Below are positions 1-64,000 of a stretch of DNA of 64,000 bases, piece by piece. How positions within the stretch are numbered: the first letter of the stretch is position 1; the number at the start of each line of letters is the position of its first letter. This DNA comes from an archaeon (GTDB lineage Archaea > Iainarchaeota > Iainarchaeia > Iainarchaeales > 1-14-0-10-31-34). The notes beneath the pieces were generated by a model. It made no database searches and was not told the DNA's origin. It was given only the letters and a program-made list of their open reading frames with translations. The stretch is from NCBI GenBank assembly GCA_043819075.1, contig JBDRFE010000002.1, positions 114 through 64,113 on the forward strand, given 5' to 3'. The position numbers and the translations under genes were made by a program.

Positions 1-870
1 GTTTTTGACGTCATCAATTAAAGACTGAGAGCACTTTACTTCAACTAAAATTTTAGAGCCGGGATTTTTTAAAAGAAGTTCTCTTGAAAACAAAATCAAT
101 AACTGGTCGCCCCACAAAATTTCTCCTTTATCATTTACCACTCCAATCCTGTCTGCATCCCCGTCCAACGCAATCCCGATGTCTGCATTCAGTTTTTTTA
201 CTTTTGCAATTAAATCCTTTAAAGTGTCAGGCAAAGTAGGGTCCGGGTGATGGTTGGGAAAAGTGCCGTCAGAAACACAATACAATTCAGTTAAATCAAC
301 GCCTAATTCCTTAAAAATTTTTGGCGCAATAACTGAGCCAACCCCGTTGCCGCAATCCAGTACAACTTTTAGTTTTTTCTTTAAAACAACTTTTTTGCTG
401 ATTGTCTTGGCATAATCTTTGAGAATATCTTTTTTTGCAATCCTGCCTTTTCCTTTGGCAAAAACATTTTTTTCCATTAACTTGTAAATTTCCTGTATTT
501 CTTCTCCAAAAATTGCATGGCTTCCTTTTGAAATCTTAAAGCCATTAAATTCAGGCGGATTATGGGAGCCGGTAATCATTACCCCGCCATGCTGGTTTAA
601 GTGAATAACAGAAAAATAATAAGCCGGAGTAGGCACAAAACCTAAATCAGTTACTTCTAATCCAGTTGAAGCCATTCCGCGAATTAATCTTTTAGCATAA
701 GAAGGCGAAGAAGGCCTGTTGTCATAGCCTATAACAGCAAATTTTCCGCCTGATTTAATTAAGTAAGTGCCGACAGCTTTTCCAAGCAATTCGGCAAAAT
801 CGCCTGACAAGTCTTTATTGACTAATCCTCTGATGTCATACTGCCTGAAAACAAGGGGGTTTAATTGCAT
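1..870 (-). CDS. phosphoglucomutase/phosphomannomutase (alpha-D-phosphohexomutase family), N-terminal part; gene runs off the left edge
   Basis: Minus-strand translation from the ATG at 870 gives MQLNPLVFRQYDIRG...GVMITGSHNPPEFNGFK. This matches the YDIRG N-terminal motif and the T(A/G)SHNP phosphoserine loop of PGM/PMM. The six-frame track lists no ORF here because the reading frame continues past position 1. Confidence 0.85.
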   Translation of the reverse strand, partial: MQLNPLVFRQYDIRGLVNKDLSGDFAELLGKAVGTYLIKSGGKFAVIGYDNRPSSPSYAKRLIRGMASTGLEVTDLGFVPTPAYYFSVIHLNQHGGVMITGSHNPPEFNGFKISKGSHAIFGEEIQEIYKLMEKNVFAKGKGRIAKKDILKDYAKTISKKVVLKKKLKVVLDCGNGVGSVIAPKIFKELGVDLTELYCVSDGTFPNHHPDPTLPDTLKDLIAKVKKLNADIGIALDGDADRIGVVNDKGEILWGDQLLILFSRELLLKNPGSKILVEVKCSQSLIDDVKN

Positions 871-1902
871 AAAAAACAATACAAATATAAAAAACAAAGT
901 ATTAAAGAAATTATGGAAGAACTAAACGAATTAAGAAAAGACTATTTATTGGATGAATGGGTTGTAATCTCAAAAAACAGATCAACAAGGCCCTTTGATC
1001 ACAAAAAAGGTGAAACACAAAATACAGCAGAAAAAATTGAAATAGACTTAAACTGCCCTTTTTGTTTAGGCAACGAAAAACAGACTCCGCCGGAAATTTT
1101 CAGGACAGGAACAAAAATTAAATGGAATCTCAGAGGATTTGCAAACAAGTTTTCTGCAATGGAACTGGAAAAAGAGTTTTCAGTGCAAAAAAAAGGCTTG
1201 CTTGAATTCGGAAACGCATTCGGCTATCACGAAGTCATAGTTGAAACAAACAATCATTCAAAAGAATTAGGGGAATTAACCAAAGAAGAAATGGCTGGCT
1301 TATTTAATGCATACAAAGAAAGAGAAATTGAATTAAAAAAAAGAAATGGAGTGAAACACGTTTTAATCATAAAAAACTTTGGCAAAGAATGCGGTGCGTC
1401 CCTTGCACACAATCACTCGCAGTTAATCACTTTTCCTTTTGTTCCAGGCAGAATAAAAAAAGAAATTCAGAAATCAGAAGAATTTTTTGAAAAACACAAA
1501 AAAAATGTTTTCCTTGAAATAGCAGAAAAAGAAATTAAGTCAGAAAGAGGGTTGTTTGAAAATGACTCTTTTGTTGCTTTCTGTGCTTTTGCCCCAAAAT
1601 GGACTTACGAAGTATGGATTGTGCCGAAAAAACAATTTTCTAATTTAGGGGAAATACAAGAAAAAGAGCTGAAAGACTTGGGAGAAATAACACAAAAAGT
1701 TTTAAGCAAAATAAGAAACAATTTAGGCAATCCTCCATTCAATTTGTTTGTGCATGAATCAATGGAAAAAAACCCTGCTTACTGCTTTCATCTTGAAATC
1801 CAGCCAAACGTCAAAAAAATTTACGGCGGAATAGAAAAGGCTTCAGAGATAATCTTAATTGAAGTGCCGCCTGAACAGGCAGCGGAAGAAATAAGAAAAT
1901 AA
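865..1902 (+). CDS. galactose-1-phosphate uridylyltransferase-like nucleotidyltransferase (HIT superfamily, GalT family); possibly a hexose-1-P nucleotidyltransferase/NDP-sugar phosphorylase
   Basis: CPFC zinc motif near the N-terminus and an HNHSQ histidine-triad-like motif (H-x-H-x-Q). The N-terminal region aligns with GalT 'RYNPLTGxWxLVSPHRAKRP' (here LRKDYLLDEWVVISKNRSTRPF). The true start may be the M at 913. Confidence 0.6.
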   Translation: MHKKQYKYKKQSIKEIMEELNELRKDYLLDEWVVISKNRSTRPFDHKKGETQNTAEKIEIDLNCPFCLGNEKQTPPEIFRTGTKIKWNLRGFANKFSAMELEKEFSVQKKGLLEFGNAFGYHEVIVETNNHSKELGELTKEEMAGLFNAYKEREIELKKRNGVKHVLIIKNFGKECGASLAHNHSQLITFPFVPGRIKKEIQKSEEFFEKHKKNVFLEIAEKEIKSERGLFENDSFVAFCAFAPKWTYEVWIVPKKQFSNLGEIQEKELKDLGEITQKVLSKIRNNLGNPPFNLFVHESMEKNPAYCFHLEIQPNVKKIYGGIEKASEIILIEVPPEQAAEEIRK

Positions 1903-1952
1903 AAGAAAAATCTTAATCCAATAAATTTAATAAAAGAAAACCCTGATTATTA

Positions 1953-3761
1953 ATGGAAAAAACAGTTTTGGATGAAAAAATGGATTACGTTGTATTAGAA
2001 GTAAGCTATGAAGTCGGCAACAAGTTTGGAGGCATTCATACAGTCTTGACAAGCAAGAGCGCAAGAATGATGGAAAGGCTTTCAGAGTTTTATGAAATCG
2101 GGCCGTATTACGAAAAAAAAGCCCAGGCAGAATTCGAGGAAAAGCCTATTCCGGAAAAATTCCACAAAATTTTTGTTGAAATGGAAAAAGATTTTGGATT
2201 AAAATGCTATTACGGCAACTGGGTTATAGCAGAAAAAAGCCCTGAATGCATTTTAATTGACCACTCAAACCTGAAAAGAAAAGTGAATGAAATCAAAAAA
2301 GATTTATGGGATTACTATAAAATTGATTCTCTTGTAGCAGACGACTGGTTTAATGAGCCGGTTGCATGGGCGCAAAGCGTCGGCCTGTTAATAGAAAAAA
2401 TGGAAAAAAACAAGGTCTTTGGAAACAAAAAAATTGTTGCACACTTTCATGAATACTTAAGCGGTGCAGGATTACTGCATTTAAAAAAAATCAAAAGCAA
2501 GGCAAAAACAGTTTTTACAACCCATGCGACAATTTTGGGCAGAACAATAGCTGAGTCAAAAAACGAAGACCTTTATGAGTTAATTGAAGAAGGGTTCAGG
2601 CAGAAAAAATCTGCAGAAAATGAACTAGCCTACAAATACGGAGTGCAGGCAAAACATTTGCTGGAAAAAGCCAGTGCACTGAACGCAGATGTTTTTACAA
2701 GCGTAAGCAAGGCAGTGGCAAAAGAAGCTGAATTTATTTTAGGAAAAAAATGCGATTTAATTCTTCCAAACGGATTAGACATGGACAAGTTTCCGATAAT
2801 GGAGGATTTAAGCATTTTACACAAACAATACAGGAACAGAATAAGGCATTTTGTTGAAGCATACTTTTACCCATACTATTATTTTGACATAAAAAAAACA
2901 ATTTTTTATTTTATTGCAGGAAGATACGAGTTCCACAACAAAGGAATAGACTTGTTTATTGATGCTTTAGGCGAATTAAACAAGCAGTTAAAAAAAGAGA
3001 AAACAGACAAAATACTTGTTGCATTCATCTGGATTGCAGAAGAAACAACTGCAAGAAACCTTGCAGTAATGGAAAACCTTGTAATCCACCAGACAATAGA
3101 AGACATGCTTGAAAGAGAACTGCCTGTTCTTCAGAAAAAATTGTTCAGGAACCTAATGGAAGGAAAAAAAATGGAGGAAAACCTTTTTGACAAAGAATTC
3201 CTTTTAAACACGAAAAAAATGACAATGAAGCTGAAAAGCAAAAAAGAAACCCTGCCTCCTTTAAGCGCATTTGATACAAGAGAAAACGAAATCGTAAAAG
3301 CAATAAAACAAAACAATCTTTTAAACAGAGAAGAAGACAAAGTAAAAGTAATTTATTATCCAACTTATTTAAGCACTGCAGACGGGTTAATCGGATTAAA
3401 CTATTACGAGGCAATTATTGGCTCGCATTATGGGGTGTTTCCGTCTTATTACGAGCCATGGGGTTATACGCCGTTAGAGACAGCTGCATTAGGCGTTCCA
3501 GCAGTTACAACAGACTTAGGAGGCTATGGCCAGTTTATTTTAGAAAACCTTGGGGAAAAATCAAAGGGAAGCATTGAAGTATTAAAAAGAAAAGGAAAAA
3601 CCTATAAAGAAGAAATAGAGGGAATGAAACAGGCAATGCATGACATGTATTCAACAGGCAAGCCAGAGAGAATGGAAAGAAAATTAAAGGCAAAAGAATA
3701 CTCTAATTTAGCTGACTGGAGCAATCTCATAGAAAACTATATTCAGGCATACGAAAAATAA
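1953..3761 (+). CDS. glycogen synthase, GT3 family (eukaryote-like)
   Basis: N-terminus LEVSYEVGNKFGGIHTVL matches the GT3 signature FEVAWEVANKVGGIYTV. The internal GRYEFHNKGIDLFIDALGELN matches GRYEFSNKGADxFLEAL. Length of about 600 aa is typical of GT3. Confidence 0.85.
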   Translation: MEKTVLDEKMDYVVLEVSYEVGNKFGGIHTVLTSKSARMMERLSEFYEIGPYYEKKAQAEFEEKPIPEKFHKIFVEMEKDFGLKCYYGNWVIAEKSPECILIDHSNLKRKVNEIKKDLWDYYKIDSLVADDWFNEPVAWAQSVGLLIEKMEKNKVFGNKKIVAHFHEYLSGAGLLHLKKIKSKAKTVFTTHATILGRTIAESKNEDLYELIEEGFRQKKSAENELAYKYGVQAKHLLEKASALNADVFTSVSKAVAKEAEFILGKKCDLILPNGLDMDKFPIMEDLSILHKQYRNRIRHFVEAYFYPYYYFDIKKTIFYFIAGRYEFHNKGIDLFIDALGELNKQLKKEKTDKILVAFIWIAEETTARNLAVMENLVIHQTIEDMLERELPVLQKKLFRNLMEGKKMEENLFDKEFLLNTKKMTMKLKSKKETLPPLSAFDTRENEIVKAIKQNNLLNREEDKVKVIYYPTYLSTADGLIGLNYYEAIIGSHYGVFPSYYEPWGYTPLETAALGVPAVTTDLGGYGQFILENLGEKSKGSIEVLKRKGKTYKEEIEGMKQAMHDMYSTGKPERMERKLKAKEYSNLADWSNLIENYIQAYEK

Positions 3762-3905
3762 AAAAAGAAAAAAACAGGCAAAAAAACAAAACGAAAACTA
3801 ATTAAATAAATCAATAAATCACAAAAAAAACCGGATTATAAAACAAGCAATTAAATTAAATAAATCTCAGGCAAAAAAATAAAAGCAAAAAAAAAGAAAA
3901 AAATT

Positions 3906-4100
3906 TTATTCAGTTAAATAAAACTTGTTCTGAGACATGCCTATTTTTCCTTCTCTTGCAAGCCAGCCTAAAGCAGCAAACACGTGCTCTGATTTCAGCT
4001 TGGTTACTTTCTTTATCTGAAAAACATTCATTGGCTTTCCGCCGTTTAGAACACCCCAGACAGTGCCTGCCTTGCTTCCAAAATACTCATTTGAATCCAT
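3906..4100 (-). CDS. small winged-helix-like hypothetical protein
   Basis: 64-aa ORF in an intergenic gap. The pattern WGVLNGGKPMNVFQIKKVTKL...HVFAALGWLAREGKI resembles small wHTH proteins. Confidence 0.35.
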   Translation of the reverse strand: MDSNEYFGSKAGTVWGVLNGGKPMNVFQIKKVTKLKSEHVFAALGWLAREGKIGMSQNKFYLTE

Positions 4101-4187
4101 TAAACTACCCCCAAAAAAATAATGTTTTTTGCAACTTGCCTTTTTTTAAAAGACAGCAGTAATATAGCGAAAAATGAATTATTAAAC

Positions 4188-5363
4188 CTAACTGTCTTTC
4201 AATCTGGACTTTAAATCGCTTAAAACATTAGCGTAATTAAGAAAGGATTCATAAGGCGAGTCATATGGATTAAAGTATTTATGAACATCTCCATCAGCAA
4301 ACCATTTAGTGCACATGTAATAAAAATGGTCTGAAATCTGCATTTTCCTCCAATCCTGAATCAGTTTAGGGTTTCTGGAAGAAATAACTTTTTCCTCCAA
4401 AGACTTGATTTCACTGAAAGCCTGTTTCTGCATTTCATTTTCAAGCCAAGCAGATAAATCCCTGTCAACATCAGCCCAAGAACTAATATAAGGCACATCA
4501 AATTCCCCTACAACAGGAAAATCCCTTATTATTTCAGATGCAGTGGCAAAACTTAAATTATCGTATTTAAGGGCTTCATTCGGCAAATGCTCCAGAAAAC
4601 TGAATATTCCGGTTGATTCCCACTGGTGTTCGCCAAAAGTTTCGTAATCCATGAACAAATTAACGCAATGTCCTTTGTTAGATGAAAGCCAAGAAGCATA
4701 TTTGTCTGCAGTCAAAGGCCATTCACCCCATTCTCTTGAAGAAAAACGAAAAGCGATGTCATCAGCCAGCTTGAAATTCCTTAACAAAACTTTCATTCTA
4801 GAGCCTTTTGCCTTGTAAACAAAATTAGGTGAACGCCAGCCAAGAACATTAGATAAGCCTTCAGCAACAATTCCATTAAAACGCATTTCAGATACAGCTG
4901 AAGCAATATCATTAGAGTACATGGCTTCAGTGTTCCTGAAAATTTTTGGCTTGACTCCAAAAACTTTCCTGAATTTTTTTGAATGCATTCTTACCTGCTT
5001 AACAAACTCTTTTTTTGAAATCAAGTAAGCTAGAGAATGGTAATAAGTTTCATCAAACAATTCAACATTACCTGAATCAACTAATTTTTGGAATGATTCA
5101 ACAACCTCGGGAAATTCTTTTTCTAATTGATCCAAAAAAACTCCAGTAATACTGAAACAAAACTTGAATTTGTCTCCGTGCTTTTTGATTAAATCAAGCA
5201 ATAAATTGTTTGTAGGAATATAACATTTCCTTGACACTCTTTCAAGATAAAATTTGTTTGCAGAATCATCAAAATAATTATTGCTTTTCCCGATGTCAAA
5301 CAAAGAATAATGCCTTAACCTTAAAGGCTGGTGAACATGAAAATAAAGGCAGACTGCAGGCAC
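4188..5363 (-). CDS. glycoside hydrolase family 57 protein (alpha-amylase, 4-alpha-glucanotransferase or branching-enzyme type)
   Basis: N-terminal LYFHVHQPLR matches the GH57 HQP region. MDYETFGEHQWE is an acidic catalytic-region-like motif. About 390 aa, sitting in a glycogen gene cluster. Confidence 0.65.
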   Translation of the reverse strand: MPAVCLYFHVHQPLRLRHYSLFDIGKSNNYFDDSANKFYLERVSRKCYIPTNNLLLDLIKKHGDKFKFCFSITGVFLDQLEKEFPEVVESFQKLVDSGNVELFDETYYHSLAYLISKKEFVKQVRMHSKKFRKVFGVKPKIFRNTEAMYSNDIASAVSEMRFNGIVAEGLSNVLGWRSPNFVYKAKGSRMKVLLRNFKLADDIAFRFSSREWGEWPLTADKYASWLSSNKGHCVNLFMDYETFGEHQWESTGIFSFLEHLPNEALKYDNLSFATASEIIRDFPVVGEFDVPYISSWADVDRDLSAWLENEMQKQAFSEIKSLEEKVISSRNPKLIQDWRKMQISDHFYYMCTKWFADGDVHKYFNPYDSPYESFLNYANVLSDLKSRLKDS

Positions 5364-5608
5364 TACTTCTTCCTCGCGAATTTATTGTATGCAGAAATAA
5401 TCTTGCTTGCAAGGTAATTACTAACACAAACAATCAAATAACAAAAACTAAAAGTAATTGCAAAAAATATCAAAAAAAAGGGGTTGAACCACCACTTCGT
5501 GCCTCCTGGCATTATTTGGAGCCAAATCGTTATGTCAAGAAAAATGGCCAGAACAACAAACAAAATTATTTTTTCTTTTGTTGGCTTTAAAAATTCCTTC
5601 CAAGTCAT
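5363..5608 (-). CDS. small membrane protein (hypothetical)
   Basis: 81 aa with two hydrophobic segments, positioned between the GH57 gene and the synthase gene on the same strand. Confidence 0.35.
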   Translation of the reverse strand: MTWKEFLKPTKEKIILFVVLAIFLDITIWLQIMPGGTKWWFNPFFLIFFAITFSFCYLIVCVSNYLASKIISAYNKFARKK

Positions 5609-5609
5609 T

Positions 5610-6836
5610 TCAGATTACTCCTTTGTAAACTTCAATGCAGTTTTCTGCAACAGAATCCCAGCTGAACCCCTGCAGTTCATGGAAAGCGTTTTTCTTTAAT
5701 TCATTTGAAAGGCAGTCATTGTTGAGTATTCCGACAATTTTGTTTGCTGTTTCAAAAGTATCCCAGAAATCAACTTTAAAGCAATGGCTGATTACTTCTC
5801 CTACACCGGATTGCTTTGAAATAATTACAGGAGTATTAGAAGCCATTGCCTCTAAGGCGGTTAAGCCAAAAGGCTCTGAAACAGAAGGCATTACAAACAA
5901 GTCTGCAACAGAATAAAATTTTTTTACGTCATCTTGAAAGCCTGAAAAAACAACTTTATCTGAAATGCCCATTGCAATAGCCTTGTTAATTAAAGAAGGC
6001 AGCATGTCTCCGTCGCCTACAACAACAAATTTTGTGTCAGGCCTGAATTTTAATACCTGAAAAGCTGTTTCAAGAAACCAGTCAGGCCCTTTCTGAATTG
6101 TAAGCCTGCCCAAAAACAACACGATTTTTTCTTTTAAGCCAAGAGAATTAGAGGCAGTAATGTACTCTGACTTGTCAATGCCATTGTATACAACAACAAT
6201 TTTTTCTGCTGGAACCCCGTATCTGTCAATTAACTGTTTTTTCATGTAATTGCTTATAGTGATTACTTTGTCAGCAGAAAAAAGGCCTTTAGCCTCTATC
6301 TCACAGATTTTCTGGTTTGGAAATAAGTTTCCTGTCCTATCAAACTCAGTTGAATGAATTGTAACAACCAAAGGCTTGTTTTTCTGTTCTTTTAAGGCAA
6401 TCCCGGCAGGAAAAGTCATCCAGTCATGGCAGTGAATTACATCACAACTCCTTGACTTAAGCTTGTTCACCACAGAAAAAGTATAGCTTTTTACCTTGGA
6501 AAAAAAATCAAATCCATAAGCATTAATGCTTTTATTGCTTGAATTCTTGGAGTCATGCATTCTTTCCTCAAAACCAAAATAAATGTTTTCAGAAGCCACA
6601 TAAGGGTGAAAATCAAATCCTTCAATCTGGATTAAATCCAAGTGAGAGTAATCGTCTGCCTGAATGACTTCAATAAAACCTGGATTGATTTTAATTCCAG
6701 TTGAAGGCATAACAAAAGTTACTTTAGCGCCTTTGGCAGACAAAGCTTTTGTAAAGCCATGCAAATAGGTGCCCAAACCCCCGGATTTAAAGGGAGGAAA
6801 CTCCCAACCAAGCATTAGCACCTTCACATAACTCAC
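5610..6836 (-). CDS. glycogen/alpha-glucan synthase, GlgA-like GT-B glycosyltransferase (GT5/GT4)
   Basis: N-terminus KVLMLGWEFPPFKSGGLGTY resembles the KVGGLAEA-type N-terminus of archaeal glycogen synthases. The C-terminal EPFGLTALEAMASNTPVI matches the E-x7-E GT-B motif. Confidence 0.6.
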   Translation of the reverse strand: MSYVKVLMLGWEFPPFKSGGLGTYLHGFTKALSAKGAKVTFVMPSTGIKINPGFIEVIQADDYSHLDLIQIEGFDFHPYVASENIYFGFEERMHDSKNSSNKSINAYGFDFFSKVKSYTFSVVNKLKSRSCDVIHCHDWMTFPAGIALKEQKNKPLVVTIHSTEFDRTGNLFPNQKICEIEAKGLFSADKVITISNYMKKQLIDRYGVPAEKIVVVYNGIDKSEYITASNSLGLKEKIVLFLGRLTIQKGPDWFLETAFQVLKFRPDTKFVVVGDGDMLPSLINKAIAMGISDKVVFSGFQDDVKKFYSVADLFVMPSVSEPFGLTALEAMASNTPVIISKQSGVGEVISHCFKVDFWDTFETANKIVGILNNDCLSNELKKNAFHELQGFSWDSVAENCIEVYKGVI

Positions 6837-7057
6837 CGCAAGTGTATGATTTTCTCATAATTGTGCAGCCGTGTGGACAAAAAAAAAGGGTTATGGGACT
6901 GCAAATAATATACTACACAAGTTAAATAAAAGGGTTTCTATTAAGGAAAAAGAACCAGAAACAAGGCACCGGAACCTGAAAACCAAACCGCCAAGGCAGG
7001 CAAATTTTTCCGGCTTTTGCACAAAAAGAATAAATAAACTTAAAGCATAATCTTTTA

Positions 7058-8014
7058 GTGAAACAAAAAATAACCTGTGTGGGTTCTGCAACAGAAGACA
7101 TTTTTGTCAAAACAGATGAATTTCATTTCAGGAAAAGCAAATCAAAGAAAGGCATTGACTTGTGCCTGAAACTTGGCAAAAAATTTGACATAGAAGAAAT
7201 CTATTTTGATTTTGGAGGCGGGGCGTTAAACACTTCAATTGGCTTCAAAAAAATGGGTTTTGACACAAACGTATTAATTTCTTTAGGCAATGACTCTACT
7301 GCAAAAAAAATTTCAAACATTCTTAAAATGGAAAAAATCGGGTTAATCCCTGTTCCCTCAGAAAAAGAAACGGGCTTTTCGATTATTTTCAGGAAACCAA
7401 AAGGAGACAGGACAATAATGACTTACAGAGGAGCCAATAATGACTGGAATGAAAAAGAAATTCCTTGGAACAGCCTGAAAAAAATGGACTGGTTTTATAT
7501 CAGTTCTTTTGGCTCAAGCATTAAACTGCTTGAAAAAATTGCTTTGTTCTGCAAAAAAAACAAAATAAAAATTGCATTCAATCCAGGGGCATTCCAGAGA
7601 AAACTTGGCCTGGAAAAGCTTAGCAGGGTTGTAAAAGAATGCAGTGCAATAATCTTGAACAAAGAAGAAATAACTGAATGGACTAAAAAAAGGAATGAAC
7701 TGGATGCAATGCGGGAATTAAATGACTTAGGGGCAAAAATTGTTGTTGCAACAAACGGAAGAAAAGGCTGTATTGCATTCAATGGAAAAAAAATTTTCAG
7801 GCAAAAAGCATTTGATGTTAAAAGAGCTGATGTAACCGGCGCAGGAGATGCTTTCTCTGCAGGGTTTATTTCAGGAATAGCAAACAAAAAAAGCATCCAA
7901 GCTGCATTAAAAATCGGGACAGCAAACGCTTGTTCTGTAATAACTAAAGTGGGAGCACACAATGGGGTGCTTTCATTTGAGAAAGCAGAAAAATTTGCAG
8001 AAAGATTTGAATAA
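7058..8014 (+). CDS. carbohydrate kinase, PfkB/ribokinase family
   Basis: DVTGAGDAFSAGFISG (the PfkB GAGD motif), about 318 aa. The ORF begins at a GTG. Confidence 0.75.
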   Translation: MKQKITCVGSATEDIFVKTDEFHFRKSKSKKGIDLCLKLGKKFDIEEIYFDFGGGALNTSIGFKKMGFDTNVLISLGNDSTAKKISNILKMEKIGLIPVPSEKETGFSIIFRKPKGDRTIMTYRGANNDWNEKEIPWNSLKKMDWFYISSFGSSIKLLEKIALFCKKNKIKIAFNPGAFQRKLGLEKLSRVVKECSAIILNKEEITEWTKKRNELDAMRELNDLGAKIVVATNGRKGCIAFNGKKIFRQKAFDVKRADVTGAGDAFSAGFISGIANKKSIQAALKIGTANACSVITKVGAHNGVLSFEKAEKFAERFE

Positions 8015-8017
8015 AAA

Positions 8018-8320
8018 TTATTTTGGCTTTAATCCGTATCTTTTCGCTGTTTCCGTTATTCTTTCAGCTCTTTTCCTTGTTTCTTCTGCCCTTGAACGAA
8101 TAATCATTCTGCTGAAATTTCTTTCACGCATTCTTTCAAGCCTTTCAAACCCTTTAGGGCCTAAATGCTCTGGCATTAAAAGCCATTTCCTTTCAACTGC
8201 CTGCCATGAAAGGCTTTTGTTTTCAGGAAGCCACCTGAATGCACTAAATTTTGTTTTATAATCCTGCGCTGAAAGAAAAGATTCTTTTCCTTTTTCTTTT
8301 CCAAACGGGGCAAAAACCAT
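8018..8320 (-). CDS. hypothetical basic protein
   Basis: 100-aa ORF rich in R/K/E with no recognisable motif. May be spurious. Confidence 0.25.
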   Translation of the reverse strand: MVFAPFGKEKGKESFLSAQDYKTKFSAFRWLPENKSLSWQAVERKWLLMPEHLGPKGFERLERMRERNFSRMIIRSRAEETRKRAERITETAKRYGLKPK

Positions 8321-8433
8321 TTTACATCAGAAATAAAATTCTCTTTAAAACTTAATAATACTGTGTGTTGAATCAGTTAAATAAGAAAAATTTAAATACT
8401 GGAAGGGCAATAGTATTAGTGTTTGGTGATTGA

Positions 8434-8832
8434 ATGAATTTTGTTGAAATGTTTTTGCAGAAACTGAAAAAAGAAACAAGATTTCTTTTCAACGGAATGA
8501 ACAGGTATGAACTGCAGAGAACCCATCCGTCAGAGTGTGCTGCAGTGTTGTTAAGCGAAGTAAAGCATCCAGACCACTATTTTTATTTAAACAACAATCT
8601 TCCGATAAAAAGCCTGTGCGAGTTATCTGAGCATTTAAAGGAAATGGATGAAAGCACTTTCAAAAACCATGTTAACCCGGAAAGAAATGATTTCAGTCAG
8701 TGGGTTTCAAACACTATTGGAGACAAGACTTTAGGGAAAAAAATGGGCGAATTAAGCGAAAAAGATGAAATGAGCAAGGCAGTTGAAATACGAGTTAATT
8801 ACATCAAGAGAAGAGCAGAACAAAAATACTGA
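8434..8832 (+). CDS. hypothetical protein
   Basis: 132-aa ORF, first of three co-directional small genes. No motif recognised. Confidence 0.4.
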   Translation: MNFVEMFLQKLKKETRFLFNGMNRYELQRTHPSECAAVLLSEVKHPDHYFYLNNNLPIKSLCELSEHLKEMDESTFKNHVNPERNDFSQWVSNTIGDKTLGKKMGELSEKDEMSKAVEIRVNYIKRRAEQKY

Positions 8833-8837
8833 TTTAA

Positions 8838-9110
8838 ATGGAATTAACATTAAAAGAAAAAGAAATTTTGGTTAACCTCTTGGATTCAGCAAAAACTTTT
8901 GAAGAACTCCAAAGCAAAACCTTTTTCGGCTTCAACGAAACAAGAGAAACAATAAAAGAACTGATTAAAAAAAACCATATAAAAAAAGAGAAGTCTTTTC
9001 CCACAAAATATTCTTTGAAAAAAGAATTAATCAAAAACGTCAGGGAAATAAAGAGAAAAATTGACTGGACTGAATTAGTGTCAGATGCATGCTTTGTGTG
9101 CAAGTACTGA
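8838..9110 (+). CDS. hypothetical protein (possible small wHTH)
   Basis: 90-aa ORF that begins 6 bp after the previous stop. Confidence 0.4.
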   Translation: MELTLKEKEILVNLLDSAKTFEELQSKTFFGFNETRETIKELIKKNHIKKEKSFPTKYSLKKELIKNVREIKRKIDWTELVSDACFVCKY

Positions 9111-9118
9111 TGGTTTAA

Positions 9119-9337
9119 ATGGATGAATTTGAAAAAAAGCTTGAAGCACTTGACAAACAGATTGTAACAGAATCAAAAAAAGAAAAAAACCTTATTCCGG
9201 TCTGCTCAAAATGCGGTTCAGCAAACATTACTATGCCCCAGAACCCTGCAAAAATTTATTTCAGGGAACTAAAAGATTATTACTGCAGGGACTGCGGTTT
9301 TGAAGGCCCTGCAATACTAAAAAAAATGGAAAAATAA
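9119..9337 (+). CDS. zinc-ribbon protein
   Basis: Cysteine pairs CSKCGS ... CRDCGF spaced like a zinc ribbon. 72 aa. Confidence 0.45.
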   Translation: MDEFEKKLEALDKQIVTESKKEKNLIPVCSKCGSANITMPQNPAKIYFRELKDYYCRDCGFEGPAILKKMEK

Positions 9338-9399
9338 AATAGTTTACTGTAAAAAAATAATTTTCTTTTTTACTGCTCTTTATTGCAGCCTGTGCTAAA

Positions 9400-10014
9400 T
9401 CAGATTAAGTCAACTAAAGGCATGAAAATAAACGCGCCTTTTTTATACCCTAAAAGCACAATGTTTCCTTTGTCTGGTTCAGCTCTCCTTATTCTTCGCC
9501 AAAGCAAATTAAATTTGTCGTCAAGCTGTTGTTCTGTCACCCCGTATTTTTCTTGTATTTTTTCAAAAAACATTTTTCCTCTTTGAGTGCGGTCTTCTGG
9601 ATTGCCTGTTATTTCCTCTATTGAAGGGCAATCGGTTTTAGCCATTGCAATAAGATCTTTTCTTATTGCATAAGCTTTAGGCACAATCAAAACATACCCG
9701 CTTTCTGCCCCATACTTAGAGTTATGTTTTTTCACCATGCCCCTAATAAAAGAAACTGTTCTTCTTGCATTGGAATCTGAATCAGAAACACTTTTTTTAT
9801 GAGTTCTTTTTATCACTAACTCTGTTTTTGGATAATTTTTTGAAACATCCATCTGCCTGACTCTTCTTCCCCAAGTGTTTGTTGATTCAATTGAATTATT
9901 TCTTAAATCACTTCTGTGGTCAATGTTTTTCATTCTGCCTAAATACCTTGAAATAACAGGGGAAGCATTCTTCAATCGTTTAACCAGTTTTTTCGGCAGA
10001 GTTTTTACAGGCAT
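9400..10014 (-). CDS. hypothetical protein
   Basis: 204-aa basic ORF with no recognisable motif. Confidence 0.4.
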   Translation of the reverse strand: MPVKTLPKKLVKRLKNASPVISRYLGRMKNIDHRSDLRNNSIESTNTWGRRVRQMDVSKNYPKTELVIKRTHKKSVSDSDSNARRTVSFIRGMVKKHNSKYGAESGYVLIVPKAYAIRKDLIAMAKTDCPSIEEITGNPEDRTQRGKMFFEKIQEKYGVTEQQLDDKFNLLWRRIRRAEPDKGNIVLLGYKKGAFIFMPLVDLI

Positions 10015-10074
10015 GATAAAATTAGTGGTTCAAACTTATTTTAATTTTGCGTTTTTCGGCTGTTGTAATCTTGT

Positions 10075-12720
10075 TCACTGCTGTTTTCCTTTTTCCCTTA
10101 TTGCAGCCTGTGCTGCTGCTAATCTTGCAATCGGCACTCTGAACGGAGAACAAGAAACATAAGACAAATTCAGTGAATGGCAGAATTCAATTGAAGCAGG
10201 GTCTCCTCCGTGTTCGCCGCAGATTCCCATCTTAATTTTCTGGTTTGTTTTTCTCCCTAATTCAACTGCAATCTGCATTAACTTGCCTACTCCTAAAACA
10301 TCAACTGAAACAAAAGGCGAAACAAGAAGAATTTTTTGTTCAATGTATTTGTTCAAGAATTTTCCTTCAACATCGTCTCTTGAAAAACCAAAAGTTGTCT
10401 GGGTTAAATCATTTGTGCCAAAAGAAAAAAAATCTGCATGCAATGCAATTTCATCTGCAGTCAGGGCCGCTCTAGGCAGTTCAATCATTGTGCCAATTGA
10501 AATTCCAGAGTCAGGCGCAATTTCATTCAAAATTTTTTCAACTAATTTCCTTGAAATCTCTAATTCTTTTGCAATTCCAACTAATGGAATCATTATTTCT
10601 GGCCTTGCGTCAATGTTTTTTTTCTTCAAGTTAAGGAAGGCTTCTGCAATGGCTTTAGTCTGCATTTCAATTATTTCAGGATAAATTATTCCCAAACGAC
10701 ATCCCCTGAAGCCAAGCATTGGATTGCTTTCATGCAATTCATTTACTTTTGCAAGCAAAGCCTTTTTTTCGCTTAAATCTGAAACTAATTTAGAGTCATC
10801 CCTTGAATCAATTACGTGCTTTAAGTCAGAGATTTCCTGAATCAAGTTTTCCCTTGAAGGCAGGAACTCATGCAATGGCGGGTCAATCAGCCTGATAGTG
10901 ACAGGAAAGCCTTGCATTGCCTCTAAAATGCCTTCAAAATCTGTTCTCTGCATTTCAAGAAGCTTATCCAAAAAATGCTTTCTTTCCTTTAAAGAAGAAC
11001 TTAAAATCATTTTCTGAACAATTGGCAGCCTTTCAGGAGCAAAAAACATGTGCTCTGTCCTGCACAAGCCAATTCCTTCTGCACCTAATTCAACTGCTTT
11101 TCTTGCATCAGCCGGGGTGTCAGCATTAGCCCTTACCCCTAAAACTTTTAAGTCATTACTCCATTCAAGGAGTTCAGAAAAAAATTCATCTGGCTCTGGC
11201 GCAATTAATTTTACTTCCCCTAAAAAGAATTCTCCTGTAGCGCCGTCAATTGAAATAAAATCCCCTTCTTTTATTTTAGTGCCGTTAATATTCATTTCTT
11301 TTTTTGGGTAATCAATTTTTAGTTCCTCGCAGCCGACAATACATGGTTTTCCCATTCCTCTTGCAACAACAGCTGCATGAGATGTTTGGCCGCCTCTAGA
11401 AGTAAGAATTCCTTTTGATGCAATCATTCCGTGAATGTCATCAGGAGAAGTTTCATGCCTGACTAAAATAACATTTCCTGTTTCACTTTCTTTTTCAGCT
11501 GAATTAGCGTCAAAAAAAACTCTTCCGCTTGCAGCCCCAGGAGAAGCATTCAAGCCTTTGCCTAAAGCATTCAGTTTTTGGGTTGGGTCAATTCTTTTAT
11601 GCAATAACTGGTTTAAGTCAAAAGGATTAATTCTAAGCAAAGCTGTTTCTTTTGAAATCAGTCCTTCTTCAAATAATTCAACTGCAATCCTTACAGCAGA
11701 CTGGGCAGTCCTTTTTCCATTCCTTGTCTGCAAAAAAAACAGTTTTCCGTTCTCTATAGTGAATTCAGTGTCCTGCATGTCCTTGAAATGATTTTCTAAT
11801 TTATTGCAGACAAAAACAAATTCATTGAAGATTTCAGGCAAAATTGATTTTAATTCAGAAATTTTTTTCGGAGTGCGAATTCCTGCAACAACATCTTCTC
11901 CTTGAGCGTTCATCAAAAACTCGCCGTACAATTCTTTTACTCCATTAGAAGGGTTTCTGGTAAAACACACTCCTGTGCCAGAAGTATTTCCTAAATTGCC
12001 GAAAACCATTTCCTGAATTACAACTGCCGTGCCCCAGTCAGAAGGAATCTTGTTTAGTTTTCTGTAAGTAATTGCCCTGGGGTTATTCCAGGAATTAAAT
12101 ACTGATTTGACTGCCAAAAACAATTGTTCTTTAGGGTTTTCAGGAAAAGGATTTCCTGTCTCTGATTCAATCAAAGCCTTATAAGATTCTATTATTTTTT
12201 CCAAAGAAGCTTCAGTTAACTCAACATCAAGTTTTATTCCAGAAGCAGTTTTTTCTTTTTCTAAAATTTCTTCAAACTTGTCGTGCTCTAATCCTAACAC
12301 AACGTTTCCAAACATTTGGAGAAAACGCCTAAAAGAATCCAAGACAAATCTTTTGTTGCCTGTTTTTTCTGTTAAAGCATTTCTTGCTTTCTCGCTTAAG
12401 CCTAAATTTAATACAGTGTCCATCATGCCAGGCATTGAAGTTCTTGCACCGCTTCTGACAGAAACCAGCAAAGGGTTATCTGAATCAAATTTTTTTCCTG
12501 TTTTTTCTTCAAGAGAATTCAACGCAGAATTAACCTGTTCTTCTAATCCTTCGGGAAAATTGTTTGAATCAAAAAAATTAATGCATGCTTGGGTTGAAAT
12601 CACAAAACCTTTTGGCACAGGCAAGCCAAGCTTGGTCATTTCACATAAATTGCTTCCTTTTCCGCCTAAAAGCTCTTTCATTTCCTTTGAGCCTTCCTCA
12701 AAAAAATACACGTATTTCAA
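10075..12720 (-). CDS. ppdK: pyruvate, phosphate dikinase
   Basis: GGKGSNLCEMTKLGLPVP (ATP-grasp N-terminus), the phospho-His region GGQTSHAAVVARGMGKPCIVG, and a C-terminal PEP-utilising domain. The ORF-track N-terminal extension (MDAVLL...) is non-protein-like. The likely start is the TTG at 12720, giving MKYVYFFEEGSKEM, which matches the PPDK N-terminus. Confidence 0.9.
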   Translation of the reverse strand: MKYVYFFEEGSKEMKELLGGKGSNLCEMTKLGLPVPKGFVISTQACINFFDSNNFPEGLEEQVNSALNSLEEKTGKKFDSDNPLLVSVRSGARTSMPGMMDTVLNLGLSEKARNALTEKTGNKRFVLDSFRRFLQMFGNVVLGLEHDKFEEILEKEKTASGIKLDVELTEASLEKIIESYKALIESETGNPFPENPKEQLFLAVKSVFNSWNNPRAITYRKLNKIPSDWGTAVVIQEMVFGNLGNTSGTGVCFTRNPSNGVKELYGEFLMNAQGEDVVAGIRTPKKISELKSILPEIFNEFVFVCNKLENHFKDMQDTEFTIENGKLFFLQTRNGKRTAQSAVRIAVELFEEGLISKETALLRINPFDLNQLLHKRIDPTQKLNALGKGLNASPGAASGRVFFDANSAEKESETGNVILVRHETSPDDIHGMIASKGILTSRGGQTSHAAVVARGMGKPCIVGCEELKIDYPKKEMNINGTKIKEGDFISIDGATGEFFLGEVKLIAPEPDEFFSELLEWSNDLKVLGVRANADTPADARKAVELGAEGIGLCRTEHMFFAPERLPIVQKMILSSSLKERKHFLDKLLEMQRTDFEGILEAMQGFPVTIRLIDPPLHEFLPSRENLIQEISDLKHVIDSRDDSKLVSDLSEKKALLAKVNELHESNPMLGFRGCRLGIIYPEIIEMQTKAIAEAFLNLKKKNIDARPEIMIPLVGIAKELEISRKLVEKILNEIAPDSGISIGTMIELPRAALTADEIALHADFFSFGTNDLTQTTFGFSRDDVEGKFLNKYIEQKILLVSPFVSVDVLGVGKLMQIAVELGRKTNQKIKMGICGEHGGDPASIEFCHSLNLSYVSCSPFRVPIARLAAAQAAIREKGKQQ

Positions 12721-12818
12721 GCAAATCCCTTTGAAAGAAATGCATAAAGAAAGGGTTTTAAAACAAATGAAAAGAATTAATTTAAATTCATTAAAGAGCC
12801 AAATATTAAAGTGATTAA

Positions 12819-13964
12819 ATGAAAAAACTAAGCATTTTAGGTTCAACCGGAAGTATTGGCTCACAAACACTAGATGTAATAAAACAGCATCCAAAAGAAT
12901 TCAGGGTTTTGGGTTTAGCGGCTTACAATGAAACACAAAAAATATTAGAGCAAATAAAAGAATTCAAGCCGGAAAAAGTCTGCCTTTACGATGAAAAAGC
13001 CGCAGAAGAACTTGGAAAAAAAACTTCAATTGAAGTTGTTTCTGGAATGAAAGGATTAAAAGAAATTGCTGCAATGCAGGAAATTGAACAAACAATTGTT
13101 TCTGTTGTAGGGGCAATAGGAATTGAACCAACAATGCATGCAATAAAAAAAGGAAAAAATATTGCCTTGGCAAACAAAGAAACTTTGGTGGCAGCAGGCG
13201 AGCCAGTAATAAAAGAAGTGAAAAAAAAAGGCATTGTGCTGATGCCAATTGACTCAGAGCATTCAGCTATATTTCAGTGCTTAAATGGGGAAGAAAGAAA
13301 AAAAGTTTCAAAAGTAATTATCACCTGTTCAGGGGGGCCGTTCAGGGGAAAAAAAATTTCAGAATATTATAATGCTTCTCCTGAACAGGCTTTAGGCCAT
13401 CCGACCTGGAGTATGGGGGCAAAAATTACGATTGACTCTTCAACTTTAATGAACAAAGGATTAGAAGTGTTGGAAGCAAAATGGCTGTATGGTTTAAGCT
13501 TAGAAGAAATTGAAGTAATAATTCACCCGCAAAGCTTAATTCATTCAATGATAGAGTTTGTGGATGGAAGCATTATGGCACAAATTGGAACACATGATAT
13601 GCGGACTCCAATACAGTATGCTTTAACCTATCCAAAAAGATTATCAAATAATTTTCCTAGGCTGGATTTAATTCAGGCAAAACAAATGAGTTTTGAAAAA
13701 CCTGATTATGAAAACTTTCCATGCCTTGGCTTTGCATTCGAGGCAGGAAAAAAACAAGGAACTCTTGCAGCAGCAATGAATGCAGCAAATGAAGTGGCAG
13801 TTCATGCTTTTTTAAATAAAAAAATAAAGTATGGAAAGATTCCTGAAATAATAAAACAAGTAATGAATGAACACAAAAACAAGCTTCACCCTGAAATTGA
13901 AACAGTTTTAGAGGAAGACAAAAAAGCTAGAAAAGCAGCTGAAAAAATAATTGAAGAACTCTGA
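12819..13964 (+). CDS. dxr: 1-deoxy-D-xylulose 5-phosphate reductoisomerase
   Basis: LSILGSTGSIGSQTLDV NADPH-binding N-terminus, about 380 aa, typical DXR. Confidence 0.9.
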   Translation: MKKLSILGSTGSIGSQTLDVIKQHPKEFRVLGLAAYNETQKILEQIKEFKPEKVCLYDEKAAEELGKKTSIEVVSGMKGLKEIAAMQEIEQTIVSVVGAIGIEPTMHAIKKGKNIALANKETLVAAGEPVIKEVKKKGIVLMPIDSEHSAIFQCLNGEERKKVSKVIITCSGGPFRGKKISEYYNASPEQALGHPTWSMGAKITIDSSTLMNKGLEVLEAKWLYGLSLEEIEVIIHPQSLIHSMIEFVDGSIMAQIGTHDMRTPIQYALTYPKRLSNNFPRLDLIQAKQMSFEKPDYENFPCLGFAFEAGKKQGTLAAAMNAANEVAVHAFLNKKIKYGKIPEIIKQVMNEHKNKLHPEIETVLEEDKKARKAAEKIIEEL

Positions 13965-13970
13965 TGAAAA

Positions 13971-14408
13971 ATGAATGAAACGCCGGAAACAGAAATTTCA
14001 CAAAAATTAATTGAAGAAACAACAGAAAAATACATTAAATCATTGAATGTTTTTGGAAAAGGAGGAAAAATAGCCTTGTTTGCAGGATGGAACAAAAAAA
14101 AAGCATATAGCAATATACCAAGAGGAGAGTCAACAAAAATAGATATTATATCTGAAATCGAAAGAGAAGTAAGGGAAAAAGCAAGTATGCATGAAAAATA
14201 CAGGCTTGAAATAAGGAAAAAAATAATTGAATACATTAAAGGGAACTGGGAAACAGAAAAAAAATTCAATCAAGCAGTAAAAAGGCTTTCAAGAATTGAA
14301 GCAATCGCTAGTTCAAGGGTAATCGGAACTGCATTAAAAAAAATGAATGAAATAAGAAAAAGGGCAAGAGACAGAAAGAAAAGAAATTTAAGGAATAAAA
14401 GAGTTTAA
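13971..14408 (+). CDS. hypothetical charged protein
   Basis: 145-aa K/E-rich ORF inserted between dxr and ispD. Confidence 0.4.
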   Translation: MNETPETEISQKLIEETTEKYIKSLNVFGKGGKIALFAGWNKKKAYSNIPRGESTKIDIISEIEREVREKASMHEKYRLEIRKKIIEYIKGNWETEKKFNQAVKRLSRIEAIASSRVIGTALKKMNEIRKRARDRKKRNLRNKRV

Positions 14409-14413
14409 TTAAA

Positions 14414-15124
14414 GTGAGAAAAATGAATTTTGCGGTGATTTGTGCAGGCGGAAAAGGAATTAGAATGGGGCACGAAAAAAATAAGGTGTTCCTAAAGCTA
14501 GGGGAAAAAGAAATAATTGCATTAACAATAAAAGCGTTTGAAGAAACACCAGAAATAAACGGAATAATTGTTTCTGCAGGAAAAGAAGACATAAAAGAAA
14601 TACAAGAAATTGTTTCAAGAGAAGGCTTCAAAAAAGTTAAAGCAGTGATTGAAGGCGGAGAAAAAAGGCAGGATTCTGTTTGGAATGGAATAAAAAAACT
14701 CAAAGAGATTGCAGGAAAAAATAATATTATAGTGATTCATAACGCGGCAAACCCTTTTGTAGAAAAACAAACAATACAAAAATGCATTAAAGAAGCAGAA
14801 AAGTTTGGTGCAAGCGTTGCAGCACAAAAAGTAAAAGACACGATAAAAAGAGTTGACGAAGATTTAATGGTAAAAGAAACCCTTAACAGAAAAGAATTAT
14901 GGCAGATGCAGACCCCGCAAGCAATAATTTACCATATTGCGGTAAAGGCATTTGAAAAAGCTTTTTCAGAAAACTTTTACGGAACAGATGACGTGCAGTT
15001 AGTTGAAAGAATTCACGGAAAAATAAAAATCGTTGAATGCCCTTACACAAACATAAAAATCACAACAAAAGAAGACTACGAGACAGCAAAAAGAATGATG
15101 AAAGAAAAAACAGAAAACACATAA
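14414..15124 (+). CDS. ispD: 2-C-methyl-D-erythritol 4-phosphate cytidylyltransferase
   Basis: FAVICAGGKGIRMG nucleotide-binding N-terminus, about 236 aa. Confidence 0.85.
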   Translation: MRKMNFAVICAGGKGIRMGHEKNKVFLKLGEKEIIALTIKAFEETPEINGIIVSAGKEDIKEIQEIVSREGFKKVKAVIEGGEKRQDSVWNGIKKLKEIAGKNNIIVIHNAANPFVEKQTIQKCIKEAEKFGASVAAQKVKDTIKRVDEDLMVKETLNRKELWQMQTPQAIIYHIAVKAFEKAFSENFYGTDDVQLVERIHGKIKIVECPYTNIKITTKEDYETAKRMMKEKTENT

Positions 15125-15156
15125 GAGAACAGCAAAAAAAGACAAAAGTGAATTAA

Positions 15157-15609
15157 ATGTATAAAAGGCCTGCAAGAAAAAAATATCCCAAGAAAAAACA
15201 GGCAAGGCTGCCTATTGACACAGACGTGCTTCAGAGAATGAGAGAAGCAGAAAAACTAAGAAGACAGAAAGAACAGGCAGACAGACAAAAAGGGTTCAGA
15301 ATAACAGGGGAACCCGCAGAAGGGAGGCGTTCGCTGAAAGACTTTCCTGAACAAATTGGAATGAAAATGTTTCGAAAAGGATCCTGGGCTGCAAGAATTG
15401 AATTTAATGGAAATACCTTGTTGGTTGAGCCAACCCCGCTCAATACACCTAAAAACAAGCCAAAAATAATTGTGAGAACGCCGGAGGGAAATATGGTTGA
15501 ATGCACAGCAAAAACACAGAAAAAAATACTTAAAATTGTTGCAGAAATATGGAAGAAAACACCAAAGAGCGGAAGGCAGGGAGGGCACGTAACCGTGGGA
15601 GTTGTTTAA
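15157..15609 (+). CDS. hypothetical basic protein
   Basis: 150-aa ORF between ispD and ispF. Confidence 0.4.
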   Translation: MYKRPARKKYPKKKQARLPIDTDVLQRMREAEKLRRQKEQADRQKGFRITGEPAEGRRSLKDFPEQIGMKMFRKGSWAARIEFNGNTLLVEPTPLNTPKNKPKIIVRTPEGNMVECTAKTQKKILKIVAEIWKKTPKSGRQGGHVTVGVV

Positions 15610-15655
15610 ACAACAACAATATAAAAACCGTTTTATACATAATTAATGTGATGTT

Positions 15656-16174
15656 ATGCCGTTCAGAGTTGGATTAGGACAGGATTCCCACAGGTTTTCT
15701 CATGTTCACGAGAAAAGGCCTTTAATGTTAGGCGGGGTAAAAGTTGACGGCCATTTAGGGTTAAAAGGCAATTCTGATGCAGACGTAATACTTCACTCTT
15801 TATTTAATTCTTTAGCACAAATAATCGGCTGGAAAAGCCTTGGAAGCCATGCAGACAAATTATGCAAAGAACACGGAATAACTGATTCAAAAGAATACTT
15901 AAAAGAGCCGTTAGAAAAATTAAAAGAAATGGATTATGAAATAACAACAGTTGGAATAACAATTGAATGCAGCAAGCCAAAAATTGACCCAATATCAGAT
16001 GACATAAGAAAAAGCGTTGCAAAAATTCTTGGAATAGAAGAAGACCAAGTCGGAATAATTGCTACAACCGGAGAAAGATTAACTGCTTTTGGAAAAGGAC
16101 AAGGAATACAGGTTTTCTCTGTGATAACCGCAATACACAAGAACGTGAAAAAACTAGCTGGGAAAAAAAAGTAA
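15656..16174 (+). CDS. ispF: 2-C-methyl-D-erythritol 2,4-cyclodiphosphate synthase
   Basis: GLGQDSHRF metal-binding motif, about 170 aa. Confidence 0.85.
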   Translation: MPFRVGLGQDSHRFSHVHEKRPLMLGGVKVDGHLGLKGNSDADVILHSLFNSLAQIIGWKSLGSHADKLCKEHGITDSKEYLKEPLEKLKEMDYEITTVGITIECSKPKIDPISDDIRKSVAKILGIEEDQVGIIATTGERLTAFGKGQGIQVFSVITAIHKNVKKLAGKKK

Positions 16175-16275
16175 TTCGTCTTTTGTCGAAGTAAGGTTTT
16201 TAAATCAACGTAAGCTTTAAATAGTTTGGCGTTGAATAATTATAATTTGCAAAACAGAAAACGGGGTGTAATTTT

Positions 16276-18054
16276 TTGAGTGAAAAAAAACTGCTTGACG
16301 GAATTGAAAACCCAAAAGACTTAAAAAAACTTAAAATAGATGAACTGAAAAAACTGTCAGATGAAATACGAGAAGTTTTAATCCACACCTGCTCTATTAA
16401 TGGAGGCCACATCGGGGCAAACTTGGGTGTTGTTGAATTAAGCGTTGCATTACATTATGTTTTTAATTCCCCTGAAGACAAGTTTTTGTTTGACACCAGC
16501 CACCAGAGTTACACTCACAAAATTTTAACCGGAAGAAAAAAATACTTTCACACAATCTGCATTCCAAAAGGAATCCCAAGGTTTACTGTAAGAGGAGAAA
16601 CAGAACACGATGTCTGGAGCGCAGGCCATGCCTCAACAGCCTTAAGCGGTGCAATGGGAATGGCTGAAGCAAGAAAAAGAAACAAAAAAGAATACGATGT
16701 AATTGCAATTGTCGGCGACGGAGCATTAGGCGGAGGAATGTGCTATGAAGCACTAAACAACATTGGATACAATCAGACAACCTTATTGATTATATTGAAT
16801 GACAACAAAATGAGCATCTCACCAAATGTTGGAGCAATGTACAAGCATTTAAAAAAACTTTCAATGATTGCAGACGACCAAAAACCAAGAAGAGAAGTCG
16901 GAACAATCTTTGAAAAAATGGGAATACATTATTTTGGGCCAATAGACGGCCACAACATTGAAAAATTAGTGCAGGAATTAGAAAGATTAAAAGATCTTCC
17001 AGGGCCAAAACTGCTTCACGTCCTAACCATAAAAGGAAAAGGAATGCCTTACATGGAGAATGACAAGGCATCATGGCATGAACACCCTGCATTTGACATT
17101 GAAACAGGGGAAACAAGCAAAAAAAGCTCTACTTCAGTGGAAAAAATCGCAGTAGAAGACATGATTAAAGCAGCAGAAAAAGACGAAAAAGTTGTTGCAA
17201 TAACTGCCGCAATGCCTGCAGGAACAGGGTTATTAAAATTCGGGGAAAAATTTCCTGACAGGTTTTATGATGTGGGAATAGCAGAAGAGCATGCAGTTAC
17301 TTTTGCAGCAGGATTGGCAGCAGAAGGAGTAAAACCTTTTGTAGTAATTTACAGCCCTTTTTTGCAGAGAGCCTTTGACCAGATAGCACACGACGTTGCA
17401 TTACAAAACCTTCCTGTAAGGTTTATGGTGCCAAAAGCCTCAATAACAGGAGACGGGCCAACACAAGGAGGAATACTAGATTTCAGTTATTTGAGGATTA
17501 TTCCAAACATGATTGTAATGGCCCCAAAAGATGAAAACGAATTAGGAGACATGGTTGTAACAGCACATGAATACGATAAAGGGCCAATAAGTGTAAGGTA
17601 TCCGAAAGGAAGCCCTTTAGGAGTAAAAATAGAGAAATCAAAGGCATTAGAAATAGGCAAAGCAGAAATGATTAAAGAAGGAAAAGACATCAGCTTAATC
17701 AGCATTGGATTTATGCTAAAAGAAACAATGGAAGCCGCAGAATTATTAAAAAAAGACGGAATTGAAGCAGAAGTGATTAATGCCCGTTTTGTAAAGCCAT
17801 TAGATGAAAAAATGCTTTCAGATTCACTGAAAAAAACAGGAAAAGGAATTACAATAGAAGAAAATGTTTTAATGGGCGGGTTTGGTTCAGCTGTATTAGA
17901 AATGCTTGAAGAAAAAGGGTTAAATGAAGTTGAATTACACAGAATCGGTGCACCAGATTCATACATCAGCTATGACAGCCCTGAAAGCATTAAAAAAGAA
18001 TTCGGAATGGATGCAGAAAGCATTGCAAGAAAAGCAAAAGAAATGCTTAAATAA
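16276..18054 (+). CDS. dxs: 1-deoxy-D-xylulose-5-phosphate synthase
   Basis: GGHIGANLGVVELSVALHYVFNSPEDKFLFDTSHQSYTHKILTGR is a near-consensus DXS N-terminus. TPP-binding GDGALGGGM. Transketolase C-terminal domain. TTG start with an upstream GGGGTG. Confidence 0.9.
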   Translation: MSEKKLLDGIENPKDLKKLKIDELKKLSDEIREVLIHTCSINGGHIGANLGVVELSVALHYVFNSPEDKFLFDTSHQSYTHKILTGRKKYFHTICIPKGIPRFTVRGETEHDVWSAGHASTALSGAMGMAEARKRNKKEYDVIAIVGDGALGGGMCYEALNNIGYNQTTLLIILNDNKMSISPNVGAMYKHLKKLSMIADDQKPRREVGTIFEKMGIHYFGPIDGHNIEKLVQELERLKDLPGPKLLHVLTIKGKGMPYMENDKASWHEHPAFDIETGETSKKSSTSVEKIAVEDMIKAAEKDEKVVAITAAMPAGTGLLKFGEKFPDRFYDVGIAEEHAVTFAAGLAAEGVKPFVVIYSPFLQRAFDQIAHDVALQNLPVRFMVPKASITGDGPTQGGILDFSYLRIIPNMIVMAPKDENELGDMVVTAHEYDKGPISVRYPKGSPLGVKIEKSKALEIGKAEMIKEGKDISLISIGFMLKETMEAAELLKKDGIEAEVINARFVKPLDEKMLSDSLKKTGKGITIEENVLMGGFGSAVLEMLEEKGLNEVELHRIGAPDSYISYDSPESIKKEFGMDAESIARKAKEMLK

Positions 18055-18110
18055 CTACAAAAAAGGAATAAGAACTTTTTGCTGCAGGAATACTGTTCAG
18101 GGGGGAGAAA

Positions 18111-18548
18111 ATGAAAAATTATTCAAAAGCAATGGTTTTGTTTTTTCTGCTGATGGCGGCAGGAACAGCAAGTGCTGCAATAACAGTTGGTGTTTCAACT
18201 GATGCAGGCACATACAATGTAGGGGATAAAATAACAGTTACAGCCACGGTGTATGACGGCTCAAGCGCACTAAACAAGGTTACAGTAACCACAGCAATAA
18301 GATTTGTTACCACAAGCGTTCGTTACTGGAACGGTTTCGGAAACACAGGAACAGACGGGGCAGTAACCTGGAATGACGCACAAGTAGGGGAAACATGGTA
18401 CAACGGAAAATACAAAGTGACTGCAAGAATTTCAATAAACGGCAAAGTATACACTACAAGCGCTGATTTTGAAGTGAACAACCCGGATTACATTTACGCG
18501 CCTAAACCAAGGCCCAGGCCAAAGCTCCCATTAAGTGTGTGCCCTTAA
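18111..18548 (+). CDS. secreted hypothetical protein with signal peptide and Pro-rich C-terminus
   Basis: N-terminal hydrophobic signal MVLFFLLMAAGTASAA, a T/V-rich body and a PKPRPRPKLP tail. Confidence 0.5.
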   Translation: MKNYSKAMVLFFLLMAAGTASAAITVGVSTDAGTYNVGDKITVTATVYDGSSALNKVTVTTAIRFVTTSVRYWNGFGNTGTDGAVTWNDAQVGETWYNGKYKVTARISINGKVYTTSADFEVNNPDYIYAPKPRPRPKLPLSVCP

Positions 18549-18581
18549 AAAAGGATAACCAAAGAATAAAATTTCAGGGGA

Positions 18582-19421
18582 TTACAGAAAATCCCTTGTT
18601 TTTTTGTATTCAAGTTTTAGTTCAACACAAAAAGAAATAATTTTTTTTCTCTGCTCAGAGTTCAAGCCCTTCCAGTCAAATAAAACCAAATCAGTTTTTT
18701 CTATTGTGGTTGAAAGCATTTGCTTGAATAAAGAAAAATCTGCTTCTTCAACAAAATATTTTGAAAGAATATGAGAAACAGCTATTTCAGTTCTCTCCAT
18801 TATTTTAGAGAATTCAGGGCAGTAATGCGTGCCTCCGACACCTAAAGCGGTTTTAAAATTTGAATTAAAATTGGAAAAAGAATTAATTATTGCAGAAGAA
18901 ACAATTTTTCCTGCAACAGAATTATTCCATTCAAGTTCAGAACTGCCTATTTCAATAAAAACAGCAGGTTTTGACAAAAAAGGACCGTGATGGGTTTGCT
19001 CCATTAAAACAGGCCAGGAAAAATTCCGCGAGGTTTTTTCTTTCAGCAAATTCAAAAAAAAGTTTTTTAAAACAAGAGAAGACGTTTTAACCAGAGTTTT
19101 TTCTTTTCCGCCTAATCCAGCTGAAGAAAAATTTCCGATGGGATGGACTGAAAGAGCAGGCTGTTCTGAAGAACTTGAATGCTTTGAAGCAAAAACAAGC
19201 AAATCAGTTTTAATTTCATCCAAGTAATCAGCAAAAACCTGTTTCTGGTTAATGAAAATCAATTCAAGTTCAGTTCCATTAAAAGAACAAGAATAAACTG
19301 AATTAGAGTCAAACTGTTTTCCTGTTTCAGCAAAATTAAATTCTTTTATTAAATGGCCTGCAATATTCATTCCAGCTGAATCTGTTTTTGAAACAATTAT
19401 TGAAATTTTCTTGAACTGCAT
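18582..19421 (-). CDS. dtdA: D-aminoacyl-tRNA deacylase, archaeal type (DtdA)
   Basis: N-terminal IIVSKTDSAGMNIAGHLI, THHGP, and FIEIGSSELEWNN match the archaeal DtdA family (about 280 aa). Confidence 0.6.
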   Translation of the reverse strand: MQFKKISIIVSKTDSAGMNIAGHLIKEFNFAETGKQFDSNSVYSCSFNGTELELIFINQKQVFADYLDEIKTDLLVFASKHSSSSEQPALSVHPIGNFSSAGLGGKEKTLVKTSSLVLKNFFLNLLKEKTSRNFSWPVLMEQTHHGPFLSKPAVFIEIGSSELEWNNSVAGKIVSSAIINSFSNFNSNFKTALGVGGTHYCPEFSKIMERTEIAVSHILSKYFVEEADFSLFKQMLSTTIEKTDLVLFDWKGLNSEQRKKIISFCVELKLEYKKTRDFL

Positions 19422-19436
19422 AAAAAAGAAAAGGGA

Positions 19437-19946
19437 TTACTTGTTTTTATAGCTAGAGGATAACTGAAAAAAAACATCCTCTAAGTTGGCTAAAGTCGTG
19501 TTAATGTTTTTTGTCACATAATGATTAAAGCTTGCCCTTAAATCATCTCTTTCAGCAAAAGGCGCTGGATTAAACAAAAAAGCCTGTTTCTTTCTAACCA
19601 ATAAATCAAAGTCCTTCATCCTGTTCAAATGATACCTGAGAAGTTTTTCAGATACAGTCCTGGAATGCTTTTTTTTGATATAATCCTGTATTGCCTGAAT
19701 AGTAGGAGAAGATTTTTTTGAAAGATTAAGGTAAAACAAGGCATCCAATACATCCAAAACAGTTGTCCTGGATTCTTTTTCAGAAATCAGGCCGAAAGCC
19801 AAGGCAAACCACCGCATCATCGAACGCTTTGTCAGCTTAATGTTTGGAGGAAAATCCATTGCCCTGATAATAAAAGTTTTTCTTACAAGAGAGCTTTCAG
19901 GGAGTTCAGGCATAAAAATCACGGAAAAAGTTTTTTTCCTTTTCAA
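19437..19946 (-). CDS. hypothetical protein, probable winged-helix DNA-binding
   Basis: 169 aa. The C-terminal half (VSEKLLRYHLNRMKDFDLLVRK) is wHTH-like. Confidence 0.4.
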   Translation of the reverse strand: MKRKKTFSVIFMPELPESSLVRKTFIIRAMDFPPNIKLTKRSMMRWFALAFGLISEKESRTTVLDVLDALFYLNLSKKSSPTIQAIQDYIKKKHSRTVSEKLLRYHLNRMKDFDLLVRKKQAFLFNPAPFAERDDLRASFNHYVTKNINTTLANLEDVFFQLSSSYKNK

Positions 19947-20026
19947 ATAGATTATTCTTTAAAGTATTTATATTTATTGGAGTTAAAAACAAAAAGAAGC
20001 CAAGAAAATAGGTTTAAAAGAAGTTA

Positions 20027-20413
20027 ATGCCAGATAATTCTACTGATTTTATGAGCATTTCAATTAACACAGAATTCATTCCATATGCAATTAACCTGCA
20101 GGACAAAAAACCGGTTGAACTCAACATTCAAGTAATCAACAGGTATAATGCGCCAAAAAAAGTCAACCTTGAAATAACTGCAACAAACCAGATAGGATTC
20201 AACAAAACACTTTCATCCATTGAAAAATTCGAGTTAGGCTTGATTAAGCCAGGGGAAAACAGGGTGGTGAAAGTCAGTGTTGCCCCAAAAAACTTTGCAG
20301 CAAAAGGAGAAGAAAAAATCTCAATTATGGCAACAGAAATAACAGTGGAAGAAACAGGCTACAGCTATCCTTCAAAAAAGTTCAGGAAATTAATTGACAT
20401 AAAGCTGAAATAA
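20027..20413 (+). CDS. hypothetical protein
   Basis: 128-aa ORF with no motif recognised. Confidence 0.4.
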   Translation: MPDNSTDFMSISINTEFIPYAINLQDKKPVELNIQVINRYNAPKKVNLEITATNQIGFNKTLSSIEKFELGLIKPGENRVVKVSVAPKNFAAKGEEKISIMATEITVEETGYSYPSKKFRKLIDIKLK

Positions 20414-20419
20414 AAAAAA

Positions 20420-20608
20420 TTATTTTCTTGGCTTGCCTGGTTTTGACAGTTCCTGCTTAAACTCATCAATGTCTTCTTTGTCGAGACCGAGCTTTGAAAG
20501 CATTTTGCTGTGGTCTTCTGGAGTAAGCTTATCATACCACTCGTGCCAAACCATGTCCTCTGCCTTAGAAATAATTTTCCCTTCAACAGGCTTTCTTGTT
20601 CTGGGCAT
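20420..20608 (-). CDS. small charged hypothetical protein
   Basis: 62-aa ORF, E/K/D-rich. Confidence 0.3.
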   Translation of the reverse strand: MPRTRKPVEGKIISKAEDMVWHEWYDKLTPEDHSKMLSKLGLDKEDIDEFKQELSKPGKPRK

Positions 20609-20701
20609 AATAAAAAAACCTTAAAATAAACTTTAAAATACCTTTCTGTTAAGGGAAAAACTAATAAAAGTATTTAAAGGAATTAAATCATAATCAGTAA
20701 C

Positions 20702-21310
20702 ATGGGAAAAATACTTTCTGACACAGAAAAAAGCCAGAACCTGCTGCTGGTTGTTCCAGACGAAAAATACAGCAGAACAATAAAAAGCCTTGCAAGCGAA
20801 ACCACTTCAAAAAACAAATCATTGTGTTTTGTTTCAGTGAACAAGACAAAAACAGCAATAGAAGAAGAATTAAAAGACAGCAAAATAAACACAGAAAAAA
20901 TTTACTTCATTGACTGCGTAAGCAAAAGCATTTCAAAAGGAAAGATTTCCTGGAGCGACGAAAAAACACAATATATTGACAACCCTAAAAGCCTTACACA
21001 AATCAGCCTTGCAATACTCAAGTCATTTGAGCAAAACAAAATTGATTTCCTTGTGCTGGATTCAGTTAACACACTATTGATTTACAACAGCGAAAACGAT
21101 GTGCTAAAATTTGTGCATCATACAACAGGAAAGCTAAAAGAGAGCGGAAAAACAGGAATATTTATTTACTTAAAGGAAGGGGTAAACGAAAAACTCTTAA
21201 AAAAATTTTCGCAGTTCTTTGACAAAATGATTGAATCAAATCCCCCTGAAAAAAAAGAATTCATAAGAAAAAAAAATTCAATGAGCGGGTTTGAAGAACT
21301 CAAGCTTTAA
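20702..21310 (+). CDS. RecA-superfamily KaiC-like protein lacking Walker A (inactive ATPase-like, DUF835-type)
   Basis: Alternating beta-strand/helix pattern (LLVVPDE, CFVSVNKT, IYFIDCVS, FLVLDSVNTLLIY, GIFIYLKEG) typical of a RecA fold, but no GxxxxGK[ST] motif. Confidence 0.35.
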   Translation: MGKILSDTEKSQNLLLVVPDEKYSRTIKSLASETTSKNKSLCFVSVNKTKTAIEEELKDSKINTEKIYFIDCVSKSISKGKISWSDEKTQYIDNPKSLTQISLAILKSFEQNKIDFLVLDSVNTLLIYNSENDVLKFVHHTTGKLKESGKTGIFIYLKEGVNEKLLKKFSQFFDKMIESNPPEKKEFIRKKNSMSGFEELKL

Positions 21311-21343
21311 GAGAATGTTTAATTAATTAAAAAAAGTTTTTTT

Positions 21344-22027
21344 ATGCACCAGCTATTAAAAAAAATGTTTGCAAGAAAAAAATATCCCAGTGACCAGAGA
21401 AGGATGGGTTTAAGCCGAAGTGAAAGAAACAAACTAGCAAGATTGCTGAAAGAGGTAAGAGCAAACGACAGAAAATACAAAAACACGCGTTCTATAGAAT
21501 ACAGGACAAACAGAAGCATAAAAGAAGTCAGCGACTTGCTTGGGTACAACCTTATTGGGCTTTTAAAGGAAATGATAGAAACTCGCAGAGAAAGAACTTA
21601 CAGGGTTTTGGACATAGGTTGCGGGGAAGGAACTGCGTTAGCTGGCTTAAAAGAAGGCACTGGACCTCAAAAAAAACGAGTTGTAACTTACGGGCTTACT
21701 GCAACAAAACTAAAAAAAGAACAGAAAGGAAAAATAGACAACGTGTTTATAGGCGCTGTTGAAACCAAGCAGTTGCCTAGACAAACATTTGCTTTAGTGT
21801 ATTCTGCCCAAGCCATTTACGCAGATCAGCTTCCAAAAAAAGTGTTAGAAAAAATAGTGCATTCCCTCGTGCACGGGGGAATTTTTATTTCCCACATAAA
21901 TGCTAATTCTGGATTGAGAGAAACACTTGATGGAATGAAAAAACAAGGGAAAATAGATTATGAAATAAAAAAAGGTTTCAACGCATTGAGTGAAACTGTC
22001 GCAATAATCAAAACAAGAAACAACTGA
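21344..22027 (+). CDS. SAM-dependent methyltransferase (class I)
   Basis: VLDIGCGEGTALAGL, a glycine-rich motif I. Confidence 0.6.
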   Translation: MHQLLKKMFARKKYPSDQRRMGLSRSERNKLARLLKEVRANDRKYKNTRSIEYRTNRSIKEVSDLLGYNLIGLLKEMIETRRERTYRVLDIGCGEGTALAGLKEGTGPQKKRVVTYGLTATKLKKEQKGKIDNVFIGAVETKQLPRQTFALVYSAQAIYADQLPKKVLEKIVHSLVHGGIFISHINANSGLRETLDGMKKQGKIDYEIKKGFNALSETVAIIKTRNN

Positions 22028-22047
22028 TTTTAAAAAAGAATAAAAAA

Positions 22048-22836
22048 TCAGTCTTTTTCATTAATCATTTTCAGCAGTTCTTCGTGGACTAAGCCGTTTG
22101 AAGCAAAACAGTCAATCGGCAATGGTTTTAATGCACTTCCATCCGGGTCAGAAACTTTTCCACCCGCTTCCTCTACTAATAACGCGCCAGCACACAAATC
22201 CCAGGGCTTTAAATGGTATTCAAGATAGGAATCAATTCTTCCTGCAGCAACATAAGCTAAATCCAAGGCAGCTGAACCGCTTCTTCGAATGTCTTTTATT
22301 TTGTAAAGCATTCTTCTGACAGCGTTTAAAGTGAACTCCATTTTTTCTCCGCGGTTGTAGGAAAAACCAGTGTTCAACAAAATTTTTATGAGTTCAGAGT
22401 TTTTTGAAACAAAAATTTTTTTTCCGTTCAAAAAAGCGCCTTTTCCTTTTTCTGCAGTAAACAATTCTTTTAAAACAGGGTCAAAAATTACTCCGGCAAT
22501 AGTTTCAGCCTGTTTCTTTAATGCAATTGAAACACAGTAATGCGGGTAATCATGCGCAAAATTAACTGTTCCATCCAATGGATCAATTACCCACAAAAAA
22601 TCAGCTAATTCATATCCTCTCGGGGTTTCTTCTGCAAGAATTTCATGCGAAGGAAAAGATTTGAGAATAGTGTCTTTAATTATTTTTTCTGCTAAAAAAT
22701 CTGCTTCAGTCACAATATCCCTTGGGCCTTTATAGCTTACCTTGGATAAATCAGAGAACTCTCCTTTATGGGAAAGAATTGCTTTTCCTGCTTTTTTTGC
22801 TGCAAGAATTGCTGTCTCCAAAAACAATGACTGCAT
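22048..22836 (-). CDS. inositol monophosphatase / fructose-1,6-bisphosphatase family protein
   Basis: WVIDPLDGTVNFAHDYPHYCVSIAL matches the IMPase DPxDGT and WxIDPxDGT motifs. Probable start at the internal M (MQSLFLETAILAAKKAG). Confidence 0.8.
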   Translation of the reverse strand: MQSLFLETAILAAKKAGKAILSHKGEFSDLSKVSYKGPRDIVTEADFLAEKIIKDTILKSFPSHEILAEETPRGYELADFLWVIDPLDGTVNFAHDYPHYCVSIALKKQAETIAGVIFDPVLKELFTAEKGKGAFLNGKKIFVSKNSELIKILLNTGFSYNRGEKMEFTLNAVRRMLYKIKDIRRSGSAALDLAYVAAGRIDSYLEYHLKPWDLCAGALLVEEAGGKVSDPDGSALKPLPIDCFASNGLVHEELLKMINEKD

Positions 22837-22873
22837 GAAAAAAGAAAAGAACAAAAGAAATTAAAAGAAACTG

Positions 22874-24046
22874 CTAATTGTTTAGGAAAAAGCCGTTGAC
22901 AAACAACACAGTGAAAACAGTTAACAGCAAAACAGAACAAAAAAACAAAATCTTATTAAACAAAGAATTTTTTGATGCAAGCAAAGCCACACTAAAATAC
23001 AAGGGAAACAAAAAACCGATGTATCTTGGAAGACCCTCCAGAGAATTAGTGGACAAATAAAAAAACAACAAAACAGACGGATAAACAACAAAACTCTGCC
23101 TTGCCTTTAAATGAATTAAAAACCAGATAAAAAACAATGCAAGAAAAACCCAAAAGTATACATAAAAGTTAAATAAGTGGAAAACATTATCATAACTCCA
23201 TCTGGTTAAAGTAGTAAAAACTGAAGTGAACTCTCTTTCACTCCAGTCAAACAAAGCTGTCTTGAATGCAAAGGCATTGCCAAACCTTAAATGCAGGAAC
23301 AGCATGAAAGACAGCAAACCAGCTGGAACCAATGCAAGAAAAGCAAGGTCTGGCTTAATTTTTTTCAGCAAAAGCCTTAGATTAAACAAATTAATGTTTT
23401 TGTAAGAACTTAAATTCAGCCCAAAATATTCTATCAGCAAAGGAACAAGGATTAATCCGCCTAAAGGCTTTGTTAAGGCAACAAGAAAACCAAAAACAGA
23501 TGCAGCAAGCCAGTTCTTTTTTAAAGCAAAATAAAAGCAAGCAATGGCTAAAAACAAAAACAAGCCTTCAGCGTAAATAACTGAAAAAAAGAAACTCAAA
23601 GGAGCAAAAGCAGTAAACAAAACAGTTTTTTTTGCAAGAGAATTACTGTAGCCTGCAAGAGAAATTAATTTATAAAACAGGAAAAGCGCAAGAAAAAAAC
23701 TTATGTTTGATATAAGGTAAGCCATTAATTTTGGGCTGCCAAAAAACACTGAAAAAATTTTTATAAGCAAAGGATACAAGGGAAAAAAAGCAACAGTAGA
23801 GAATTCTCCCGGAATAAAAGAATAGCCTTTTTCTACAATAGAAATATACCAGCCAGAATCCCAGGCAAAAAACAAGTCAAGCAAAGAATTAGGCTGAACA
23901 AAAAACTTTCCTTTCTGGAAAAAAAACAATGAAGCAAAGCCGACAAAAAAAATGAACAGCCGTGAAGCAAGGAAAATTAAAAAAATTTCTTTAAACAGAT
24001 TTTTCTCTTTTGAAACAAAACCCTGTAAATTCATGAAAAAACCCAA
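22874..24046 (-). CDS. polytopic membrane protein, possible GT-C-type glycosyltransferase (PMT/PIG-V-like)
   Basis: 390 aa with about 10 predicted TM segments and a YAEGLFLFL motif. Confidence 0.35.
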   Translation of the reverse strand: MGFFMNLQGFVSKEKNLFKEIFLIFLASRLFIFFVGFASLFFFQKGKFFVQPNSLLDLFFAWDSGWYISIVEKGYSFIPGEFSTVAFFPLYPLLIKIFSVFFGSPKLMAYLISNISFFLALFLFYKLISLAGYSNSLAKKTVLFTAFAPLSFFFSVIYAEGLFLFLAIACFYFALKKNWLAASVFGFLVALTKPLGGLILVPLLIEYFGLNLSSYKNINLFNLRLLLKKIKPDLAFLALVPAGLLSFMLFLHLRFGNAFAFKTALFDWSEREFTSVFTTLTRWSYDNVFHLFNFYVYFWVFLALFFIWFLIHLKARQSFVVYPSVLLFFYLSTNSLEGLPRYIGFLFPLYFSVALLASKNSLFNKILFFCSVLLLTVFTVLFVNGFFLNN

Positions 24047-24289
24047 AGATAATCAAAAAGAAACAAAACAGGTTAAAAAGAAAACCTGATGGCAGCCAAA
24101 AAAAACCAACAGTTATGTAGCCAATTACATACATAATTGTTGAATTTTTTGTATTTTTTGCTGCAAAAACTCCCCTAACCTGAAAACTGCTTTTAATGGC
24201 TTTAAATGCCTTAAAACAAGTGTTTAACAAAGTCTTGGCTGAAACTGGTTTAAAAAAATGCAATTTATTTGAAGTTTAAGGAATTCTTG

Positions 24290-24540
24290 TTTAATCAGGC
24301 GAATTTTTCGGGTTTAGTGGCTTTTCTTGTATGGCATTTGACTCAAACAGGCTTTGTTTTGCCCTTGTTTTTCTGGCCTGTTTTTTTCCGGTTTTTTGGC
24401 TGTTTTTTTGCTGTTTTCTGGTTAAGCGAATAAAGGAATTGTTTTTGTTTTTTCTCAGAATTTTTGCAAAATTTTTCCACAAAACCGTTTTTTTAGCCAC
24501 TTTGCAGCCATTGTTTTTTTGGGTTTTTTGAGCCATTCCC
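24290..24540 (+). repeat. phased oligo-T tracts (about 11-bp periodicity) - intrinsically curved DNA, candidate island boundary
   Basis: ggcctgTTTTTTTccggTTTTTTggctgTTTTTTTgctgTTTTctgg and further T5-T8 runs spaced about 10-11 bp apart. Non-coding. Confidence 0.5.
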
Positions 24541-24990
24541 GGAAACGCCTTAGTTGTATACATAACCCTTTGGCTTGCTGGTTCCCTCACCCAGCCCCGT
24601 TGTTTTTCACACCACCACCCCCTACTTCCACTAAAATTCAGTTTTGACGATTTCTGATAAAGTTCCCTCTATGAGATTCGGTATAATCTGTATTATGGCG
24701 CATCCTGAAAACAAAAAATGCCCTAAAATAAGGCAAGGAAAAGGCGAATCTAGGGCACACGCCAGCAGTATCGGCGATTTTAAGCAGTTTTTTAGTTTTT
24801 ATGCCTTAAAATCAGAAATTAACTTTGAATAGTTATTGTTGCGCCAGAGCCGTTTTTGGCTGGTTGGCAGAGCGATTAGCGGGACGCGGTTAGCGGCACA
24901 ACAACACCTTGGTTATGTAGAAGATTGAGTGGTTTTGGTTTTGGAAAACAAATATAAATTCAATTAAACCCTTGTTATTAAGTTGATTGT

Positions 24991-25422
24991 ATGCCTACAA
25001 GAATAAAATTTTCACTCAAAAAGTATGCTGCTGCCGTTTTCAAGCCAAGCAGAAAAACAATTAAAGCAGTTAAAGCCGGTTTAAAGAAACCTGGAACAAT
25101 TAAAAGGCGGGTGTCTAATGAAAACACAGCGAATTCAATGGCAATAAAAATTGGATTAGATGCGTTTGGAATTAAAGACCATGAAACAAGGACAAGAATT
25201 AAAAGAAAATTATCAGCCCATTTTGACAGAGTAAAGCTGATTCACCATAAGGGAAAAAACAGTTTAGAAAACCACAAAAAACTATCGGAATCGGAAAACC
25301 GTGCGAAAAGAGAAATAACAGGAATGCTGGGTGGCGCAAAAAACGCTTACAAGGCCACAATACTTGTCACCAGTGTTGAAGCAAAAAGGCACCTGATAAA
25401 AGCAAAATTAGATAAAAAATGA
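24991..25422 (+). CDS. hypothetical basic (K/R-rich) protein, possibly nucleic-acid binding
   Basis: 143-aa ORF with pI clearly high and no motif recognised. Confidence 0.4.
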   Translation: MPTRIKFSLKKYAAAVFKPSRKTIKAVKAGLKKPGTIKRRVSNENTANSMAIKIGLDAFGIKDHETRTRIKRKLSAHFDRVKLIHHKGKNSLENHKKLSESENRAKREITGMLGGAKNAYKATILVTSVEAKRHLIKAKLDKK

Positions 25423-25429
25423 TTTTAGT

Positions 25430-25624
25430 TCAGTCTTCAAACTCAAAAATCTTTTCTATTGGTTCATTAAACACTTTAGCAATATCATAAGCTAATTTAA
25501 GGGAAGGATTATACTTTCCCTGCTCTAAAAAGACAATTGTTTCTCTCCTCACCTGCACGATTTTAGCTAATTGTTCTTGGGTTAAATTATATTTTGCCCT
25601 GAACTCTTTAATGCGGGTTTTCAT
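25430..25624 (-). CDS. XRE-family helix-turn-helix transcriptional regulator
   Basis: [39 protein letters not shown] is a classic Cro/C1 HTH. 64 aa. Confidence 0.8.
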
Positions 25625-26052
25625 TGAACATTCCCTTTATGGGTTAAATACAAAGCCGAAGCCATGAAAACTATTGCAGAAATTAAAATAATCATTTCAG
25701 CTGTCCTGTCTGCATCTAAAACAGGCCAGAAAACATTGTCTAAAGCAAAAGAATTGTAAAACATTGTTCCTAATGCCCCATAGATTGCGGCAAAAAAACC
25801 ATAATAACCTGCTTTAATTAAAGCCTTTTTTGATAACTCGTCTTCTGCCGGCAGCCCCTGCTTGACTGCTTTAGCTCTGTTCCAAAATAAGTAAACTGCG
25901 CCAAAAACCAGCAAAAGCACTATTACAGGCAAAGAAATTTCAGCAAAACCAATTGAACCTGCATTAACCAGCCAGGCAAGCAATCCAGCAACAACTAAAA
26001 CCGAAATAATTAACCCAAAAACAATTTTTATTCTGTCATTCAACCAAAACAA
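25621..26052 (-). CDS. membrane protein co-transcribed with the XRE regulator (DUF2178-like, 4 TM)
   Basis: Four hydrophobic helices. A 4-bp overlap with the downstream HTH gene. Confidence 0.5.
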
Positions 26053-26219
26053 CCCCTGTGTTAGAAAAACACAACTTAATGTTAGATTTATATAACAACT
26101 AGTATTTATTTGTTTTTATCTCAATGGCTTTGTTGGTTAAGCCATAAAATAAGCTGTTTGATTAGCCGGGCAGTTAGCTGATGCCTGGCTAAAAGCTTAT
26201 TAATCCAAAAAAACTAGTT

Positions 26220-27527
26220 TTGTTTGTTATTATGAAACAAAAAATGTTTGTTGTTGGCTTTCTTTTTGTTTTGTTGTTTTTCTTTGGCTGCACAGATTTT
26301 CTAAAAGAAATTGAATCTAATGCAGGCAAAGACTTTGATTTTTTTGGAAGCGACGCCAATCTTTTTGACGAAAATTTTCTCTGGAATGACGTTAATTTTT
26401 TTGATGAACTCAACAAAATGGGTTTTTGCCCTGAAGGCCAAAGAAGTTTTGAAGGAAAATGCATTCCAATAGTCAAGTGCGCAGACAACACTCTTGAACC
26501 CGATTGTTCTCTGAAAAAACCTTTTCAGTGCATTAAAGGAGAACTTGTTGAAAACATTTTTTTGTGCGGCTGCCCTTTGGACTTCAAACAGGATAACAAT
26601 AAATGCGTTGAAATCCAGCGCTGCCAGGACGGCACAGAATACGGAACTTGTAGCTCGGTCAAGCCTGTTTTTTGTGAAAACAACAAGCTTATAAATAAAG
26701 CAAGTTTTTGCGGCTGCCCTGAATTCAATAAAATTAATGCTGAAGCCTGTGAATTTGATTTCAGCATAAAATCAATTCAAAGAAAATTTGATTTTGTGCT
26801 TAAAGGAGAAAAAAAATTGTTTTTGTTTTCCATGCAGGCTGAACTCAAAAAACAGCTTGCAGGAATTTCAAGAACAAATTACTGTAATCCTGACTGCCCG
26901 ACAGACAAAGAACTGATTTTAAGGTTTTTAGACGAAAAAAGCCAAAGAAAGGAATTGCTGAAGCTGGTTGAATTGATTAAAGAACAGTCCAATGAACCAG
27001 ATGACAGGGCAAGAATCGCAGTCAGTTTAGTGCAAAGAATTCCTTATGACTGGACAAAATTTACTGCAGAAAGGTCGCAGGAAAGATATCCTTTCGAGGT
27101 TTTGTTTGATTACAGGGGGGTGTGCGGGGAAAAATCAAAACTGCTTGTTTTTTTGCTCCAGGAATTAGGTTATGGCACTGCAATCTTTGACTTTAAAGCA
27201 GAAAACCACTGGGCTGTCGGAATAAAATGCCCTTTAAAATACAGTTATAAAAACTCAGGTTATTGTTTTGTTGAATCAACCACTCCGACAATAATCACTG
27301 ACTTTAACGGAGATTATGTTGGTGTTGGAAAACTGGTGTCTGAGCCAAAAATAACTGAATTAAGCGACGGCAATTCTTTTGACAGCGTTTCAGAGGAATA
27401 CCAGGATTTAGCTGAACTCACAGAACTAAATCAACTTAAATCAATGAACTTCGCTGAATACGAGAGATGGCTGGAAATAACCAAAAAATATGGTTTGGTG
27501 GATTCAGATGAAACGAAATCAAGCTGA
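26220..27527 (+). CDS. secreted/lipoprotein Cys-rich protein with C-terminal transglutaminase-like cysteine-protease domain
   Basis: Signal peptide plus LFFFGC lipobox-like. Repeated C-x-C-P and EGF-like cysteine spacing. The C-terminus has GVCGEKSKL (Cys), NHWAVG (His-x-Trp) and CFVEST, consistent with the transglutaminase-like catalytic core. Confidence 0.5.
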   Translation: MFVIMKQKMFVVGFLFVLLFFFGCTDFLKEIESNAGKDFDFFGSDANLFDENFLWNDVNFFDELNKMGFCPEGQRSFEGKCIPIVKCADNTLEPDCSLKKPFQCIKGELVENIFLCGCPLDFKQDNNKCVEIQRCQDGTEYGTCSSVKPVFCENNKLINKASFCGCPEFNKINAEACEFDFSIKSIQRKFDFVLKGEKKLFLFSMQAELKKQLAGISRTNYCNPDCPTDKELILRFLDEKSQRKELLKLVELIKEQSNEPDDRARIAVSLVQRIPYDWTKFTAERSQERYPFEVLFDYRGVCGEKSKLLVFLLQELGYGTAIFDFKAENHWAVGIKCPLKYSYKNSGYCFVESTTPTIITDFNGDYVGVGKLVSEPKITELSDGNSFDSVSEEYQDLAELTELNQLKSMNFAEYERWLEITKKYGLVDSDETKSS

Positions 27528-27593
27528 ATTATTTGTTTTTTCAGTCTAAAAAAGTATCATTTTTCTGAAAACACGCAAGTTTAATGCATTAAG

Positions 27594-28040
27594 CTATTCT
27601 CTTTGATAAGTTCCCATTAACTCGCCTTGGGCTAAAAGCCTTCCTTTCATTGCTTTCTCTAAATCTGTTTTAGTTGAGCCTTCTTTCAGGCTTAAATTCG
27701 AGTCTAATGCATAAACCTTGAAGTAATACTTGTGGGTTCCGCTTGGCGGGCAGGGGCCGTGAAATTCAAGGCTTGCTGCGCTATTTGTTCCTTGCACCCC
27801 GGGAACAGAGTTTTCTTGGATTGTTTTTGTTTTTCCTTCAACAGGAATATTCCATACAACCCAGTGCGTCCAAACCCCACCTGGCGCATCAGGGTCGTCT
27901 ACAATTAACGCAAGGCTTGCGGTTTTTTCCGGAATGCCTGAAATCATTATTTCAGGATTAAAGTCTGTTCCGTCACAAGAATATTTTGCCGGAATAGCTT
28001 TTCCTGAAGAAAAAGCATTAGTTGAAACTTTTAACTTCAT
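27594..28040 (-). CDS. phosphatidylethanolamine-binding protein (PEBP / YbhB-YbcL family)
   Basis: DPDAPGGVWTHWVVWNIP and YYFKVYALD match PEBP signatures. Probable start at MKLKVST, preceded by GGAGGG. Confidence 0.8.
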   Translation of the reverse strand: MKLKVSTNAFSSGKAIPAKYSCDGTDFNPEIMISGIPEKTASLALIVDDPDAPGGVWTHWVVWNIPVEGKTKTIQENSVPGVQGTNSAASLEFHGPCPPSGTHKYYFKVYALDSNLSLKEGSTKTDLEKAMKGRLLAQGELMGTYQRE

Positions 28041-28187
28041 TTTATCCCCCTCCTTGGTTTTGTGATTGCACACAGCCTGAAAGCAGGACAAAAGGCACAA
28101 AAAATTTTTTCATTACAATAAAGAACCGGATTCAAAGTTGTTTTAAGCACAAAAACACAGAAAATTATGTATAAAGTGGTTTTTGTT

Positions 28188-28652
28188 TTAGTTTAATACA
28201 AAAACAAAGTAATTCAGCACTGCGGCAAAACTCACCCACAAAATATACGGGATTAACAAATATGCTGCTCTTTTGTCAATTGAATAAAATTCTTTTATTG
28301 TTAATACAATGAAAACCCATAACAAAACTATTCCTGCCAGGCCAAGCACCGGGCTTCTTAAGCCAAAAAACAGAATTGACCACAAAGCATTCAATCCAAG
28401 CTGGATGTAAAAAAAATTAACCGCTTTATTATTTTCTTTTAATCCTTTTTCCCAGACCAAGAAAAAAGCTATTCCCATTAAAGTATACAAAATTAACCAG
28501 ACTGGCGCAAAAAGCCAGTTTGGCGGAGAAAAAAATGGTTTGTTCAGGAAAGCATACCATTCAGTTATTGCTGAAAAAGTGAAAACCGAACCAACAATTC
28601 CTGCCAGCTGGCACAAAACAATTGAAGCAAGCGCTTTGGTTATTTTGTTCAT
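28188..28652 (-). CDS. tspO: TspO/MBR family tryptophan-rich sensory protein
   Basis: WYAFLNKPFFSPPNWLFAPVWLILYTLMGIAFFLVW and five TM helices. Probable start at MNKITKA. Confidence 0.8.
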   Translation of the reverse strand: MNKITKALASIVLCQLAGIVGSVFTFSAITEWYAFLNKPFFSPPNWLFAPVWLILYTLMGIAFFLVWEKGLKENNKAVNFFYIQLGLNALWSILFFGLRSPVLGLAGIVLLWVFIVLTIKEFYSIDKRAAYLLIPYILWVSFAAVLNYFVFVLN

Positions 28653-28747
28653 CACTAATAATGTGTTCGAACTTTTATTTATTCTTTCACAAAACCCAGA
28701 GTTATGTATAAACAAAGCTTTTTTAATTTCAATCCCGTTTCTTTTCT

Positions 28748-29092
28748 ATGACTTCAGTTAATTTTGTGTTAGGGGTTTTGCTTGATATTGTTGTCTTGTT
28801 TTATGCTGCAAAATTTTTGGGGATTCCAGGAAGAACTTCTGTCAAGGCATTAACTGCCACGCTTGTTTCTGCTTTAATCGGCTTTTTCGTCGGAGATGTT
28901 TTAATCAGAATAATTTTTTCTCCTTTAATTTCTTTCCTGCTTTTGCTTGCTCCGTTAGTCTTAATCTCAATTATTTTTTTAAGGCTGTTTGTAATCAAAT
29001 TTGTTTATAAAATTGGTTTTGGCTCTGCTTTTGGTTTATGGCTTGTCTCCGCCGTAATTTCAGTTATTGTTTCTTTTTGGCTGCCTTTCTGA
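28748..29092 (+). CDS. small membrane protein (hypothetical)
   Basis: 114 aa, 3-4 TM segments. Confidence 0.4.
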   Translation: MTSVNFVLGVLLDIVVLFYAAKFLGIPGRTSVKALTATLVSALIGFFVGDVLIRIIFSPLISFLLLLAPLVLISIIFLRLFVIKFVYKIGFGSAFGLWLVSAVISVIVSFWLPF

Positions 29093-29144
29093 AAAAACAG
29101 TAAATTTAATAATTCCTTTAACTATGATTTAGTTTGGTGGTTTT

Positions 29145-29639
29145 TTGTTTAAAGAATACTTTAAGGAAGGTTTGATTGTTTTAGTTCTTGCTTTAGTTCT
29201 AAGTTTTTTGATTGAATTTATTCCTGAACCAGAAATAACAAAAGAAACAATTTATTCTCCTGCAATAATGCTTTTAGGATTAATTGCTTTAATTCTGCCC
29301 GCAATTGCTGCAATCCCTGGAGGCTATTTAATTGCAAAAAAAACTAAAGAAGCAAAACCAACCCTAGGGGTTCCTGCTGTTGCAGTTGCTTTGGCCGGCT
29401 TTTTATTAATTTCTTTTTCTATTGTCCAGGTTTCTTTTGCATCTGATGCTGAACTGCAAAAAGAATTAGATGAAGTAAAAGAATTAGATTTGGGAATGTT
29501 TGACGACTTTACGGCGCAGGAGTTCAGGGATTTCACTCTGGCTTCTTCTGCAATTGGCTTAATTTTTATTATGATCTTTAATTTTGCTTTGGGTTTGGGG
29601 GGGGCATTTATCGGAAAATACTTTGCTGGAAAAAATTAA
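29145..29639 (+). CDS. membrane protein (hypothetical)
   Basis: 164 aa, 4 TM segments with an acidic loop. Confidence 0.4.
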   Translation: MFKEYFKEGLIVLVLALVLSFLIEFIPEPEITKETIYSPAIMLLGLIALILPAIAAIPGGYLIAKKTKEAKPTLGVPAVAVALAGFLLISFSIVQVSFASDAELQKELDEVKELDLGMFDDFTAQEFRDFTLASSAIGLIFIMIFNFALGLGGAFIGKYFAGKN

Positions 29640-30049
29640 ACTCCGCATTGTGTTCTGATTATTGTCCCGTCTGCTGCAACAGTAAAAACTTTTTCTTCTC
29701 CGCTGAAATCCACGAACAAATTATAAAACACTGAATTAAGCTTTACTGCGCTTGTCATTGTGTGTGGCTCTGAAAAAACAAGCAGGTATTTTTCTACAAC
29801 TGAAATTGCCTGCTGTTCGTTTTGTATTGTTGTATTGCCTTCAAACAAAACAGGGTCTTCAACTGAAGATTCACACCAGCAGTTGTCAACCATACAGGCG
29901 AACAACCCGCACACATCGTCTTTTTGCTGAATGCATTTGTCTGGCACTTTAACTGCTTCGGCGTCATCAAACAAAACTTTTTCCTGTGCACAGCCAGACA
30001 AAAAAACAAGCAAAACCAAAAACAAACCAACAAAAACCTTGTTTTTCAT
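29636..30049 (-). CDS. putative lipoprotein, Cys-rich
   Basis: MKNKVFVGLFLVLLVFLSGCAQ is a lipobox-like signal. 137 aa. Confidence 0.45.
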   Translation of the reverse strand: MKNKVFVGLFLVLLVFLSGCAQEKVLFDDAEAVKVPDKCIQQKDDVCGLFACMVDNCWCESSVEDPVLFEGNTTIQNEQQAISVVEKYLLVFSEPHTMTSAVKLNSVFYNLFVDFSGEEKVFTVAADGTIIRTQCGV

Positions 30050-30069
30050 GCTAAAAGAATGGTTTTGGA

Positions 30070-30939
30070 TTATATAAATTTTGTGTTTTTTCCTTTTTGT
30101 TCTGCAAACAAAAGCACGTCTCCGTAGTGCTTTCTTTTTTTTACTTTAAACCCTTTTGAAGACAAAAATTCAATCAAGTGCTCCGGCCTGTTTTTTCCCA
30201 CAAAATGTGCTTCCATTGAAATTCTTGTAATTTTTTCAAGAATTTTATCTGGCGCATTAAAAAGAATTTCATATTCTGCGCCTTCAGCATCCATTTTAAG
30301 CAAATCGCATTTTTCTAGTTTGTTTTCAGAGAAAACGTTTTCCAAGGAAATTGTATTGCATTCAATGAACCCCTTATTTTTCCCAAAAAGATTGCTTTTC
30401 CCAAAAAAAGAGTGCCCGCCTGTATTGTTTTCGCTTAAAAAAATCTTTTGTTTTCCGTTTTTTCCTGCAACAGCCTTGTTGAATGCAACAACCCTGTTTT
30501 TACGGTTATTTAATGCAAGATTTTTTTTAAGCAGTTCAAAGTTTTCCGGAACAGGCTCAAAAGCAAAAACTTTTCCCACTCTCCGGGAAATAAAAACAGA
30601 AAAAAAGCCTGCCTGCGCTCCGATGTCAAGCACAGCAGATTTGCTATCTAAAAAAATTTTGTCTGTTCTGTACTGGTCGGCTATTGCTGTTTCAACAAAA
30701 ATATCCCTGTCTTTTGTTTTTGTACGGGTAATGAATTTTGTGCCGTTTCTTAATTCAAAAATTATTTGTTTTTGGTTTGAAATGTTTTGTGAATTAAGCA
30801 GGTAATCTTTCCAGTTTTTTACTTCAAGGATTACTTTAAATGCATAATAAGCGTTAAGGCACTTGATTAAAACAGTATCCGCAATCTGCCTCAGCAAACG
30901 AAACACAAAAACAGGAATCCTCTTAAAATAACTGTTCAC
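30070..30939 (-). CDS. FkbM-family SAM-dependent methyltransferase
   Basis: VLDIGAQAGFFSVFISRRVGKVFAFEPVPENFELLKKNLALN matches the FkbM domain. Confidence 0.7.
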   Translation of the reverse strand: MNSYFKRIPVFVFRLLRQIADTVLIKCLNAYYAFKVILEVKNWKDYLLNSQNISNQKQIIFELRNGTKFITRTKTKDRDIFVETAIADQYRTDKIFLDSKSAVLDIGAQAGFFSVFISRRVGKVFAFEPVPENFELLKKNLALNNRKNRVVAFNKAVAGKNGKQKIFLSENNTGGHSFFGKSNLFGKNKGFIECNTISLENVFSENKLEKCDLLKMDAEGAEYEILFNAPDKILEKITRISMEAHFVGKNRPEHLIEFLSSKGFKVKKRKHYGDVLLFAEQKGKNTKFI

Positions 30940-30965
30940 GCAAGAAAAAAACAGGAAAACTTCTT

Positions 30966-31340
30966 TTAAACTTCTTTGCTGTTAAGCCTGTTAAACTCTC
31001 TTTCAACAGTGTTTTTATTCACAAAAGGCTTGTGGTGCCTGAATCCTCCGCCAAAAGCATGAGGAATGTGCATTAGTTCATGAATCAGGGTTTTTGTCTG
31101 CTCTTCTTCTGCTTGGCTGAAAAATGGCTCCATTAATTCAATTACATAAAAAGGCTCCTGCTGCATGCCAATCTGCACTGCCTTGCCAATAGTGTGGATT
31201 CTGGCAATAGTTCTTTTTGTTTTAGTGCCGTTAGAGACAATGCAAGAAACCCTGTCTAACTGAATGTGTTTGAAATCCAGTTTCTGAATTAAATCCCTTG
31301 CTTTTAAAGTAAATGCTGTAGAAAACTCGTATTTCACCAA
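30966..31340 (-). CDS. SprT/Wss1-like zinc metallopeptidase (HExxH)
   Basis: TLIHELMHIPHAFGGGFRHH. 124 aa. TTG start. Confidence 0.45.
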   Translation of the reverse strand: MVKYEFSTAFTLKARDLIQKLDFKHIQLDRVSCIVSNGTKTKRTIARIHTIGKAVQIGMQQEPFYVIELMEPFFSQAEEEQTKTLIHELMHIPHAFGGGFRHHKPFVNKNTVEREFNRLNSKEV

Positions 31341-31374
31341 AAAAACCCGTAGTTATGTATAAGCTTGTTTTTGG

Positions 31375-31743
31375 TTATTTGAATTCGTTTATGTTTGCTT
31401 TTATTGTGAGCCTGCCTGAGCTTGTTGCATTCAGCAAGGGGCCGCCAAAAGAATTTGAATTATTTCCCGCCAGAGAAACAACTAATTCTCCTTTATAACC
31501 CATGTTTCCTTTTTCAAAAAACACCCCGTGTACTGAAGTCAGCTTGAATTCCTCATCAAAATGCTTTCTCCTGAATGCCCCACCTATAAAAATATTCAGG
31601 TCAAAGTTTTTTATTCTTCCTTCAACACTCCTTATTGTGGCGCGCTGTATCTTGTTTTCTGCCAGCGCATTCTTTATTCCTGAAATCAATTCTTCCCCGT
31701 CTTCAAACTCCATTGCAATAATTTTGTTTTGTTCCATAAACAA
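31375..31743 (-). CDS. PPC (DUF296)-domain protein
   Basis: GELVVSLAGNNSNSFGGPLLNATSSGRLTIKANINEF resembles the DUF296 core. 122 aa. Confidence 0.35.
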   Translation of the reverse strand: MFMEQNKIIAMEFEDGEELISGIKNALAENKIQRATIRSVEGRIKNFDLNIFIGGAFRRKHFDEEFKLTSVHGVFFEKGNMGYKGELVVSLAGNNSNSFGGPLLNATSSGRLTIKANINEFK

Positions 31744-31850
31744 CCCCTGCCTTTTATTATATATTTATTACAATAAAACCAAATAAAAAACAAATCGCTT
31801 GGCTTCCTGAACAAAGAAACTTTATTAACCCAGGCAAACATACTTTTTTC

Positions 31851-32711
31851 GTGCCCAAAGAACCCAATGCATTCACTGAAGAGCAAAAAATTGCCCTGCA
31901 GAGGACAAGAGAAGAATTAGTTATAAGTGGTTACTCCGAAAAAACAATTAAAATGTATTTATGCTACTTAGAAAATTTTTTTAGGATTGTTTCAAAACCA
32001 TTGAATGGCATTGCAAGAGAAGACATTGTGAAATACATTGCGTTGAAAAAAGAAAAAGACTCGCTTTCAAATTCATCCCTTTCCCTTATCCACGCTGCAT
32101 TAAAATTCTTTTTTGAAAAAATAATGAAAAACAAGGTATTAAATGAAATAATAATACCAAAAAAAGAAAAAAAACTTCCAAATGTGCTTACACAAAAAGA
32201 AATAAAAGCATTAATTAAGGCTGCGAGAGCCGGAAGGGACAGGACAATAATTGAATTCCTTTACTCCAGCGGGGTAAGAGTAAGTGAATGTTCTTCAATG
32301 AAAGTTGCAAGCCTTGAGTTAAATGAGGGAATTGCAAGAGTTAAAGGCGGGAAAGGAAAAAAAGACAGAATAATAATCCTTTCAAAAAAATGGATGCATA
32401 ATTTAAAAAAATATTTGAAAAGAAAAAAAATCCAGAGTGAATTCGTGTTCTCCAAGAAAAACGGCAAGCCAATCACCCCAGACACCATAGAACGGTTGGT
32501 GAAAAAATGCGCTGAAAAAGCAGGAATACAAAAACATGTCACCCCTCACTCACTCAGGCACAGTTTTGCCACACACTTGCTTGAGTCAGGGGAAAATATA
32601 AGGAAAATACAGGAACTGTTAGGCCACAGCAACCTGGCCACAACCCAGATTTATACTTTTGTTTCAACAGAAGAGCTCAAAAAAGTCCAGAGCCCTTTAG
32701 ACAGGCTTTGA
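31851..32711 (+). CDS. tyrosine recombinase, XerC/XerD (archaeal XerA)-type integrase
   Basis: C-terminal HSLRHSFATHLLESGENIRKIQELLGHSNLATTQIYT with the catalytic R..H..R..Y. An N-terminal SAM-like core-binding domain. Confidence 0.85.
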   Translation: MPKEPNAFTEEQKIALQRTREELVISGYSEKTIKMYLCYLENFFRIVSKPLNGIAREDIVKYIALKKEKDSLSNSSLSLIHAALKFFFEKIMKNKVLNEIIIPKKEKKLPNVLTQKEIKALIKAARAGRDRTIIEFLYSSGVRVSECSSMKVASLELNEGIARVKGGKGKKDRIIILSKKWMHNLKKYLKRKKIQSEFVFSKKNGKPITPDTIERLVKKCAEKAGIQKHVTPHSLRHSFATHLLESGENIRKIQELLGHSNLATTQIYTFVSTEELKKVQSPLDRL

Positions 32712-32986
32712 CACCCTGCAATTCCGGTAATAACCGCAAAATTCCAATAACAAACGGGTTTTGGCAAAAAGACAAAAAAACAAAAAAAATTATGTATATC
32801 TTAACCAAAAGAGGTTTGTGTGGTGTCTGCTTATAACATAAAAAAAAACCAGTTATGTATATTTGTGTTTTTTGATTTTTTTTAGCCAGCAAAACACTGA
32901 AAAACAAGGGTTTTTCACATAACAAACCCAAAAGTTTATATATATAAATGAAGTTATTATTTAATCAAAGTTTTTGAGGTGTTTTT

Positions 32987-33307
32987 GTGACCGTTAGATT
33001 GTCAAAACTATTTGGAATAGACATTTACACTGAGAACGCAGAATACAAGGGAAAAGTCTTTGATTTAGTTATTAATTTGGAAAAGGGAAGAATTGAAACA
33101 ATTACGACCGAACCATTGAAAGTTAAATCAAAACAGGAAGCAAAAAAAATAATTAAAGAAAAAAGCGTCCCTTATAGAAACGTTAAGTCAGCAAAAGATA
33201 TTCTGATAGTTAGAACCGGAAGAGTTGACATTGAAGAAGAAGAAGCAGAAGCTGTGGCAGCCAAGCCGCAAAAATCTTATTATTCTTCTTATGTCAGAAG
33301 AAGATAA
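32987..33307 (+). CDS. PRC-barrel domain protein
   Basis: LFGIDIYTENAEYKGKVFDLVINLEKGRIETI matches the PRC-barrel pattern. GTG start with GAGGTG upstream. Confidence 0.45.
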   Translation: MTVRLSKLFGIDIYTENAEYKGKVFDLVINLEKGRIETITTEPLKVKSKQEAKKIIKEKSVPYRNVKSAKDILIVRTGRVDIEEEEAEAVAAKPQKSYYSSYVRRR

Positions 33308-33494
33308 CTTTGTTTTTTTACAAGGTTATTTCTTCACTTTTTACCTCTAAACTTCTGTTTATATTCCTGCTTTATAAATAATGCTTTAAATCAGTTATTT
33401 TTAGCAAACATTTATATTTAATTAGAGTATAATATATATACATAAAAACATGTTAGTTATTAATATAACACATTACTGGAAGTAAGGGGTCTCT

Positions 33495-34082
33495 GTGAAA
33501 GGGTATTTTGTGCAGTATAAATTTATTCTGCCTAAAGACATAAAACATTCTTCTTATACCTATCAGAAGCTTTTCAGGGCAATTTATGGTTATTCCCAGC
33601 AGGTTTCAAAATCAAACGGAAAAACCTATGTCTATCACAGGCCCGGAGTTCTCTCAGATACGCCTTTCATAAAGCATGGAAAGAATTGTGTTGTAATCCC
33701 ACAAGAAAAATTTTCTGAGTTAATAAATTTTTTCAAGACAGGAAAAAACCCAAGCCACTCCTGGGCAGTTAAAGGCGACTGGAAAGCAGTCTATTATTTA
33801 AATGAAAAAGAGATTCACGAACCAGATATAATTAAGTCTCTTGAAAATCTTATTGACAGGACTTACATCATTAATCCATTAAAAGAGCACGGGTCAATCC
33901 TGCCTGAAATGGAAAAATTAAGGAAACAGGTTGTTGAAAAGAAAAATCCAGACAGCGGGTTTTCCCAGACTGTTTTGAATGAATCAAAGAAAATAGTTAA
34001 CTCACAGTGGTTCAAGGATGTTTATTCAAAGTCTGATAAGCTAAAACACTTCCACTCACTGCACAGCTTTCTCAAAGGCTAA
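33495..34082 (+). CDS. hypothetical protein
   Basis: 195 aa, GTG start with AAGGGG upstream. No motif recognised. Confidence 0.4.
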   Translation: MKGYFVQYKFILPKDIKHSSYTYQKLFRAIYGYSQQVSKSNGKTYVYHRPGVLSDTPFIKHGKNCVVIPQEKFSELINFFKTGKNPSHSWAVKGDWKAVYYLNEKEIHEPDIIKSLENLIDRTYIINPLKEHGSILPEMEKLRKQVVEKKNPDSGFSQTVLNESKKIVNSQWFKDVYSKSDKLKHFHSLHSFLKG

Positions 34083-34484
34083 TAATTTTTCTTCTTCTTT
34101 TATTTTTTCCTTGATTTTTATTATTAAATCCTTTTTTCTCCATTTTCTTTTTCCGCCCACGCTGGTGGTTTCCAACAGGCCGACATCAACTAAAGTCTTA
34201 ATATATGGGTAAAGGCTTCTGTCATTTTTGTAATCTATAAGAAATAATTCCTGGATTCTCCTTTTTATTTCATCCATTGGAACCCATTCGTCAAAGCTAA
34301 TAACTGAAAGGATGTGGTGTGCCTGGGTATTTTCAATTAAATTTATGTAATCCCATAAACTATAAATCCCAAAAGAACTTTCTTTTTCTTCAGTCTCGTA
34401 AATTGTTTCAGATTTTTTTTCTGTTTTTTTCTCTGAAAAAACCGAAAAAATTTTGTTTAAAAATTCTTTTAACACAACAATCAA
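34056..34484 (-). CDS. hypothetical protein, possible winged-helix regulator
   Basis: 142 aa. The C-terminal LYPYIKTLVDVGLLETTSVGGKRKWRK is wHTH-like. Confidence 0.4.
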   Translation of the reverse strand: MIVVLKEFLNKIFSVFSEKKTEKKSETIYETEEKESSFGIYSLWDYINLIENTQAHHILSVISFDEWVPMDEIKRRIQELFLIDYKNDRSLYPYIKTLVDVGLLETTSVGGKRKWRKKDLIIKIKEKIKEEEKLLAFEKAVQ

Positions 34485-34485
34485 T

Positions 34486-35096
34486 ATTATAATTACCTTA
34501 ACTACTTAAAAACTTAACCGTTTTTACCTTTTTTACTGGTAATTACTCGTTTTTTTGTGTTTTTTTAGTTAAATCAGGCACTTATCGTGCCTTAAAACGC
34601 CAAATAAAGCCATTTTGTCTAAAAGTGAGTTTTTGTGTTGTTTGCTAGTTGGTGTGCTGTACACTAATTTTATCGCGAGTTTGTTTTGTTGTTTTATAAG
34701 TGAGTTTGTTTTTTGGTTGTTTTTCGGTTTGTTGAGTTGTGCTTTTCAATGCATGAATAAGTATTTTTAGCTTTGGCTGTCTTATGAGTCCTTTTTTTGC
34801 TTTTTGTGTTTAGAATTAGCTGTTTTTGAGTGTTTTTTTAGTAGCGGGGGAAGGATTTGAACCTTCGACCTTCGGGTTATGAGCCCGACGGGCACTCCTG
34901 GCTGCCCTACCCCGCTGACTTTTTTTTTAGGTTTAAAGCTTTTTTATCGCTTTTTTAGTTCTTTTAACCTTTTTTTTGCTTTTTTTGGCGGCTCTTTCGT
35001 GTTTTTTTACTTTAAAACCAGTTTAACCTTTTTTTTTGGTTTTTTCTTTTTGTTAGTTGTTTTCTTTTATTTGTCCAACTTTTTGTGTTTTTTTTG
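34486..35096 (+). repeat. T-rich non-coding region with phased T-tracts flanking the tRNAi gene
   Basis: Multiple T6-T9 runs at about 10-12 bp spacing on the + strand on both sides of the tRNA. Only low-complexity ORFs. Confidence 0.45.
34842..34916 (-). tRNA. initiator tRNA-Met (CAT), archaeal type
   Basis: Minus-strand sequence AGCGGGG TA GGGC..GCCC G TCGGG CTCATAA CCCGA AGGTC GAAGG TTCAAAT CCTTC CCCCGCT A. It has an A1:U72 pair and three G-C pairs in the anticodon stem, close to the archaeal tRNAi consensus. No encoded CCA. Confidence 0.85.
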
Positions 35097-35624
35097 CTAT
35101 TTTGAAAGACCTTTTAATGCAGTTTCTATTACCCCTAACTGTTTTTTTATGTCTTTTATTCTTTTTTTGTTGTCAACTATTTCCATTGTTCCCCCGCATT
35201 TAGGGCATTTGAACTGGTATTCTGCTGCCACCTCAAATGGAACGCTGTCACACATTTGTTTGCATGAAAAAAACACATAATCTTTTTCAAACCCTAATTT
35301 TTTCTCTAAGTTTTCTATTTTCCCGCCTTGTTCTTCTATTATTAGTTCTGCTATTCTTTTTGTTTTTATTTCCCAAGTGTATGAATACCAGCCCGTTTTG
35401 TTGTTCTTTTTTTTGTCGTAGCAGGCAATTCCTCTGTAATGAAGCCTGTTAAGTATTGCTCTCACTTCAGTGATTTTCATTTTAGTCTGTTTTGCTATTT
35501 CTTCATCACTGAATCTCTTTTTTTTATCTTGGCAAACTCTTACTAAATCAACTGCTTTTTCCCCAGCCGTGTTTACTATAAAATTTCTTGCAAGTTCCTG
35601 TGCCATCATTTGTTTCTTTACCAT
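35097..35624 (-). CDS. tfe: transcription factor E (TFIIE-alpha homologue)
   Basis: N-terminal winged helix (ITEVRAILNRLHYRGIACY...TGWYSYTW) plus a C-terminal zinc ribbon FKCPKCGGTMEIVD. Confidence 0.75.
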   Translation of the reverse strand: MVKKQMMAQELARNFIVNTAGEKAVDLVRVCQDKKKRFSDEEIAKQTKMKITEVRAILNRLHYRGIACYDKKKNNKTGWYSYTWEIKTKRIAELIIEEQGGKIENLEKKLGFEKDYVFFSCKQMCDSVPFEVAAEYQFKCPKCGGTMEIVDNKKRIKDIKKQLGVIETALKGLSK

Positions 35625-35665
35625 ATATTGTTTTTTTGTGAATGATAATTTAAATTAATGTGGTT

Positions 35666-36196
35666 TCACTGCTTAATAGTTTTTTTCCCTTTTTTTTGGG
35701 GCACGATTTTTATTTTTGCTTTGGGAAACTTTTTCCAGAGCTCTTTTCCTTCAAACAATTCATGCAGTGCCAATGCAAGTGCAGCAATTTCTGAGTGCGG
35801 CTGTGTTCCAACAGAAACATTATAATCACTTTTCTGGTAAATTTCTGGAGGCACTTTTTCCCCGCCTATTATTATGCAAACTTTTTTTTCCTTTCTTAAT
35901 TCTTTTATTTTTTTTTGCAGTTCTTCCCCGTACATTGTCAGGTGAACCAGCGTAAAGCCTTGTTTTTTCAGTTCAGTTATTTCTTTTTTTCTGTCTTCAG
36001 AAAAACTTATTTTAAAATTTCCGCCCCACACTAAAACAACTTTTTTCACACTTTCTTCTATCGATTTGTCCTGTTCCCCGATTATTGTTATTTGTTCTGC
36101 GCCTAAAGCCCTTGCAGTTAAAGCACAGTGTGTTGTGGTCCTGATATCCCGGTAAATTCTGTGTCCAAGCCTTAAAACCCGCACTTTTTCAACCAT
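35666..36196 (-). CDS. tRNA (cytidine56-2'-O)-methyltransferase aTrm56 (SPOUT)
   Basis: VRVLRLGHRIYRDIRTTTHCALTARALGA matches the aTrm56 N-terminal signature. 176 aa. Confidence 0.75.
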   Translation of the reverse strand: MVEKVRVLRLGHRIYRDIRTTTHCALTARALGAEQITIIGEQDKSIEESVKKVVLVWGGNFKISFSEDRKKEITELKKQGFTLVHLTMYGEELQKKIKELRKEKKVCIIIGGEKVPPEIYQKSDYNVSVGTQPHSEIAALALALHELFEGKELWKKFPKAKIKIVPQKKGKKTIKQ

Positions 36197-36253
36197 ATTA
36201 TTTTATTGGTTACTTTCTATTTTTATATTAACTTATTATCACAGTGCGTTTGA

Positions 36254-37531
36254 ATGATTGATATTAAATTAGTAAGGGAAAACCCTTTTCTTGTAAGAAA
36301 AAACCTTGAAAGAAGGCAGACAAAAGAATGTTTGGTTTTGTTTGACGAGCTGGTTGAAAAAGACAAGGAAATGAGGAGTGTTTTGCAGGAAACAGAGGAA
36401 CTAAAACACAAAAGAAATATTGTTTCGCAGGAAATAAAGCAGTTGGTTTCGGCAAAAAAAGACGCGTCAAAAGAAATAATTGAAGCAAAAGACTTGCCAA
36501 TAAAAATAAAAGCAAAAGAAGATCTGCTCATTAAACTTAAAGAAGCCCAGAAAAACCTTTTGTACAGAATTCCTAATTTATTGCATAAAGACGTGCCTTT
36601 TGGCAAAGACGATTCACAAAACAAGGAAATCAGGCGAACAGGAAAAATTCCTTCTTATTCTTTTGAGTTAAGGCATCACGGTCAGTTTGCGGTGGAATTA
36701 GGCTTGGCTGACTTTGACAGGGCAGTAAAGATTTCTGGTTCAGGGTTTTATTTCCTTAAAGGAGATTTGGCTTTGCTTGAACAGGCTTTAAGGAAACTGG
36801 CAGTTGACTTGCTTGTAAAAAAGAATTATTTGTTTATCAGGCCGCCTTTTCTTTTGAGGAGAAAGCCTTACAGCGGGGTAACAGATTTAAATGATTTTGA
36901 AAATGTAATGTATAAAATCGAAGGGGAAGACCTTTATTTGATTGCAACTTCCGAACATCCGTTAGTTTCAATGTTTTTGGATGAAATTATTGAAGAAAAG
37001 CTTCCGTTGAAATTTGTTGCTTCTTCTCCTTGTTTTAGGAAAGAAGTCGGAAAACACGGGTTAGATGAAAGAGGCTTGTTTAGGGTGCATCAGTTTGATA
37101 AAGTAGAGCAGGTAATTATCTGCGACCCAAAGGATTCAGAGAAATTTCATGAAGAGCTTTTAAAAAATTCAGAGAACTTCCTTAAGCTTTTAAAAATTCC
37201 TTTTAGGACAGTTAATGTTTGTACTGGTGACATCGGAATTGTTGCGTCAAAAAAATATGATGTTGAAGCCTATTCTCCGAGGGAAAAAAAGTTTATTGAA
37301 GTAATGTCTTGTTCTAACTGTACAGATTATCAGGCAAGAAGGCTTAACATGCGTGTTGTTGTTAAAGGAGAAAAAATTTTTCCTCACACCTTAAACAACA
37401 CAATGGTTGCAACAGCAAGAATGCTTAGAGTTATTTTAGAGAATTTTCAGACAAAAAAGGGCACAGTGAAAATTCCAAAGGTGTTGTGGCCTTACCTGAA
37501 CGGCTTAAAGGAGTTAAAACCCAAAAAGTAA
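36254..37531 (+). CDS. serS: seryl-tRNA synthetase
   Basis: MIDIKLVRENP N-terminal coiled coil. Class II motifs (FRKEVGKHGLDERGLFRVHQFDKVE; GIVASKKYDVEAYSP). Confidence 0.9.
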   Translation: MIDIKLVRENPFLVRKNLERRQTKECLVLFDELVEKDKEMRSVLQETEELKHKRNIVSQEIKQLVSAKKDASKEIIEAKDLPIKIKAKEDLLIKLKEAQKNLLYRIPNLLHKDVPFGKDDSQNKEIRRTGKIPSYSFELRHHGQFAVELGLADFDRAVKISGSGFYFLKGDLALLEQALRKLAVDLLVKKNYLFIRPPFLLRRKPYSGVTDLNDFENVMYKIEGEDLYLIATSEHPLVSMFLDEIIEEKLPLKFVASSPCFRKEVGKHGLDERGLFRVHQFDKVEQVIICDPKDSEKFHEELLKNSENFLKLLKIPFRTVNVCTGDIGIVASKKYDVEAYSPREKKFIEVMSCSNCTDYQARRLNMRVVVKGEKIFPHTLNNTMVATARMLRVILENFQTKKGTVKIPKVLWPYLNGLKELKPKK

Positions 37532-37621
37532 GTTTAAATAAGTTTTTTCACTTAATTTTTTCAGCTGATTCTCAAAGACAGTTTATATTTTTATTGACAT
37601 AATTTTATTTATTGTTTTTCT

Positions 37622-37694
37622 GGGTCCGTAGCTCAGTCGGTAGAGCACCGGCCTTTTAAGCCGGGTGTCAGGGGTTCGAATCCCCTCGGACTCG
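37622..37694 (+). tRNA. tRNA-Lys (TTT)
   Basis: GGGTCCG TA GCTC AGTCGGTA GAGC A CCGGC CTTTTAA GCCGG GTGTC AGGGG TTCGAAT CCCCT CGGACTC G. Acceptor stem with one G-U pair. Upstream TATA-like TTTATATTTTTATT. Confidence 0.85.
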
Positions 37695-37815
37695 TTAGCC
37701 GCTTCAGTGCGGCTGTAACTGTGCACGGCGTTCGCTTCACTCAGCCGAGTGTGCTTCGCTTTCGCGGTTTCGCCCGCGAGCCCCGAAAAATGTCAAGCCA
37801 TTGCTTTGCAACGGC
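37695..37815 (+). repeat. GC-rich hairpin-dense repeat element (copy 1), between the two tRNA-Lys genes
   Basis: agccgcTTCAGTgcggct, cgcggTTTCGCccgcg and aagccattgcTTTgcaacggctt hairpins. Shares gtgcttcgcttt..cgcggtttcgcccgcgag and cactcagccgag segments with the element at 59160-59455. Confidence 0.6.
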
Positions 37816-37892
37816 TTATTAATTTCTCATTTCTTTCTTAAAACTTTTGCAGTTAAAATTTAAATGAATAAAACTTTTTTTGAAAAAGTTTT

Positions 37893-37980
37893 GGGCCCAT
37901 AGCTCAGTCGGTAGAGCACCAGCCTCTTAAAAAAGTTCAGGGAAAGCTGGGTGTCGGGGGTTCGAATCCCCCTGGGCTCG
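37893..37980 (+). tRNA. tRNA-Lys (CTT) with a 15-nt intron at canonical position 37/38
   Basis: GGGCCCA TA GCTC AGTCGGTA GAGC A CCAGC CTCTTAA [aaagttcagggaaa-type insert] GCTGG GTGTC GGGGG TTCGAAT CCCCC TGGGCTC G. Removing about 15 nt after the anticodon loop restores a 73-nt cloverleaf. Confidence 0.75.
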
Positions 37981-38112
37981 TAACTGCCACAGCTAGTTAA
38001 CATCTGAATATGTCGAGCTGTTTCATTTCATTCAACAGCTCATTAATATTTTTTTTCACCGGCAGTCATGTGTTTAGTTCTTGTTTTAAAAGAGAAAAAA
38101 TAATTTTTTATA

Positions 38113-39048
38113 ATGCAACCTGCCGACTTTCTAAAAACTAATTATGGCTTGATTCCTAAAAGCCAGCTTAAGGAAATTAAAATTCCAGTTGCACCGAAAG
38201 CCCGGCTCCTTAATTACTTGCCAGATTTGTTTGTTGAAGAAGTTGATGAAAAATCTTCTTATTTAAGCTGTCTTTTTGATGGCAAATACTTTGATATAAA
38301 CAAAGATTTTTTGAGGAAAGATTTGAATAAAATTTATTCAAAATTCGTGTTTGTAAAAGCAAAAGGGGCGGCACCAGTAAAGTTGCCAAAAATCTTGAAC
38401 CCTGAACTAGCTTACTTTATTGGCTATTTTATTGGCGACGGCGGTTTAAAGGATATTAAAAAAACATACGCCAAAACCAAAACATTTGAACATAAAATTA
38501 TTGTTGGCGACGAATTTCTTTTGCAGGCTGAAAGGATTCAAAAACTTTTTTTTGGTTTGTTTGGAGCCGAGTTTCCTATCAGGGATGAAAGAATCAGAAA
38601 AAGAGAAAAACTTTATTATCTGAATCCTACAAACAAAGTCATTTATCGCTTTTTGACGCAGGTTTTTGATATTCCTTCAGGCAAAAAACATGTTTTGTTG
38701 AAAATTCCAAAGTTAATTCTGGCTGCTCCGTTAGAAATTAAGAAGTGGTTTGCACGAGGGGTGTTTGATGCCGATGGTGAAACAAGAGCAGTTGAAAAAG
38801 GATTGAACTCCCAGCCAAGAATAAAGCTTAGAATGAAATCACACAAATTTATACAGTCGATGAAACTGCTTTTGAAGGAAGTTTTTGGGGTCAGCGTGAA
38901 TGGTCCTTATTTTGATTCAAACAAGCAATCAAGTTATATTCAAATAGAAAGACACGGGGATATCAAAAAACTTAATAATGAAACCTTGTTCATTCATCCA
39001 GTAAAACAATGGCGGCTTAATAAAATGGTTTTGCTTATGAAAACATAA
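38113..39048 (+). CDS. free-standing double-motif LAGLIDADG endonuclease-like protein
   Basis: Two dodecapeptide motifs, LAYFIGYFIGDGG and KKWFARGVFDADGE, about 110 aa apart. 311 aa. Confidence 0.6.
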   Translation: MQPADFLKTNYGLIPKSQLKEIKIPVAPKARLLNYLPDLFVEEVDEKSSYLSCLFDGKYFDINKDFLRKDLNKIYSKFVFVKAKGAAPVKLPKILNPELAYFIGYFIGDGGLKDIKKTYAKTKTFEHKIIVGDEFLLQAERIQKLFFGLFGAEFPIRDERIRKREKLYYLNPTNKVIYRFLTQVFDIPSGKKHVLLKIPKLILAAPLEIKKWFARGVFDADGETRAVEKGLNSQPRIKLRMKSHKFIQSMKLLLKEVFGVSVNGPYFDSNKQSSYIQIERHGDIKKLNNETLFIHPVKQWRLNKMVLLMKT

Positions 39049-39087
39049 CTTTAAAACATTTCCATAGCCTATTTGATAAATGGTTCT

Positions 39088-39205
39088 GGGGTCGTAGCTC
39101 AGCCTGATATTGTAGAGGAATAATCTTTTTATTGGCTCACAGTAGGCTTTGGAGAGCACACGGCTGAAGACCGTGGTGTCGCGGGTCCAAATCCCGCCGA
39201 CCCCA
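39088..39205 (+). tRNA. tRNA-Phe (GAA) with a roughly 44-nt non-canonical intron in the D-loop
   Basis: GGGGTCG TA GCTC AGCCTG[atattgtagaggaataatctttttattggctcacagtaggcttt]GGA GAGC A CACGG CTGAAGA CCGTG GTGTC GCGGG TCCAAAT CCCGC CGACCCC A. The spliced D-arm GCTCAGCCTGGGAGAGC is the canonical tRNA-Phe sequence. Confidence 0.7.
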
Positions 39206-39209
39206 TTTT

Positions 39210-39926
39210 TTATTTCTCTTTCCACAAATAAATTATTCCTAATCCTGTTTCAATCGTTTCCAGTTTTTTGTTTTCTTCTATTATTCCTTTGATTTCTTTT
39301 GGGTTTGCGCAATAATATTCAAATCCACCTTCAATGAAAATGCTTTCTCCGTTTATCCAAGAATTAAAGCCTGCTTTGTTGTAGTATTCTTTAAGTTTTG
39401 GGAGCGACTCTTTTCGGTAAATGCTTACTGCACCATTTCTAGACCACTCAAGCATTTTTTTAAGAATGCTTTCGATATTTTTCTTTCCAACTAATGGCAG
39501 TGTGCAATAGCAAAAAACATAATCAAAATAATTTTTTGGAAGAGAAACCTTTCTCATGTCTGTAACAGCAATTAAAAGCTTTTTTGGATTTTTTCCCGCC
39601 TTTTCATCTAAAAATTGTTTTGAAAAAGAAGAAACACCCCTTAAGACTTCAAATTCTATTCCTTCTTTCTCCAGTTTTTTGCAAGCAATTTTTATCATTT
39701 CTTCTGAGAAGTCCAACGTGAAAACTTTTGCCCCGGCTTTCGCTAATTGAGTTATGTGAAATCCAGAGCCTGTAGCAAAATAAAAAACTTTTTTGCCCGC
39801 TCCGTGTTTCAAGAGATTATTTTCTTTTTCTCTGAGTTCTTTTAGCAAAGGAAATTCGTTTATTCTGCTTTCAAATAAATCGTAAGATTTTGGGTTCTTA
39901 TTGTAAAATTCTTTTATTTTGTTCAT
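39210..39926 (-). CDS. class I SAM-dependent methyltransferase (hypothetical)
   Basis: VFYFATGSGFHITQLAKAGAKVFTLDFSEEMI (motif I). 238 aa. Confidence 0.5.
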   Translation of the reverse strand: MNKIKEFYNKNPKSYDLFESRINEFPLLKELREKENNLLKHGAGKKVFYFATGSGFHITQLAKAGAKVFTLDFSEEMIKIACKKLEKEGIEFEVLRGVSSFSKQFLDEKAGKNPKKLLIAVTDMRKVSLPKNYFDYVFCYCTLPLVGKKNIESILKKMLEWSRNGAVSIYRKESLPKLKEYYNKAGFNSWINGESIFIEGGFEYYCANPKEIKGIIEENKKLETIETGLGIIYLWKEK

Positions 39927-39987
39927 TTACATAACTTGTTTCCACATTTTCTTTTTAAATTCTTCCCAGCATATTTTGAATGGTTTT

Positions 39988-41286
39988 ATGAGTTCAGTTT
40001 TTGTTATTGGCGCGCAGTTCGGGGATGAAGGAAAAGGAAAATTAGTTGACTGTTTGGCTGAAAAATCTGATTGTGTTGTTAGATTCCAAGGAGGAAACAA
40101 CGCAGGCCACACTGTTGTGGTAAACGAAAACATTTTCAAGCTGCATTTGCTTCCTTCTGGAGTGATAAGGAATAAGCGTTCTTTGATTGGAGCAGGAGTT
40201 TCATTGGATCCAAGAGTGTTAAAAGAAGAAATTAATGAACTCAAAGAAAAAGGAATTGAAGTGAATTTAGGCATTGACCCGCGATGCCAGATAATAATGC
40301 CTTGGCATAACATAATTGACATTGGCAAAGAAGAAGCTTTGAAAGAAAAAAACATTGGCACCACGAGAAGAGGGGTTGGCCCTTGTTATGCTGACCGTGC
40401 TTCAAGAATCGGAATAAGGTTTGATGACTTGATTGACGAGAAAAGGCTGAAAGAAAAACTGTCTTTTAACTTTTTTTATTACCAGGAATTATGCGAGCTT
40501 GTTCTTGGAAAAAAATTTGATTTTACTGTAGAAGAAGTGTTTGAAGAATACTCTGTTCTTGGAGCTGAATTCGAAAAATTCCTGTCTGATGTTTCAATTG
40601 AAGTAAATTTGCTTTTAGACAAAAAAAAGAAGGTTTTGTTTGAGGGTGCACAGGGAACAATGCTTGACAATGATTTTGGCACTTATCCTTTTGTCACTTC
40701 ATCCCATCCAATGTCTGGTGCAGCAACAATTGGTGTAGGAATTTCTCCTAAAAAAATTGAGTATGTTGTTGGTGTAGTAAAAGCTTATACTACTAGGGTT
40801 GGTTCTGGCCCTTTTCCAACTGAATTGTTTGAAGATGAAGCAGATTTTTTGAGAAACGCGGGAAATGAGTTCGGAACAACGACCGGAAGGGCAAGGCGTG
40901 TTGGCTGGCTTGATTTGCCTATGCTGCGTTTGTCTCACAGGCTGAACGGTTTTGATGAAATTGCAATAACAAAGTTAGATGTTTTAAGCGGGTTGAAAAC
41001 TCTTTTGGTTGCAGAATCTTATTCAATTGACGGGAAAAAAGTCTTTGAATTTCCTTATGCAAATCATTTGGTTGAAAAAGCAGAGCCAAATTACACTGAA
41101 TTAAAAGGCTTTACTTTTGAAGAAAAGGAAAGGGAAAAATTAAGGAAAAACGGTTTTACCGCAATGCCATCTAATGCAAAAAAATACTTATCTTTTATTG
41201 AAAAACAGCTGAAAGTGCCGGTTAAAACAGTTTCTTTTGGAGCAGAAAGAAATGATACTGTAACAAAAGGAAAATTACTCTGCTAA
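39988..41286 (+). CDS. purA: adenylosuccinate synthetase
   Basis: VIGAQFGDEGKGKLVD P-loop and GGNNAGHTVV. Start taken at the internal M (MSSVFVIGAQ) because the upstream extension is non-protein-like. Confidence 0.9.
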   Translation: MSSVFVIGAQFGDEGKGKLVDCLAEKSDCVVRFQGGNNAGHTVVVNENIFKLHLLPSGVIRNKRSLIGAGVSLDPRVLKEEINELKEKGIEVNLGIDPRCQIIMPWHNIIDIGKEEALKEKNIGTTRRGVGPCYADRASRIGIRFDDLIDEKRLKEKLSFNFFYYQELCELVLGKKFDFTVEEVFEEYSVLGAEFEKFLSDVSIEVNLLLDKKKKVLFEGAQGTMLDNDFGTYPFVTSSHPMSGAATIGVGISPKKIEYVVGVVKAYTTRVGSGPFPTELFEDEADFLRNAGNEFGTTTGRARRVGWLDLPMLRLSHRLNGFDEIAITKLDVLSGLKTLLVAESYSIDGKKVFEFPYANHLVEKAEPNYTELKGFTFEEKEREKLRKNGFTAMPSNAKKYLSFIEKQLKVPVKTVSFGAERNDTVTKGKLLC

Positions 41287-42610
41287 TTCAGCCGCTTTTC
41301 CAAGATAATTTTCAGGCTTTAGTTTCATTAGCTTGTTTTTTTCTTTTTCGCTTAAAGAGCTTTTTTTGATGAATTCTTTCAGTTCATCCAAAGTTAATTT
41401 TTTCCCTCTTGAAAACTCTTTTAATTCTTCGTAAGCTTTTTTGTTTCCTTCTTTTCTCATTACAGTCTGAATTGCTTCAGTTAATACTTCTGGATGAGTT
41501 TTTAATTCTTCAAGCATTTTTTCTTTGCTTGTTTGGGTTCTTTCAAGGCCTTTAATGCACATTTTTATTCCAAGCAATGAATGTCCAAAAGCCGTTCCAT
41601 AATTTCTTTTAATTGTTGAATCGCTTAAATCTCTCTGCATTCTGGTTTTCTGCAGCCTTGAACTCAGAAAAACAAGCAAATTGTTTGCAAGCAATAAGTT
41701 GCCTTCACTGTTTTCAAACTGAATCGGATTAATTTTGTGCGGCATAATTGAACTGCCTGTTTCACTTGCCATTTTTTTCTGTGAAAGGTATTCTTTGCTG
41801 ATGTAAAACCATAAATCAGTGTCAAGGTTGATTACAATATTGTTGAGCAAAACCATTTCATTGAATATTCGTGAAATGCTGTCATGCGGAATAATCTGTG
41901 TTGTCAGTTTCTTTGATTCAAACCCAAGGCTTGAAACAAACTCTTTGCTTAATTTAATCCAGTTTTTTTCAGGGAAAGCAGAATGCATTGAATTAAAGTT
42001 TCCTACAGCAGAATTAAGTTTTCCCGGCAACCTCATTTTTTTTTAATACCAATAAACTTTCCTCTATTCTTGAACCAAAAACTGCAATCTCTTTCCCAAA
42101 GGTTGTCGGTGATGCAGGCTGGCCGTGTGTATGGCTTAACATTGCGGTGTTTTTTTCTTTGTGGGAAATTTCTTTGAGTTTTTTTAGCAGCAAAAAACAA
42201 CCAGTTATGTATAACTCTAATCCTTTTTCTATTTGTTTCGAGTTCGCCAGATTATTTATGTCTTCTGATGTTAACCCGAAATGAACAAAGCTTTCAGCGT
42301 TTTTCAGAGAATTTTTCTGCATTTTTTTTCTTATAAAATATTCTATTGCTTTGACATCGTGGTTTGTCGTTTTTTCTGTTGCTTTTATTTCTTTGAAGTC
42401 TTTTTCACTGAATTTTTTGTAAATGTTTTCCAAAAAAGTTTTTTCTTTTTCACTGAACTTTCTCGCAATCCCTTTTTTTGACAAAAACAACAGGTATTTT
42501 ATTTCAATTTCTGCCCTGAATTTTTGCAGTGCGTATTCAGAGAAAATTTCCTTTAATTCTTTTGTCAAATCTGCATATCTTCCGTCTAAAGGGGAAATTG
42601 CTTTTTTCAT
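41275..42610 (-). pseudogene. purB: adenylosuccinate lyase (purB) split by a +1 frameshift in an A9 homopolymer (coding strand) at about 42036-42044
   Basis: N-terminal ORF 42014-42610 (SPLDGRYA..., HFGLTSEDINNLA, THGQPASPTTFGKE). C-terminal ORF 41275-42036 (GKLNSAVGNFN..., GSSIMPHKINP lyase signature). Removing one A from the run gives the continuous ...LLVLKKMRLPGKLNSAVGNFN. The cause could be a sequencing error, a real pseudogene or programmed slippage. Confidence 0.8.
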
Positions 42611-42716
42611 AAATATTTATAGTTTGAATTGTTTTTATTGTTATTGTTTTTTTGTTTTACCTTTCAGTTTGATTTAAATTCTTTTAAGTCTTTGAATATA
42701 TTATTGGTTTGTTTTT

Positions 42717-44138
42717 ATGTGCGGGATTATCGGAATCATCTCCAAGCAGGACGTTCTTTCTGACGTATTCATCGGAATGCTTTCCTTACAGCACCGCGGC
42801 CAGGATTCTGCGGGAATACTTTCTTTTGACAAAAAAATGAAGTTAATCAAAAAAGAAGGCCTTGTTGGAAGCATTTTCACTGAAAAAGAATTAGCTGAAT
42901 TAAAAGCTAACACAGCAATCGGGCACACAAGGTATCCTACTATTGGCTCAGATTTTTCTTCTGATGCACAGCCTTTCATGGTTTCAAAGCCTTTTGAAAT
43001 AGGCATGGCGCATAACGGCAACATAACAAATTATTTTGACTTAAAAAAAGAGTTAAACACTAAAACGCATTGTGTTTTGTCTTCATGTGATGTTGAAGTT
43101 GTTTTGAATGTTTTTGCCCAGTCTTTGCCTGAAAAATTTTCTGTTGAAGCATTGTTTGATGCAGTCAAAAAAGTTTTTGGCAAAGTAAAAGGTTCGTATT
43201 CTGTTGTTGTATTGATAAAAGACAAAGGCTTGCTCGCCTTCCGTGACCCTCATGCAATAAGGCCTCTAATAATGGCAGAAAAAGAGGTTAATGGAATAAA
43301 ATCTGTTGGTTTTGCTTCTGAAAGCCTTTCTTTGACTTCAACCGGCTATAAATTAATCAGGGACATTAATGCAGGAGAAGCAGTGTTTGTTGATTCAAAC
43401 CTTAACATTGTTTCAAAAATTTTAGCAAATGAAAAACCTTCGCATTGTATGTTTGAATGGGTTTATTTTTCCGGTGCAGAATCAATTATTGACAATTTAG
43501 AGGTTTATACTGCAAGAATTAATTTAGGAAAAGAATTAGCTGAAGCATGGAAGAAAACCGGCTTGAAAGCAGATGTTGTTATCCCTGTTCCTGACACAAG
43601 CAGGACAGCTGCCTCAAAGTTAGCTGAAGAAATTAATATTCCTTATCGTGAAGGATTAATAAAAAACAGGTACATTGGAAGGACTTTTATTATGGCTTCA
43701 CAGGAAAAAAGAGAGAATGGAGTAAGGTTAAAACTTAATCCAGTGCAAAGTGAAATAAACGGAAAAAACATTATTCTTGTTGATGACAGTATTGTTCGTG
43801 GCACTACTTCAAAAAAAATCGTCAAGCTATTGAAAGACAATGGGGCAAAAAAAGTTTTCTTTCTTTCAACTTGCCCGCCGATTATTTCGCCATGTTTTTA
43901 TGGGGTTGACATGCCTTCAAAAAAAGAACTGATTGCTTCAAGGCTGTCAGTCGAGGAAATCAGAAAAGAAATTAACGCTGACTTTTTGCTTTACAATTCA
44001 ATTGATTCCTTGAAAAAAGCCTTGGAAAGGAATGACTTGTGCATGGCGTGCCTTACAGGAAATTATCCGGTTCCAATTCCAAAGCAAACTGAAGACGAGT
44101 TTGAGAAAACAAGAAAAAAAGAGCAGGAAAAGCATTAA
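42717..44138 (+). CDS. purF: amidophosphoribosyltransferase
   Basis: MCGIIGI N-terminal nucleophile Cys. PRTase domain VDDSIVRGTT. Confidence 0.9.
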   Translation: MCGIIGIISKQDVLSDVFIGMLSLQHRGQDSAGILSFDKKMKLIKKEGLVGSIFTEKELAELKANTAIGHTRYPTIGSDFSSDAQPFMVSKPFEIGMAHNGNITNYFDLKKELNTKTHCVLSSCDVEVVLNVFAQSLPEKFSVEALFDAVKKVFGKVKGSYSVVVLIKDKGLLAFRDPHAIRPLIMAEKEVNGIKSVGFASESLSLTSTGYKLIRDINAGEAVFVDSNLNIVSKILANEKPSHCMFEWVYFSGAESIIDNLEVYTARINLGKELAEAWKKTGLKADVVIPVPDTSRTAASKLAEEINIPYREGLIKNRYIGRTFIMASQEKRENGVRLKLNPVQSEINGKNIILVDDSIVRGTTSKKIVKLLKDNGAKKVFFLSTCPPIISPCFYGVDMPSKKELIASRLSVEEIRKEINADFLLYNSIDSLKKALERNDLCMACLTGNYPVPIPKQTEDEFEKTRKKEQEKH

Positions 44139-44142
44139 AGAG

Positions 44143-45117
44143 GTGCTTGTGTTGGGTTCAGTAAAAGATTTAACTGTATTAAAAAAGGCTTCGGAAAAAA
44201 ATTTTGGTGAAGGAATTTTTTCTTTTACCGATGATTACAGCGTGTTTGATTTTGGCAAAATGCCTCAGACAATTCCAGGCAAAGGCGAGTCATTGTGCAG
44301 GATGGCTGTATATAATTTTGAAAAAATAGCTGAAGCAGGAATTAACACTCATTTTGGGGACTTTGTTTCTCCAAACAAAATGAAAGTTAAATTAGTCCAA
44401 GTTATTTTTCCACAGGAAAGAAAGTTAACTGAAAAAGACTCTAATTATTTGATTCCATTGGAAGTTGTTTTTCGTAACATGCTTCCGGAAGGAAGCTCTT
44501 TGCTTGCAAGATTCAGGGAAGGAAAAGCAAAGCCGTCTGATTACGGATTGAAAAGCATTCCTCCGGCAAACACTTTTTTTGAAAAACCTTTAATTGAATT
44601 TTTTACAAAGCTTGAGCCTGTTGACAGATTACTTTCAGAAACAGAAGCAAAAACAATGAGTGCTTTAACTGAAAACCAGTTAAATGAAATAAAGTCAATT
44701 GCCTTGAAAGTGAATTCTTTTTTAAACAAAAAAGCTTTTTCTCTTGGTTTAGTGCATGCTGATGGAAAAATTGAATTAGCTTTTTCTCCTGAAAGAAAAT
44801 TAATTTTAGTTGATGTTTTTGGCACTTTAGATGAAAACCGTTTTTTGTTTAATGGAGTTCATGCAAGCAAGCAGATTGCAAGAGACTATTATTTGACAAC
44901 TGACTGGGGTAAAGAGCTTTCTGAAGCAAAAAAATCAGGCAAGCCAAAAGAAGACTGGCCTGTGCCGCCTGATTTGCCTTCAAAGCTTTTGGAATTGATT
45001 TCAGAAATTTATTCTGCTACAGCACAGGAATGGATTAATGAAAAATTCGCTTCTGCCAGGCCGTTAAAAAAAGTTATTGTTGAATACAAAGAATTAAAGG
45101 AAAAAAACAAGTGGTAA
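44143..45117 (+). CDS. purC: phosphoribosylaminoimidazole-succinocarboxamide (SAICAR) synthase
   Basis: GSVKDL..FSFTDDYSVFDFGKMPQTIPGKGESL...KIAEAGINTHF...LEVVFRN aligns with E. coli PurC (GKAKTVY..FRNDTSAFDGE..KGMVNN..KLAEAGIPTQ..VECVVRN). Probable GTG start at 44143 with AAGAGG 5 nt upstream, directly after the purF stop. Confidence 0.75.
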   Translation: MLVLGSVKDLTVLKKASEKNFGEGIFSFTDDYSVFDFGKMPQTIPGKGESLCRMAVYNFEKIAEAGINTHFGDFVSPNKMKVKLVQVIFPQERKLTEKDSNYLIPLEVVFRNMLPEGSSLLARFREGKAKPSDYGLKSIPPANTFFEKPLIEFFTKLEPVDRLLSETEAKTMSALTENQLNEIKSIALKVNSFLNKKAFSLGLVHADGKIELAFSPERKLILVDVFGTLDENRFLFNGVHASKQIARDYYLTTDWGKELSEAKKSGKPKEDWPVPPDLPSKLLELISEIYSATAQEWINEKFASARPLKKVIVEYKELKEKNKW

Positions 45118-45132
45118 ACCTTTTTTTTTGTT

Positions 45133-45555
45133 TCATTTTTTTGGCCTTATAATGCTTGTTCTTTTAGGTTGGTTCAGCCTGATGTGTTCCTTTCTTCCAA
45201 GGGGTTTTGGTTTGGATTTTTTTTTGTATTTAAACGGTTTGGTTCTGCGGTCTCTCATGAATACACTGACAATTTTTTGCCTGCCAGACACTGTTTTCTT
45301 TTTGCCAGCCACTTTTACCCTGTAGCCTGCAGGAGCCTCAATGTACTGGATTCCTTTAACAAGCACTCTCCTGCCTATAGTGCCTTTTTTCACGCCTTCT
45401 TGAAAGCGTTTAAAAGGAATTTCAAAAACTTTTTTTCCCGCTGTTTTTCTTTTTGATTTAGGAGGGTTAACCCTTCTTTCAATGTGCTGTTTTGGGTCAA
45501 ACACAGAATGCTTTCGCGAGTTAAACGCAATTTTTTTGGGTTTTCTCATAATCAA
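45133..45555 (-). CDS. small basic protein (possible RNA/ribosome-associated), hypothetical
   Basis: 140 aa, very K/R-rich with a central beta-rich segment (GRRVLVKGIQYIEAPAGYRVKVAGKKKTVSGRQKIVSVF). No confident family assignment. Confidence 0.4.
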   Translation of the reverse strand: MIMRKPKKIAFNSRKHSVFDPKQHIERRVNPPKSKRKTAGKKVFEIPFKRFQEGVKKGTIGRRVLVKGIQYIEAPAGYRVKVAGKKKTVSGRQKIVSVFMRDRRTKPFKYKKKSKPKPLGRKEHIRLNQPKRTSIIRPKK

Positions 45556-45616
45556 ATTAAGGGATTAGCTTTATTTAATCTATTGCATTTTATTTATATT
45601 ATTGTTTGGTGTTTTG

Positions 45617-45997
45617 ATGAAAGTTGCAATTGTAATGGGTTCAGAGTCGGATAAGCCAATAGCGGAAAAAGCTGAAAAAGTTTTAAAAGAAAACAAGATT
45701 CCATTTGAATCTTTTGTTGCTTCAGCTCACAGAAACCCGGAAAAAGTAAAAGAAATTGCTTCAAAAGATTTTGATGTCTTTATTGCTATTGCTGGCTTGA
45801 GTGCTGCATTGCCTGGAGTAATTGCTTCGCATACAAAAAAGCCTGTGATAGGCGTTCCAGTTTCATCCAAGTTAGGCGGATTGGATGCATTATTGGCTAT
45901 TGCCCAGATGCCTAAAGGCGTTCCAGTTGCATGTGTTGGAATAGATAACGGAGAAAACGCTGCCTGGCTTGCAATCCGAATCCTTCAATCAAAATAA
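45617..45997 (+). CDS. purE: N5-carboxyaminoimidazole ribonucleotide mutase / AIR carboxylase catalytic subunit
   Basis: [13 protein letters not shown] and [22 protein letters not shown] match PurE. Confidence 0.85.
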
Positions 45998-46087
45998 TTA
46001 AAATAACCTTCTTCTATTATTATTTATGTTGCAGGAAATTAAGCCAGTTTTATCTGATTCTTTTTTTAGTTTCTTCGGGGTGTTTAA

Positions 46088-47617
46088 TTGATTGCAGTAA
46101 TTAATTTTGGTGGCCAGTACTGCCATTTAATTGCAAGAAAAATAAGGGAATTAGGCGTTAAAGCAGAAGTTTTTCCTAACACTATTACCGCAGAAGAACT
46201 TGTTTCAATTAAGCCTGCCGGAATAATCCTTTCAGGCGGGCCTTCAAGCGTTAACCAATCTAATGCCCCGAAAATGGATAAAAAAATTCTTGAATTAAAT
46301 ATTCCTGTTTTAGGAATCTGTTATGGGTTGCAGTTAATTGCTGTTTTTTTAGGCGGAAAGGTAAAGCCAGGCCAAACAAGAGAATACGGAAAAAACATTA
46401 TTTTAGTTAAAGGAAATGACCCTTTGCTTAAAGGCTTGAAAAAAGAGCAGGTGTGGCTGTCGCATTTTGATATAGTTGAAAAAATTCCTGAAGGATTCAA
46501 AATTTCTTCTTCAACTAAAACCTGCCCTGTTTCTTCAATGTTTTCTTCTTCAAAAAAATTTTTTGGATTACAGTTCCATCCTGAAGTGCATCACACCCCG
46601 AAAGGAAAAAAAATCCTGTCAAATTTCTTGAAACAATGCAAGGCAAAAAAAGACTGGAAAATCAGTTCTGTGATAAAAGAAGTTGAAAGCCAGATTAAGG
46701 CTAAAGCAGGAAAAGAGAAAGTGATTATGGGTGTTTCAGGCGGAGTCGATTCTTTGGTTGCATCAGCTTTGTTGCATAAAACAATTCCAGGGCAGTTGTT
46801 TTGTGTTTTTGTTGACAATGGCTTGATGAGGAAAAACGAAAAGCAGTACATTGAATCCTTGTATAAGAAAATGGGTTTCAGGCATTTTTTTGCAGTTGAT
46901 GCATCAAAAGAATTTGTTTCTGCTTTGAAAGGAGTTTCTGATCCGGAAGAAAAAAGAAAAATTATCGGCCACACGTTTATTTCTGTTTTTGAGACAAAAG
47001 CAAAAGAATTAGAGCAGTCTTTTGGAAAAATTTCTTTTTTAGGCCAGGGAACAATTTACCCTGACAGGATTGAGTCAGCTGAACCATCTAAAACTGCTTC
47101 AAAAATTAAATCCCACCATAATTTGTCTTTGCCTGAAACAATGAAGTTAAGTTTGATTGAGCCTTTAAGGGAATTCTATAAAGACGAAGTAAGGCAGATT
47201 GGAAGAACGCTTAAAATTCCTTTAGAGTTTCTTGACAGGCATCCTTTTCCAGGCCCTGGCCTTGGAGTAAGGATTTTAGGCGAGGTATCAGAAGAAAAAC
47301 TTGTTATTTTAAGGCAGGTTGATTTTATTTTTATTGAAGAATTAAAGAAAAACAATTTTTACAACAAAACCTGGCAGGCGTTTGCAGTGTTATTTCCAAT
47401 TAAGGCAGTCGGCGTCAAAGGAGATGAAAGAAGTTATTCGTATGTTGTCTGCCTGCGTGCAGTTAATTCAGTTGACGGAATGACAGCTGACTGGACTAAA
47501 ATCCCGAATGATTTGCTGGAAAAAATTTCTTCAAGGATTTTGAATGAAGTGCCTGAAGTTGGAAGGGTTTTGTATGACATTTCCCAGAAGCCGCCTGCAA
47601 CAATTGAATTTGAGTGA
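46088..47617 (+). CDS. guaA: GMP synthase (glutamine-hydrolysing), fused GATase + ATP-PPase (bacterial-type single polypeptide)
   Basis: IAVINFGGQY GATase N-terminus, SGGVDS PP-loop and a C-terminal dimerisation domain. TTG start. Confidence 0.9.
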   Translation: MIAVINFGGQYCHLIARKIRELGVKAEVFPNTITAEELVSIKPAGIILSGGPSSVNQSNAPKMDKKILELNIPVLGICYGLQLIAVFLGGKVKPGQTREYGKNIILVKGNDPLLKGLKKEQVWLSHFDIVEKIPEGFKISSSTKTCPVSSMFSSSKKFFGLQFHPEVHHTPKGKKILSNFLKQCKAKKDWKISSVIKEVESQIKAKAGKEKVIMGVSGGVDSLVASALLHKTIPGQLFCVFVDNGLMRKNEKQYIESLYKKMGFRHFFAVDASKEFVSALKGVSDPEEKRKIIGHTFISVFETKAKELEQSFGKISFLGQGTIYPDRIESAEPSKTASKIKSHHNLSLPETMKLSLIEPLREFYKDEVRQIGRTLKIPLEFLDRHPFPGPGLGVRILGEVSEEKLVILRQVDFIFIEELKKNNFYNKTWQAFAVLFPIKAVGVKGDERSYSYVVCLRAVNSVDGMTADWTKIPNDLLEKISSRILNEVPEVGRVLYDISQKPPATIEFE

Positions 47618-49216
47618 TTATTTTATTTTTTTTAATTTTTTTATTACTTTTTCTTTTCCTATTGCGGTAATTAACTGCCCTAATTTCGGCCCTCTTTCTT
47701 TTTTAATTAAAAACAAATAAAATTCTTTGAATAATTCCCCTGCAGGAATATTTTTTTCTTTCCCTATTTCATAGATTTTCTGCTGGATTTCTTCTGGGTC
47801 GCTTGTTTTTTCAAGCACTCTAATTGTTTCAGAAAAGATTTCTTTCATTTTGTCTGGGGCTTCATGAATTTCTTCTGAGAACACAATCCTGTTTTCTTCC
47901 GGCGCAAATTTTTCCAGCCAGTTTTTTGAAAGCTTAATTCTTTCCTTTAATGCCTCTGCTTCTTTTTTTGTTTCAGTGCCTTTATTCATTTCATTTAATT
48001 TTTCAATTAATTCTTTTTCCTGGTAAAACCCGTTCAAGAAAGCGCATAAAGCGTAGTCTGCTTTCAATGAAATTAATTCTCTGTTATTAACTTTTACTGA
48101 ATCAAAATATTTTTTGTTTTTCAGCTGTTCAATTTCATTCCCTGTTTTTGTTTCAGCGCTTTCAGTTACTCTATCTAATTCAAGTTCAAGCAATGGAACG
48201 TCTTTCCATTCAAAGCTTCTTGTCTTCATTAATCTTTTCATATACAAATATTTTAGTGTTTCTGGCCTTGCAACTTTCAGCCAGTCAGCCGGATAAACCA
48301 CGTTACCTAAAGAAGCGCTCATTTTTGTTCCGCCAATTACAATGTGTTCATAAAAAATAGGCTCTGGGTGCGGAAAATCCAGTATTTTTTCGCATATTTC
48401 TGCGTTAACCCAGAAAGCAGAGTTTTTGCTTTCATATTCTTTTCCTGCTCCTTCTGAACAGACTTTCCAGTTCTTCCATTGCGCTGCCCACTCGCTTTTC
48501 CACACTAATTTTCCGTTTGCTTTCTTTAAATCTGATATTCCTTCAAAACCGCATCCTTTTGCAGTGAATTTTTCAAAAGCATAATCAATGCATTTGTAAT
48601 TGATTTTTGTGCCATCCACTTTTGTTATTGCAGTTGTCTGCAGATTCCCGCATTTTTCGCATATTGGCTTCCAGACACTCCAGTTTTTTCCTGTTTTGCT
48701 TCCCTGGACTTCTTCAATTATTTTTTTTACTTTTTCAGCGTTTTTCACTAATTCTATTGCGCTGTCGGTAAAGCTTCCTTTTTTGTATTCTTTTCTCATT
48801 GAATAAACTTCTGGTTCAATTAAGAGAAAGTCTTTGAATACTTTAAGGAATTCTTCTGTGAAGTGCTCTGCATAGCTTTTATGGCATCCGAATGGATCCG
48901 GAACATCTGACACAGGAAAGCCGATGAATTCTTCAAATTTTTTTGGAACCCCTTTAGGTATTTTCCTTAATGGATCCATGTCTTCTGTTACATAAATGAA
49001 TTTTGTTTTGAATCCTTTTTCTTCTAAAGCCCTTGCTTCTGCTTCGCCTCTGATGATGTCTGACAATCTTCCGATATGCAGCACCCCGGATAAAGAAGAA
49101 GAGCTTTTTACTGTCCAAGTTTTTTCTTCTGGAATTTTTTTGTCAATGAAATGAAATTTTTTCCTGTTAATTATTTTTTCTGCTATTTCGTCTGCCCAGA
49201 AAACCCATTCAGCCAT
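47618..49216 (-). CDS. lysK: lysyl-tRNA synthetase, class I (archaeal type)
   Basis: N-terminal WADEIAEKI...SGVLHIGRLSD (HIGH-like) and KMSASLGN (KMSKS). About 530 aa, typical of LysRS-I. Confidence 0.75.
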   Translation of the reverse strand: MAEWVFWADEIAEKIINRKKFHFIDKKIPEEKTWTVKSSSSLSGVLHIGRLSDIIRGEAEARALEEKGFKTKFIYVTEDMDPLRKIPKGVPKKFEEFIGFPVSDVPDPFGCHKSYAEHFTEEFLKVFKDFLLIEPEVYSMRKEYKKGSFTDSAIELVKNAEKVKKIIEEVQGSKTGKNWSVWKPICEKCGNLQTTAITKVDGTKINYKCIDYAFEKFTAKGCGFEGISDLKKANGKLVWKSEWAAQWKNWKVCSEGAGKEYESKNSAFWVNAEICEKILDFPHPEPIFYEHIVIGGTKMSASLGNVVYPADWLKVARPETLKYLYMKRLMKTRSFEWKDVPLLELELDRVTESAETKTGNEIEQLKNKKYFDSVKVNNRELISLKADYALCAFLNGFYQEKELIEKLNEMNKGTETKKEAEALKERIKLSKNWLEKFAPEENRIVFSEEIHEAPDKMKEIFSETIRVLEKTSDPEEIQQKIYEIGKEKNIPAGELFKEFYLFLIKKERGPKLGQLITAIGKEKVIKKLKKIK

Positions 49217-49292
49217 TAATTCACCTGAATAAAACTAGTTGCAAATAGTATTTAATTGTTAATTTGTTTTTTTGTGTGTTGAAAGCTTTCAG

Positions 49293-50036
49293 TCAGCTTT
49301 CATCGTAGGCTTCTTCTATTCCGTGGATTTTGATTCCGTCTTTTGTTATTGTTAATGGATGCAAATCTTCTGAATGTTTTGTTGAACGCATTTTCCTTAT
49401 ATGCACTGTCCTGTTTGTTCCGCCGCCGCCTATTCCAGAGTAATGCAGTACTATTACTCCGTCAACAACGTATTCTTCTACTTCGTATCTGCCGAATTTT
49501 GCTGTCCCTTCCTGTATTTCAGAGGTCATGATTGATGTAACGCCTATTCTCATCAGCATATAGCTTAATTTGAGTATTGCTTTTCTTGTCTCGTTTTCGT
49601 TGTCAAAATTGAATCCTAATGCAGGAATTGAGTCAATTACAACTCTTTTTGCGCCGATTCTTTTTGTTACTCTCATTATTTCAAGCAATAGTTTATCCAA
49701 GTCAAATCCTGTCATTGGCAGAGAAAATTCTTCTTCTGATGGCATTCCAATTCTTGCAACGCTTCCGTCTATTATGCTTAACAGTTTTTTTTCCTCTAAT
49801 TTTCTTAAATCCCAGCCAAATCTTGTAACATCTTCTCTTATTAGTTCAGGTCTTTCATCTAAAGTAACATAAATTCCTGGCTCATTGTATTTTACTGCCC
49901 CGTTGTAAATGTATTGCATTGAAAAAATTGTTTTTCCTGTTCCGCATGCACCTGAAACCAGCACAGCCCTTTTTTCCGGAAAGCCTCCTTCAAGCAGTTC
50001 ATCTAATCCAGTTATTCCTGTTTTAACTCTTTTCAT
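49293..50036 (-). CDS. KaiC/RadA-like RecA-superfamily ATPase
   Basis: GITGLDELLEGGFPEKRAVLVSGACGTGKT Walker A in a KaiC-domain context. 247 aa. Confidence 0.8.
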   Translation of the reverse strand: MKRVKTGITGLDELLEGGFPEKRAVLVSGACGTGKTIFSMQYIYNGAVKYNEPGIYVTLDERPELIREDVTRFGWDLRKLEEKKLLSIIDGSVARIGMPSEEEFSLPMTGFDLDKLLLEIMRVTKRIGAKRVVIDSIPALGFNFDNENETRKAILKLSYMLMRIGVTSIMTSEIQEGTAKFGRYEVEEYVVDGVIVLHYSGIGGGGTNRTVHIRKMRSTKHSEDLHPLTITKDGIKIHGIEEAYDES

Positions 50037-50106
50037 TTAATCCCCTTTTTTTTATTATAAGGCTTTTTGTTTAATAAAAACTTTTGTGTTTGCCTTTTTT
50101 TAACCT

Positions 50107-51927
50107 TTAAACCCTGCTTACCTCTTTCACTCCGTCAATTCCCTTTATTTTTTCAATTATTTTTGTTATTGTTTCAGGTTTTTTTGCCTGTAGCGTGAAC
50201 TTGCATGAAATATTTTTGTTTTCAACTTTTGCTTCAGTTGAAACAGCTTTTGCTTTCATTGAAGCTATTGCATCAAGTATGTCAGTCAAAAGATTTATTT
50301 TTTCTATTGCCTCAATTTTTATTTCAGTGCTCGTCTCCGTTTTCCCGACCATTCCCCAGTTCAAAGGGATTATTTTTTTCTTGTTTTCCCTTAATAAATT
50401 AGGGCAGGTTTCTCTGTGGACAATCAGCTTTCTTTTGGTTGTTTTTATTGCAAAAATTTTGTCCCCTGAAATCGGGCTGCAGCATTTTGCAATCTTTATT
50501 GAGTCAATTATTTTTTTTCCTGTTTTTTCAGGGATTTTTTTTGTTTTTGTCACCTCTATTTTAAGGAAATTCATTATTCTTGCTTTCGCTTTCTGGCTTT
50601 TCACTATTGACAGCCATTGTTTTTTTGGAAACTGTTTTTTTGAGGTGATTATTTCAACTAAGTCCCCGTTTTCAAGCTTGTGGTCAAGCTTTACCAGCTT
50701 GCCGTTGACTTTTGCTTTTTCGCAGCTGTTGCCAAGGCTTGAATGGATTGCATAGGCAAAATCCAATGGAGTTGAATTCAACGGAAGCTCTATTATTTTG
50801 TCTTTTGGCGTTAGAGTGAAAATTTTTTTTTCTTCAAAGCTTAAGTTAAATGTTTCAAACATTTTTTCTTTTTTGTTTTTTCTCTGCCATTCAATCAGTT
50901 CTCTTGCCCATGTAAGCTTTCCGTCAAACTCCTTGTCTTTTTTCAGCTCCTTGTATGCCCAGTGAGCAGGCATTCCTTCTTCTGCTTCAATATGCATTTG
51001 CATTGTCCTTATTTGTGCTTCAAATACTTTTCCGTCAGCTGTTTTAAGGTCTGTGTGAATTGACCTGTAATTATTTTTTTTTGGGCTTGCAATGTAGTCG
51101 TCAAACGACCCAAGCAATGGCTCGTGCATTGAATGAATAAAGCCAAGTATCAGGTAGCATTCTTTTATTGTGTTGCAGATTATCCTTACTGCTGTAAGGT
51201 CACGCAGGTCTTTTAGCCTGCATTTTTTTTTCTTCATTTTTTTGTATATTCCGTAAAAGTTTTTTGTCCTGCCGATTATGTTTGCGTTAATTCCCTCTTT
51301 TTTCAGTTTTTTCCTTATTTCTTCAACTATTTTTTTTAGTTCTGAATCCCTTTCTTTCCTGGTTTTTTTCATTGCATTTTTTATGGCATTGTATGCTTTT
51401 GGCTCTATTATTCTGAATGAAAGATCTTCAAGCTCCCAGTTTATTTCTTCTAATCCGAGTTTTTGGCTTATCGGGCAATAGACTTCCATAACATTTTTTG
51501 CGAGCTCTTCATTGCTTTTCGTGTTCCTGAGTTCAGCCAGTTTGGCTGAAAGAATTATTATTATTGTTCTGATGTCTTTTGTTGTTGCAAGAATTATTTT
51601 GCTTAATGTTTCTGGGCTGAAATTCTTGTTCTGGGATTCAATTTTTTTTATTTTCCTTGTTTCCATCACAAGCTTTTGTGCATCTTCATTTAGCTCTTTC
51701 AGTATTTCTTCTTCTTTTAATCCGGTTTCCCAAAGCAGTGCAGCCGAAATTGTGTTTTCTTTTAATCCAAGAGAAACAAGAGTGAATGCGGTGTTAAGCG
51801 CGTTTGAAAGCTGTTTTCCTTCAAGGTGGTTTTTTGCGAGTTCTGTGGCTTTTTTTATTGTCAGCAAATCAGTGTCTTTTTTCAAGGATTTAAACAAGTC
51901 ATTTGCTGAAACATTTTTGTATTTCAT
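50107..51927 (-). CDS. RelA/SpoT-homologue (long RSH) (p)ppGpp synthetase with degenerate or truncated HD domain, TGS and ACT domains
   Basis: Synthetase motifs GRTKNFYGIYKKM, DLTAVRIIC, DYIASPKKNNYRSIHT, EAQIRTMQMH, AEEGMPAHWAYKE. TGS-like PLDFAYAIHSSLGNSCEKAKVNGKLV...NGDLVEIITS. C-terminal ACT-like fold. The N-terminal 150 aa lack the HD dyad. Confidence 0.8.
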   Translation of the reverse strand: MKYKNVSANDLFKSLKKDTDLLTIKKATELAKNHLEGKQLSNALNTAFTLVSLGLKENTISAALLWETGLKEEEILKELNEDAQKLVMETRKIKKIESQNKNFSPETLSKIILATTKDIRTIIIILSAKLAELRNTKSNEELAKNVMEVYCPISQKLGLEEINWELEDLSFRIIEPKAYNAIKNAMKKTRKERDSELKKIVEEIRKKLKKEGINANIIGRTKNFYGIYKKMKKKKCRLKDLRDLTAVRIICNTIKECYLILGFIHSMHEPLLGSFDDYIASPKKNNYRSIHTDLKTADGKVFEAQIRTMQMHIEAEEGMPAHWAYKELKKDKEFDGKLTWARELIEWQRKNKKEKMFETFNLSFEEKKIFTLTPKDKIIELPLNSTPLDFAYAIHSSLGNSCEKAKVNGKLVKLDHKLENGDLVEIITSKKQFPKKQWLSIVKSQKAKARIMNFLKIEVTKTKKIPEKTGKKIIDSIKIAKCCSPISGDKIFAIKTTKRKLIVHRETCPNLLRENKKKIIPLNWGMVGKTETSTEIKIEAIEKINLLTDILDAIASMKAKAVSTEAKVENKNISCKFTLQAKKPETITKIIEKIKGIDGVKEVSRV

Positions 51928-52048
51928 TCATAATATTTTTCATTGAATACTGCTTTAATTTTATTCTTTGCCCATTTTTTCTCTGGTTTTAAGGCAGTTT
52001 AAGGTAGTTTTATTTACTTGTTTGTTTTTTTATTGTTATGGTGTTTTA

Positions 52049-52783
52049 ATGCCGGTAATTGCAGGAAACTGGAAGATGAACAAAAGCATTCCAGAAACAA
52101 ACGATTTTTTCAAACAATTCAACAAACTTGTTTCTAAAACAAAAAACAAAATTGTTGTGTTCCCTTCTTTTCCGTGCATTCCTGCTGCAAGAAAATCTGC
52201 TTCAAAAAAAATTTTTATCGGAGCACAAAACATTTTTTTTGAGGATTCAGGCGAATTCACTGGCGAGGTTTCTTTAACCCAGCTGAAAGGATTATGCGAT
52301 TTTGTTGTTTTAGGGCATTCTGACAGAAGGCAAAAGTTTTCTGAATCAAGTGAATTAATCAACAAAAAAGTTAATTCTGCTTTAAAGCACAATTTTAGTG
52401 TTATTTTGTGTGTTGGGGAAACTTTTAGTGAAAGGGAAAGCAATCTCACAAACACTGTTTTAAGCGAGCAATTAAGTGATTCCCTGAAAGGAATTCCTTT
52501 TTCTCCGAATCTTTTGATTGCTTATGAACCTGTCTGGGCAATTGGTTCTGGGCAGACTGCAAAACCAAAAGACATTTTCCAGGCGCATTCTTTTATTAAA
52601 AGCCAGTTAACCGAGCTCTTCGGCGAAAAAGCAAGCCAGATAAAAATCCTTTATGGCGGAAGCGTTAAGCCTGAAAACATTAAAGAAATTTTTTCTGTTG
52701 AAAACATTGACGGGGTTTTAGTCGGTGGGGCATCGCTTAATCCTGTTTCTTTTGCAAAAATAGCTAATTATATTAAATCATAG
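52049..52783 (+). CDS. tpiA: triosephosphate isomerase (bacterial/eukaryal-type)
   Basis: PVIAGNWKMN, and a YEPVWAIGSG-type active-site region (AYEPVWAIGSGQTA). Start taken at MPVIAGNWKMN. Confidence 0.85.
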   Translation: MPVIAGNWKMNKSIPETNDFFKQFNKLVSKTKNKIVVFPSFPCIPAARKSASKKIFIGAQNIFFEDSGEFTGEVSLTQLKGLCDFVVLGHSDRRQKFSESSELINKKVNSALKHNFSVILCVGETFSERESNLTNTVLSEQLSDSLKGIPFSPNLLIAYEPVWAIGSGQTAKPKDIFQAHSFIKSQLTELFGEKASQIKILYGGSVKPENIKEIFSVENIDGVLVGGASLNPVSFAKIANYIKS

Positions 52784-52818
52784 AAAAGAAAAATAAAAAA
52801 ATAGGGATGAAAATGCAG

Positions 52819-53271
52819 TTAACTGCATTTTCCAATTAATCCTTTGTCGCCTATCTGGACCAAGCCTGTAACATTTTTTGAATTGTATGTGAACATCACG
52901 TTTTTGTCAAAGCCTGCCCCAAGGTTTCCGCATGCGTTTAACGCTGTTAACTGAACAAGTTTTCTTTCTCCTGCGTTAAATGAAACGCTTGCAGCCAGAG
53001 TGCCTACTCCGTCAAACTTTACTTCAGTTAAAGTCAGCTTGTTTGCTGAAACATTTTGCACTTCCAAGTCAGCTGTTGTTCCACTGAACTTGTATTCAAG
53101 CATTGTGAAAGGCGAAGTGCTCTGCCAGTAAGCTTTTGACTGCTGTTCTGTTATGCCTCCGCTTAATCCAGGAACCCAGCCCATTACCCCGACAACAACT
53201 AATGCAATTACAATTATTACCGCAAGAATAATCAAGTATTCGGTTGTTCCCTGTGCTTTTCTTCCGAACAT
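52819..53271 (-). CDS. type IV pilin-like protein with class III (prepilin) signal peptide
   Basis: MFGRKAQGTTEYLIILAVIIVIALVVV has a short basic leader, a G/A cleavage context, E at +5 and a hydrophobic helix. Confidence 0.65.
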   Translation of the reverse strand: MFGRKAQGTTEYLIILAVIIVIALVVVGVMGWVPGLSGGITEQQSKAYWQSTSPFTMLEYKFSGTTADLEVQNVSANKLTLTEVKFDGVGTLAASVSFNAGERKLVQLTALNACGNLGAGFDKNVMFTYNSKNVTGLVQIGDKGLIGKCS

Positions 53272-53348
53272 TTTTTCCCTCCTTTTTTTTGCAAAATAAA
53301 ACAATTATGCTATCTATTTAGTCGGTTTTCATTTATATTCTTTTCTCA

Positions 53349-54356
53349 TTATAAAACCGAAATAAACCCTGAAACCAGTGTTTTGAACCCAAAAAACAAT
53401 ATCACTGATGCAATGAATATTACTGGAAAATATTTTATTCCAAGCTGGGGTTTTCTTTCAGTTAATACTCCAATGAACAGGCTTGAAAGAATTGCATTTC
53501 CGAAAAACAGCACTAAAGCCATTTTCTGCATGAAATCTGGCGTGATGAGCAGTTCAGAGCTTAGGAAGCCAACATTAATTGTTCCTGTTGTTGTTTGTTG
53601 TGCCTGAATTGAAGAAATCATTTCAAGGAATTGCACTGAAATTGACATTAAAAGCGGGGTGGCAACAATTATTACAAACAACACAAACATTACATACATT
53701 TTTGTCCCTGAAATCATTTCTTTTTTCAGTTCATCTGTTTTTGAAATATCTTCTGCACTGGCTTCAAGAATGTTTGCAAGCTTTCCCCCTGACTTCAGGC
53801 TTTCAGAGAAAAATGAAACGCTTTCGCTTAAAATCCTTGAATCAATTTTTTTTGCCAGTTCTTTCAGTGAGCCGCTGAATGATTCAATGCCAAGGCTTTT
53901 GGCTGTAACTGTTTTTATTTCTTCTGCTAAAGGGCCGAATTCTTCTCTTGAACTGCTTTTGAATGCATAAAATGGTGTCATTCCTGACCTGAGGTTTGAT
54001 GCAACTAACAGCAGGAAATCAGGCAGAACGCTTTCAACTCTTTTTCTCCTGTCATCAATCTGGTATTCTAAATGCAGGTAATAAAGGAATAAAGTTGTTG
54101 CAAAAAAAATTATGCCAAAAATTATTCCTGCAAGAAACTGCAATCCAATTTCAGTGAATTCAATGAATCTTCCAAGGCTTAAAGGCATCAAAAAACCAAT
54201 CAAAAAAAATAATACTGCAAGCATTAATCTTTTTCCAAGCCAGGTATCTGTGTCCTGGCTTATTCCTGCAAAATCTAATCTGGCTGAAACAAGTTTTCTT
54301 TTTTTTTCAGGCACCAGCTCTGAAAGCCTTTTCTGGATTAATTCAAGTTGTTTCAC
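53349..54356 (-). CDS. type II secretion system F-domain membrane protein (FlaJ/TadC-like)
   Basis: Polytopic, with a T2SSF-like cytoplasmic domain. Adjacent to the FlaI/TadA-like ATPase. Confidence 0.6.
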   Translation of the reverse strand: MKQLELIQKRLSELVPEKKRKLVSARLDFAGISQDTDTWLGKRLMLAVLFFLIGFLMPLSLGRFIEFTEIGLQFLAGIIFGIIFFATTLFLYYLHLEYQIDDRRKRVESVLPDFLLLVASNLRSGMTPFYAFKSSSREEFGPLAEEIKTVTAKSLGIESFSGSLKELAKKIDSRILSESVSFFSESLKSGGKLANILEASAEDISKTDELKKEMISGTKMYVMFVLFVIIVATPLLMSISVQFLEMISSIQAQQTTTGTINVGFLSSELLITPDFMQKMALVLFFGNAILSSLFIGVLTERKPQLGIKYFPVIFIASVILFFGFKTLVSGFISVL

Positions 54357-55237
54357 ATTATCACCTTTGGCTTCCTGTTTTTTACAAAACCAATCAATAT
54401 AACCTGAACTGCAAAGGCAAAAAAAATTGTTGCCATTACATGAATTTCACTTATGTCAGAGCCGCCCATTGAAGAAAGGATTATAAGAAAAGTTATTCCT
54501 AAAGTCGGAATTGCTGCAGCCAAAAGCAAATACATTAAAATCCATAAATTGAGTTCAGCTGAATAATTTTTTATTCCCCTTAACTGGTTTGATGTAAGAG
54601 TGTTAATTGTTGTTTCTAATGCACCTGTAATGCTTGCCCCGCTTTTAATTGAAGTTACAATCTGCCAGCAGGCTTTTTTTAAGTACTCTGATTTGGTGCG
54701 CAAAGCCATTTTTTCCAGTGCTTTTGCTTCTGGTGTTCCTGCAACAATTTCTTTTACAACTAACCGAAATTCTTTTGATACAACGCCATAATCTGCTTTT
54801 GCAGTGTTTTCAATTGCATTAAATAGCGGAACACCTGATTTTGTCTGCAAAAGCATTCCCTTTAATGCAAAAACAAGGTCCTGGTCTATTCCCAAGGCAA
54901 TGTTTTTTGAAATTATTCCAGGGTAAATTATGTGCAGGAAAAAAAATAATACAAAAAAAGCAAACCCGATTAATAAATTCACGGGAAAAACTGTTTCTAA
55001 ACTAAAATCCCTTAAAAAAATAAGCATTGTTCCAAGCAAAAAAAATACTGTTCCATAAACCAGGGCTGAAATAATTGATGCAGTAAGGTATTCTTCTGCT
55101 GAAAGAGGTATTTCTGCTTTCTTTAAATCATATTTTGTTCCTACAAAAATTTTCTGCAGGAAGTTTCCAACAAACAAAATCCTTTTATTGAATTTTTTTG
55201 CCTGTTCTGTTGAAAAAACAAGGAATTTTACTCTCAT
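54353..55237 (-). CDS. type II secretion system F-domain membrane protein (FlaJ/TadB-like)
   Basis: T2SSF domain (LKGMLLQTKSGVPLFNAIENTAKADYGVVSKEFRLVVKEIVAGTPEAKALEKMA). A 4-bp overlap with the downstream paralogue. Confidence 0.6.
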   Translation of the reverse strand: MRVKFLVFSTEQAKKFNKRILFVGNFLQKIFVGTKYDLKKAEIPLSAEEYLTASIISALVYGTVFFLLGTMLIFLRDFSLETVFPVNLLIGFAFFVLFFFLHIIYPGIISKNIALGIDQDLVFALKGMLLQTKSGVPLFNAIENTAKADYGVVSKEFRLVVKEIVAGTPEAKALEKMALRTKSEYLKKACWQIVTSIKSGASITGALETTINTLTSNQLRGIKNYSAELNLWILMYLLLAAAIPTLGITFLIILSSMGGSDISEIHVMATIFFAFAVQVILIGFVKNRKPKVIM

Positions 55238-55247
55238 TTATTTCACT

Positions 55248-56981
55248 TCAGATTTTATCCAGATTAATTTTTTTTTCTGATGCATTAATTATTGTTTCAG
55301 GGTTGCTGTAATATAATTCCATTACTTTTCCCACTTCGTTAACTGAATTAATTTTTTTTTCAGCCATCCATTCAAGGATTTTTTTTCTTTGCTGTAAATC
55401 CTTGTTTATTTCCTGTTCTGTCAGCCCTGTATGAATGTTTAATTCCCCGTAAAATTTTACCGGCTCTTCTGTTTTGTCCCATGAATCAGTTCTAGGAGAC
55501 CAGCGGTAAATTGTGTTGATTGAAACGCTTCCTTCATGAGAGCCGGTTTCAATTTCACTTATTTCTAATGTCCTTCTCTTGTTTGTTTTTCTGTCCCTGT
55601 ACTGAACTAAAACCAAATGCAGTGCTTCTATTTCTAATGCAGGAATTTCAATCGGCGGCTCTGTCAGCCTTCTAATCAATTGATAACCTGAATCAGCGTG
55701 CATTGTGGAATAAACTGAATGCCCTGTATGCATTGCTTCAAACAATACTTCTGCTTCTTTTCTTTTCCTCATTTCGCCTAAAATTATTCTGTCAGGCCTC
55801 ATTCTAAGAGAGGACATCATTAAGTCAAACATGCTTATTTCTCCAAGGCCTTCTGGGTTAGGGTTTCTTGTTGTTAACGGAATCCAGTTCCATTTAAGGT
55901 AATCAGGCAGAGTTAATTCTCTTACGTCTTCTATTGTTATTATTCTATGATAGCTTGGAATCATTGCACATAAAGTGTTTAATGCAGAAGTCTTTCCTGA
56001 AGCAGTTGAGCCTGCGACCATTAAATTCATTTCATAGTGTATTGCCATCCACAAAAAAGCCGCCATCTCTGAATTCATTGTATGCTTTTCCTGAATAAAA
56101 TCTGTTATTGTCCAGGGTTTTCTTGCAAACTTTCTTATTGTAATAGTGTTTCCTAAAGAAGAAACAGGGAATAAAGTGGAATTAACTCTGTCTCCGGTTC
56201 CTAAATGAGCATCTAGAATAGGATTTAATGTTGTTATTTCTCTTCCGACTTTTCTTGCAATCTGTGCCGCATAATTTTTTATTAATTCCTCTGATTCAAG
56301 CATTATGTTTGTTTTCAGCCAGCCGAATTCTCTGTGATAAACTGCAATAGGCGTTATAGAAGAATTTATTGCAATTTCTTCAAGCAAATCGTCTTTCATC
56401 AGCAATTCAAGTTTTCCCATTCCATACATTTCATGCAATAAGATTCCTGCAAGCTTTTCAGTTATTTTTTCCTGGTTTTCTGGCAGGTATTTCAGCAGGG
56501 TTTTGTTCACTGTTTGAATGAATTTTTTCTTTAATTTCTCGTTTTTTTCGTCTTCATCCCCTGGTTCAATTTCAATGTTTTTTGCGATTTCTTCTTTTAA
56601 TTCGTCAATGAATTTTTGTGTTGCGGAATCAATTTCATCGAATTCAACATTGTATTGGTGTGTCCTGCTTCCTTTTTCTTCTGTAATCCTTGTTTTTGCT
56701 TTGGTGTTGTCTGCATTCAATTCATATTCTAATAAAATTTTTTGCGCTTTAACAGGTATTTCAGGCCCTAATTTTATTTCTTTTTCAATTTTTATGAAAG
56801 GCTTTGACAAAACGTTTGCAGGGTAAATTACGTTCAATAACCCTGTTTTTTCCATTATTTTTGCAGTTAATTCAAGTTTTTCTTTTTCCCATCCCAGTTC
56901 AGCTGAAATTTCTTCAATTGAAAGCTTTTTTTCCCTGTTAAGGAGTTCAGCTAATTCAAGGATTTTTGTTTTTATTATCAT
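55248..56981 (-). CDS. type IV pilus/archaellum assembly ATPase (FlaI/TadA/VirB11 family)
   Basis: Walker A LMVAGSTASGKTSALNTL. Asp-box and His-box region (RIITIEDVRELTL...PDRIILGEMRKRKEA). Confidence 0.85.
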   Translation of the reverse strand: MIIKTKILELAELLNREKKLSIEEISAELGWEKEKLELTAKIMEKTGLLNVIYPANVLSKPFIKIEKEIKLGPEIPVKAQKILLEYELNADNTKAKTRITEEKGSRTHQYNVEFDEIDSATQKFIDELKEEIAKNIEIEPGDEDEKNEKLKKKFIQTVNKTLLKYLPENQEKITEKLAGILLHEMYGMGKLELLMKDDLLEEIAINSSITPIAVYHREFGWLKTNIMLESEELIKNYAAQIARKVGREITTLNPILDAHLGTGDRVNSTLFPVSSLGNTITIRKFARKPWTITDFIQEKHTMNSEMAAFLWMAIHYEMNLMVAGSTASGKTSALNTLCAMIPSYHRIITIEDVRELTLPDYLKWNWIPLTTRNPNPEGLGEISMFDLMMSSLRMRPDRIILGEMRKRKEAEVLFEAMHTGHSVYSTMHADSGYQLIRRLTEPPIEIPALEIEALHLVLVQYRDRKTNKRRTLEISEIETGSHEGSVSINTIYRWSPRTDSWDKTEEPVKFYGELNIHTGLTEQEINKDLQQRKKILEWMAEKKINSVNEVGKVMELYYSNPETIINASEKKINLDKI

Positions 56982-57023
56982 TTTTCTGCCTTCACCAATA
57001 ATACTGTTTTTTTATTAATAAAC

Positions 57024-57890
57024 CTAACTAAACTTCTTTAATTCAATTAAAGAACTTGAATTAAGATCCTGCTGAAAATAATTCAAATCAATGTCAGCAA
57101 AAACTTTTAATCCAGAATTCAGGTCAAGCTGGGGCATTACAGCCTTTAATGCAAGCAATGTTTTTTTCTGGCCAAAAGTTTTATTCCACACTCTTACAGC
57201 ATTAATTTTTCCTTCAAAACTTCCAAAATGAATTTCTATTACGTCTTCTGCACTGCCTGAAAACCTTATTACAATAACATTATCTGAAAGCGAATTAACC
57301 TGAAGGATTTCATGTTTTTCGTTAAGTGAATTCAGGTCAGAATAATTAAAGTTAACAGTTAAATCCGGGCTTGAAGTGAAAAGTGTTTCATTCACTTGAA
57401 TTGAACTCGCATTTACATTAAGGTTCAAGTCAATTGAAACTGCATTGGTGTTCCTGTTTTCAGCAAAAAATTCCGCTGAACTCCCTGCACCAAAACCATA
57501 TTCATATACTAATCCGTTGCTGAACTTAACTGGAACAGAACTGCTTATTCTTTCAGAGCCGATTTTTATTTTCGTGTTGTTTACCGCAGAATAGCTGGTT
57601 TCAGCGAATTCCTTGAATTTGTTTATTCCTGCAATTTTGCTGTATTCTGCGGGAAGGGTTTCAATGAAAGTTATTTCAAGGTTTGGTTCAATTTGAATGC
57701 TTATTTGTGTTCCCAGAATTTCGCTTAAATCAAACCCCAAATCATCTTTCACAAATTCTGCCTTAGAATACTTTTTTATGTCATTAAAAGAATAATTCCT
57801 GTCCTGTGCATTTTGCGAGTAAAACACTGAAAACAACATCATTGAAGAAAGCAGGATTATTGCGCTAAAGCTTATTATGTATCCTTTCAT
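57024..57890 (-). CDS. pilin-like/secreted hypothetical protein with N-terminal hydrophobic anchor
   Basis: MKGYIISFSAIILLSSMMLF N-terminus. S/N-rich body. Confidence 0.4.
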   Translation of the reverse strand: MKGYIISFSAIILLSSMMLFSVFYSQNAQDRNYSFNDIKKYSKAEFVKDDLGFDLSEILGTQISIQIEPNLEITFIETLPAEYSKIAGINKFKEFAETSYSAVNNTKIKIGSERISSSVPVKFSNGLVYEYGFGAGSSAEFFAENRNTNAVSIDLNLNVNASSIQVNETLFTSSPDLTVNFNYSDLNSLNEKHEILQVNSLSDNVIVIRFSGSAEDVIEIHFGSFEGKINAVRVWNKTFGQKKTLLALKAVMPQLDLNSGLKVFADIDLNYFQQDLNSSSLIELKKFS

Positions 57891-58306
57891 GCATTCACCT
57901 TATGCCATGCCTTTATTTCAGCCCAATAAAATTTTTCCTGTTCTATTACAAAAAAACTTCTTTTCACTGAAATAACTGAAATCCCTTTTTCACAGCCTTT
58001 TTTTGTTGCAGTGCTTAATGCGCTTGAATTATTGTCAAAATCAATTAAATTGATTTCAAAGCATAAATTTTGTGAAGTCTTATTTAAGTACTTCGCTATT
58101 TCATTGTTTTTTCCCTGCAGTACAGCCTGCTGGAGTTTGCTGTTTTTTTCAAGCACTGTTAAAACGTCTTCTGAAACCAGTGCAAGCTTTGCTTCGTTTA
58201 ATGAATTCAGCCTGCTTTCATTGAAATGCACTGCAATGGAAAAAAGCATTGCAAAAGCAATAACCAATGCAATTACTGCATCAACTGAAATAACAAACCC
58301 TTTCAC
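57887..58306 (-). CDS. pilin-like protein (class III signal peptide-like)
   Basis: MKGFVISVDAVIALVIAFAML. A 4-bp overlap with the neighbour. Confidence 0.5.
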   Translation of the reverse strand: MKGFVISVDAVIALVIAFAMLFSIAVHFNESRLNSLNEAKLALVSEDVLTVLEKNSKLQQAVLQGKNNEIAKYLNKTSQNLCFEINLIDFDNNSSALSTATKKGCEKGISVISVKRSFFVIEQEKFYWAEIKAWHKVNA

Positions 58307-58809
58307 CCGAACACACCTAAAACAAGTTTTCTTTCAACACCGTTTAACAAAACAAATCTTTCAATTACAACTGCCTTGGTTTCGGGCCCGGGCATAACGC
58401 CAAAAAACTTGATTTCACTTGCTGAATTCATTTCTGTTACCTTAAAATAAAAATCGTATTTCCCTAACCCAAGAATTTCTTTTATTTCACTGTAACTGCT
58501 TTGGTTTAAGTCAATAAGCTTGTCTATTTTTTTTTCATCCAAAACATTTCTTTCTTTTGCAATGCCAATTGAATTAACATTCAGGTCATTCATTAACTCC
58601 CATGAATCCGGGTCGCCTGGAGTTGAAACCAACGCCTGAGAAGCATTCAGGGTTTTTTCCTGCATCTCTGAATAAAATTCTTCTTCGTTAAGTGAATTCT
58701 GTATTAAGCCAAAAGAGCTAACTGAAATAACCAGAATAAACAATAATGCAGTTAATGCAACAATTAAGTCTGTTGTAAAAATCTGGCCTTTAGAGTTCTT
58801 CAACTTCAA
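58303..58809 (-). CDS. pilin-like protein (class III signal peptide)
   Basis: MKLKNSKGQIFTTDLIVALTALLFILVISV has a KG-Q cleavage context. Confidence 0.55.
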   Translation of the reverse strand: MKLKNSKGQIFTTDLIVALTALLFILVISVSSFGLIQNSLNEEEFYSEMQEKTLNASQALVSTPGDPDSWELMNDLNVNSIGIAKERNVLDEKKIDKLIDLNQSSYSEIKEILGLGKYDFYFKVTEMNSASEIKFFGVMPGPETKAVVIERFVLLNGVERKLVLGVFG

Positions 58810-59449
58810 TCACTCCGTTCAGGTTTTTAACTGAAATTTCTGTTGCATTTTCTTTGCTTATGAAAACTATTTTTTTTGCTATCAGTGAAGCTGAAACAAA
58901 CTGCCCTTGCCTGAAAAAAACTTTAACTGAGTTTTCCTCAAACCCTAATTCAAAATCAAATTGTTTTTCAATTACTGTCGTACTTCCGTTTCCGCTCAAA
59001 TAAATTCCGTTGACTGCTCTTGTAGTTTTTTCCAAAAGGGTTTTTGCCTTTATTTTTTCTGAATTAAAATCAGTGAGTTCTTTTTGCTGGAATGAAACAA
59101 AAACAACCAAAGAAAATAATGAAAAAAGAATAACAAGCGTTATAACGAATTCAGCTGAAATCTGCCCTCTCGCGGTTTCGCCCGCGAGTGACGAAATACG
59201 GCATAAAGCCGTATGTGCTTCGCTTTTCGCTCGCGAGTGACGAAGCACAACCTGCGGTTGAGCGTGCTTCGCTTTCCCGCTTCCGTGCGGGAGTAACGGA
59301 GCACTATCTTCGCTTGCGCTCGATAGAGCCAGCACAGCTTTACGCTGTGCCTCGCTACAACCAGCCAAAACTGGTTCACGGCATTCACTTCGTTCAGCCG
59401 AGCTGGCACACCTTTGGCGTGCCTCGCTGTTTTTTGTTTTTTTTTTCAT
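58790..59449 (-). CDS. pilin-like protein whose 5' end is occupied by a GC-rich repeat insertion (N-terminal about 90 codons of the ORF are repeat-derived; native start apparently lost)
   Basis: The mature-pilin-like segment ARGQISAEFVITLVILFSLFSLVVFV begins exactly at the repeat boundary (about 59177). No ATG/GTG/TTG lies in frame between it and the repeat-encoded MKKKTKNSEARQRCASSAERSE... Confidence 0.45.
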   Translation of the reverse strand: MKKKTKNSEARQRCASSAERSECREPVLAGCSEAQRKAVLALSSASEDSAPLLPHGSGKAKHAQPQVVLRHSRAKSEAHTALCRISSLAGETARGQISAEFVITLVILFSLFSLVVFVSFQQKELTDFNSEKIKAKTLLEKTTRAVNGIYLSGNGSTTVIEKQFDFELGFEENSVKVFFRQGQFVSASLIAKKIVFISKENATEISVKNLNGVIEVEEL

Positions 59450-59455
59450 TTAATC
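59160..59455 (+). repeat. GC-rich hairpin-dense repeat element (copy 2, about 295 bp) inserted in the pilus locus
   Basis: Hairpins ctcgcggTTTCGCCcgcgag, atacggcATAAAgccgtat, gtgcttcg...cgaagcac, cccgcTTCCGTGcggg, gcacagcTTTACgctgtgc, ggcacACCTTTGGCgtgcc. The GTGCTTCGCTTT unit occurs three times. Shares about 50 nt with 37695-37815. Confidence 0.6.
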
Positions 59456-61265
59456 ACGGAGTCCTCTGAATAATGCTAATGTCATCAACATAAAAATAAT
59501 CTCCTGTGCTGTTCATCCATGAATCAAATCCAATCCAGAATTCGCTTGAAAGAGTGTAAGCATTCAAGTCAAAAGCATAAAAATGATAAACATTATCTGA
59601 ATCAGCTGAAGTAAAAGTTTTTATTACACTCCAGGTTATCCCGTCAGATGAAACAAGGACATTCTGGTAATCGCTTCCTTCAAATGAATTTACTTTAGCC
59701 CAGAATTCAAGCCTTGGCTTTGAATAAGAACTTAAGTCAACTGCTCTTGTAGCATAGCCTGTTGCCAGCCTAAGCCTCAAATGTCTTGGAGGAGTGTATG
59801 TTCCTCCTGAAGTTACAAGAGATGAATCGCCTGAATGAATCCAGCCTGCAGTCCACCCTGTTCCTGAATTCCAGCTTGTGTCCGGAAAGTTATCAAATGC
59901 AATTACAACAGGATATTGGATTACATTTATTTGTATAACCCTGTTTTCATTGCTGCTTCCTTCATTAGAGTTAGCTGAATCATCAACACAATTGATACCC
60001 CAAAAATAATTTCCATTAACCGAAAAAGTTTTTGTAAAACTCTGTGTTATTCCTTCGCTTACTGAATTGTCTGTCTGGTCAACTGCTCCGTTAATTATTA
60101 GTTCACAGAAAGCAATTCCAGAGTCAATGTCATTAACAGAATAATCAAACTGCACTGAAAAGTTTCCTGAAACAAATCCGTTTGAAGGCGACACCAAGCT
60201 TATTGTTGGTGCAAGAGTATCATTAAACGGAACACTGACTGTAACTGAAACATAATCTGAATTAATTCCATCTGAAGCAGTTATTGTTCCTGCACTGCTT
60301 CCTGCCCCGATTGGCACATCAATTATTGCAGTGAATTCATTGCAGGTATTTCCTGTAAGCAAACCGACTGAAGGAATTGGCTGAATCCATAAAGCAATGG
60401 TTCCGGAAAAAATAAAATCAATTCCTGTTATTGTTGAATCAGTTGTATTGCATAACTGGAAACTCGTTGAATCAGAGTTTCCTTCAATTATTGTTGTATT
60501 CCAGTAATTTGGGAAAACCCTTAAAGGCTTTTCAGCTGAACCAGTTATTACTTCAAGTGTTACCGGAACAACAATTCTTTTTGCACCATCAGTTGTTGCT
60601 GCATCAAAAATTATTTCCCCTGAATAATTGCCTGCTGCTGTCTGGCTTGAAGAAAAATTAATGTCAATTGAATAGCTTGAACCAGATGCTACAACAAAAA
60701 AATTGCTGCTTAAATTCATTGAAACCTCAACTGAATTCCAGTTAAAGCTTACTGTTACATTTGCATCAGCTGAAGTGCTGTTTATTATTGAAATGCTTTC
60801 AGTTGAATTTGAATCCTGTGCTATTGCAGAGTAAATGCTTCCCTTGTTTGACTCAATTTTAATGTCACCTATTACAACATATCCTTCAAATGCTGTAATC
60901 CAAACCCAGTGGCCTCCTGGTTCTGTGGGAATGCTTCCGCTTAACTCTGTTTTTGATTCAGCTATTAAGTCTGTTCCGTTTACATTAATTCTTACAGTCT
61001 TGTCTGAAACACTTGTTTTTGTTTCATCAACTCCTGATGGAATTACCACAAAAATCTGTTTTGTTGTGCCAGGCCCTGAAACAAAAACTTCTTCTGCTGT
61101 CCTTGCAATTTTGTTTACAGTGTTTTGTGCATCAGAATTAGCTTTAGCTGAATTAATTCCTGTTATTTCATTGTTTGATGTAACAAGGATTAATCCTATT
61201 GCAACCATTGAAACAGCAAGAATAACTAATAATTCCACTGAAGCCTGGGCTTTTCCGCAAACCAT
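59454..61265 (-). CDS. large pilin-like / adhesin-like protein with class III signal peptide
   Basis: MVCGKAQASVELLVILAVSMVAIGLILV (E at +5). 603 aa. S/T/N-rich with repeated beta-rich segments. Confidence 0.55.
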   Translation of the reverse strand: MVCGKAQASVELLVILAVSMVAIGLILVTSNNEITGINSAKANSDAQNTVNKIARTAEEVFVSGPGTTKQIFVVIPSGVDETKTSVSDKTVRINVNGTDLIAESKTELSGSIPTEPGGHWVWITAFEGYVVIGDIKIESNKGSIYSAIAQDSNSTESISIINSTSADANVTVSFNWNSVEVSMNLSSNFFVVASGSSYSIDINFSSSQTAAGNYSGEIIFDAATTDGAKRIVVPVTLEVITGSAEKPLRVFPNYWNTTIIEGNSDSTSFQLCNTTDSTITGIDFIFSGTIALWIQPIPSVGLLTGNTCNEFTAIIDVPIGAGSSAGTITASDGINSDYVSVTVSVPFNDTLAPTISLVSPSNGFVSGNFSVQFDYSVNDIDSGIAFCELIINGAVDQTDNSVSEGITQSFTKTFSVNGNYFWGINCVDDSANSNEGSSNENRVIQINVIQYPVVIAFDNFPDTSWNSGTGWTAGWIHSGDSSLVTSGGTYTPPRHLRLRLATGYATRAVDLSSYSKPRLEFWAKVNSFEGSDYQNVLVSSDGITWSVIKTFTSADSDNVYHFYAFDLNAYTLSSEFWIGFDSWMNSTGDYFYVDDISIIQRTP

Positions 61266-61331
61266 ACAAAACCATAATTATAACAGAAAACCATTTATTA
61301 TACTTTTTGAGTTTAAAGGAAAAAATTTGAA

Positions 61332-61556
61332 TCAGTATAATGTTCCAAGAACCTGTTTTCCTTTTAAGTAAATCCAGATTGTTGCGCCAAGAGACAGCAT
61401 TGAAACAAAATAGAATGTTGTTGCAACAAGGCTGTAACCGCTGGTTTGTGCGAGAATTCCTTCAACAAAAGTTGCAATAGAAAAAGTAACTAAAATTATT
61501 CCGCTTAAAAGAAAGAAAACAATTTTCATTTCCTGTTGTCTTGTCTCGTTTTTCAT
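61332..61556 (-). CDS. small membrane protein (hypothetical)
   Basis: 74 aa, two TM helices. Confidence 0.3.
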   Translation of the reverse strand: MKNETRQQEMKIVFFLLSGIILVTFSIATFVEGILAQTSGYSLVATTFYFVSMLSLGATIWIYLKGKQVLGTLY

Positions 61557-61566
61557 TTAATTCAGC

Positions 61567-62436
61567 TCAAAATATTTCTATATCCGCATATATTTTTATG
61601 CCTTCCTTTTCAAAATTCAGGGCGCAAATTTTGTTGGTGTGTTTTGTTCCCCTCATTTTAAGGATTTCAAGCGAATGCACTCTTACATCTTTTTCTTCTT
61701 TTTTTTCGTAATACAATGAAATCAGCGAGTCAACCAAAAACCCTACAGAGCCTTTAGCTGTTTCAGCTTCTTTTGGGCCCATTTCGCTTAATATCATTGA
61801 AGTGCAGTCCCATTTTTTCAGCAACTCAAAAAACCTTAAAGTGTTTTCTCTTTGCTGGTATTCGTCTTTAAACAATAAACTGTAAGAAGTAATTGAATCA
61901 ACAACTAATCTTTTTGCTTTCATTTCCTGTATTGCATCTTTTATCGGTCCCCCGCCCTGCTCTAATAATCTTCCAACCTGATGCGGCTTGTATTCTAACA
62001 CACGAAACAGGTTTTTTTCCTCTAATTCCTTGAAATCCCAGCCGTATTCAGCGCTGTGCCTGTAATATGATTCCCTGCTTTCTTCAAAACTGATTAGTAT
62101 TCCAGGGTCATTATAAATTTTTGCCCCGTTATAAAGGAACTGTAACCCAAAAGTTGTTTTTCCTGTTCCGGCACTGCCTGTTACAAGAATAGTGGAATTT
62201 TTTTCAAACCCGCCTTCAATTAATTCGTCAAAACCAAAAATTCCTGATGGAATTCTTTTAAGTTCACCGAGTTTTGGCTTGTTTTCAGGAACCTTGTTTT
62301 TTTCTTCAGGTTTTTTTATTACAGGCTTTTCTTTTTGAGCTGAATTTTCGGGTGTCTTTTTTTTTGTTTCAGGCAATTCTTTTTTTATCCCTAAATCGCT
62401 TTCAATTACTAGTTTTTTTTCTTCCATTGCATTCAC
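61567..62436 (-). CDS. KaiC-like RecA-superfamily ATPase with K/E-rich N-terminal extension (FlaH-like candidate)
   Basis: GIFGFDELIEGGFEKNSTILVTGSAGTGKTTFGLQFLYNGA Walker A in a KaiC domain. It lies at the edge of the pilus/archaellum-like locus. Confidence 0.75.
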   Translation of the reverse strand: MNAMEEKKLVIESDLGIKKELPETKKKTPENSAQKEKPVIKKPEEKNKVPENKPKLGELKRIPSGIFGFDELIEGGFEKNSTILVTGSAGTGKTTFGLQFLYNGAKIYNDPGILISFEESRESYYRHSAEYGWDFKELEEKNLFRVLEYKPHQVGRLLEQGGGPIKDAIQEMKAKRLVVDSITSYSLLFKDEYQQRENTLRFFELLKKWDCTSMILSEMGPKEAETAKGSVGFLVDSLISLYYEKKEEKDVRVHSLEILKMRGTKHTNKICALNFEKEGIKIYADIEIF

Positions 62437-62595
62437 TTGCTTAATTAAACAAATTCCGCTGAATTTGTAACGTCAAAAACCATTCGTGCTGACAGCTTAG
62501 CTTGTGGTTTTTGACCCAAATATAATTGCAGTTACTTATTTAAATACCTGATTATTTAAAAAAAGAAAAAGAAAAAAAGCAGTTAAACTGCTTTT

Positions 62596-62955
62596 TTAGA
62601 CTTTCATTGCAAGTTTTTTGATGGCAACAATTGCTACTATTACTGCTGCCGGAGCAACAAATATTGCAATGTTGGAGAAAATGTTTGCAAGAATGGTTCC
62701 TAACATCGGGACTGCGTCATCTATTATTCTAAAGCTGTTAATTGCTCCTGTTGCCAGCAAGGCAATTGATGCAATCAAGAACGGTGTTGTTTCTTTGTCT
62801 TTAATGTTCAGCAATCCAACAATTATTCCTAGGATTACAAGCACTAAAGGAATCCATGCTTCAAGGTTAGGCAAAAACCCAATAAACACCCCTGCAAGGA
62901 AAGCTATTATTACACCGAGCACAAAAGCCCATTCTCCTATTTGCTCTAATTCCAT
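62596..62955 (-). CDS. membrane protein (hypothetical)
   Basis: 119 aa, 3-4 TM helices. Preferred over the antisense ORF 62618-62974. Confidence 0.45.
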   Translation of the reverse strand: MELEQIGEWAFVLGVIIAFLAGVFIGFLPNLEAWIPLVLVILGIIVGLLNIKDKETTPFLIASIALLATGAINSFRIIDDAVPMLGTILANIFSNIAIFVAPAAVIVAIVAIKKLAMKV

Positions 62956-63079
62956 TTTTTCCCTCCTTTTATAGTATTAAAAAACAATCAATCGTATTGA
63001 TTTAGAATTACTTATTTAAATTCCTTTGCTTTTAGAATTTCCTGTTCTTTTCTTTGATTAAGCCAAATAAAGCCTTTTT

Positions 63080-63378
63080 TTGCGGTTTTCAGGCAGTTTA
63101 AGCATTGGGCACGCCCTGAAGTCGAATCAATTCAAGAAATTGGATTAGCCCTTAATTGTTCTTCCCTCCGCTGCTCCCAAAAGCATTAAGCAGTAAAATT
63201 TCCGTTGCTCCCTTCCAGGCCTGGCGGGTTGACTTTAAAGCCCAATCTCAGGGGACAGAGGTTCATTGAAACAGTCAAGGATCCTTTTCCCTGGATTAAA
63301 TCCTTCTCCAAAGCTTCGGCTCCTGCTAAAGCAGATTTCAGGTAACAAGGAACTGCTGACTCCCCGGCCTAGCCCAAA
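63080..63378 (-). ncRNA. signal recognition particle RNA (7S/SRP RNA); ends approximate
   Basis: The minus strand contains CCGCCAGGCCUGGAAGGGAGCAACGG, matching the universally conserved SRP RNA domain IV (helix 8) AGGUCCGGAAGG(A/G)AGCA(G/A)C with GGAA tetraloop. It is GC-rich relative to its surroundings. A TTTTTAAA box lies about 24 nt upstream of the GGGCUAGG 5' end. Confidence 0.55.
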
Positions 63379-63466
63379 AAATTGTGTTAAAAAAGGTTTA
63401 AAAACTTTAAAAAAACAGGAAAAAGGTTATTAAGTGGTTTTTTCATTAATTTATTAGTGAGTTAAA

Positions 63467-63874
63467 ATGGTTAGTGCTAAAGCAAAATTAATTGCAGTTA
63501 TTACTGCTTTAGGAGCCATAGCAGGCTCTCTTGGCGGAGTAAAAGCTATTTCTGCAATTGAAGCTTTAACTGAAACACAGGCCGCAAGAGTTTTAAAAGA
63601 CAAGTCTTTAATTGAATTGCAAAACTGGATTGCAAAAGCAAGAACCGACACAAGATTAAACGCACAAGAACAGAAGTTAAGAATCCAACAGAAACTAGAA
63701 AACTGGAAAACCTTTAAGAACGATTTTAACGCTTCTTTTGGAAAACAAGTAAAAAGAAATCAGTGGCGAAAAGTCGGTGGTGGTGCAGCAGGAGGAGCTG
63801 CTTTAGGTCTAACTTTTTTAGGGGCAGGAGCGGCATTAGCCAGAAGACGTGCAAGAAGAAGAGGCAGACCTTAA
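63467..63874 (+). CDS. hypothetical protein with N-terminal hydrophobic segment and C-terminal Gly-rich / TM / Arg-rich tail (sorting-signal-like)
   Basis: N-terminus KLIAVITALGAIAGSLGG. The C-terminus VGGGAAGGAALGLTFLGAGAALARRRARRRGRP resembles a C-terminal membrane-anchor or sorting tripartite signal. Confidence 0.4.
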   Translation: MVSAKAKLIAVITALGAIAGSLGGVKAISAIEALTETQAARVLKDKSLIELQNWIAKARTDTRLNAQEQKLRIQQKLENWKTFKNDFNASFGKQVKRNQWRKVGGGAAGGAALGLTFLGAGAALARRRARRRGRP

Positions 63875-64000
63875 TTAATTCAATTTAAAAAAACAAAATC
63901 TATAATTATTTTATGAATCTTTTTTTTGATTTAAACTATTTTTCCCAGAAAATTTTTTCTTCAAAAAAATTAATGGTTTTTTTGATTCTGGCTAATTTAA

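Follow-up and report, generated by a model that had tools for sequence, protein, structure and literature searches.

On the minus strand of the window (the 64,000-nucleotide stretch of DNA analysed here), positions 52819-62436 form a single compact and complete operon of 11 genes that very likely encodes, in a small DPANN-type archaeon, an archaeal type IV pilus for adhesion and not for swimming, with the two-platform-gene design of either the Epd-like System 1 or the DPANN form of subsystem 4A. Two-platform-gene pilus loci with adhesins have been described in DPANN (bioRxiv 10.64898/2026.04.22.720090), and the operon therefore belongs to a known kind of locus; its unexpected and unusual part is a hairpin array in the signal-peptide leader of one pilin gene. 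All genes named in the original prediction of a pilus locus are present on this strand where they had been placed. A KaiC-like ATPase gene leads the operon, followed by genes for a 74-aa membrane protein, a 603-aa putative pilin-adhesin, four small pilin-like proteins, a FlaI/GspE-type ATPase, two half-size platform proteins and a 150-aa candidate major pilin, on one strand throughout and with intergenic spacing of -20 (overlap) to +66 nt. The features are listed in this order (arrows mark putative cleavage sites), with a second KaiC-like gene last.

61567..62436, minus strand: KaiC-like single-domain ATPase, first operon gene (PF06745, 6.6e-57)
61332..61556, minus strand: 74-aa protein with two hydrophobic helices (two-TM), kept beside KaiC in related contigs L001-L004
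59454..61265, minus strand: 603-aa modular, putative pilin-adhesin, class III-type N-terminus MVCGKA↓QASVELLVILAV (MVCGKA↓QASVEL)
58790..59449, minus strand: minor pilin gene, 219-aa ORF with a 95-aa leader, mature part from QISAEFVITLVILF (..ARG↓QISAEF)
59162..59435, minus strand: hairpin array within the leader of the minor pilin gene; two-hairpin units of ~47 nt, in frame
58303..58809, minus strand: 168-aa pilin-like protein, ..NSKG↓QIFTTDLIVALTALLF (NSKG↓QIFTTD), class-III-like motif scan
57887..58306, minus strand: 139-aa pilin-like protein, MKG↓FVISVDAVIALVIAF (MKG↓FVISVD), motif scan
57024..57890, minus strand: 288-aa pilin-like or accessory protein, MKG↓YIISFSAIILLSS (MKG↓YIISFS), motif scan
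55248..56981, minus strand: 577-aa pilus assembly ATPase, archaeal FlaI/GspE2 type (PF00437, T2SSE, 1.4e-31)
54353..55237, minus strand: platform protein, N-half equivalent (TadB-like), 294 aa (PF00482, T2SSF, 2.4e-12)
53349..54356, minus strand: platform protein, C-half equivalent (TadC-like), 335 aa (PF00482, T2SSF, 6.5e-14)
52819..53271, minus strand: candidate major pilin, 150 aa, MFGRKA↓QGTTEYLIILAVIIVIALVVVGVMG (MFGRKA↓QGTTEY)
49293..50036, minus strand: second KaiC-like ATPase, 247 aa (PF06745, 9.6e-78)

The whole gene order and the N-terminal pilin motifs are kept in the four related contigs, which are labelled Micrarchaeota/Diapherotrites and whose operon ATPases are 78-100% identical. 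The ATPase has an N-terminal extension of ~180 aa and legible Walker A (GSTASGKT), Asp box, Walker B and His box motifs. Its closest solved relatives are afGspE (2OAP; 6.7e-75, 256 bits) and FlaI (4II7; 2.1e-60, 208 bits), and CpaF is also matched (2.1e-38, 135 bits), in keeping with the FlaI/TadA-like ATPase that had been proposed. Grouping with VirB11, named beforehand as grounds for refutation, is not seen (about 3e-18, 69 bits, vs 256 bits for afGspE), and by sequence comparison the enzyme appears to belong with archaeal pilus ATPases and neither with VirB11 nor with archaellum FlaI. Each platform protein contains one T2SSF domain. The 294-aa protein covers residues 5-249 and the 335-aa protein residues 261-545 of the FlaJ model (length 555), so the pair corresponds to a split FlaJ, as anticipated from its likeness to FlaJ/TadBC.

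The pilins of the locus share an N-terminal motif, [KR][GA]↓Q/F/Y, followed by a hydrophobic stretch. Of the 285 frames in the window that reach 60 aa, nine match a permissive class-III-like pattern, and five of these fall in the 9.6-kb pilus locus; a sixth pilin ORF of the locus, 58790-59449, is missed solely on account of its 95-aa leader. The expectation of several class-III-signal pilins is thus borne out by putative cleavage motifs in six clustered proteins, four of which lack a family match. The sizes given for them stood at 139, 168 and 603 aa, and were otherwise start-dependent or too small: 161 aa for the candidate major pilin is obtained only from a TTG at 53304 (52819-53304), the ATG at 53271 giving 150 aa, and the gene put at about 130 aa is a 219-aa ORF. 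The 150-aa protein matches PF04021 (Class_IIIsignal) at 5.5e-4 and 20.2 bits, under the 23.7 cut-off, while the same model matches 43 of 50 members of its family, which comprises 1069 cluster representatives (E<=1e-3). Compared with solved pilins, the family profile best matches AapB (8Q30, 5.5e-07), with an alignment spanning helix and head, and then the P. calidifontis pilus (8FK7, 3e-04).

Of the smaller pilin-like proteins, the 168-aa one is kept in L001, L002 and L004, and its gene start overlaps the upstream neighbor by 20 nt. The 139-aa protein is kept in all four relatives, its gene overlaps by 4 nt at each side, and it has weak matches to DUF7288 (0.009) and DUF7262 (0.047), both under cut-off. 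The 288-aa protein, which had been offered as a further candidate, does match the scan through its MKG↓ motif. However, it lacks an acidic residue at +5/+6 and could be a membrane-anchored accessory protein instead of a pilin. Its counterparts in L001-L004 are kept at 286-297 aa, and searches of Pfam and NCBIfam gave no match. N-glycosylation sequons are enriched in the proteins predicted to be external, with seven in the 288-aa protein and 12 in the 603-aa protein.

The giant adhesin-like pilin of the original prediction is upheld by structure prediction. The AlphaFold model of the 603-aa protein (mean pLDDT 81.8) has a helix at residues 5-61 with β domains after it, and the predicted layout runs from a pilin helix and head through three Ig-like domains to a CBM-like jelly roll at the C-terminus, a combination that supports a role as adhesin. 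Modeled separately, the C-terminal 158 aa reach a pLDDT of 90.3 and a pTM of 0.86. Structures that Foldseek finds to resemble this domain are CBM16/4/22/61, MAM, the ligand-binding domain of the ephrin receptor and an adhesin domain of a gingipain (best E 3.4e-07, TM 0.6-0.69, identity 9-19%); as the jelly-roll fold is very common and TM scores are 0.6-0.69, sugar binding is suggested at most. Just 20 homologues were found; PF04021 is matched by three of them, their middle regions carry PKD/Big_7/Big_13, and it is in the middle that homologues exchange PKD/Big/LamG/VWA modules. A tip position and glycan binding may be envisaged for this protein.

The mature part of the minor pilin, ~124 aa coded at about 58790-59164, agrees with the pilin of about 130 aa that had been proposed, but the ORF extends to 219 aa and the array within it had been overlooked. 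Orthologues in L003 (MKKG↓QISAEF) and L004 (MKG↓QVTAEF) have 127 aa and ordinary leaders, extended leaders occur in 13 of 15 homologues, and no alternative start codon was found beside the GQ codons. The 92 surplus codons are a GC-rich hairpin array (GC 55-59% vs 35% for the genome; folding z-score -6.8). Covariance model R1 matches it at 59168-59214, 59218-59263 and 59273-59319 on the minus strand and at 59332-59378 on the plus strand. In L001, a contig 99.2% identical, 74 of 151 differences lie within 59300-59450. The leader array is a hypervariable, in-frame expansion of the minor pilin leader to 95 aa.

In the hairpin stems, 85% of cells are paired (28-49% in slid controls), and both sides have changed in 9 of 14 stem pairs, with none of 500 shuffles matching the observed values. 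Because the stems covary between orthologous copies, the sequences argue for selection on structure, and not mere copying. Apart from the leader of this one pilin gene family, the units were seen only in tRNA gene flanks, at one intergenic site between converging genes and at one unclassified site on contig L010/L048 (43% GC). Neither an accompanying RAYT or IS200-like transposase nor a published description of these units was found. Rickettsia palindromic elements (RPEs) and bacterial REP/BIME repeats are short GC-rich palindromes that occur in varied contexts, in both orientations and in mosaic arrays, and RPEs can lie in frame within protein-coding genes that stay intact. By analogy, these would be the closest counterparts of the leader array, whose units are likewise short GC-rich palindromes found in several contexts, both orientations and mosaic arrangement, in frame and without destroying the gene. 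Unlike them, the leader units are ~47-nt two-hairpin modules in a DPANN archaeon, at few site types, with stems that covary between orthologues and no transposase of the above types seen.

The operon KaiC-like gene (ATG at 62427, 286 aa) has an equivalent at the same position in L001-L004. Its product is best matched in NCBIfam by KaiC_arch_3 (152 bits), and scores 39 bits against FlaH (cut-off 194) and 24 bits against ArlH (cut-off 215); no FlaH orthologue was found. Counterparts of the adjacent 74-aa protein have 73-75 aa, and a Pfam search gave no match to it. KaiC-like ATPases had been placed at each end of the region, and both are present, yet only the upstream gene is within the operon. 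The second, 33% identical, lies nearby and is syntenic in relatives, but is separated from the operon by TIM (opposite strand, convergent) and a RelA/SpoT gene. A KaiC-pilus association is on record (PMC4858521), and the operon KaiC-like ATPase is presumed to be a regulator.

A plausible course of assembly can be outlined. The six proteins with class III signal peptides would enter the membrane with the leader, typically short, on the cytoplasmic side, and a prepilin peptidase coded elsewhere would cleave behind Gly/Ala at -1. No such gene is present in the window or within +/-10 kb in L001-L004; in the Micrarchaeota reference genome Mia14, a FlaK-like peptidase is not linked to the pilus loci (PMC5498576). 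The hexameric FlaI/GspE-type ATPase would dock on the platform of two half-size TadB/TadC-like proteins, and together they would extract pilins from the membrane into a filament whose shaft is probably the 150-aa Aap-like pilin. The 603-aa pilin may join the four small pilin-like proteins in a priming/tip complex, presenting three Ig-like spacers and a distal CBM-like domain that could bind a glycan-bearing surface, plausibly the host cell. The KaiC-like ATPase and the 74-aa protein probably regulate assembly or expression.

An archaellum operon for swimming, with the KaiC-like protein serving as FlaH, is hardly credible. The FlaI model is the top NCBIfam match of the ATPase (2.2e-88), many of whose homologues carry the JGI label 'FlaI', and archaellum operons also code a KaiC/RecA-like ATPase, FlaH. 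However, the 297 bits obtained with the FlaI model fall well short of the equivalog cut-off of 550, the FlaH and ArlH scores likewise stay under theirs, and Pfam and NCBIfam matches to archaellin, FlaF, FlaG, FlaC/D/E or FlaX-like proteins are absent from all locus proteins. The platform is made by two genes, where FlaJ is not split, the shaft-pilin family is closest to the adhesive pilin AapB, and DPANN and Micrarchaeota genomes are mostly without archaella (PMC5498576). The archaellum reading is largely refuted, and among the locus proteins the check for FlaF/FlaG homologues, by which archaellum and adhesive pilus were to be distinguished, points to a pilus.

Somewhat less improbable, though still unlikely, is a short pseudopilus or 'bindosome'-like display device, with an envelope-held CBM-like protein that captures sugars or polymers and no long pilus. 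The CBM-like domain ending the 603-aa protein would suit it, and it is proposed in a 2026 preprint that binding proteins with class III signals equip many TFF machineries of archaea to scavenge substrates. The bindosome ATPase model BasE gives 161 bits, but this is far under both its own cut-off (1000) and the FlaI score; moreover, the operon codes a bona fide Aap-like shaft pilin of a large family, and ABC-transporter substrate-binding proteins and transporter genes are absent from the locus. A pilus for DNA exchange or cell aggregation, Ups-like or related to conjugation, that moves DNA between symbiont and host is very improbable. For Micrarchaeota, Golyshina et al. speculated that type IV pili might serve DNA exchange (PMC5498576), and secondary NCBIfam matches include VirB11/TrbB/TadA 'conjugal transfer' models (135-161 bits). 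Against this stand the ATPase scores, which favor the archaeal pilus type over VirB11, the lack of relaxase, VirB4/VirD4, Ced-like or other DNA-processing genes in the locus and its conserved flanks (L001-L004 compared), and surroundings of housekeeping genes (TIM, LysRS, GMP synthase) instead of a genomic island.

The closest known systems include, among archaeal TFF, System 1, to which the Epd-like pilus of Methanococcus maripaludis belongs, and the DPANN form of subsystem 4A with two platform genes, including MIA14_0170-0177 of Mia14, a genome with two pilus loci, LamG proteins linked to them and no archaellum (PMC5498576). Shared features are one ATPase, a platform coded by two separate genes, a single constitutive-looking operon with numerous pilin-like genes of varied sizes, a class-III-signal protein that resembles an adhesin and has a galactose-binding/CBM-type domain, occurrence in DPANN and, in Mia14, a peptidase coded elsewhere. 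In contrast to System 1, whose Epd pilin is short and headless (arCOG06620), the shaft candidate here has 150 aa and a globular Aap-like head, and the present operon differs from both in being headed by a KaiC-like ATPase and a 74-aa membrane protein. The Aap pilus of Sulfolobus acidocaldarius (AapB filament 8Q30) is similar in the pilin profile match, the N-glycosylation sequons and a predicted role in adhesion (PMC11178815), but it occurs in Crenarchaeota, has a single platform protein, AapF, and an accessory AapX, its only two pilins are AapA/B, and it lacks a giant pilin-adhesin. Archaella (FlaB/FlaI/FlaJ/FlaH/FlaF/FlaG) share the ATPase and platform superfamily, class III subunits and a RecA/KaiC-like accessory ATPase, but none of the scores against the equivalog models FlaI, FlaJ and FlaH comes near its cut-off, and archaellins and FlaF/G were not found in the locus proteins. 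Bacterial Tad/Flp systems (TadA/CpaF, TadB, TadC), thought to descend from archaeal Epd-like systems (bioRxiv 10.64898/2026.04.22.720090), likewise place two single-T2SSF-domain platform proteins beside the ATPase, of which CpaF is a clear homologue. However, the operon ATPase is nearer to archaeal afGspE and FlaI, secretin, RcpB/C, TadZ and TadD/G are absent from the operon, and its pilins are much larger than Flp.

The pilus operon comprises 11 minus-strand genes running from 62436 to 52819, with spacings of -20 to +66 nt, and all coordinates of the original prediction were found to be correct. The type IV pilus-type locus described there is confirmed as an observation, and its interpretation is supported. 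The GC content of the window is approximately 35%, and an archaeal SRP RNA is located at 63103-63379. From first to last, the genes of the operon are:

Gene 1, 61567-62436 (minus): KaiC-like ATPase (PF06745, 6.6e-57)
Gene 2 (minus): 74-aa protein with two hydrophobic helices
Gene 3, 59454-61265 (minus): 603-aa protein
Gene 4, 58790-59449 (minus): 219-aa ORF
Genes 5-7 (minus): proteins of 168, 139, and 288 aa
Gene 8, 55248-56981 (minus): 577-aa T2SSE ATPase (PF00437, 1.4e-31)
Genes 9-10 (minus): T2SSF proteins of 294 and 335 aa (PF00482, 2.4e-12 and 6.5e-14)
Gene 11 (minus): 150/161-aa protein with a sub-threshold Class_IIIsignal match

Four related contigs (L001-L004) share this gene order. 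L001 (GCA_043824355.1, contig JBDRTA010000015.1) encodes an ATPase identical to that of the window and is 99.2% identical to it over 18 kb, the two being distinct sequences. In L002-L004, the order is KaiC, the 74-aa protein, a large variable protein (493-835 aa), four small proteins, the ATPase, two T2SSF proteins, and a pilin of approximately 150 aa, beyond which lie TIM (on the opposite strand), RelA/SpoT, the second KaiC-like gene, and LysRS. Homologs of the ATPase number in the thousands, the nearest (78-80% identity) residing on contigs labeled Micrarchaeota or Diapherotrites. The RelA/SpoT-type gene adjoins the pilus operon in all four relatives; in the window (50107-51927, minus strand) it encodes a full-length protein of 606 aa (HD_4, RelA_SpoT, TGS, and ACT). 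Long RSH enzymes are uncommon in archaea.

In six proteins of the operon, the N-terminus is a short basic leader whose last residues are [KR][GA], followed by Gln, Phe, or Tyr and approximately 20 hydrophobic residues, and these N-terminal motifs are kept across the orthologs in L001-L004. Of the 285 window reading frames with a length of 60 aa or more, nine matched a permissive class-III-like pattern, and five of these nine fall in the locus, in agreement with the predicted run of class-III-signal pilin-like genes. PF04021 (Class_IIIsignal) is additionally matched by three homologs of the 603-aa protein. Motif and family evidence thus both point to the class III signal peptide that characterizes filament subunits of archaeal TFF/T4P systems.

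The product of gene 11 starts MFGRKA/QGTTEYLIILAVIIVIALVVVG (slash, end of leader) and belongs to a family with 1069 cluster representatives at E<=1e-3 (HMMER), mostly of approximately 150 aa and aligning end to end. Although the window's own protein scores 20.2 bits against PF04021, under the 23.7 cut-off, 43 of 50 aligned family members match this model. The family profile also matches AapB (8Q30, E 5.5e-07), the subunit of the solved adhesive pilus of Sulfolobus acidocaldarius (PMC11178815), and the archaeal type IV pilus subunit of Pyrobaculum calidifontis (8FK7, E 3e-04). Given this family membership and its place at the end of the operon, the 150-aa protein is probably the filament subunit.

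The 603-aa protein has 20 homologs, all found within the lineage, which have N- and C-terminal parts in common and swapped middles (PKD, Big_7, Big_13, LamG, or VWA). Its AlphaFold model (mean pLDDT 81.8) displays a 57-residue N-terminal helix, a small β-head, three Ig-like sandwiches, and a C-terminal jelly roll. A whole-length fold search was uninformative, returning only generic Ig-array proteins (ciliary ASH-domain proteins, PrgB), so that a domain-level search was needed. The C-terminal 158 residues, modeled alone (pLDDT 90.3, pTM 0.86), best match carbohydrate-binding modules in the PDB (CBM16, CBM4, CBM22, CBM61), as well as MAM domains, the ephrin-receptor ligand-binding domain, and a gingipain adhesin domain (lowest E 3.4e-07; TM 0.6-0.69). 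The 603-, 288-, and 139-aa proteins are richer in N-glycosylation sequons than the cytoplasmic components. The predicted pilin helix, Ig-like domains, and CBM-like jelly roll support the proposed adhesin-like character, and the model fits a modular pilin whose distal domain would bind a glycan-bearing surface. Bacterial minor-pilin complexes have an established priming/tip model, and by analogy the 603-aa protein may sit at the pilus tip, while the four small pilin-like proteins would form a priming/tip complex.

The gene following that of the putative adhesin had been taken to encode a pilin-like protein of about 130 aa. Its pilin-like character stands, but the ORF is 219 aa, the leader being expanded by a hairpin array. 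Orthologs in L003 and L004 are 127 aa and have normal leaders of 3-4 aa (MKKG/Q, MKG/Q); in the window, 92 extra codons separate MKKKTKNS from ..ARG/QISAEF, forming a 290-nt island of 55-59% GC that folds far better than shuffled sequences (z = -6.8). Extended leaders occur in 13 of 15 homologs, in proteins of 146-188 aa. Since the reading frame is intact in each of the 14 distinct leader variants examined, the extended leader, of 25-102 aa, is evidently translated. The textbook length of class III leaders is 6-26 aa (PMC4471445).

An internal start, which would turn the island into a 5' UTR, finds no in-frame ATG, GTG, or TTG near the Gly-Gln codons. No evidence was seen for an intron or translational bypass, and the frame kept in every variant argues for read-through translation. 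P0153, a 109-aa homolog considered as a frameshifted copy, owes its difference to the gene call: the DNA contains the in-frame leader seen in P0149. Nor does the island (59146-59435) correspond to a known RNA: it has no Rfam match at gathering thresholds, only chance matches at E<=10 (mir-2041, a snoRNA, CrcZ), and no tRNA according to ARAGORN. At the start of the gene (59430-59449, minus strand), the ATG is followed by an A10 run (ATGAAAAAAAAAACAAAAAAC), common to the window, L001, and L002 and absent from the insert-free L003 and L004, and this tract may be prone to slippage.

At the DNA level, the extended leaders are hypervariable, in-frame mosaics of approximately 47-nt units, found at the following places together with units outside the leader:

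59162-59449 (minus): hairpin array in the minor pilin leader
L001 7511-7820: the same array in the relative with the identical ATPase
L002 7739-7828: the same array in a further relative
L053-L059: leader arrays on further contigs
37695-37802: two units in the 3' flank of tRNA-Lys
L024 1561-1607 and 1793-1839: units outside the pilin leader
L042 4691-4737: unit outside the pilin leader
L045 239-281: unit outside the pilin leader
L006 2-48: unit outside the pilin leader

Each unit consists of hairpin B (a variable 7-bp stem with a TTTAT or TTTAC loop), a CATCG-type linker, and hairpin A, with consensus CTCGCGG-GCGAAA-CCGCGAG and a CGAA-type loop. Across 12 aligned units, 85% of cells pair, compared with 28-49% when partners are slid; 9 of 14 stem pairs change on both sides, and none of 500 shuffles reaches the observed values. 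The Gly-Gln cleavage codons (GGGCAG) are directly abutted by a hairpin in 8 of 10 expanded leaders examined, the hairpin at this position being weak or degenerate in L053 and L056. Between the window and L001, 74 of 151 differences are concentrated in 150 nt of the 5' half of the array (59300-59450, L001 7520-7680), where whole hairpins are replaced; the segment is a hotspot of local recombination or turnover. Another 11 differences between the same two sequences form a smaller cluster in the adhesin gene (60600-60799).

A covariance model of the two-hairpin unit (R1) identifies four units in the window leader (three minus-strand, one plus-strand) and no units elsewhere in the 64-kb window beyond the leader and the tRNA-Lys flank. 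On other DPANN contigs, units occur at a handful of sites, abutting the 3' ends of tRNA-Pro and tRNA-Gly, flanking tRNA-Glu on both sides, and occupying an intergenic site between converging genes. Where a unit lies downstream of a tRNA (four cases), its orientation would in every case give UUCG-type loops in the tRNA trailer. At L010 3980-4163 / L048 (a Ca. Iainarchaeum UBA10036 contig, 43% GC), a unit lies among irregularly spaced 12-mer GTTAGGCACTAC repeats. A tRNA-Phe(GAA) gene of the window (approximately 39087-39206, plus strand) carries a non-canonical intron of approximately 48 nt in the D-arm region; it is missed by ARAGORN and Rfam, and ARAGORN recognizes it only after in silico deletion of the insert.

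A 19-mer scan of genome contigs gave 40 matches, approximately 35 of which are chance matches in GC-rich bacteria and only five DPANN loci. Eight matches to viral contigs raised a viral origin of the hairpin; since these contigs are 62-67% GC and only hairpin A is matched, they are attributed to chance and this origin is rejected. The element may resemble Rickettsia palindromic elements and REP/BIME repeats. REPs are dispersed palindromes present in many copies and accompanied by a transposase; no transposase was seen in association with the units at the sites found, and neither Rfam nor the literature yielded a description of the element.

The array is best read as a structured and possibly mobile hairpin repeat that came to occupy the one permissive place offered by a gap-free operon; the class III leader remains cytoplasmic and is removed by cleavage. 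In view of its conserved position and the covariation of its stems, the array may also have a real function. Tentatively, and with slightly less than even confidence, the array may be a functional nucleic-acid structure rather than junk, either an intercistronic RNA signal or a new archaeal REP-like mobile hairpin, exploiting the permissive leader. As a signal, it might act in RNA stability, attenuation, or processing, setting the ratio of the adhesin to the downstream pilus genes; alternatively, it would simply be the REP-like mobile element. If real biology, the array would be a rare archaeal case of structured repeats held in frame inside a coding region, would extend class III leaders to four times the textbook range, and would offer a way into the question of how individual cistrons are tuned in gap-free archaeal operons. 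The hairpin-laden leader is the part of the locus that deserves further study.

The gene 8 product carries Walker A and B motifs, Asp box, and His box, and its PF00437 match and nearest solved structures, afGspE (2OAP; 256 bits, 6.7e-75) and FlaI (208 bits, 2.1e-60), uphold its assignment as a FlaI/TadA-like ATPase. CpaF scores 135 bits and VirB11 67-69 bits, placing it outside the VirB11/conjugation clade; it also remains below the NCBIfam VirB11 cut-off (135 bits, cut-off 250). The two T2SSF proteins align to positions 5-249 and 261-545 of the FlaJ model and constitute, as anticipated, the two halves of a FlaJ-type platform in a TadB/TadC arrangement. KaiC-like ATPases are indeed present at both ends of the region, but the proposed resemblance to FlaH does not hold for the operon copy, which scores 39 bits against FlaH (cut-off 194) and 24 bits against ArlH (cut-off 215), its best models being generic archaeal KaiC, likewise below cut-off. 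Both copies consist of a single KaiC/RecA-like P-loop domain; clock KaiC is double-domain. The second copy (49293-50036; PF06745, 9.6e-78) is 33% identical to the first and syntenic, and lies outside the operon. An archaellum operon is rejected, as the FlaI equivalog NF058587 (297 bits, cut-off 550), FlaH, and ArlH models are all below cut-off, and no protein of the locus matches archaellin, FlaF, or FlaG families (Pfam and NCBIfam, E<=0.1).

No prepilin peptidase was found in the 64-kb window by hydrophobicity and Pfam, or listed within 10 kb on either side in L001-L004; the only polytopic ORFs of the window encode a PIG-V-like transferase, TspO, a 164-aa membrane protein (sub-threshold Pfam matches), and the two T2SSF proteins. 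This absence does not refute the pilus model, since Micrarchaeota Mia14 has two type IV pilus loci, no archaellum, and a single FlaK-like peptidase encoded away from them (PMC5498576).

DPANN archaea need contact with other cells, and surface filaments are prime candidates for making it. The locus provides a complete, conserved parts list for such a filament, with an Aap-related shaft pilin, four minor pilins, and a modular pilin-adhesin, in which host specificity could be set by the CBM-like distal domain and by interchangeable Ig/PKD/LamG modules. It is useful rather than surprising, as such loci have been catalogued by Makarova et al. 2016, who also noted the association of archaeal type IV pilus loci with KaiC-family ATPases (PMC4858521), Golyshina 2017 (PMC5498576), and Sivabalasarma and Albers 2026 (bioRxiv 10.64898/2026.04.22.720090). 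Residues 1-180 of the ATPase form an N-terminal extension with no Pfam match, which in the homolog P0033 contains a MarR-type HTH domain; subsystem-specific N-terminal ATPase domains are a theme of the 2026 preprint. The System 1 described there is Epd-like, with two platform genes, many pilins, and adhesin-like class-III-signal proteins, and occurs in methanogens, Thermococcales, and DPANN (bioRxiv 10.64898/2026.04.22.720090). Both this system and the DPANN form of subsystem 4A share with the operon a single ATPase gene next to two separate platform genes. In the Epd-like system, the major pilin lacks a globular domain (arCOG06620) and the peptidase is a dedicated EppA (arCOG02300). The shaft-pilin candidate here, at 150 aa and with a head domain matching AapB, is not Epd-like, although a short pilin or an EppA may be encoded elsewhere in the genome. 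On the descriptions of Makarova et al. and of Sivabalasarma and Albers, the locus is ordinary for DPANN archaea and of a type already described; it is notable for combining an Aap-like shaft pilin with a split platform, a KaiC and 74-aa head, and a CBM-tipped pilin, though this does not place it in a new category.

Follow-up and report, generated by a model that had tools for sequence, protein, structure and literature searches.

A family of GC-rich palindromic modules beside tRNA genes and within a pilin leader of an AT-rich DPANN archaeal genome

We analysed a 64,000-nucleotide stretch of an archaeal genome (the window) and propose that its two GC-rich, hairpin-dense islands belong to a lineage-specific family of GC-rich palindromic modules that persists where extra sequence is expected to be removed. 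We put the probability of this reading at roughly 60%. The features that the argument draws on are as follows.

37621-37695, plus strand: tRNA-Lys(UUU), the anchor of copy 1 (ARAGORN, Rfam).
37696-37817, plus strand: copy 1 (E1), a mosaic of hairpins that flanks tRNA-Lys(UUU) on its 3' side (sequence, hairpins, alignment), made of a hairpin (37697-37714), a segment (37724-37749), an M1 unit (37751-37780), and an AT-richer hairpin (37795-37817).
37892-37981, plus strand: tRNA-Lys(CUU) with a 15-nt intron (ARAGORN, Rfam; intron judged from the intron-less orthologue in L009).
53349-61265, minus strand: pilus operon context (Pfam; synteny kept in L002, L150, and L151).
54353-55237 and 53349-54356, minus strand: two T2SSF proteins (Pfam).
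55248-56981, minus strand: T2SSE ATPase (Pfam).
58790-59449, minus strand: intact ORF of 219 codons for a pilin-like protein whose leader is 94 residues long, MKKKTKN-[array]-AR/GQISAEFVITLVILF...
59162-59170, minus strand: Arg-Gly-Gln codons AGA-GGG-CAG, the presumed prepilin-peptidase site (sequence).
59168-59431, minus strand: copy 2 (E2), in which GC-rich hairpin modules form a 264-nt mosaic that makes up, in frame, codons 7-94 of the pre-pilin (GC content; fold z of about −6).
59169-59188, no strand assigned: module M1, the terminal hairpin CTCGCGG-TTTCGC-CCGCGAG with an adjoining tag TGACG (CGTCA on the gene strand; hairpin search).
59196-59214, no strand assigned: hairpin ATACGGC-ATAAA-GCCGTAT, of the class with a 7-bp stem and a 5-nt loop (hairpin search).
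59215-59248, no strand assigned: compound unit GTGCTTCG-CTTT-TCGCTCGCGA-GTGA-CGAAGCAC, with an outer stem of 8 bp (folding, motif positions).
59264-59304, no strand assigned: compound unit GTGCTTCG-CTTT-[CCCGC-TTCCGT-GCGGG]-AGTAA-CGGAGCAC (folding, alignment).
59316-59430, minus strand: strain-variable outer third of the copy 2 array, with hairpins at 59304-59326, 59332-59350, 59359-59376, and 59405-59423 (blastn of L001 against the window).
59429-59449, minus strand: start codon and unstructured A-rich Lys/Thr tract (ATGAAAAAAAAAACAAAAAAC; sequence).

The window as a whole is 35.3% GC. As the preliminary description had claimed, the islands stand out from it: positions 37696-37792 are 60.8% GC, and copy 2 (59168-59431), at 57.6%, is the most GC-rich 264-nt stretch of the window (the runner-up is at 49%). 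Also as described, the islands are chains of perfect hairpins, and the units at 59215, 59264, 59347, and 59419 begin with GTGCYTCGCT. Within the window, perfect hairpins whose stems are at least 80% GC occur only at the two copies, and the folding of 59160-59440, compared to shuffles, gives z = −6.2 on the plus strand and −5.9 on the minus strand. (Positions 24538-24921 and 27716-27934 are also GC-rich and bear no relation to the hairpin family.) The copies share segment a (TCGCGGTTTCGCCCGCGAG; 19/19 identical, 37762-37780 = 59170-59188, E = 2.7e-5), segment b (TGTGCTTCGCTTT; 13/13 identical, 37750-37762 = 59214-59226, and again at 59264-59276, offset by one base), segment c (CACGGCGTTCGCTTCACTCAGCCGAG; 22/26 identical, 37724-37749 and 59377-59402), and segment d (CCGCTTCAGTGCGG; 13/14 identical, 37699-37712 and 59277-59290). 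In copy 1 the segments run d-c-b-a and in copy 2 a-b-b-d-c, a permuted arrangement, as had been noted. By an alignment made by eye, the compound unit at 59264-59304 is also about 80% identical to the tRNA-proximal unit of copy 1, with compensatory changes in the stem.

The preliminary description held that copy 2 displaces the 5' end of a pilin gene and leaves it without an in-frame start. This was mistaken: the ORF at 58790-59449 (minus strand) runs from its ATG through the array to RGQISAEF without a stop, and copy 2 is stop-free solely in the coding frame. The start tract (59429-59449) lies directly 3' of the upstream gene's stop codon and a GTGAT Shine-Dalgarno-like motif, and the same start context recurs in L001, L002, and L007. 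At the other end, the 3' arm of the terminal hairpin contributes two bases of the pilin's Arg codon at −2; the leaders for which we have DNA sequence are all alike in this (9/9). The host gene has the features of an archaeal type IV pilin, namely RGQISAEFVITLVILFSLFSLVVFV, a [K/R]-G-[Q/A] motif followed by a hydrophobic helix, and T2SSE and two T2SSF proteins in the locus. (The class III signal-peptide profile, Pfam PF04021, matches the focal pre-pilin below the Pfam threshold.) As with archaeal class III signal peptides, [K/R]-G-Q precedes a hydrophobic helix of ~20 residues, and the operon also encodes a PilB-like ATPase and PilC-like membrane proteins, but the leader is 26-101 residues long in most of the orthologues rather than the usual handful, and it is repeat-encoded and varies between strains. 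Besides the focal pre-pilin, the operon holds a 603-aa protein (the upstream gene) and three further pilin-like ORFs. An exact-product look-up found neither the 219-aa ORF nor its 603-aa neighbour on record.

In 16 orthologous pilin proteins, all of which begin with MK.., the leaders range from 0 to about 100 residues, carry the same hairpin modules, and keep the frame in every case. The array is present in 14 of the 16, down to 49% protein identity (range 49-91%). The two insert-free orthologues, P0011 and P0013 (= L008), begin MKGQ.. and MKKGQ.. When seven array-bearing leaders were read frame by frame, there were no in-frame stops, versus 1-6 stops in each other sense frame; the net charge of these leaders (K+R minus D+E) is 4-10. 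The M1 stem covaries among the orthologues (CTCGCGG/CCGCGAG, CCCTCGA/TCGAGGG, and CGCGCG/CGCGCG). Module AAAGCGAAGCAC is read in two different reading frames within one ORF, so the conservation is at the level of nucleic acid, and we rejected a protein-level repeat. An AlphaFold2 (AF2) model of the pre-pilin, a helix-plus-sheet protein, has a pLDDT of 43-50 for residues 1-95 and of about 90 for the mature part. Given the low pLDDT and the two insert-free orthologues, the leader looks dispensable. Still, the persistence of the array in 14 of the 16 orthologues could mean that it is useful rather than merely tolerated. Each ortholog locus (12-20 kb) has one array only, in a pilin leader; in L076 and L126, the following pilin gene of the operon has arrays in its leader. 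A scan of the genome contigs with the pilin alignment returned only 5 loci.

Could the GC-rich stretch be an intron (archaeal bulge-helix-bulge or self-splicing), or an artefact of assembly or contamination? Its base composition is unlike that of the genome, tRNA genes in these organisms often have introns, and two assemblies end contigs near the tRNA-Lys locus. But the frame and the absence of stops are kept in every orthologue (16/16 for the frame), which no intron needs. Also, nothing in the array is complementary to the A-tract at the 5' junction, so this junction cannot form a bulge-helix-bulge helix with the array, and no intron family in Rfam matches. As to an artefact, two independent assemblies from ENA and NCBI, L012 and L014, agree exactly on copy 1, two thirds of copy 2 is identical in a Logan assembly, and the outer third that is specific to the window is built from family-typical modules that are also found in L056, L078, L093, and L133. 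We reject both the intron, on the conserved frame and the unpairable junction, and contamination or a chimera, on the agreement of independent assemblies; we give this explanation almost no credence. These findings contradict the artefact that the preliminary description had allowed for.

The content of the array changes rapidly. By blastn, the flanks in L001 are 98.9% and 99.7% identical to the window and the outer-third segment is unalignable: 115 nt of the window's array are swapped for 136 nt of other modules. This difference of 21 nt keeps the frame. Across the loci, arrays keep their anchor points while their content changes as modules are gained, lost, and exchanged. Hairpin arrays slip easily, and the leader array might be a contingency locus in which hairpin-driven indels shift the frame and thereby turn pilus production on and off in populations. 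The polymorphism between strains (the 115-nt versus 136-nt replacement) and the wide variation in leader length among the orthologues fit this idea. However, every variant is in frame (16/16 proteins and all of the DNA loci), the length difference between strains is a multiple of 3, and the same repeats flank tRNAs, where frame is meaningless. Phase variation of the pilin, which had been suggested, thus has no direct support even though the array is hypervariable at the strain level, and we consider it very unlikely.

Copy 1 is placed as the preliminary description had it: it starts 2 nt past the discriminator base at the 3' end of tRNA-Lys(UUU) and lies between this gene (37621-37695) and tRNA-Lys(CUU) (37892-37981). 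The tRNA-Lys(CUU) gene of the window has no GC array; its orthologue in L009 has M1 directly on its 3' side, and in L009 both tRNA-Lys trailers hold other modules between conserved flanks. The tRNA-Met and a Phe-like tRNA of the window have no array. The shared modules are on one DNA strand and the tRNA and pilin genes are on opposite strands, and therefore the tRNA-Lys trailer RNA is antisense to the pilin mRNA over 19, 13, and 26 nt. A small RNA from the trailer could in principle pair with the modules of the pilin leader and regulate it in trans. The computed duplex energy is −107.6 kcal/mol, as against −84.6 ± 5.8 for shuffles, and cofolding gains about 24 kcal/mol. Yet shared palindromes produce such complementarity trivially, strong local hairpins would lock both partners, and module content changes at both sites between strains and species with no visible coordination. 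This kind of regulation seems to us extremely improbable.

The two copies are part of a larger family. In a metagenome scan, modules of copy 1 or copy 2 were found in at least about 20 other AT-rich contigs, whose relatives are labelled Micrarchaeota, Diapherotrites, or Iainarchaeum. The exact pattern CTCGCGGRCGNAACCGCGA, for which we estimate a chance expectation of about 4e-13 per site in DNA of 33% GC, had at least 22 matches in contigs below 45% GC, and about 18 of those 22 were in contigs of 30-36% GC with family-typical neighbours. (Among the 120 metagenome matches listed, 98 were in high-GC contigs and are due to chance. A viral scan with CGTYACTCGCGGNNNNNNCCGCGA gave 15 matches, every one in a contig of 49-73% GC with unrelated flanks, so these too are chance.) E2 shares words of 13 nt or more with 9 other non-redundant loci, and E1 with 6. 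M1 of copy 2 has an exact counterpart in copy 1 (37762-37780) and is seen again beside tRNA genes in L053, L078, and L132. Because the modules recur in other orders and contexts and are exchanged between strains, this is a modular repeat family rather than a simple duplication, in line with the preliminary description. That description had also named a lack of further copies, or of covariation, as grounds for abandoning the idea, and both are contradicted by what we found.

The modules are single hairpins of 19-21 nt, such as GCAC-NNN-(RTAAA/TTTAY)-NNN-GTGC or CTCGCGG-N6-CCGCGAG, and compound units of 35-45 nt, and these are strung into mosaics. Stems are perfect and 5-8 bp long, and loops are 3-13 nt. 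The pattern GC[AT]C-N3-N5-N3-GTGC occurs 20 times in 256 kb, and the inner triplets are complementary in 15 of these (0.3 expected), with 9 different triplets. In a count of double-change cells we obtained 18, versus 5.4 ± 2.2 in shuffles (0/500 shuffles reached the observed value). While the stems covary, the loop motifs TTTAY/RTAAA and RCGNAA are conserved. Head-to-head pairs ([GCAC..RTAAA..GTGC]-TA-[GCAC..TTTAY..GTGC]) are present in L111, L139, L093, and L132, and both loop polarities occur within E2. Most copies (the window, L007, L009, L076, L121, and L126) have CGTC or CGTT at a distance of 3 nt from the M1 stem; copy 1 and L111 lack it, and there is no GTAG. Flanking duplications vary (13 nt in L133, about 46 nt in L111, and none in the window). 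We rejected a CRISPR-like array (a constant repeat and spacers are absent), C/D or H/ACA guide RNAs (their boxes are absent and the internal loops are too small), and a tRNA-like minihelix (a linker holds the inner and outer stems 5 nt apart).

The anchors of the arrays are gene boundaries: 0-2 nt past tRNA ends, after a stop codon, and before the Arg-Gly-Gln of the pilin. A hairpin starts 0-2 nt from ten tRNA genes, namely Lys(UUU), Lys(CUU), Leu (two), Gly, Arg, Trp, Pro, Ser, and Glu; for tRNA-Glu the array is on the 5' side. In L089, the array begins 1 nt past the stop codon of a protein. In about 15 of 20 cases, M1 has its untagged end toward the gene. Abutment within 0-2 nt and this constant polarity are tighter than passive tolerance predicts, which hints at targeting or function.

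The arrays may then be functional cis-elements, acting as RNA or as DNA. They could mark the boundaries of highly expressed genes, guard against exonucleases, serve in termination or processing, or provide BIME-like sites for supercoiling or for proteins; in the pilus operon, they could stabilise or tune the pilin cistron relative to the 603-aa gene. Besides the precise siting (0-2 nt from tRNA ends, 1 nt past a stop codon), the same anchors are kept across relatives of 49-91% protein identity, the stems covary around conserved loops, and T-rich runs often follow the arrays on their 3' side (the Lys-CUU trailer of L009, L089b, and L139b). Also, the array begins 21 nt downstream of the pilin AUG, so the initiation region stays unstructured. 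On the other hand, the content differs even between strains, and two pilin orthologues and many tRNA genes (including the tRNA-Met and the Phe-like tRNA of the window) do without an array. The module is mirror-oriented at 5' anchors relative to 3' anchors, which makes the RNA sequences different. Stem mismatches show no clear strand bias (4 G.T versus 2 A.C), and a search of Rfam 15 (gathering score and E ≤ 1) found no relevant family for copy 1 or copy 2, nor does Rfam have one for the structured sequence that adjoins M1 in L056 and L143. With no clear strand asymmetry and no Rfam match, a structured small RNA family, another early suggestion, is not supported either. We hold function in cis to be a real, if minority, possibility.

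We return to our preferred reading, that the modules persist where the extra sequence is later removed. The array in the pilin gene would be transcribed, and its translation would give a long, disordered extension at the N-terminus; prepilin peptidase would then remove this leader and leave the mature pilin unaltered. RNase P and RNase Z would likewise trim tRNA leaders and trailers. As the extra sequence would be discarded during maturation, the repeats could persist in such "safe harbours." They probably spread and shuffle via hairpin-prone single-stranded DNA, and candidate routes are template switching, ectopic recombination at short shared motifs such as AAGCGAAG, or a putative HUH-type enzyme acting in trans. 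The implied rule, that repeats survive where the cell later cuts extra sequence away, rests on three cases (tRNA leaders, tRNA trailers, and a signal-peptide leader) and is testable in complete genomes. A bolder version is that the mosaics are a lineage-wide, self-renewing boundary device, sited to the nucleotide and in a fixed polarity at the termini of highly expressed genes (tRNAs and pilins) and renewed by transposase-free, hairpin-templated copying. The pilin would have co-opted it as a translated, hypervariable pro-peptide, and the residue that the peptidase recognises would be encoded by the last hairpin. This is speculative, and we think it rather improbable.

The best reading of the family itself is as REP/BIME-like and RPE-like palindromic repeats, apparently undescribed in archaea; our literature search found no description of such repeats in DPANN. 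Like REP/BIME/REPIN elements, the modules are short GC-rich palindromes (20-40 nt) at the 3' ends of genes, in clusters with opposite-facing neighbours, at sites that are kept while the content varies between strains, and are occasionally intragenic (PMC3733652). By the REP rule (extragenic, at 3' ends), the arrays at tRNA 3' ends and at the stop codon fit and those in pilin leaders are intragenic; REPs within ORFs are known, including clusters that encode 43-82 residues (PMC3733652). The differences are the archaeal host, the lack of a GTAG tag or a known RAYT, the abutment to tRNA ends at 0-2 nt, the up to 88 codons that are read in frame, and the low density. (REPs often number more than 100 across a genome; there are only 2 arrays in the 64-kb window, and the density appears to be about one array per 10-30 kb.) RAYT classes have been reported only in bacteria, and among Y1 transposases the IS200 subclass alone is reported from archaea (PMC6006769).

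Rickettsia palindromic elements (RPEs) and CGTC-tagged REPs are similar in that their copies enter protein-coding genes without breaking the frame, as here (an intact 219-aa ORF with insert-free homologues P0011 and P0013), and end up as an additional stretch of peptide, as the leader array would, and in the CGTC/CGTT beside the M1 stem; no dedicated transposase is known for those repeats (PMC3733652). In contrast to RPEs, the insert here is in a leader that precedes the cleavage site rather than in the mature protein, the arrays are multi-module mosaics, the tag is missing in some copies (such as M1 of copy 1), and no sequence relationship is apparent. The GC clusters, double-hairpin elements, and repetitive hairpin-forming elements of mitochondria (yeast, Allomyces, and sponges) are also GC-rich modules in compact AT-rich genomes. 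They are single or arrayed, merge and shuffle, turn over rapidly, and lie both between and within genes (PMC4478555, PMC2800124); the merging, shuffling, and array formation of GC clusters are documented (PMC4478555). But they belong to organellar genomes, not to the chromosome of a free-living or episymbiotic archaeon, and yeast clusters have flanking repeats of 2-3 nt (AG/ACT) that we do not see.

All of these fit better than a MITE, which was the preliminary description's first suggestion. That idea holds only loosely, insofar as the repeats, like the IS-derived MITEs of archaea such as Sulfolobus, are of a non-coding type and presumably non-autonomous. It fails in that the family has no fixed unit bounded by terminal inverted repeats (TIRs) and no fixed target-site duplication, and we found no related or parent IS.

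Nearly all that is known of REP-like repeats and their biology (mRNA stabilisation, genome plasticity, and the domestication of RAYTs) comes from bacteria and organelles. DPANN archaea have reduced genomes and no reported RAYTs, and a family there raises the question of how it spreads without the known enzyme. There are also consequences for annotation. The arrays make pilin genes seem truncated or chimeric and stretch predicted signal peptides to about 100 residues, and at the tRNA locus they coincide with contig ends in two assemblies, so annotators of metagenome-assembled genomes should recognise them. At this same locus, ARAGORN miscalls tRNA-Lys(CUU) (37892-37981) as a tRNA-Leu.

The two GC-rich islands of the window belong to a family of dispersed, covarying and quickly reshuffled palindromic modules at gene boundaries, and arrays of these modules within pilin leaders are kept in frame. 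The features concerned are:

37696-37817 (+), copy 1, in the 3' flank of tRNA-Lys(UUU)
37892-37981 (+), tRNA-Lys(CUU), with a 15-nt intron at position 37/38
58790-59449 (-), pre-pilin ORF of 219 codons
59168-59431, copy 2, inside this ORF
63103-63379, archaeal SRP RNA, which marks the window as archaeal

Much of the preliminary description of the islands holds. Window GC is 35.3%, against 57.6% for copy 2 (the top 264-nt stretch of the window) and 60.8% for 37696-37792 in copy 1. The units said to start with a recurrent motif are there (four in copy 2 begin with GTGCYTCGCT), and outside these two loci the 64 kb holds no perfect hairpin with a stem of 80% GC or more. Copy 2 folds far more strongly than shuffled sequence on both strands (z ~ -6). 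The islands also share four segments in permuted order:

19 nt, exact, E 2.7e-5
13 nt, exact, twice in copy 2
26 nt, 85% identity
14 nt, 93% identity

Copy 1 does adjoin tRNA-Lys(UUU), beginning 2 nt past it, and the tRNA that follows is also for lysine. ARAGORN labels the latter Leu(taa); we read it as an intron-bearing Lys(CUU) because its orthologue in L009, a relative at 80% identity, is intron-less (11554-11628). Between this gene and a tRNA-like gene lies a free-standing LAGLIDADG-type ORF of 311 aa (38113-39048 (+); Pfam PF14528, E 1.2e-6), with an L009 orthologue of only 211 aa. The tRNA-like gene (39086-39206 (+)) has the anticodon loop GAA (Phe) and a ~40-nt insertion early in the molecule. 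It was missed by ARAGORN and by the Rfam gathering scan; its orthologue, L009 12425-12558, scores as a tRNA (41.6 bits).

Copy 2 had been thought to strip a pilin gene of its in-frame start, and this proved wrong. The ORF opens with ATG-AAA-AAA-AAA-ACA-AAA-AAC, meets no stop across the whole of the GC-rich island, and leads on into RGQISAEFVITLVILFSLF...; the remaining two sense frames have 1 and 6 stops. Its operon encodes a T2SSE ATPase and two T2SSF proteins, a synteny kept in relatives, and the N-terminus just past the insert has the form of a class III signal peptide. PF04021 matches only below threshold, so we call the product pilin-like from motif and context, with no significant profile match. 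In its AlphaFold model, pLDDT is 43-50 over residues 1-95; beyond residue 95 there are a 54-residue helix and seven strands (pLDDT ~90).

Among 16 homologues, the mature part is well conserved, and the leader (the segment N-terminal to the presumed prepilin-peptidase site Arg-Gly-Gln) varies from 0 residues (MK/GQ.., MKK/GQ..) to ~100. All 16 proteins begin at MK(K)(K)T, so every leader is in frame. At the DNA level, we examined the window, the close relative L001, and five loci that were located independently of the coding state of the leader (L002, L004, L007, L076, and L126). These seven leaders have zero stops in the coding frame and 1-6 in each other sense frame. The leaders of L150 and L151 are built like the other array-bearing leaders, and the leaders that we counted are net positive in charge. 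What is conserved is nucleic acid rather than peptide, because module AAAGCGAAGCAC is read as both AKSEA and KAKH in the window ORF. In 9/9 DNA-level leaders, the last bases of the 3' arm of the terminal hairpin supply the codon for the -2 Arg of the site (AGA, CGA, AGG, or CGC). In L076 and L126, the pilin-like gene that comes next in the operon (orthologue of window 58303-58809) has an array in its leader too. The array might instead serve phase variation of the pilin, but no leader that we examined is an out-of-frame variant. An intron in the GC-rich stretch is contradicted by the conserved frame.

Turnover of the arrays is visible between strains. L001 comes from a separate data set. Its two flanks have 98.9% and 99.7% identity with the window, and 147 of the 148 array nucleotides nearest the gene agree. 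For the outer 115 nt (59316-59430), L001 has 136 nt of other hairpins instead; the difference of 21 nt keeps the frame, and the breakpoint falls within the loop of a hairpin, where the recurrent motif AAGCGAAG lies. L009 has different modules between the end of tRNA-Lys(UUU) and the conserved flank TTTCTCATTTC, and it carries the terminal hairpin module M1 directly after tRNA-Lys(CUU), with none at the equivalent window position. Assembly error or contamination, which had been named as a possible refutation, is contradicted by the agreement of independent assemblies. The locus may be difficult for assemblers, since two independent assemblies of one genome stop inside tRNA-Lys (L013) or just past tRNA-Lys-CUU (L014). 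A third assembly of it, L012, runs through with an array identical to the window's.

Modules of the family, on the pilin-sense strand:
M1: (C)CGT(C/T)A-C-TCGCGG-RCGNAA-CCGCGA(G)
19-mer: GC(A/T)C-NNN-loop-NNN-GTGC, loop TTTAY or RTAAA
Hairpin module: GTGCTATC-loop-GATAGCAC
Compound unit: GTGCTYCG-TYACT-(hairpin)-AAAG-CGAAGCAC
AT-richer hairpin: AAGCCATTGC-NNN-GCAATGGCTT-GACATTTTTCGG, seen after M1 in L053, L111, and the window

In 256 kb we count 20 instances of the 19-mer frame, of which 15 have complementary inner triplets (0.3 expected), with 9 different triplets. The stems covary: 18 cells of the alignment changed on both sides, versus 5.4 +/- 2.2 after shuffling (0/500 shuffles reach 18), and the signal collapses in slid registers. 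Adjacent 19-mers are often head-to-head (RTAAA, then TTTAY). Stem mismatches gave no strand preference (G.T vs A.C, 4 vs 2). Pairing of a tRNA trailer with the pilin leader, as an antisense acting in trans, is energetically possible, but such complementarity is a trivial consequence of shared palindromes.

Further copies do exist elsewhere. The M1 pattern CTCGCGGRCGNAACCGCGA matched at least 120 metagenome stretches. Among the matches listed, we judged 98 to be chance because they lie on high-GC contigs with unrelated flanks; 22 lie on contigs below 45% GC, and ~18 of these (AT-rich, at 30-36% GC) have other family modules beside M1. Copy 2 shares words of 13 nt or longer with 9 other non-redundant loci, and copy 1 with 6. 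A viral scan for a family module gave chance matches only. By intron-aware ARAGORN and Rfam, hairpins start 0-2 nt past the ends of tRNAs for Leu (two), Gly, Arg, Trp, Pro, Ser, Lys(UUU), and Lys(CUU); at tRNA-Glu the hairpin is on the 5' side and ends 1-2 nt before the gene. The L089 array starts 1 nt past a protein stop codon. M1 has its untagged end toward the gene in ~15/20 cases. Target duplications flank the arrays of L133 (13 nt of the tRNA-Leu 3' end) and L111 (~46 nt of gene start), and there are none at copies 1 and 2 in the window. The L111 array (4432-4607) sits between two imperfect gene-start copies (Shine-Dalgarno-like motif, ATG, and first 7 codons), the upstream one being now a short ORF with its stop inside the array.

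We propose that these repeats persist because their positions are discarded in maturation. The pilin array would be translated into a disordered, positively charged extension, which prepilin peptidase would cut off between the Gly and Gln of its site, and RNase P and RNase Z would trim the arrays that adjoin tRNAs. Two features stay constant, the junction at the Arg codon and the unstructured start of 21 nt, and both may reflect selection on the type of insertion that is survivable. Spread and shuffling probably proceed via single-stranded DNA that is prone to form hairpins and via short motifs that are shared. The serious rival is that the arrays are functional elements, of RNA or DNA, that mark gene boundaries: tolerance by itself would predict less than the single-nucleotide abutment, the fixed polarity, and the long retention at the same anchors that are seen.

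Among known systems, the nearest are bacterial REP/BIME elements (the head-to-head 19-mers resemble REPs in BIMEs/REPINs), in-frame RPE/CGTC-tagged REPs (PMC3733652), and mitochondrial GC clusters or hairpin elements (PMC4478555, PMC2800124). The family works like these, but it is not established as one of the REPs sensu stricto; those have a terminal tag, and the tag here is inconsistent between copies. RAYT classes are reported from bacteria only (PMC6006769), and we found no description in the literature of such repeats in DPANN archaea.

In related contigs, many of the tRNA genes beside arrays measure 150-210 nt and therefore have unusually long introns; several were missed by plain ARAGORN. 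Examples are:

L030 2629-2826
L053 88-240
L121 1669-1852
L132 779-936
L133 3006-3212

Two other loci (L056 ~1-85 and L143 ~72-140) have, directly adjoining M1, a structured sequence that is conserved and covaries, GTTAAGGGGCAAGYCAGGGATCTGC...CTTGCTTCCTTAAC, with no Rfam match at E <= 0.1. Finally, 24590-24990 is a stretch of ~400 nt without ORFs that is unrelated to the hairpin family and has no Rfam match. It has GC-rich patches (24538-24636 and 24829-24921) and may be an unannotated RNA.
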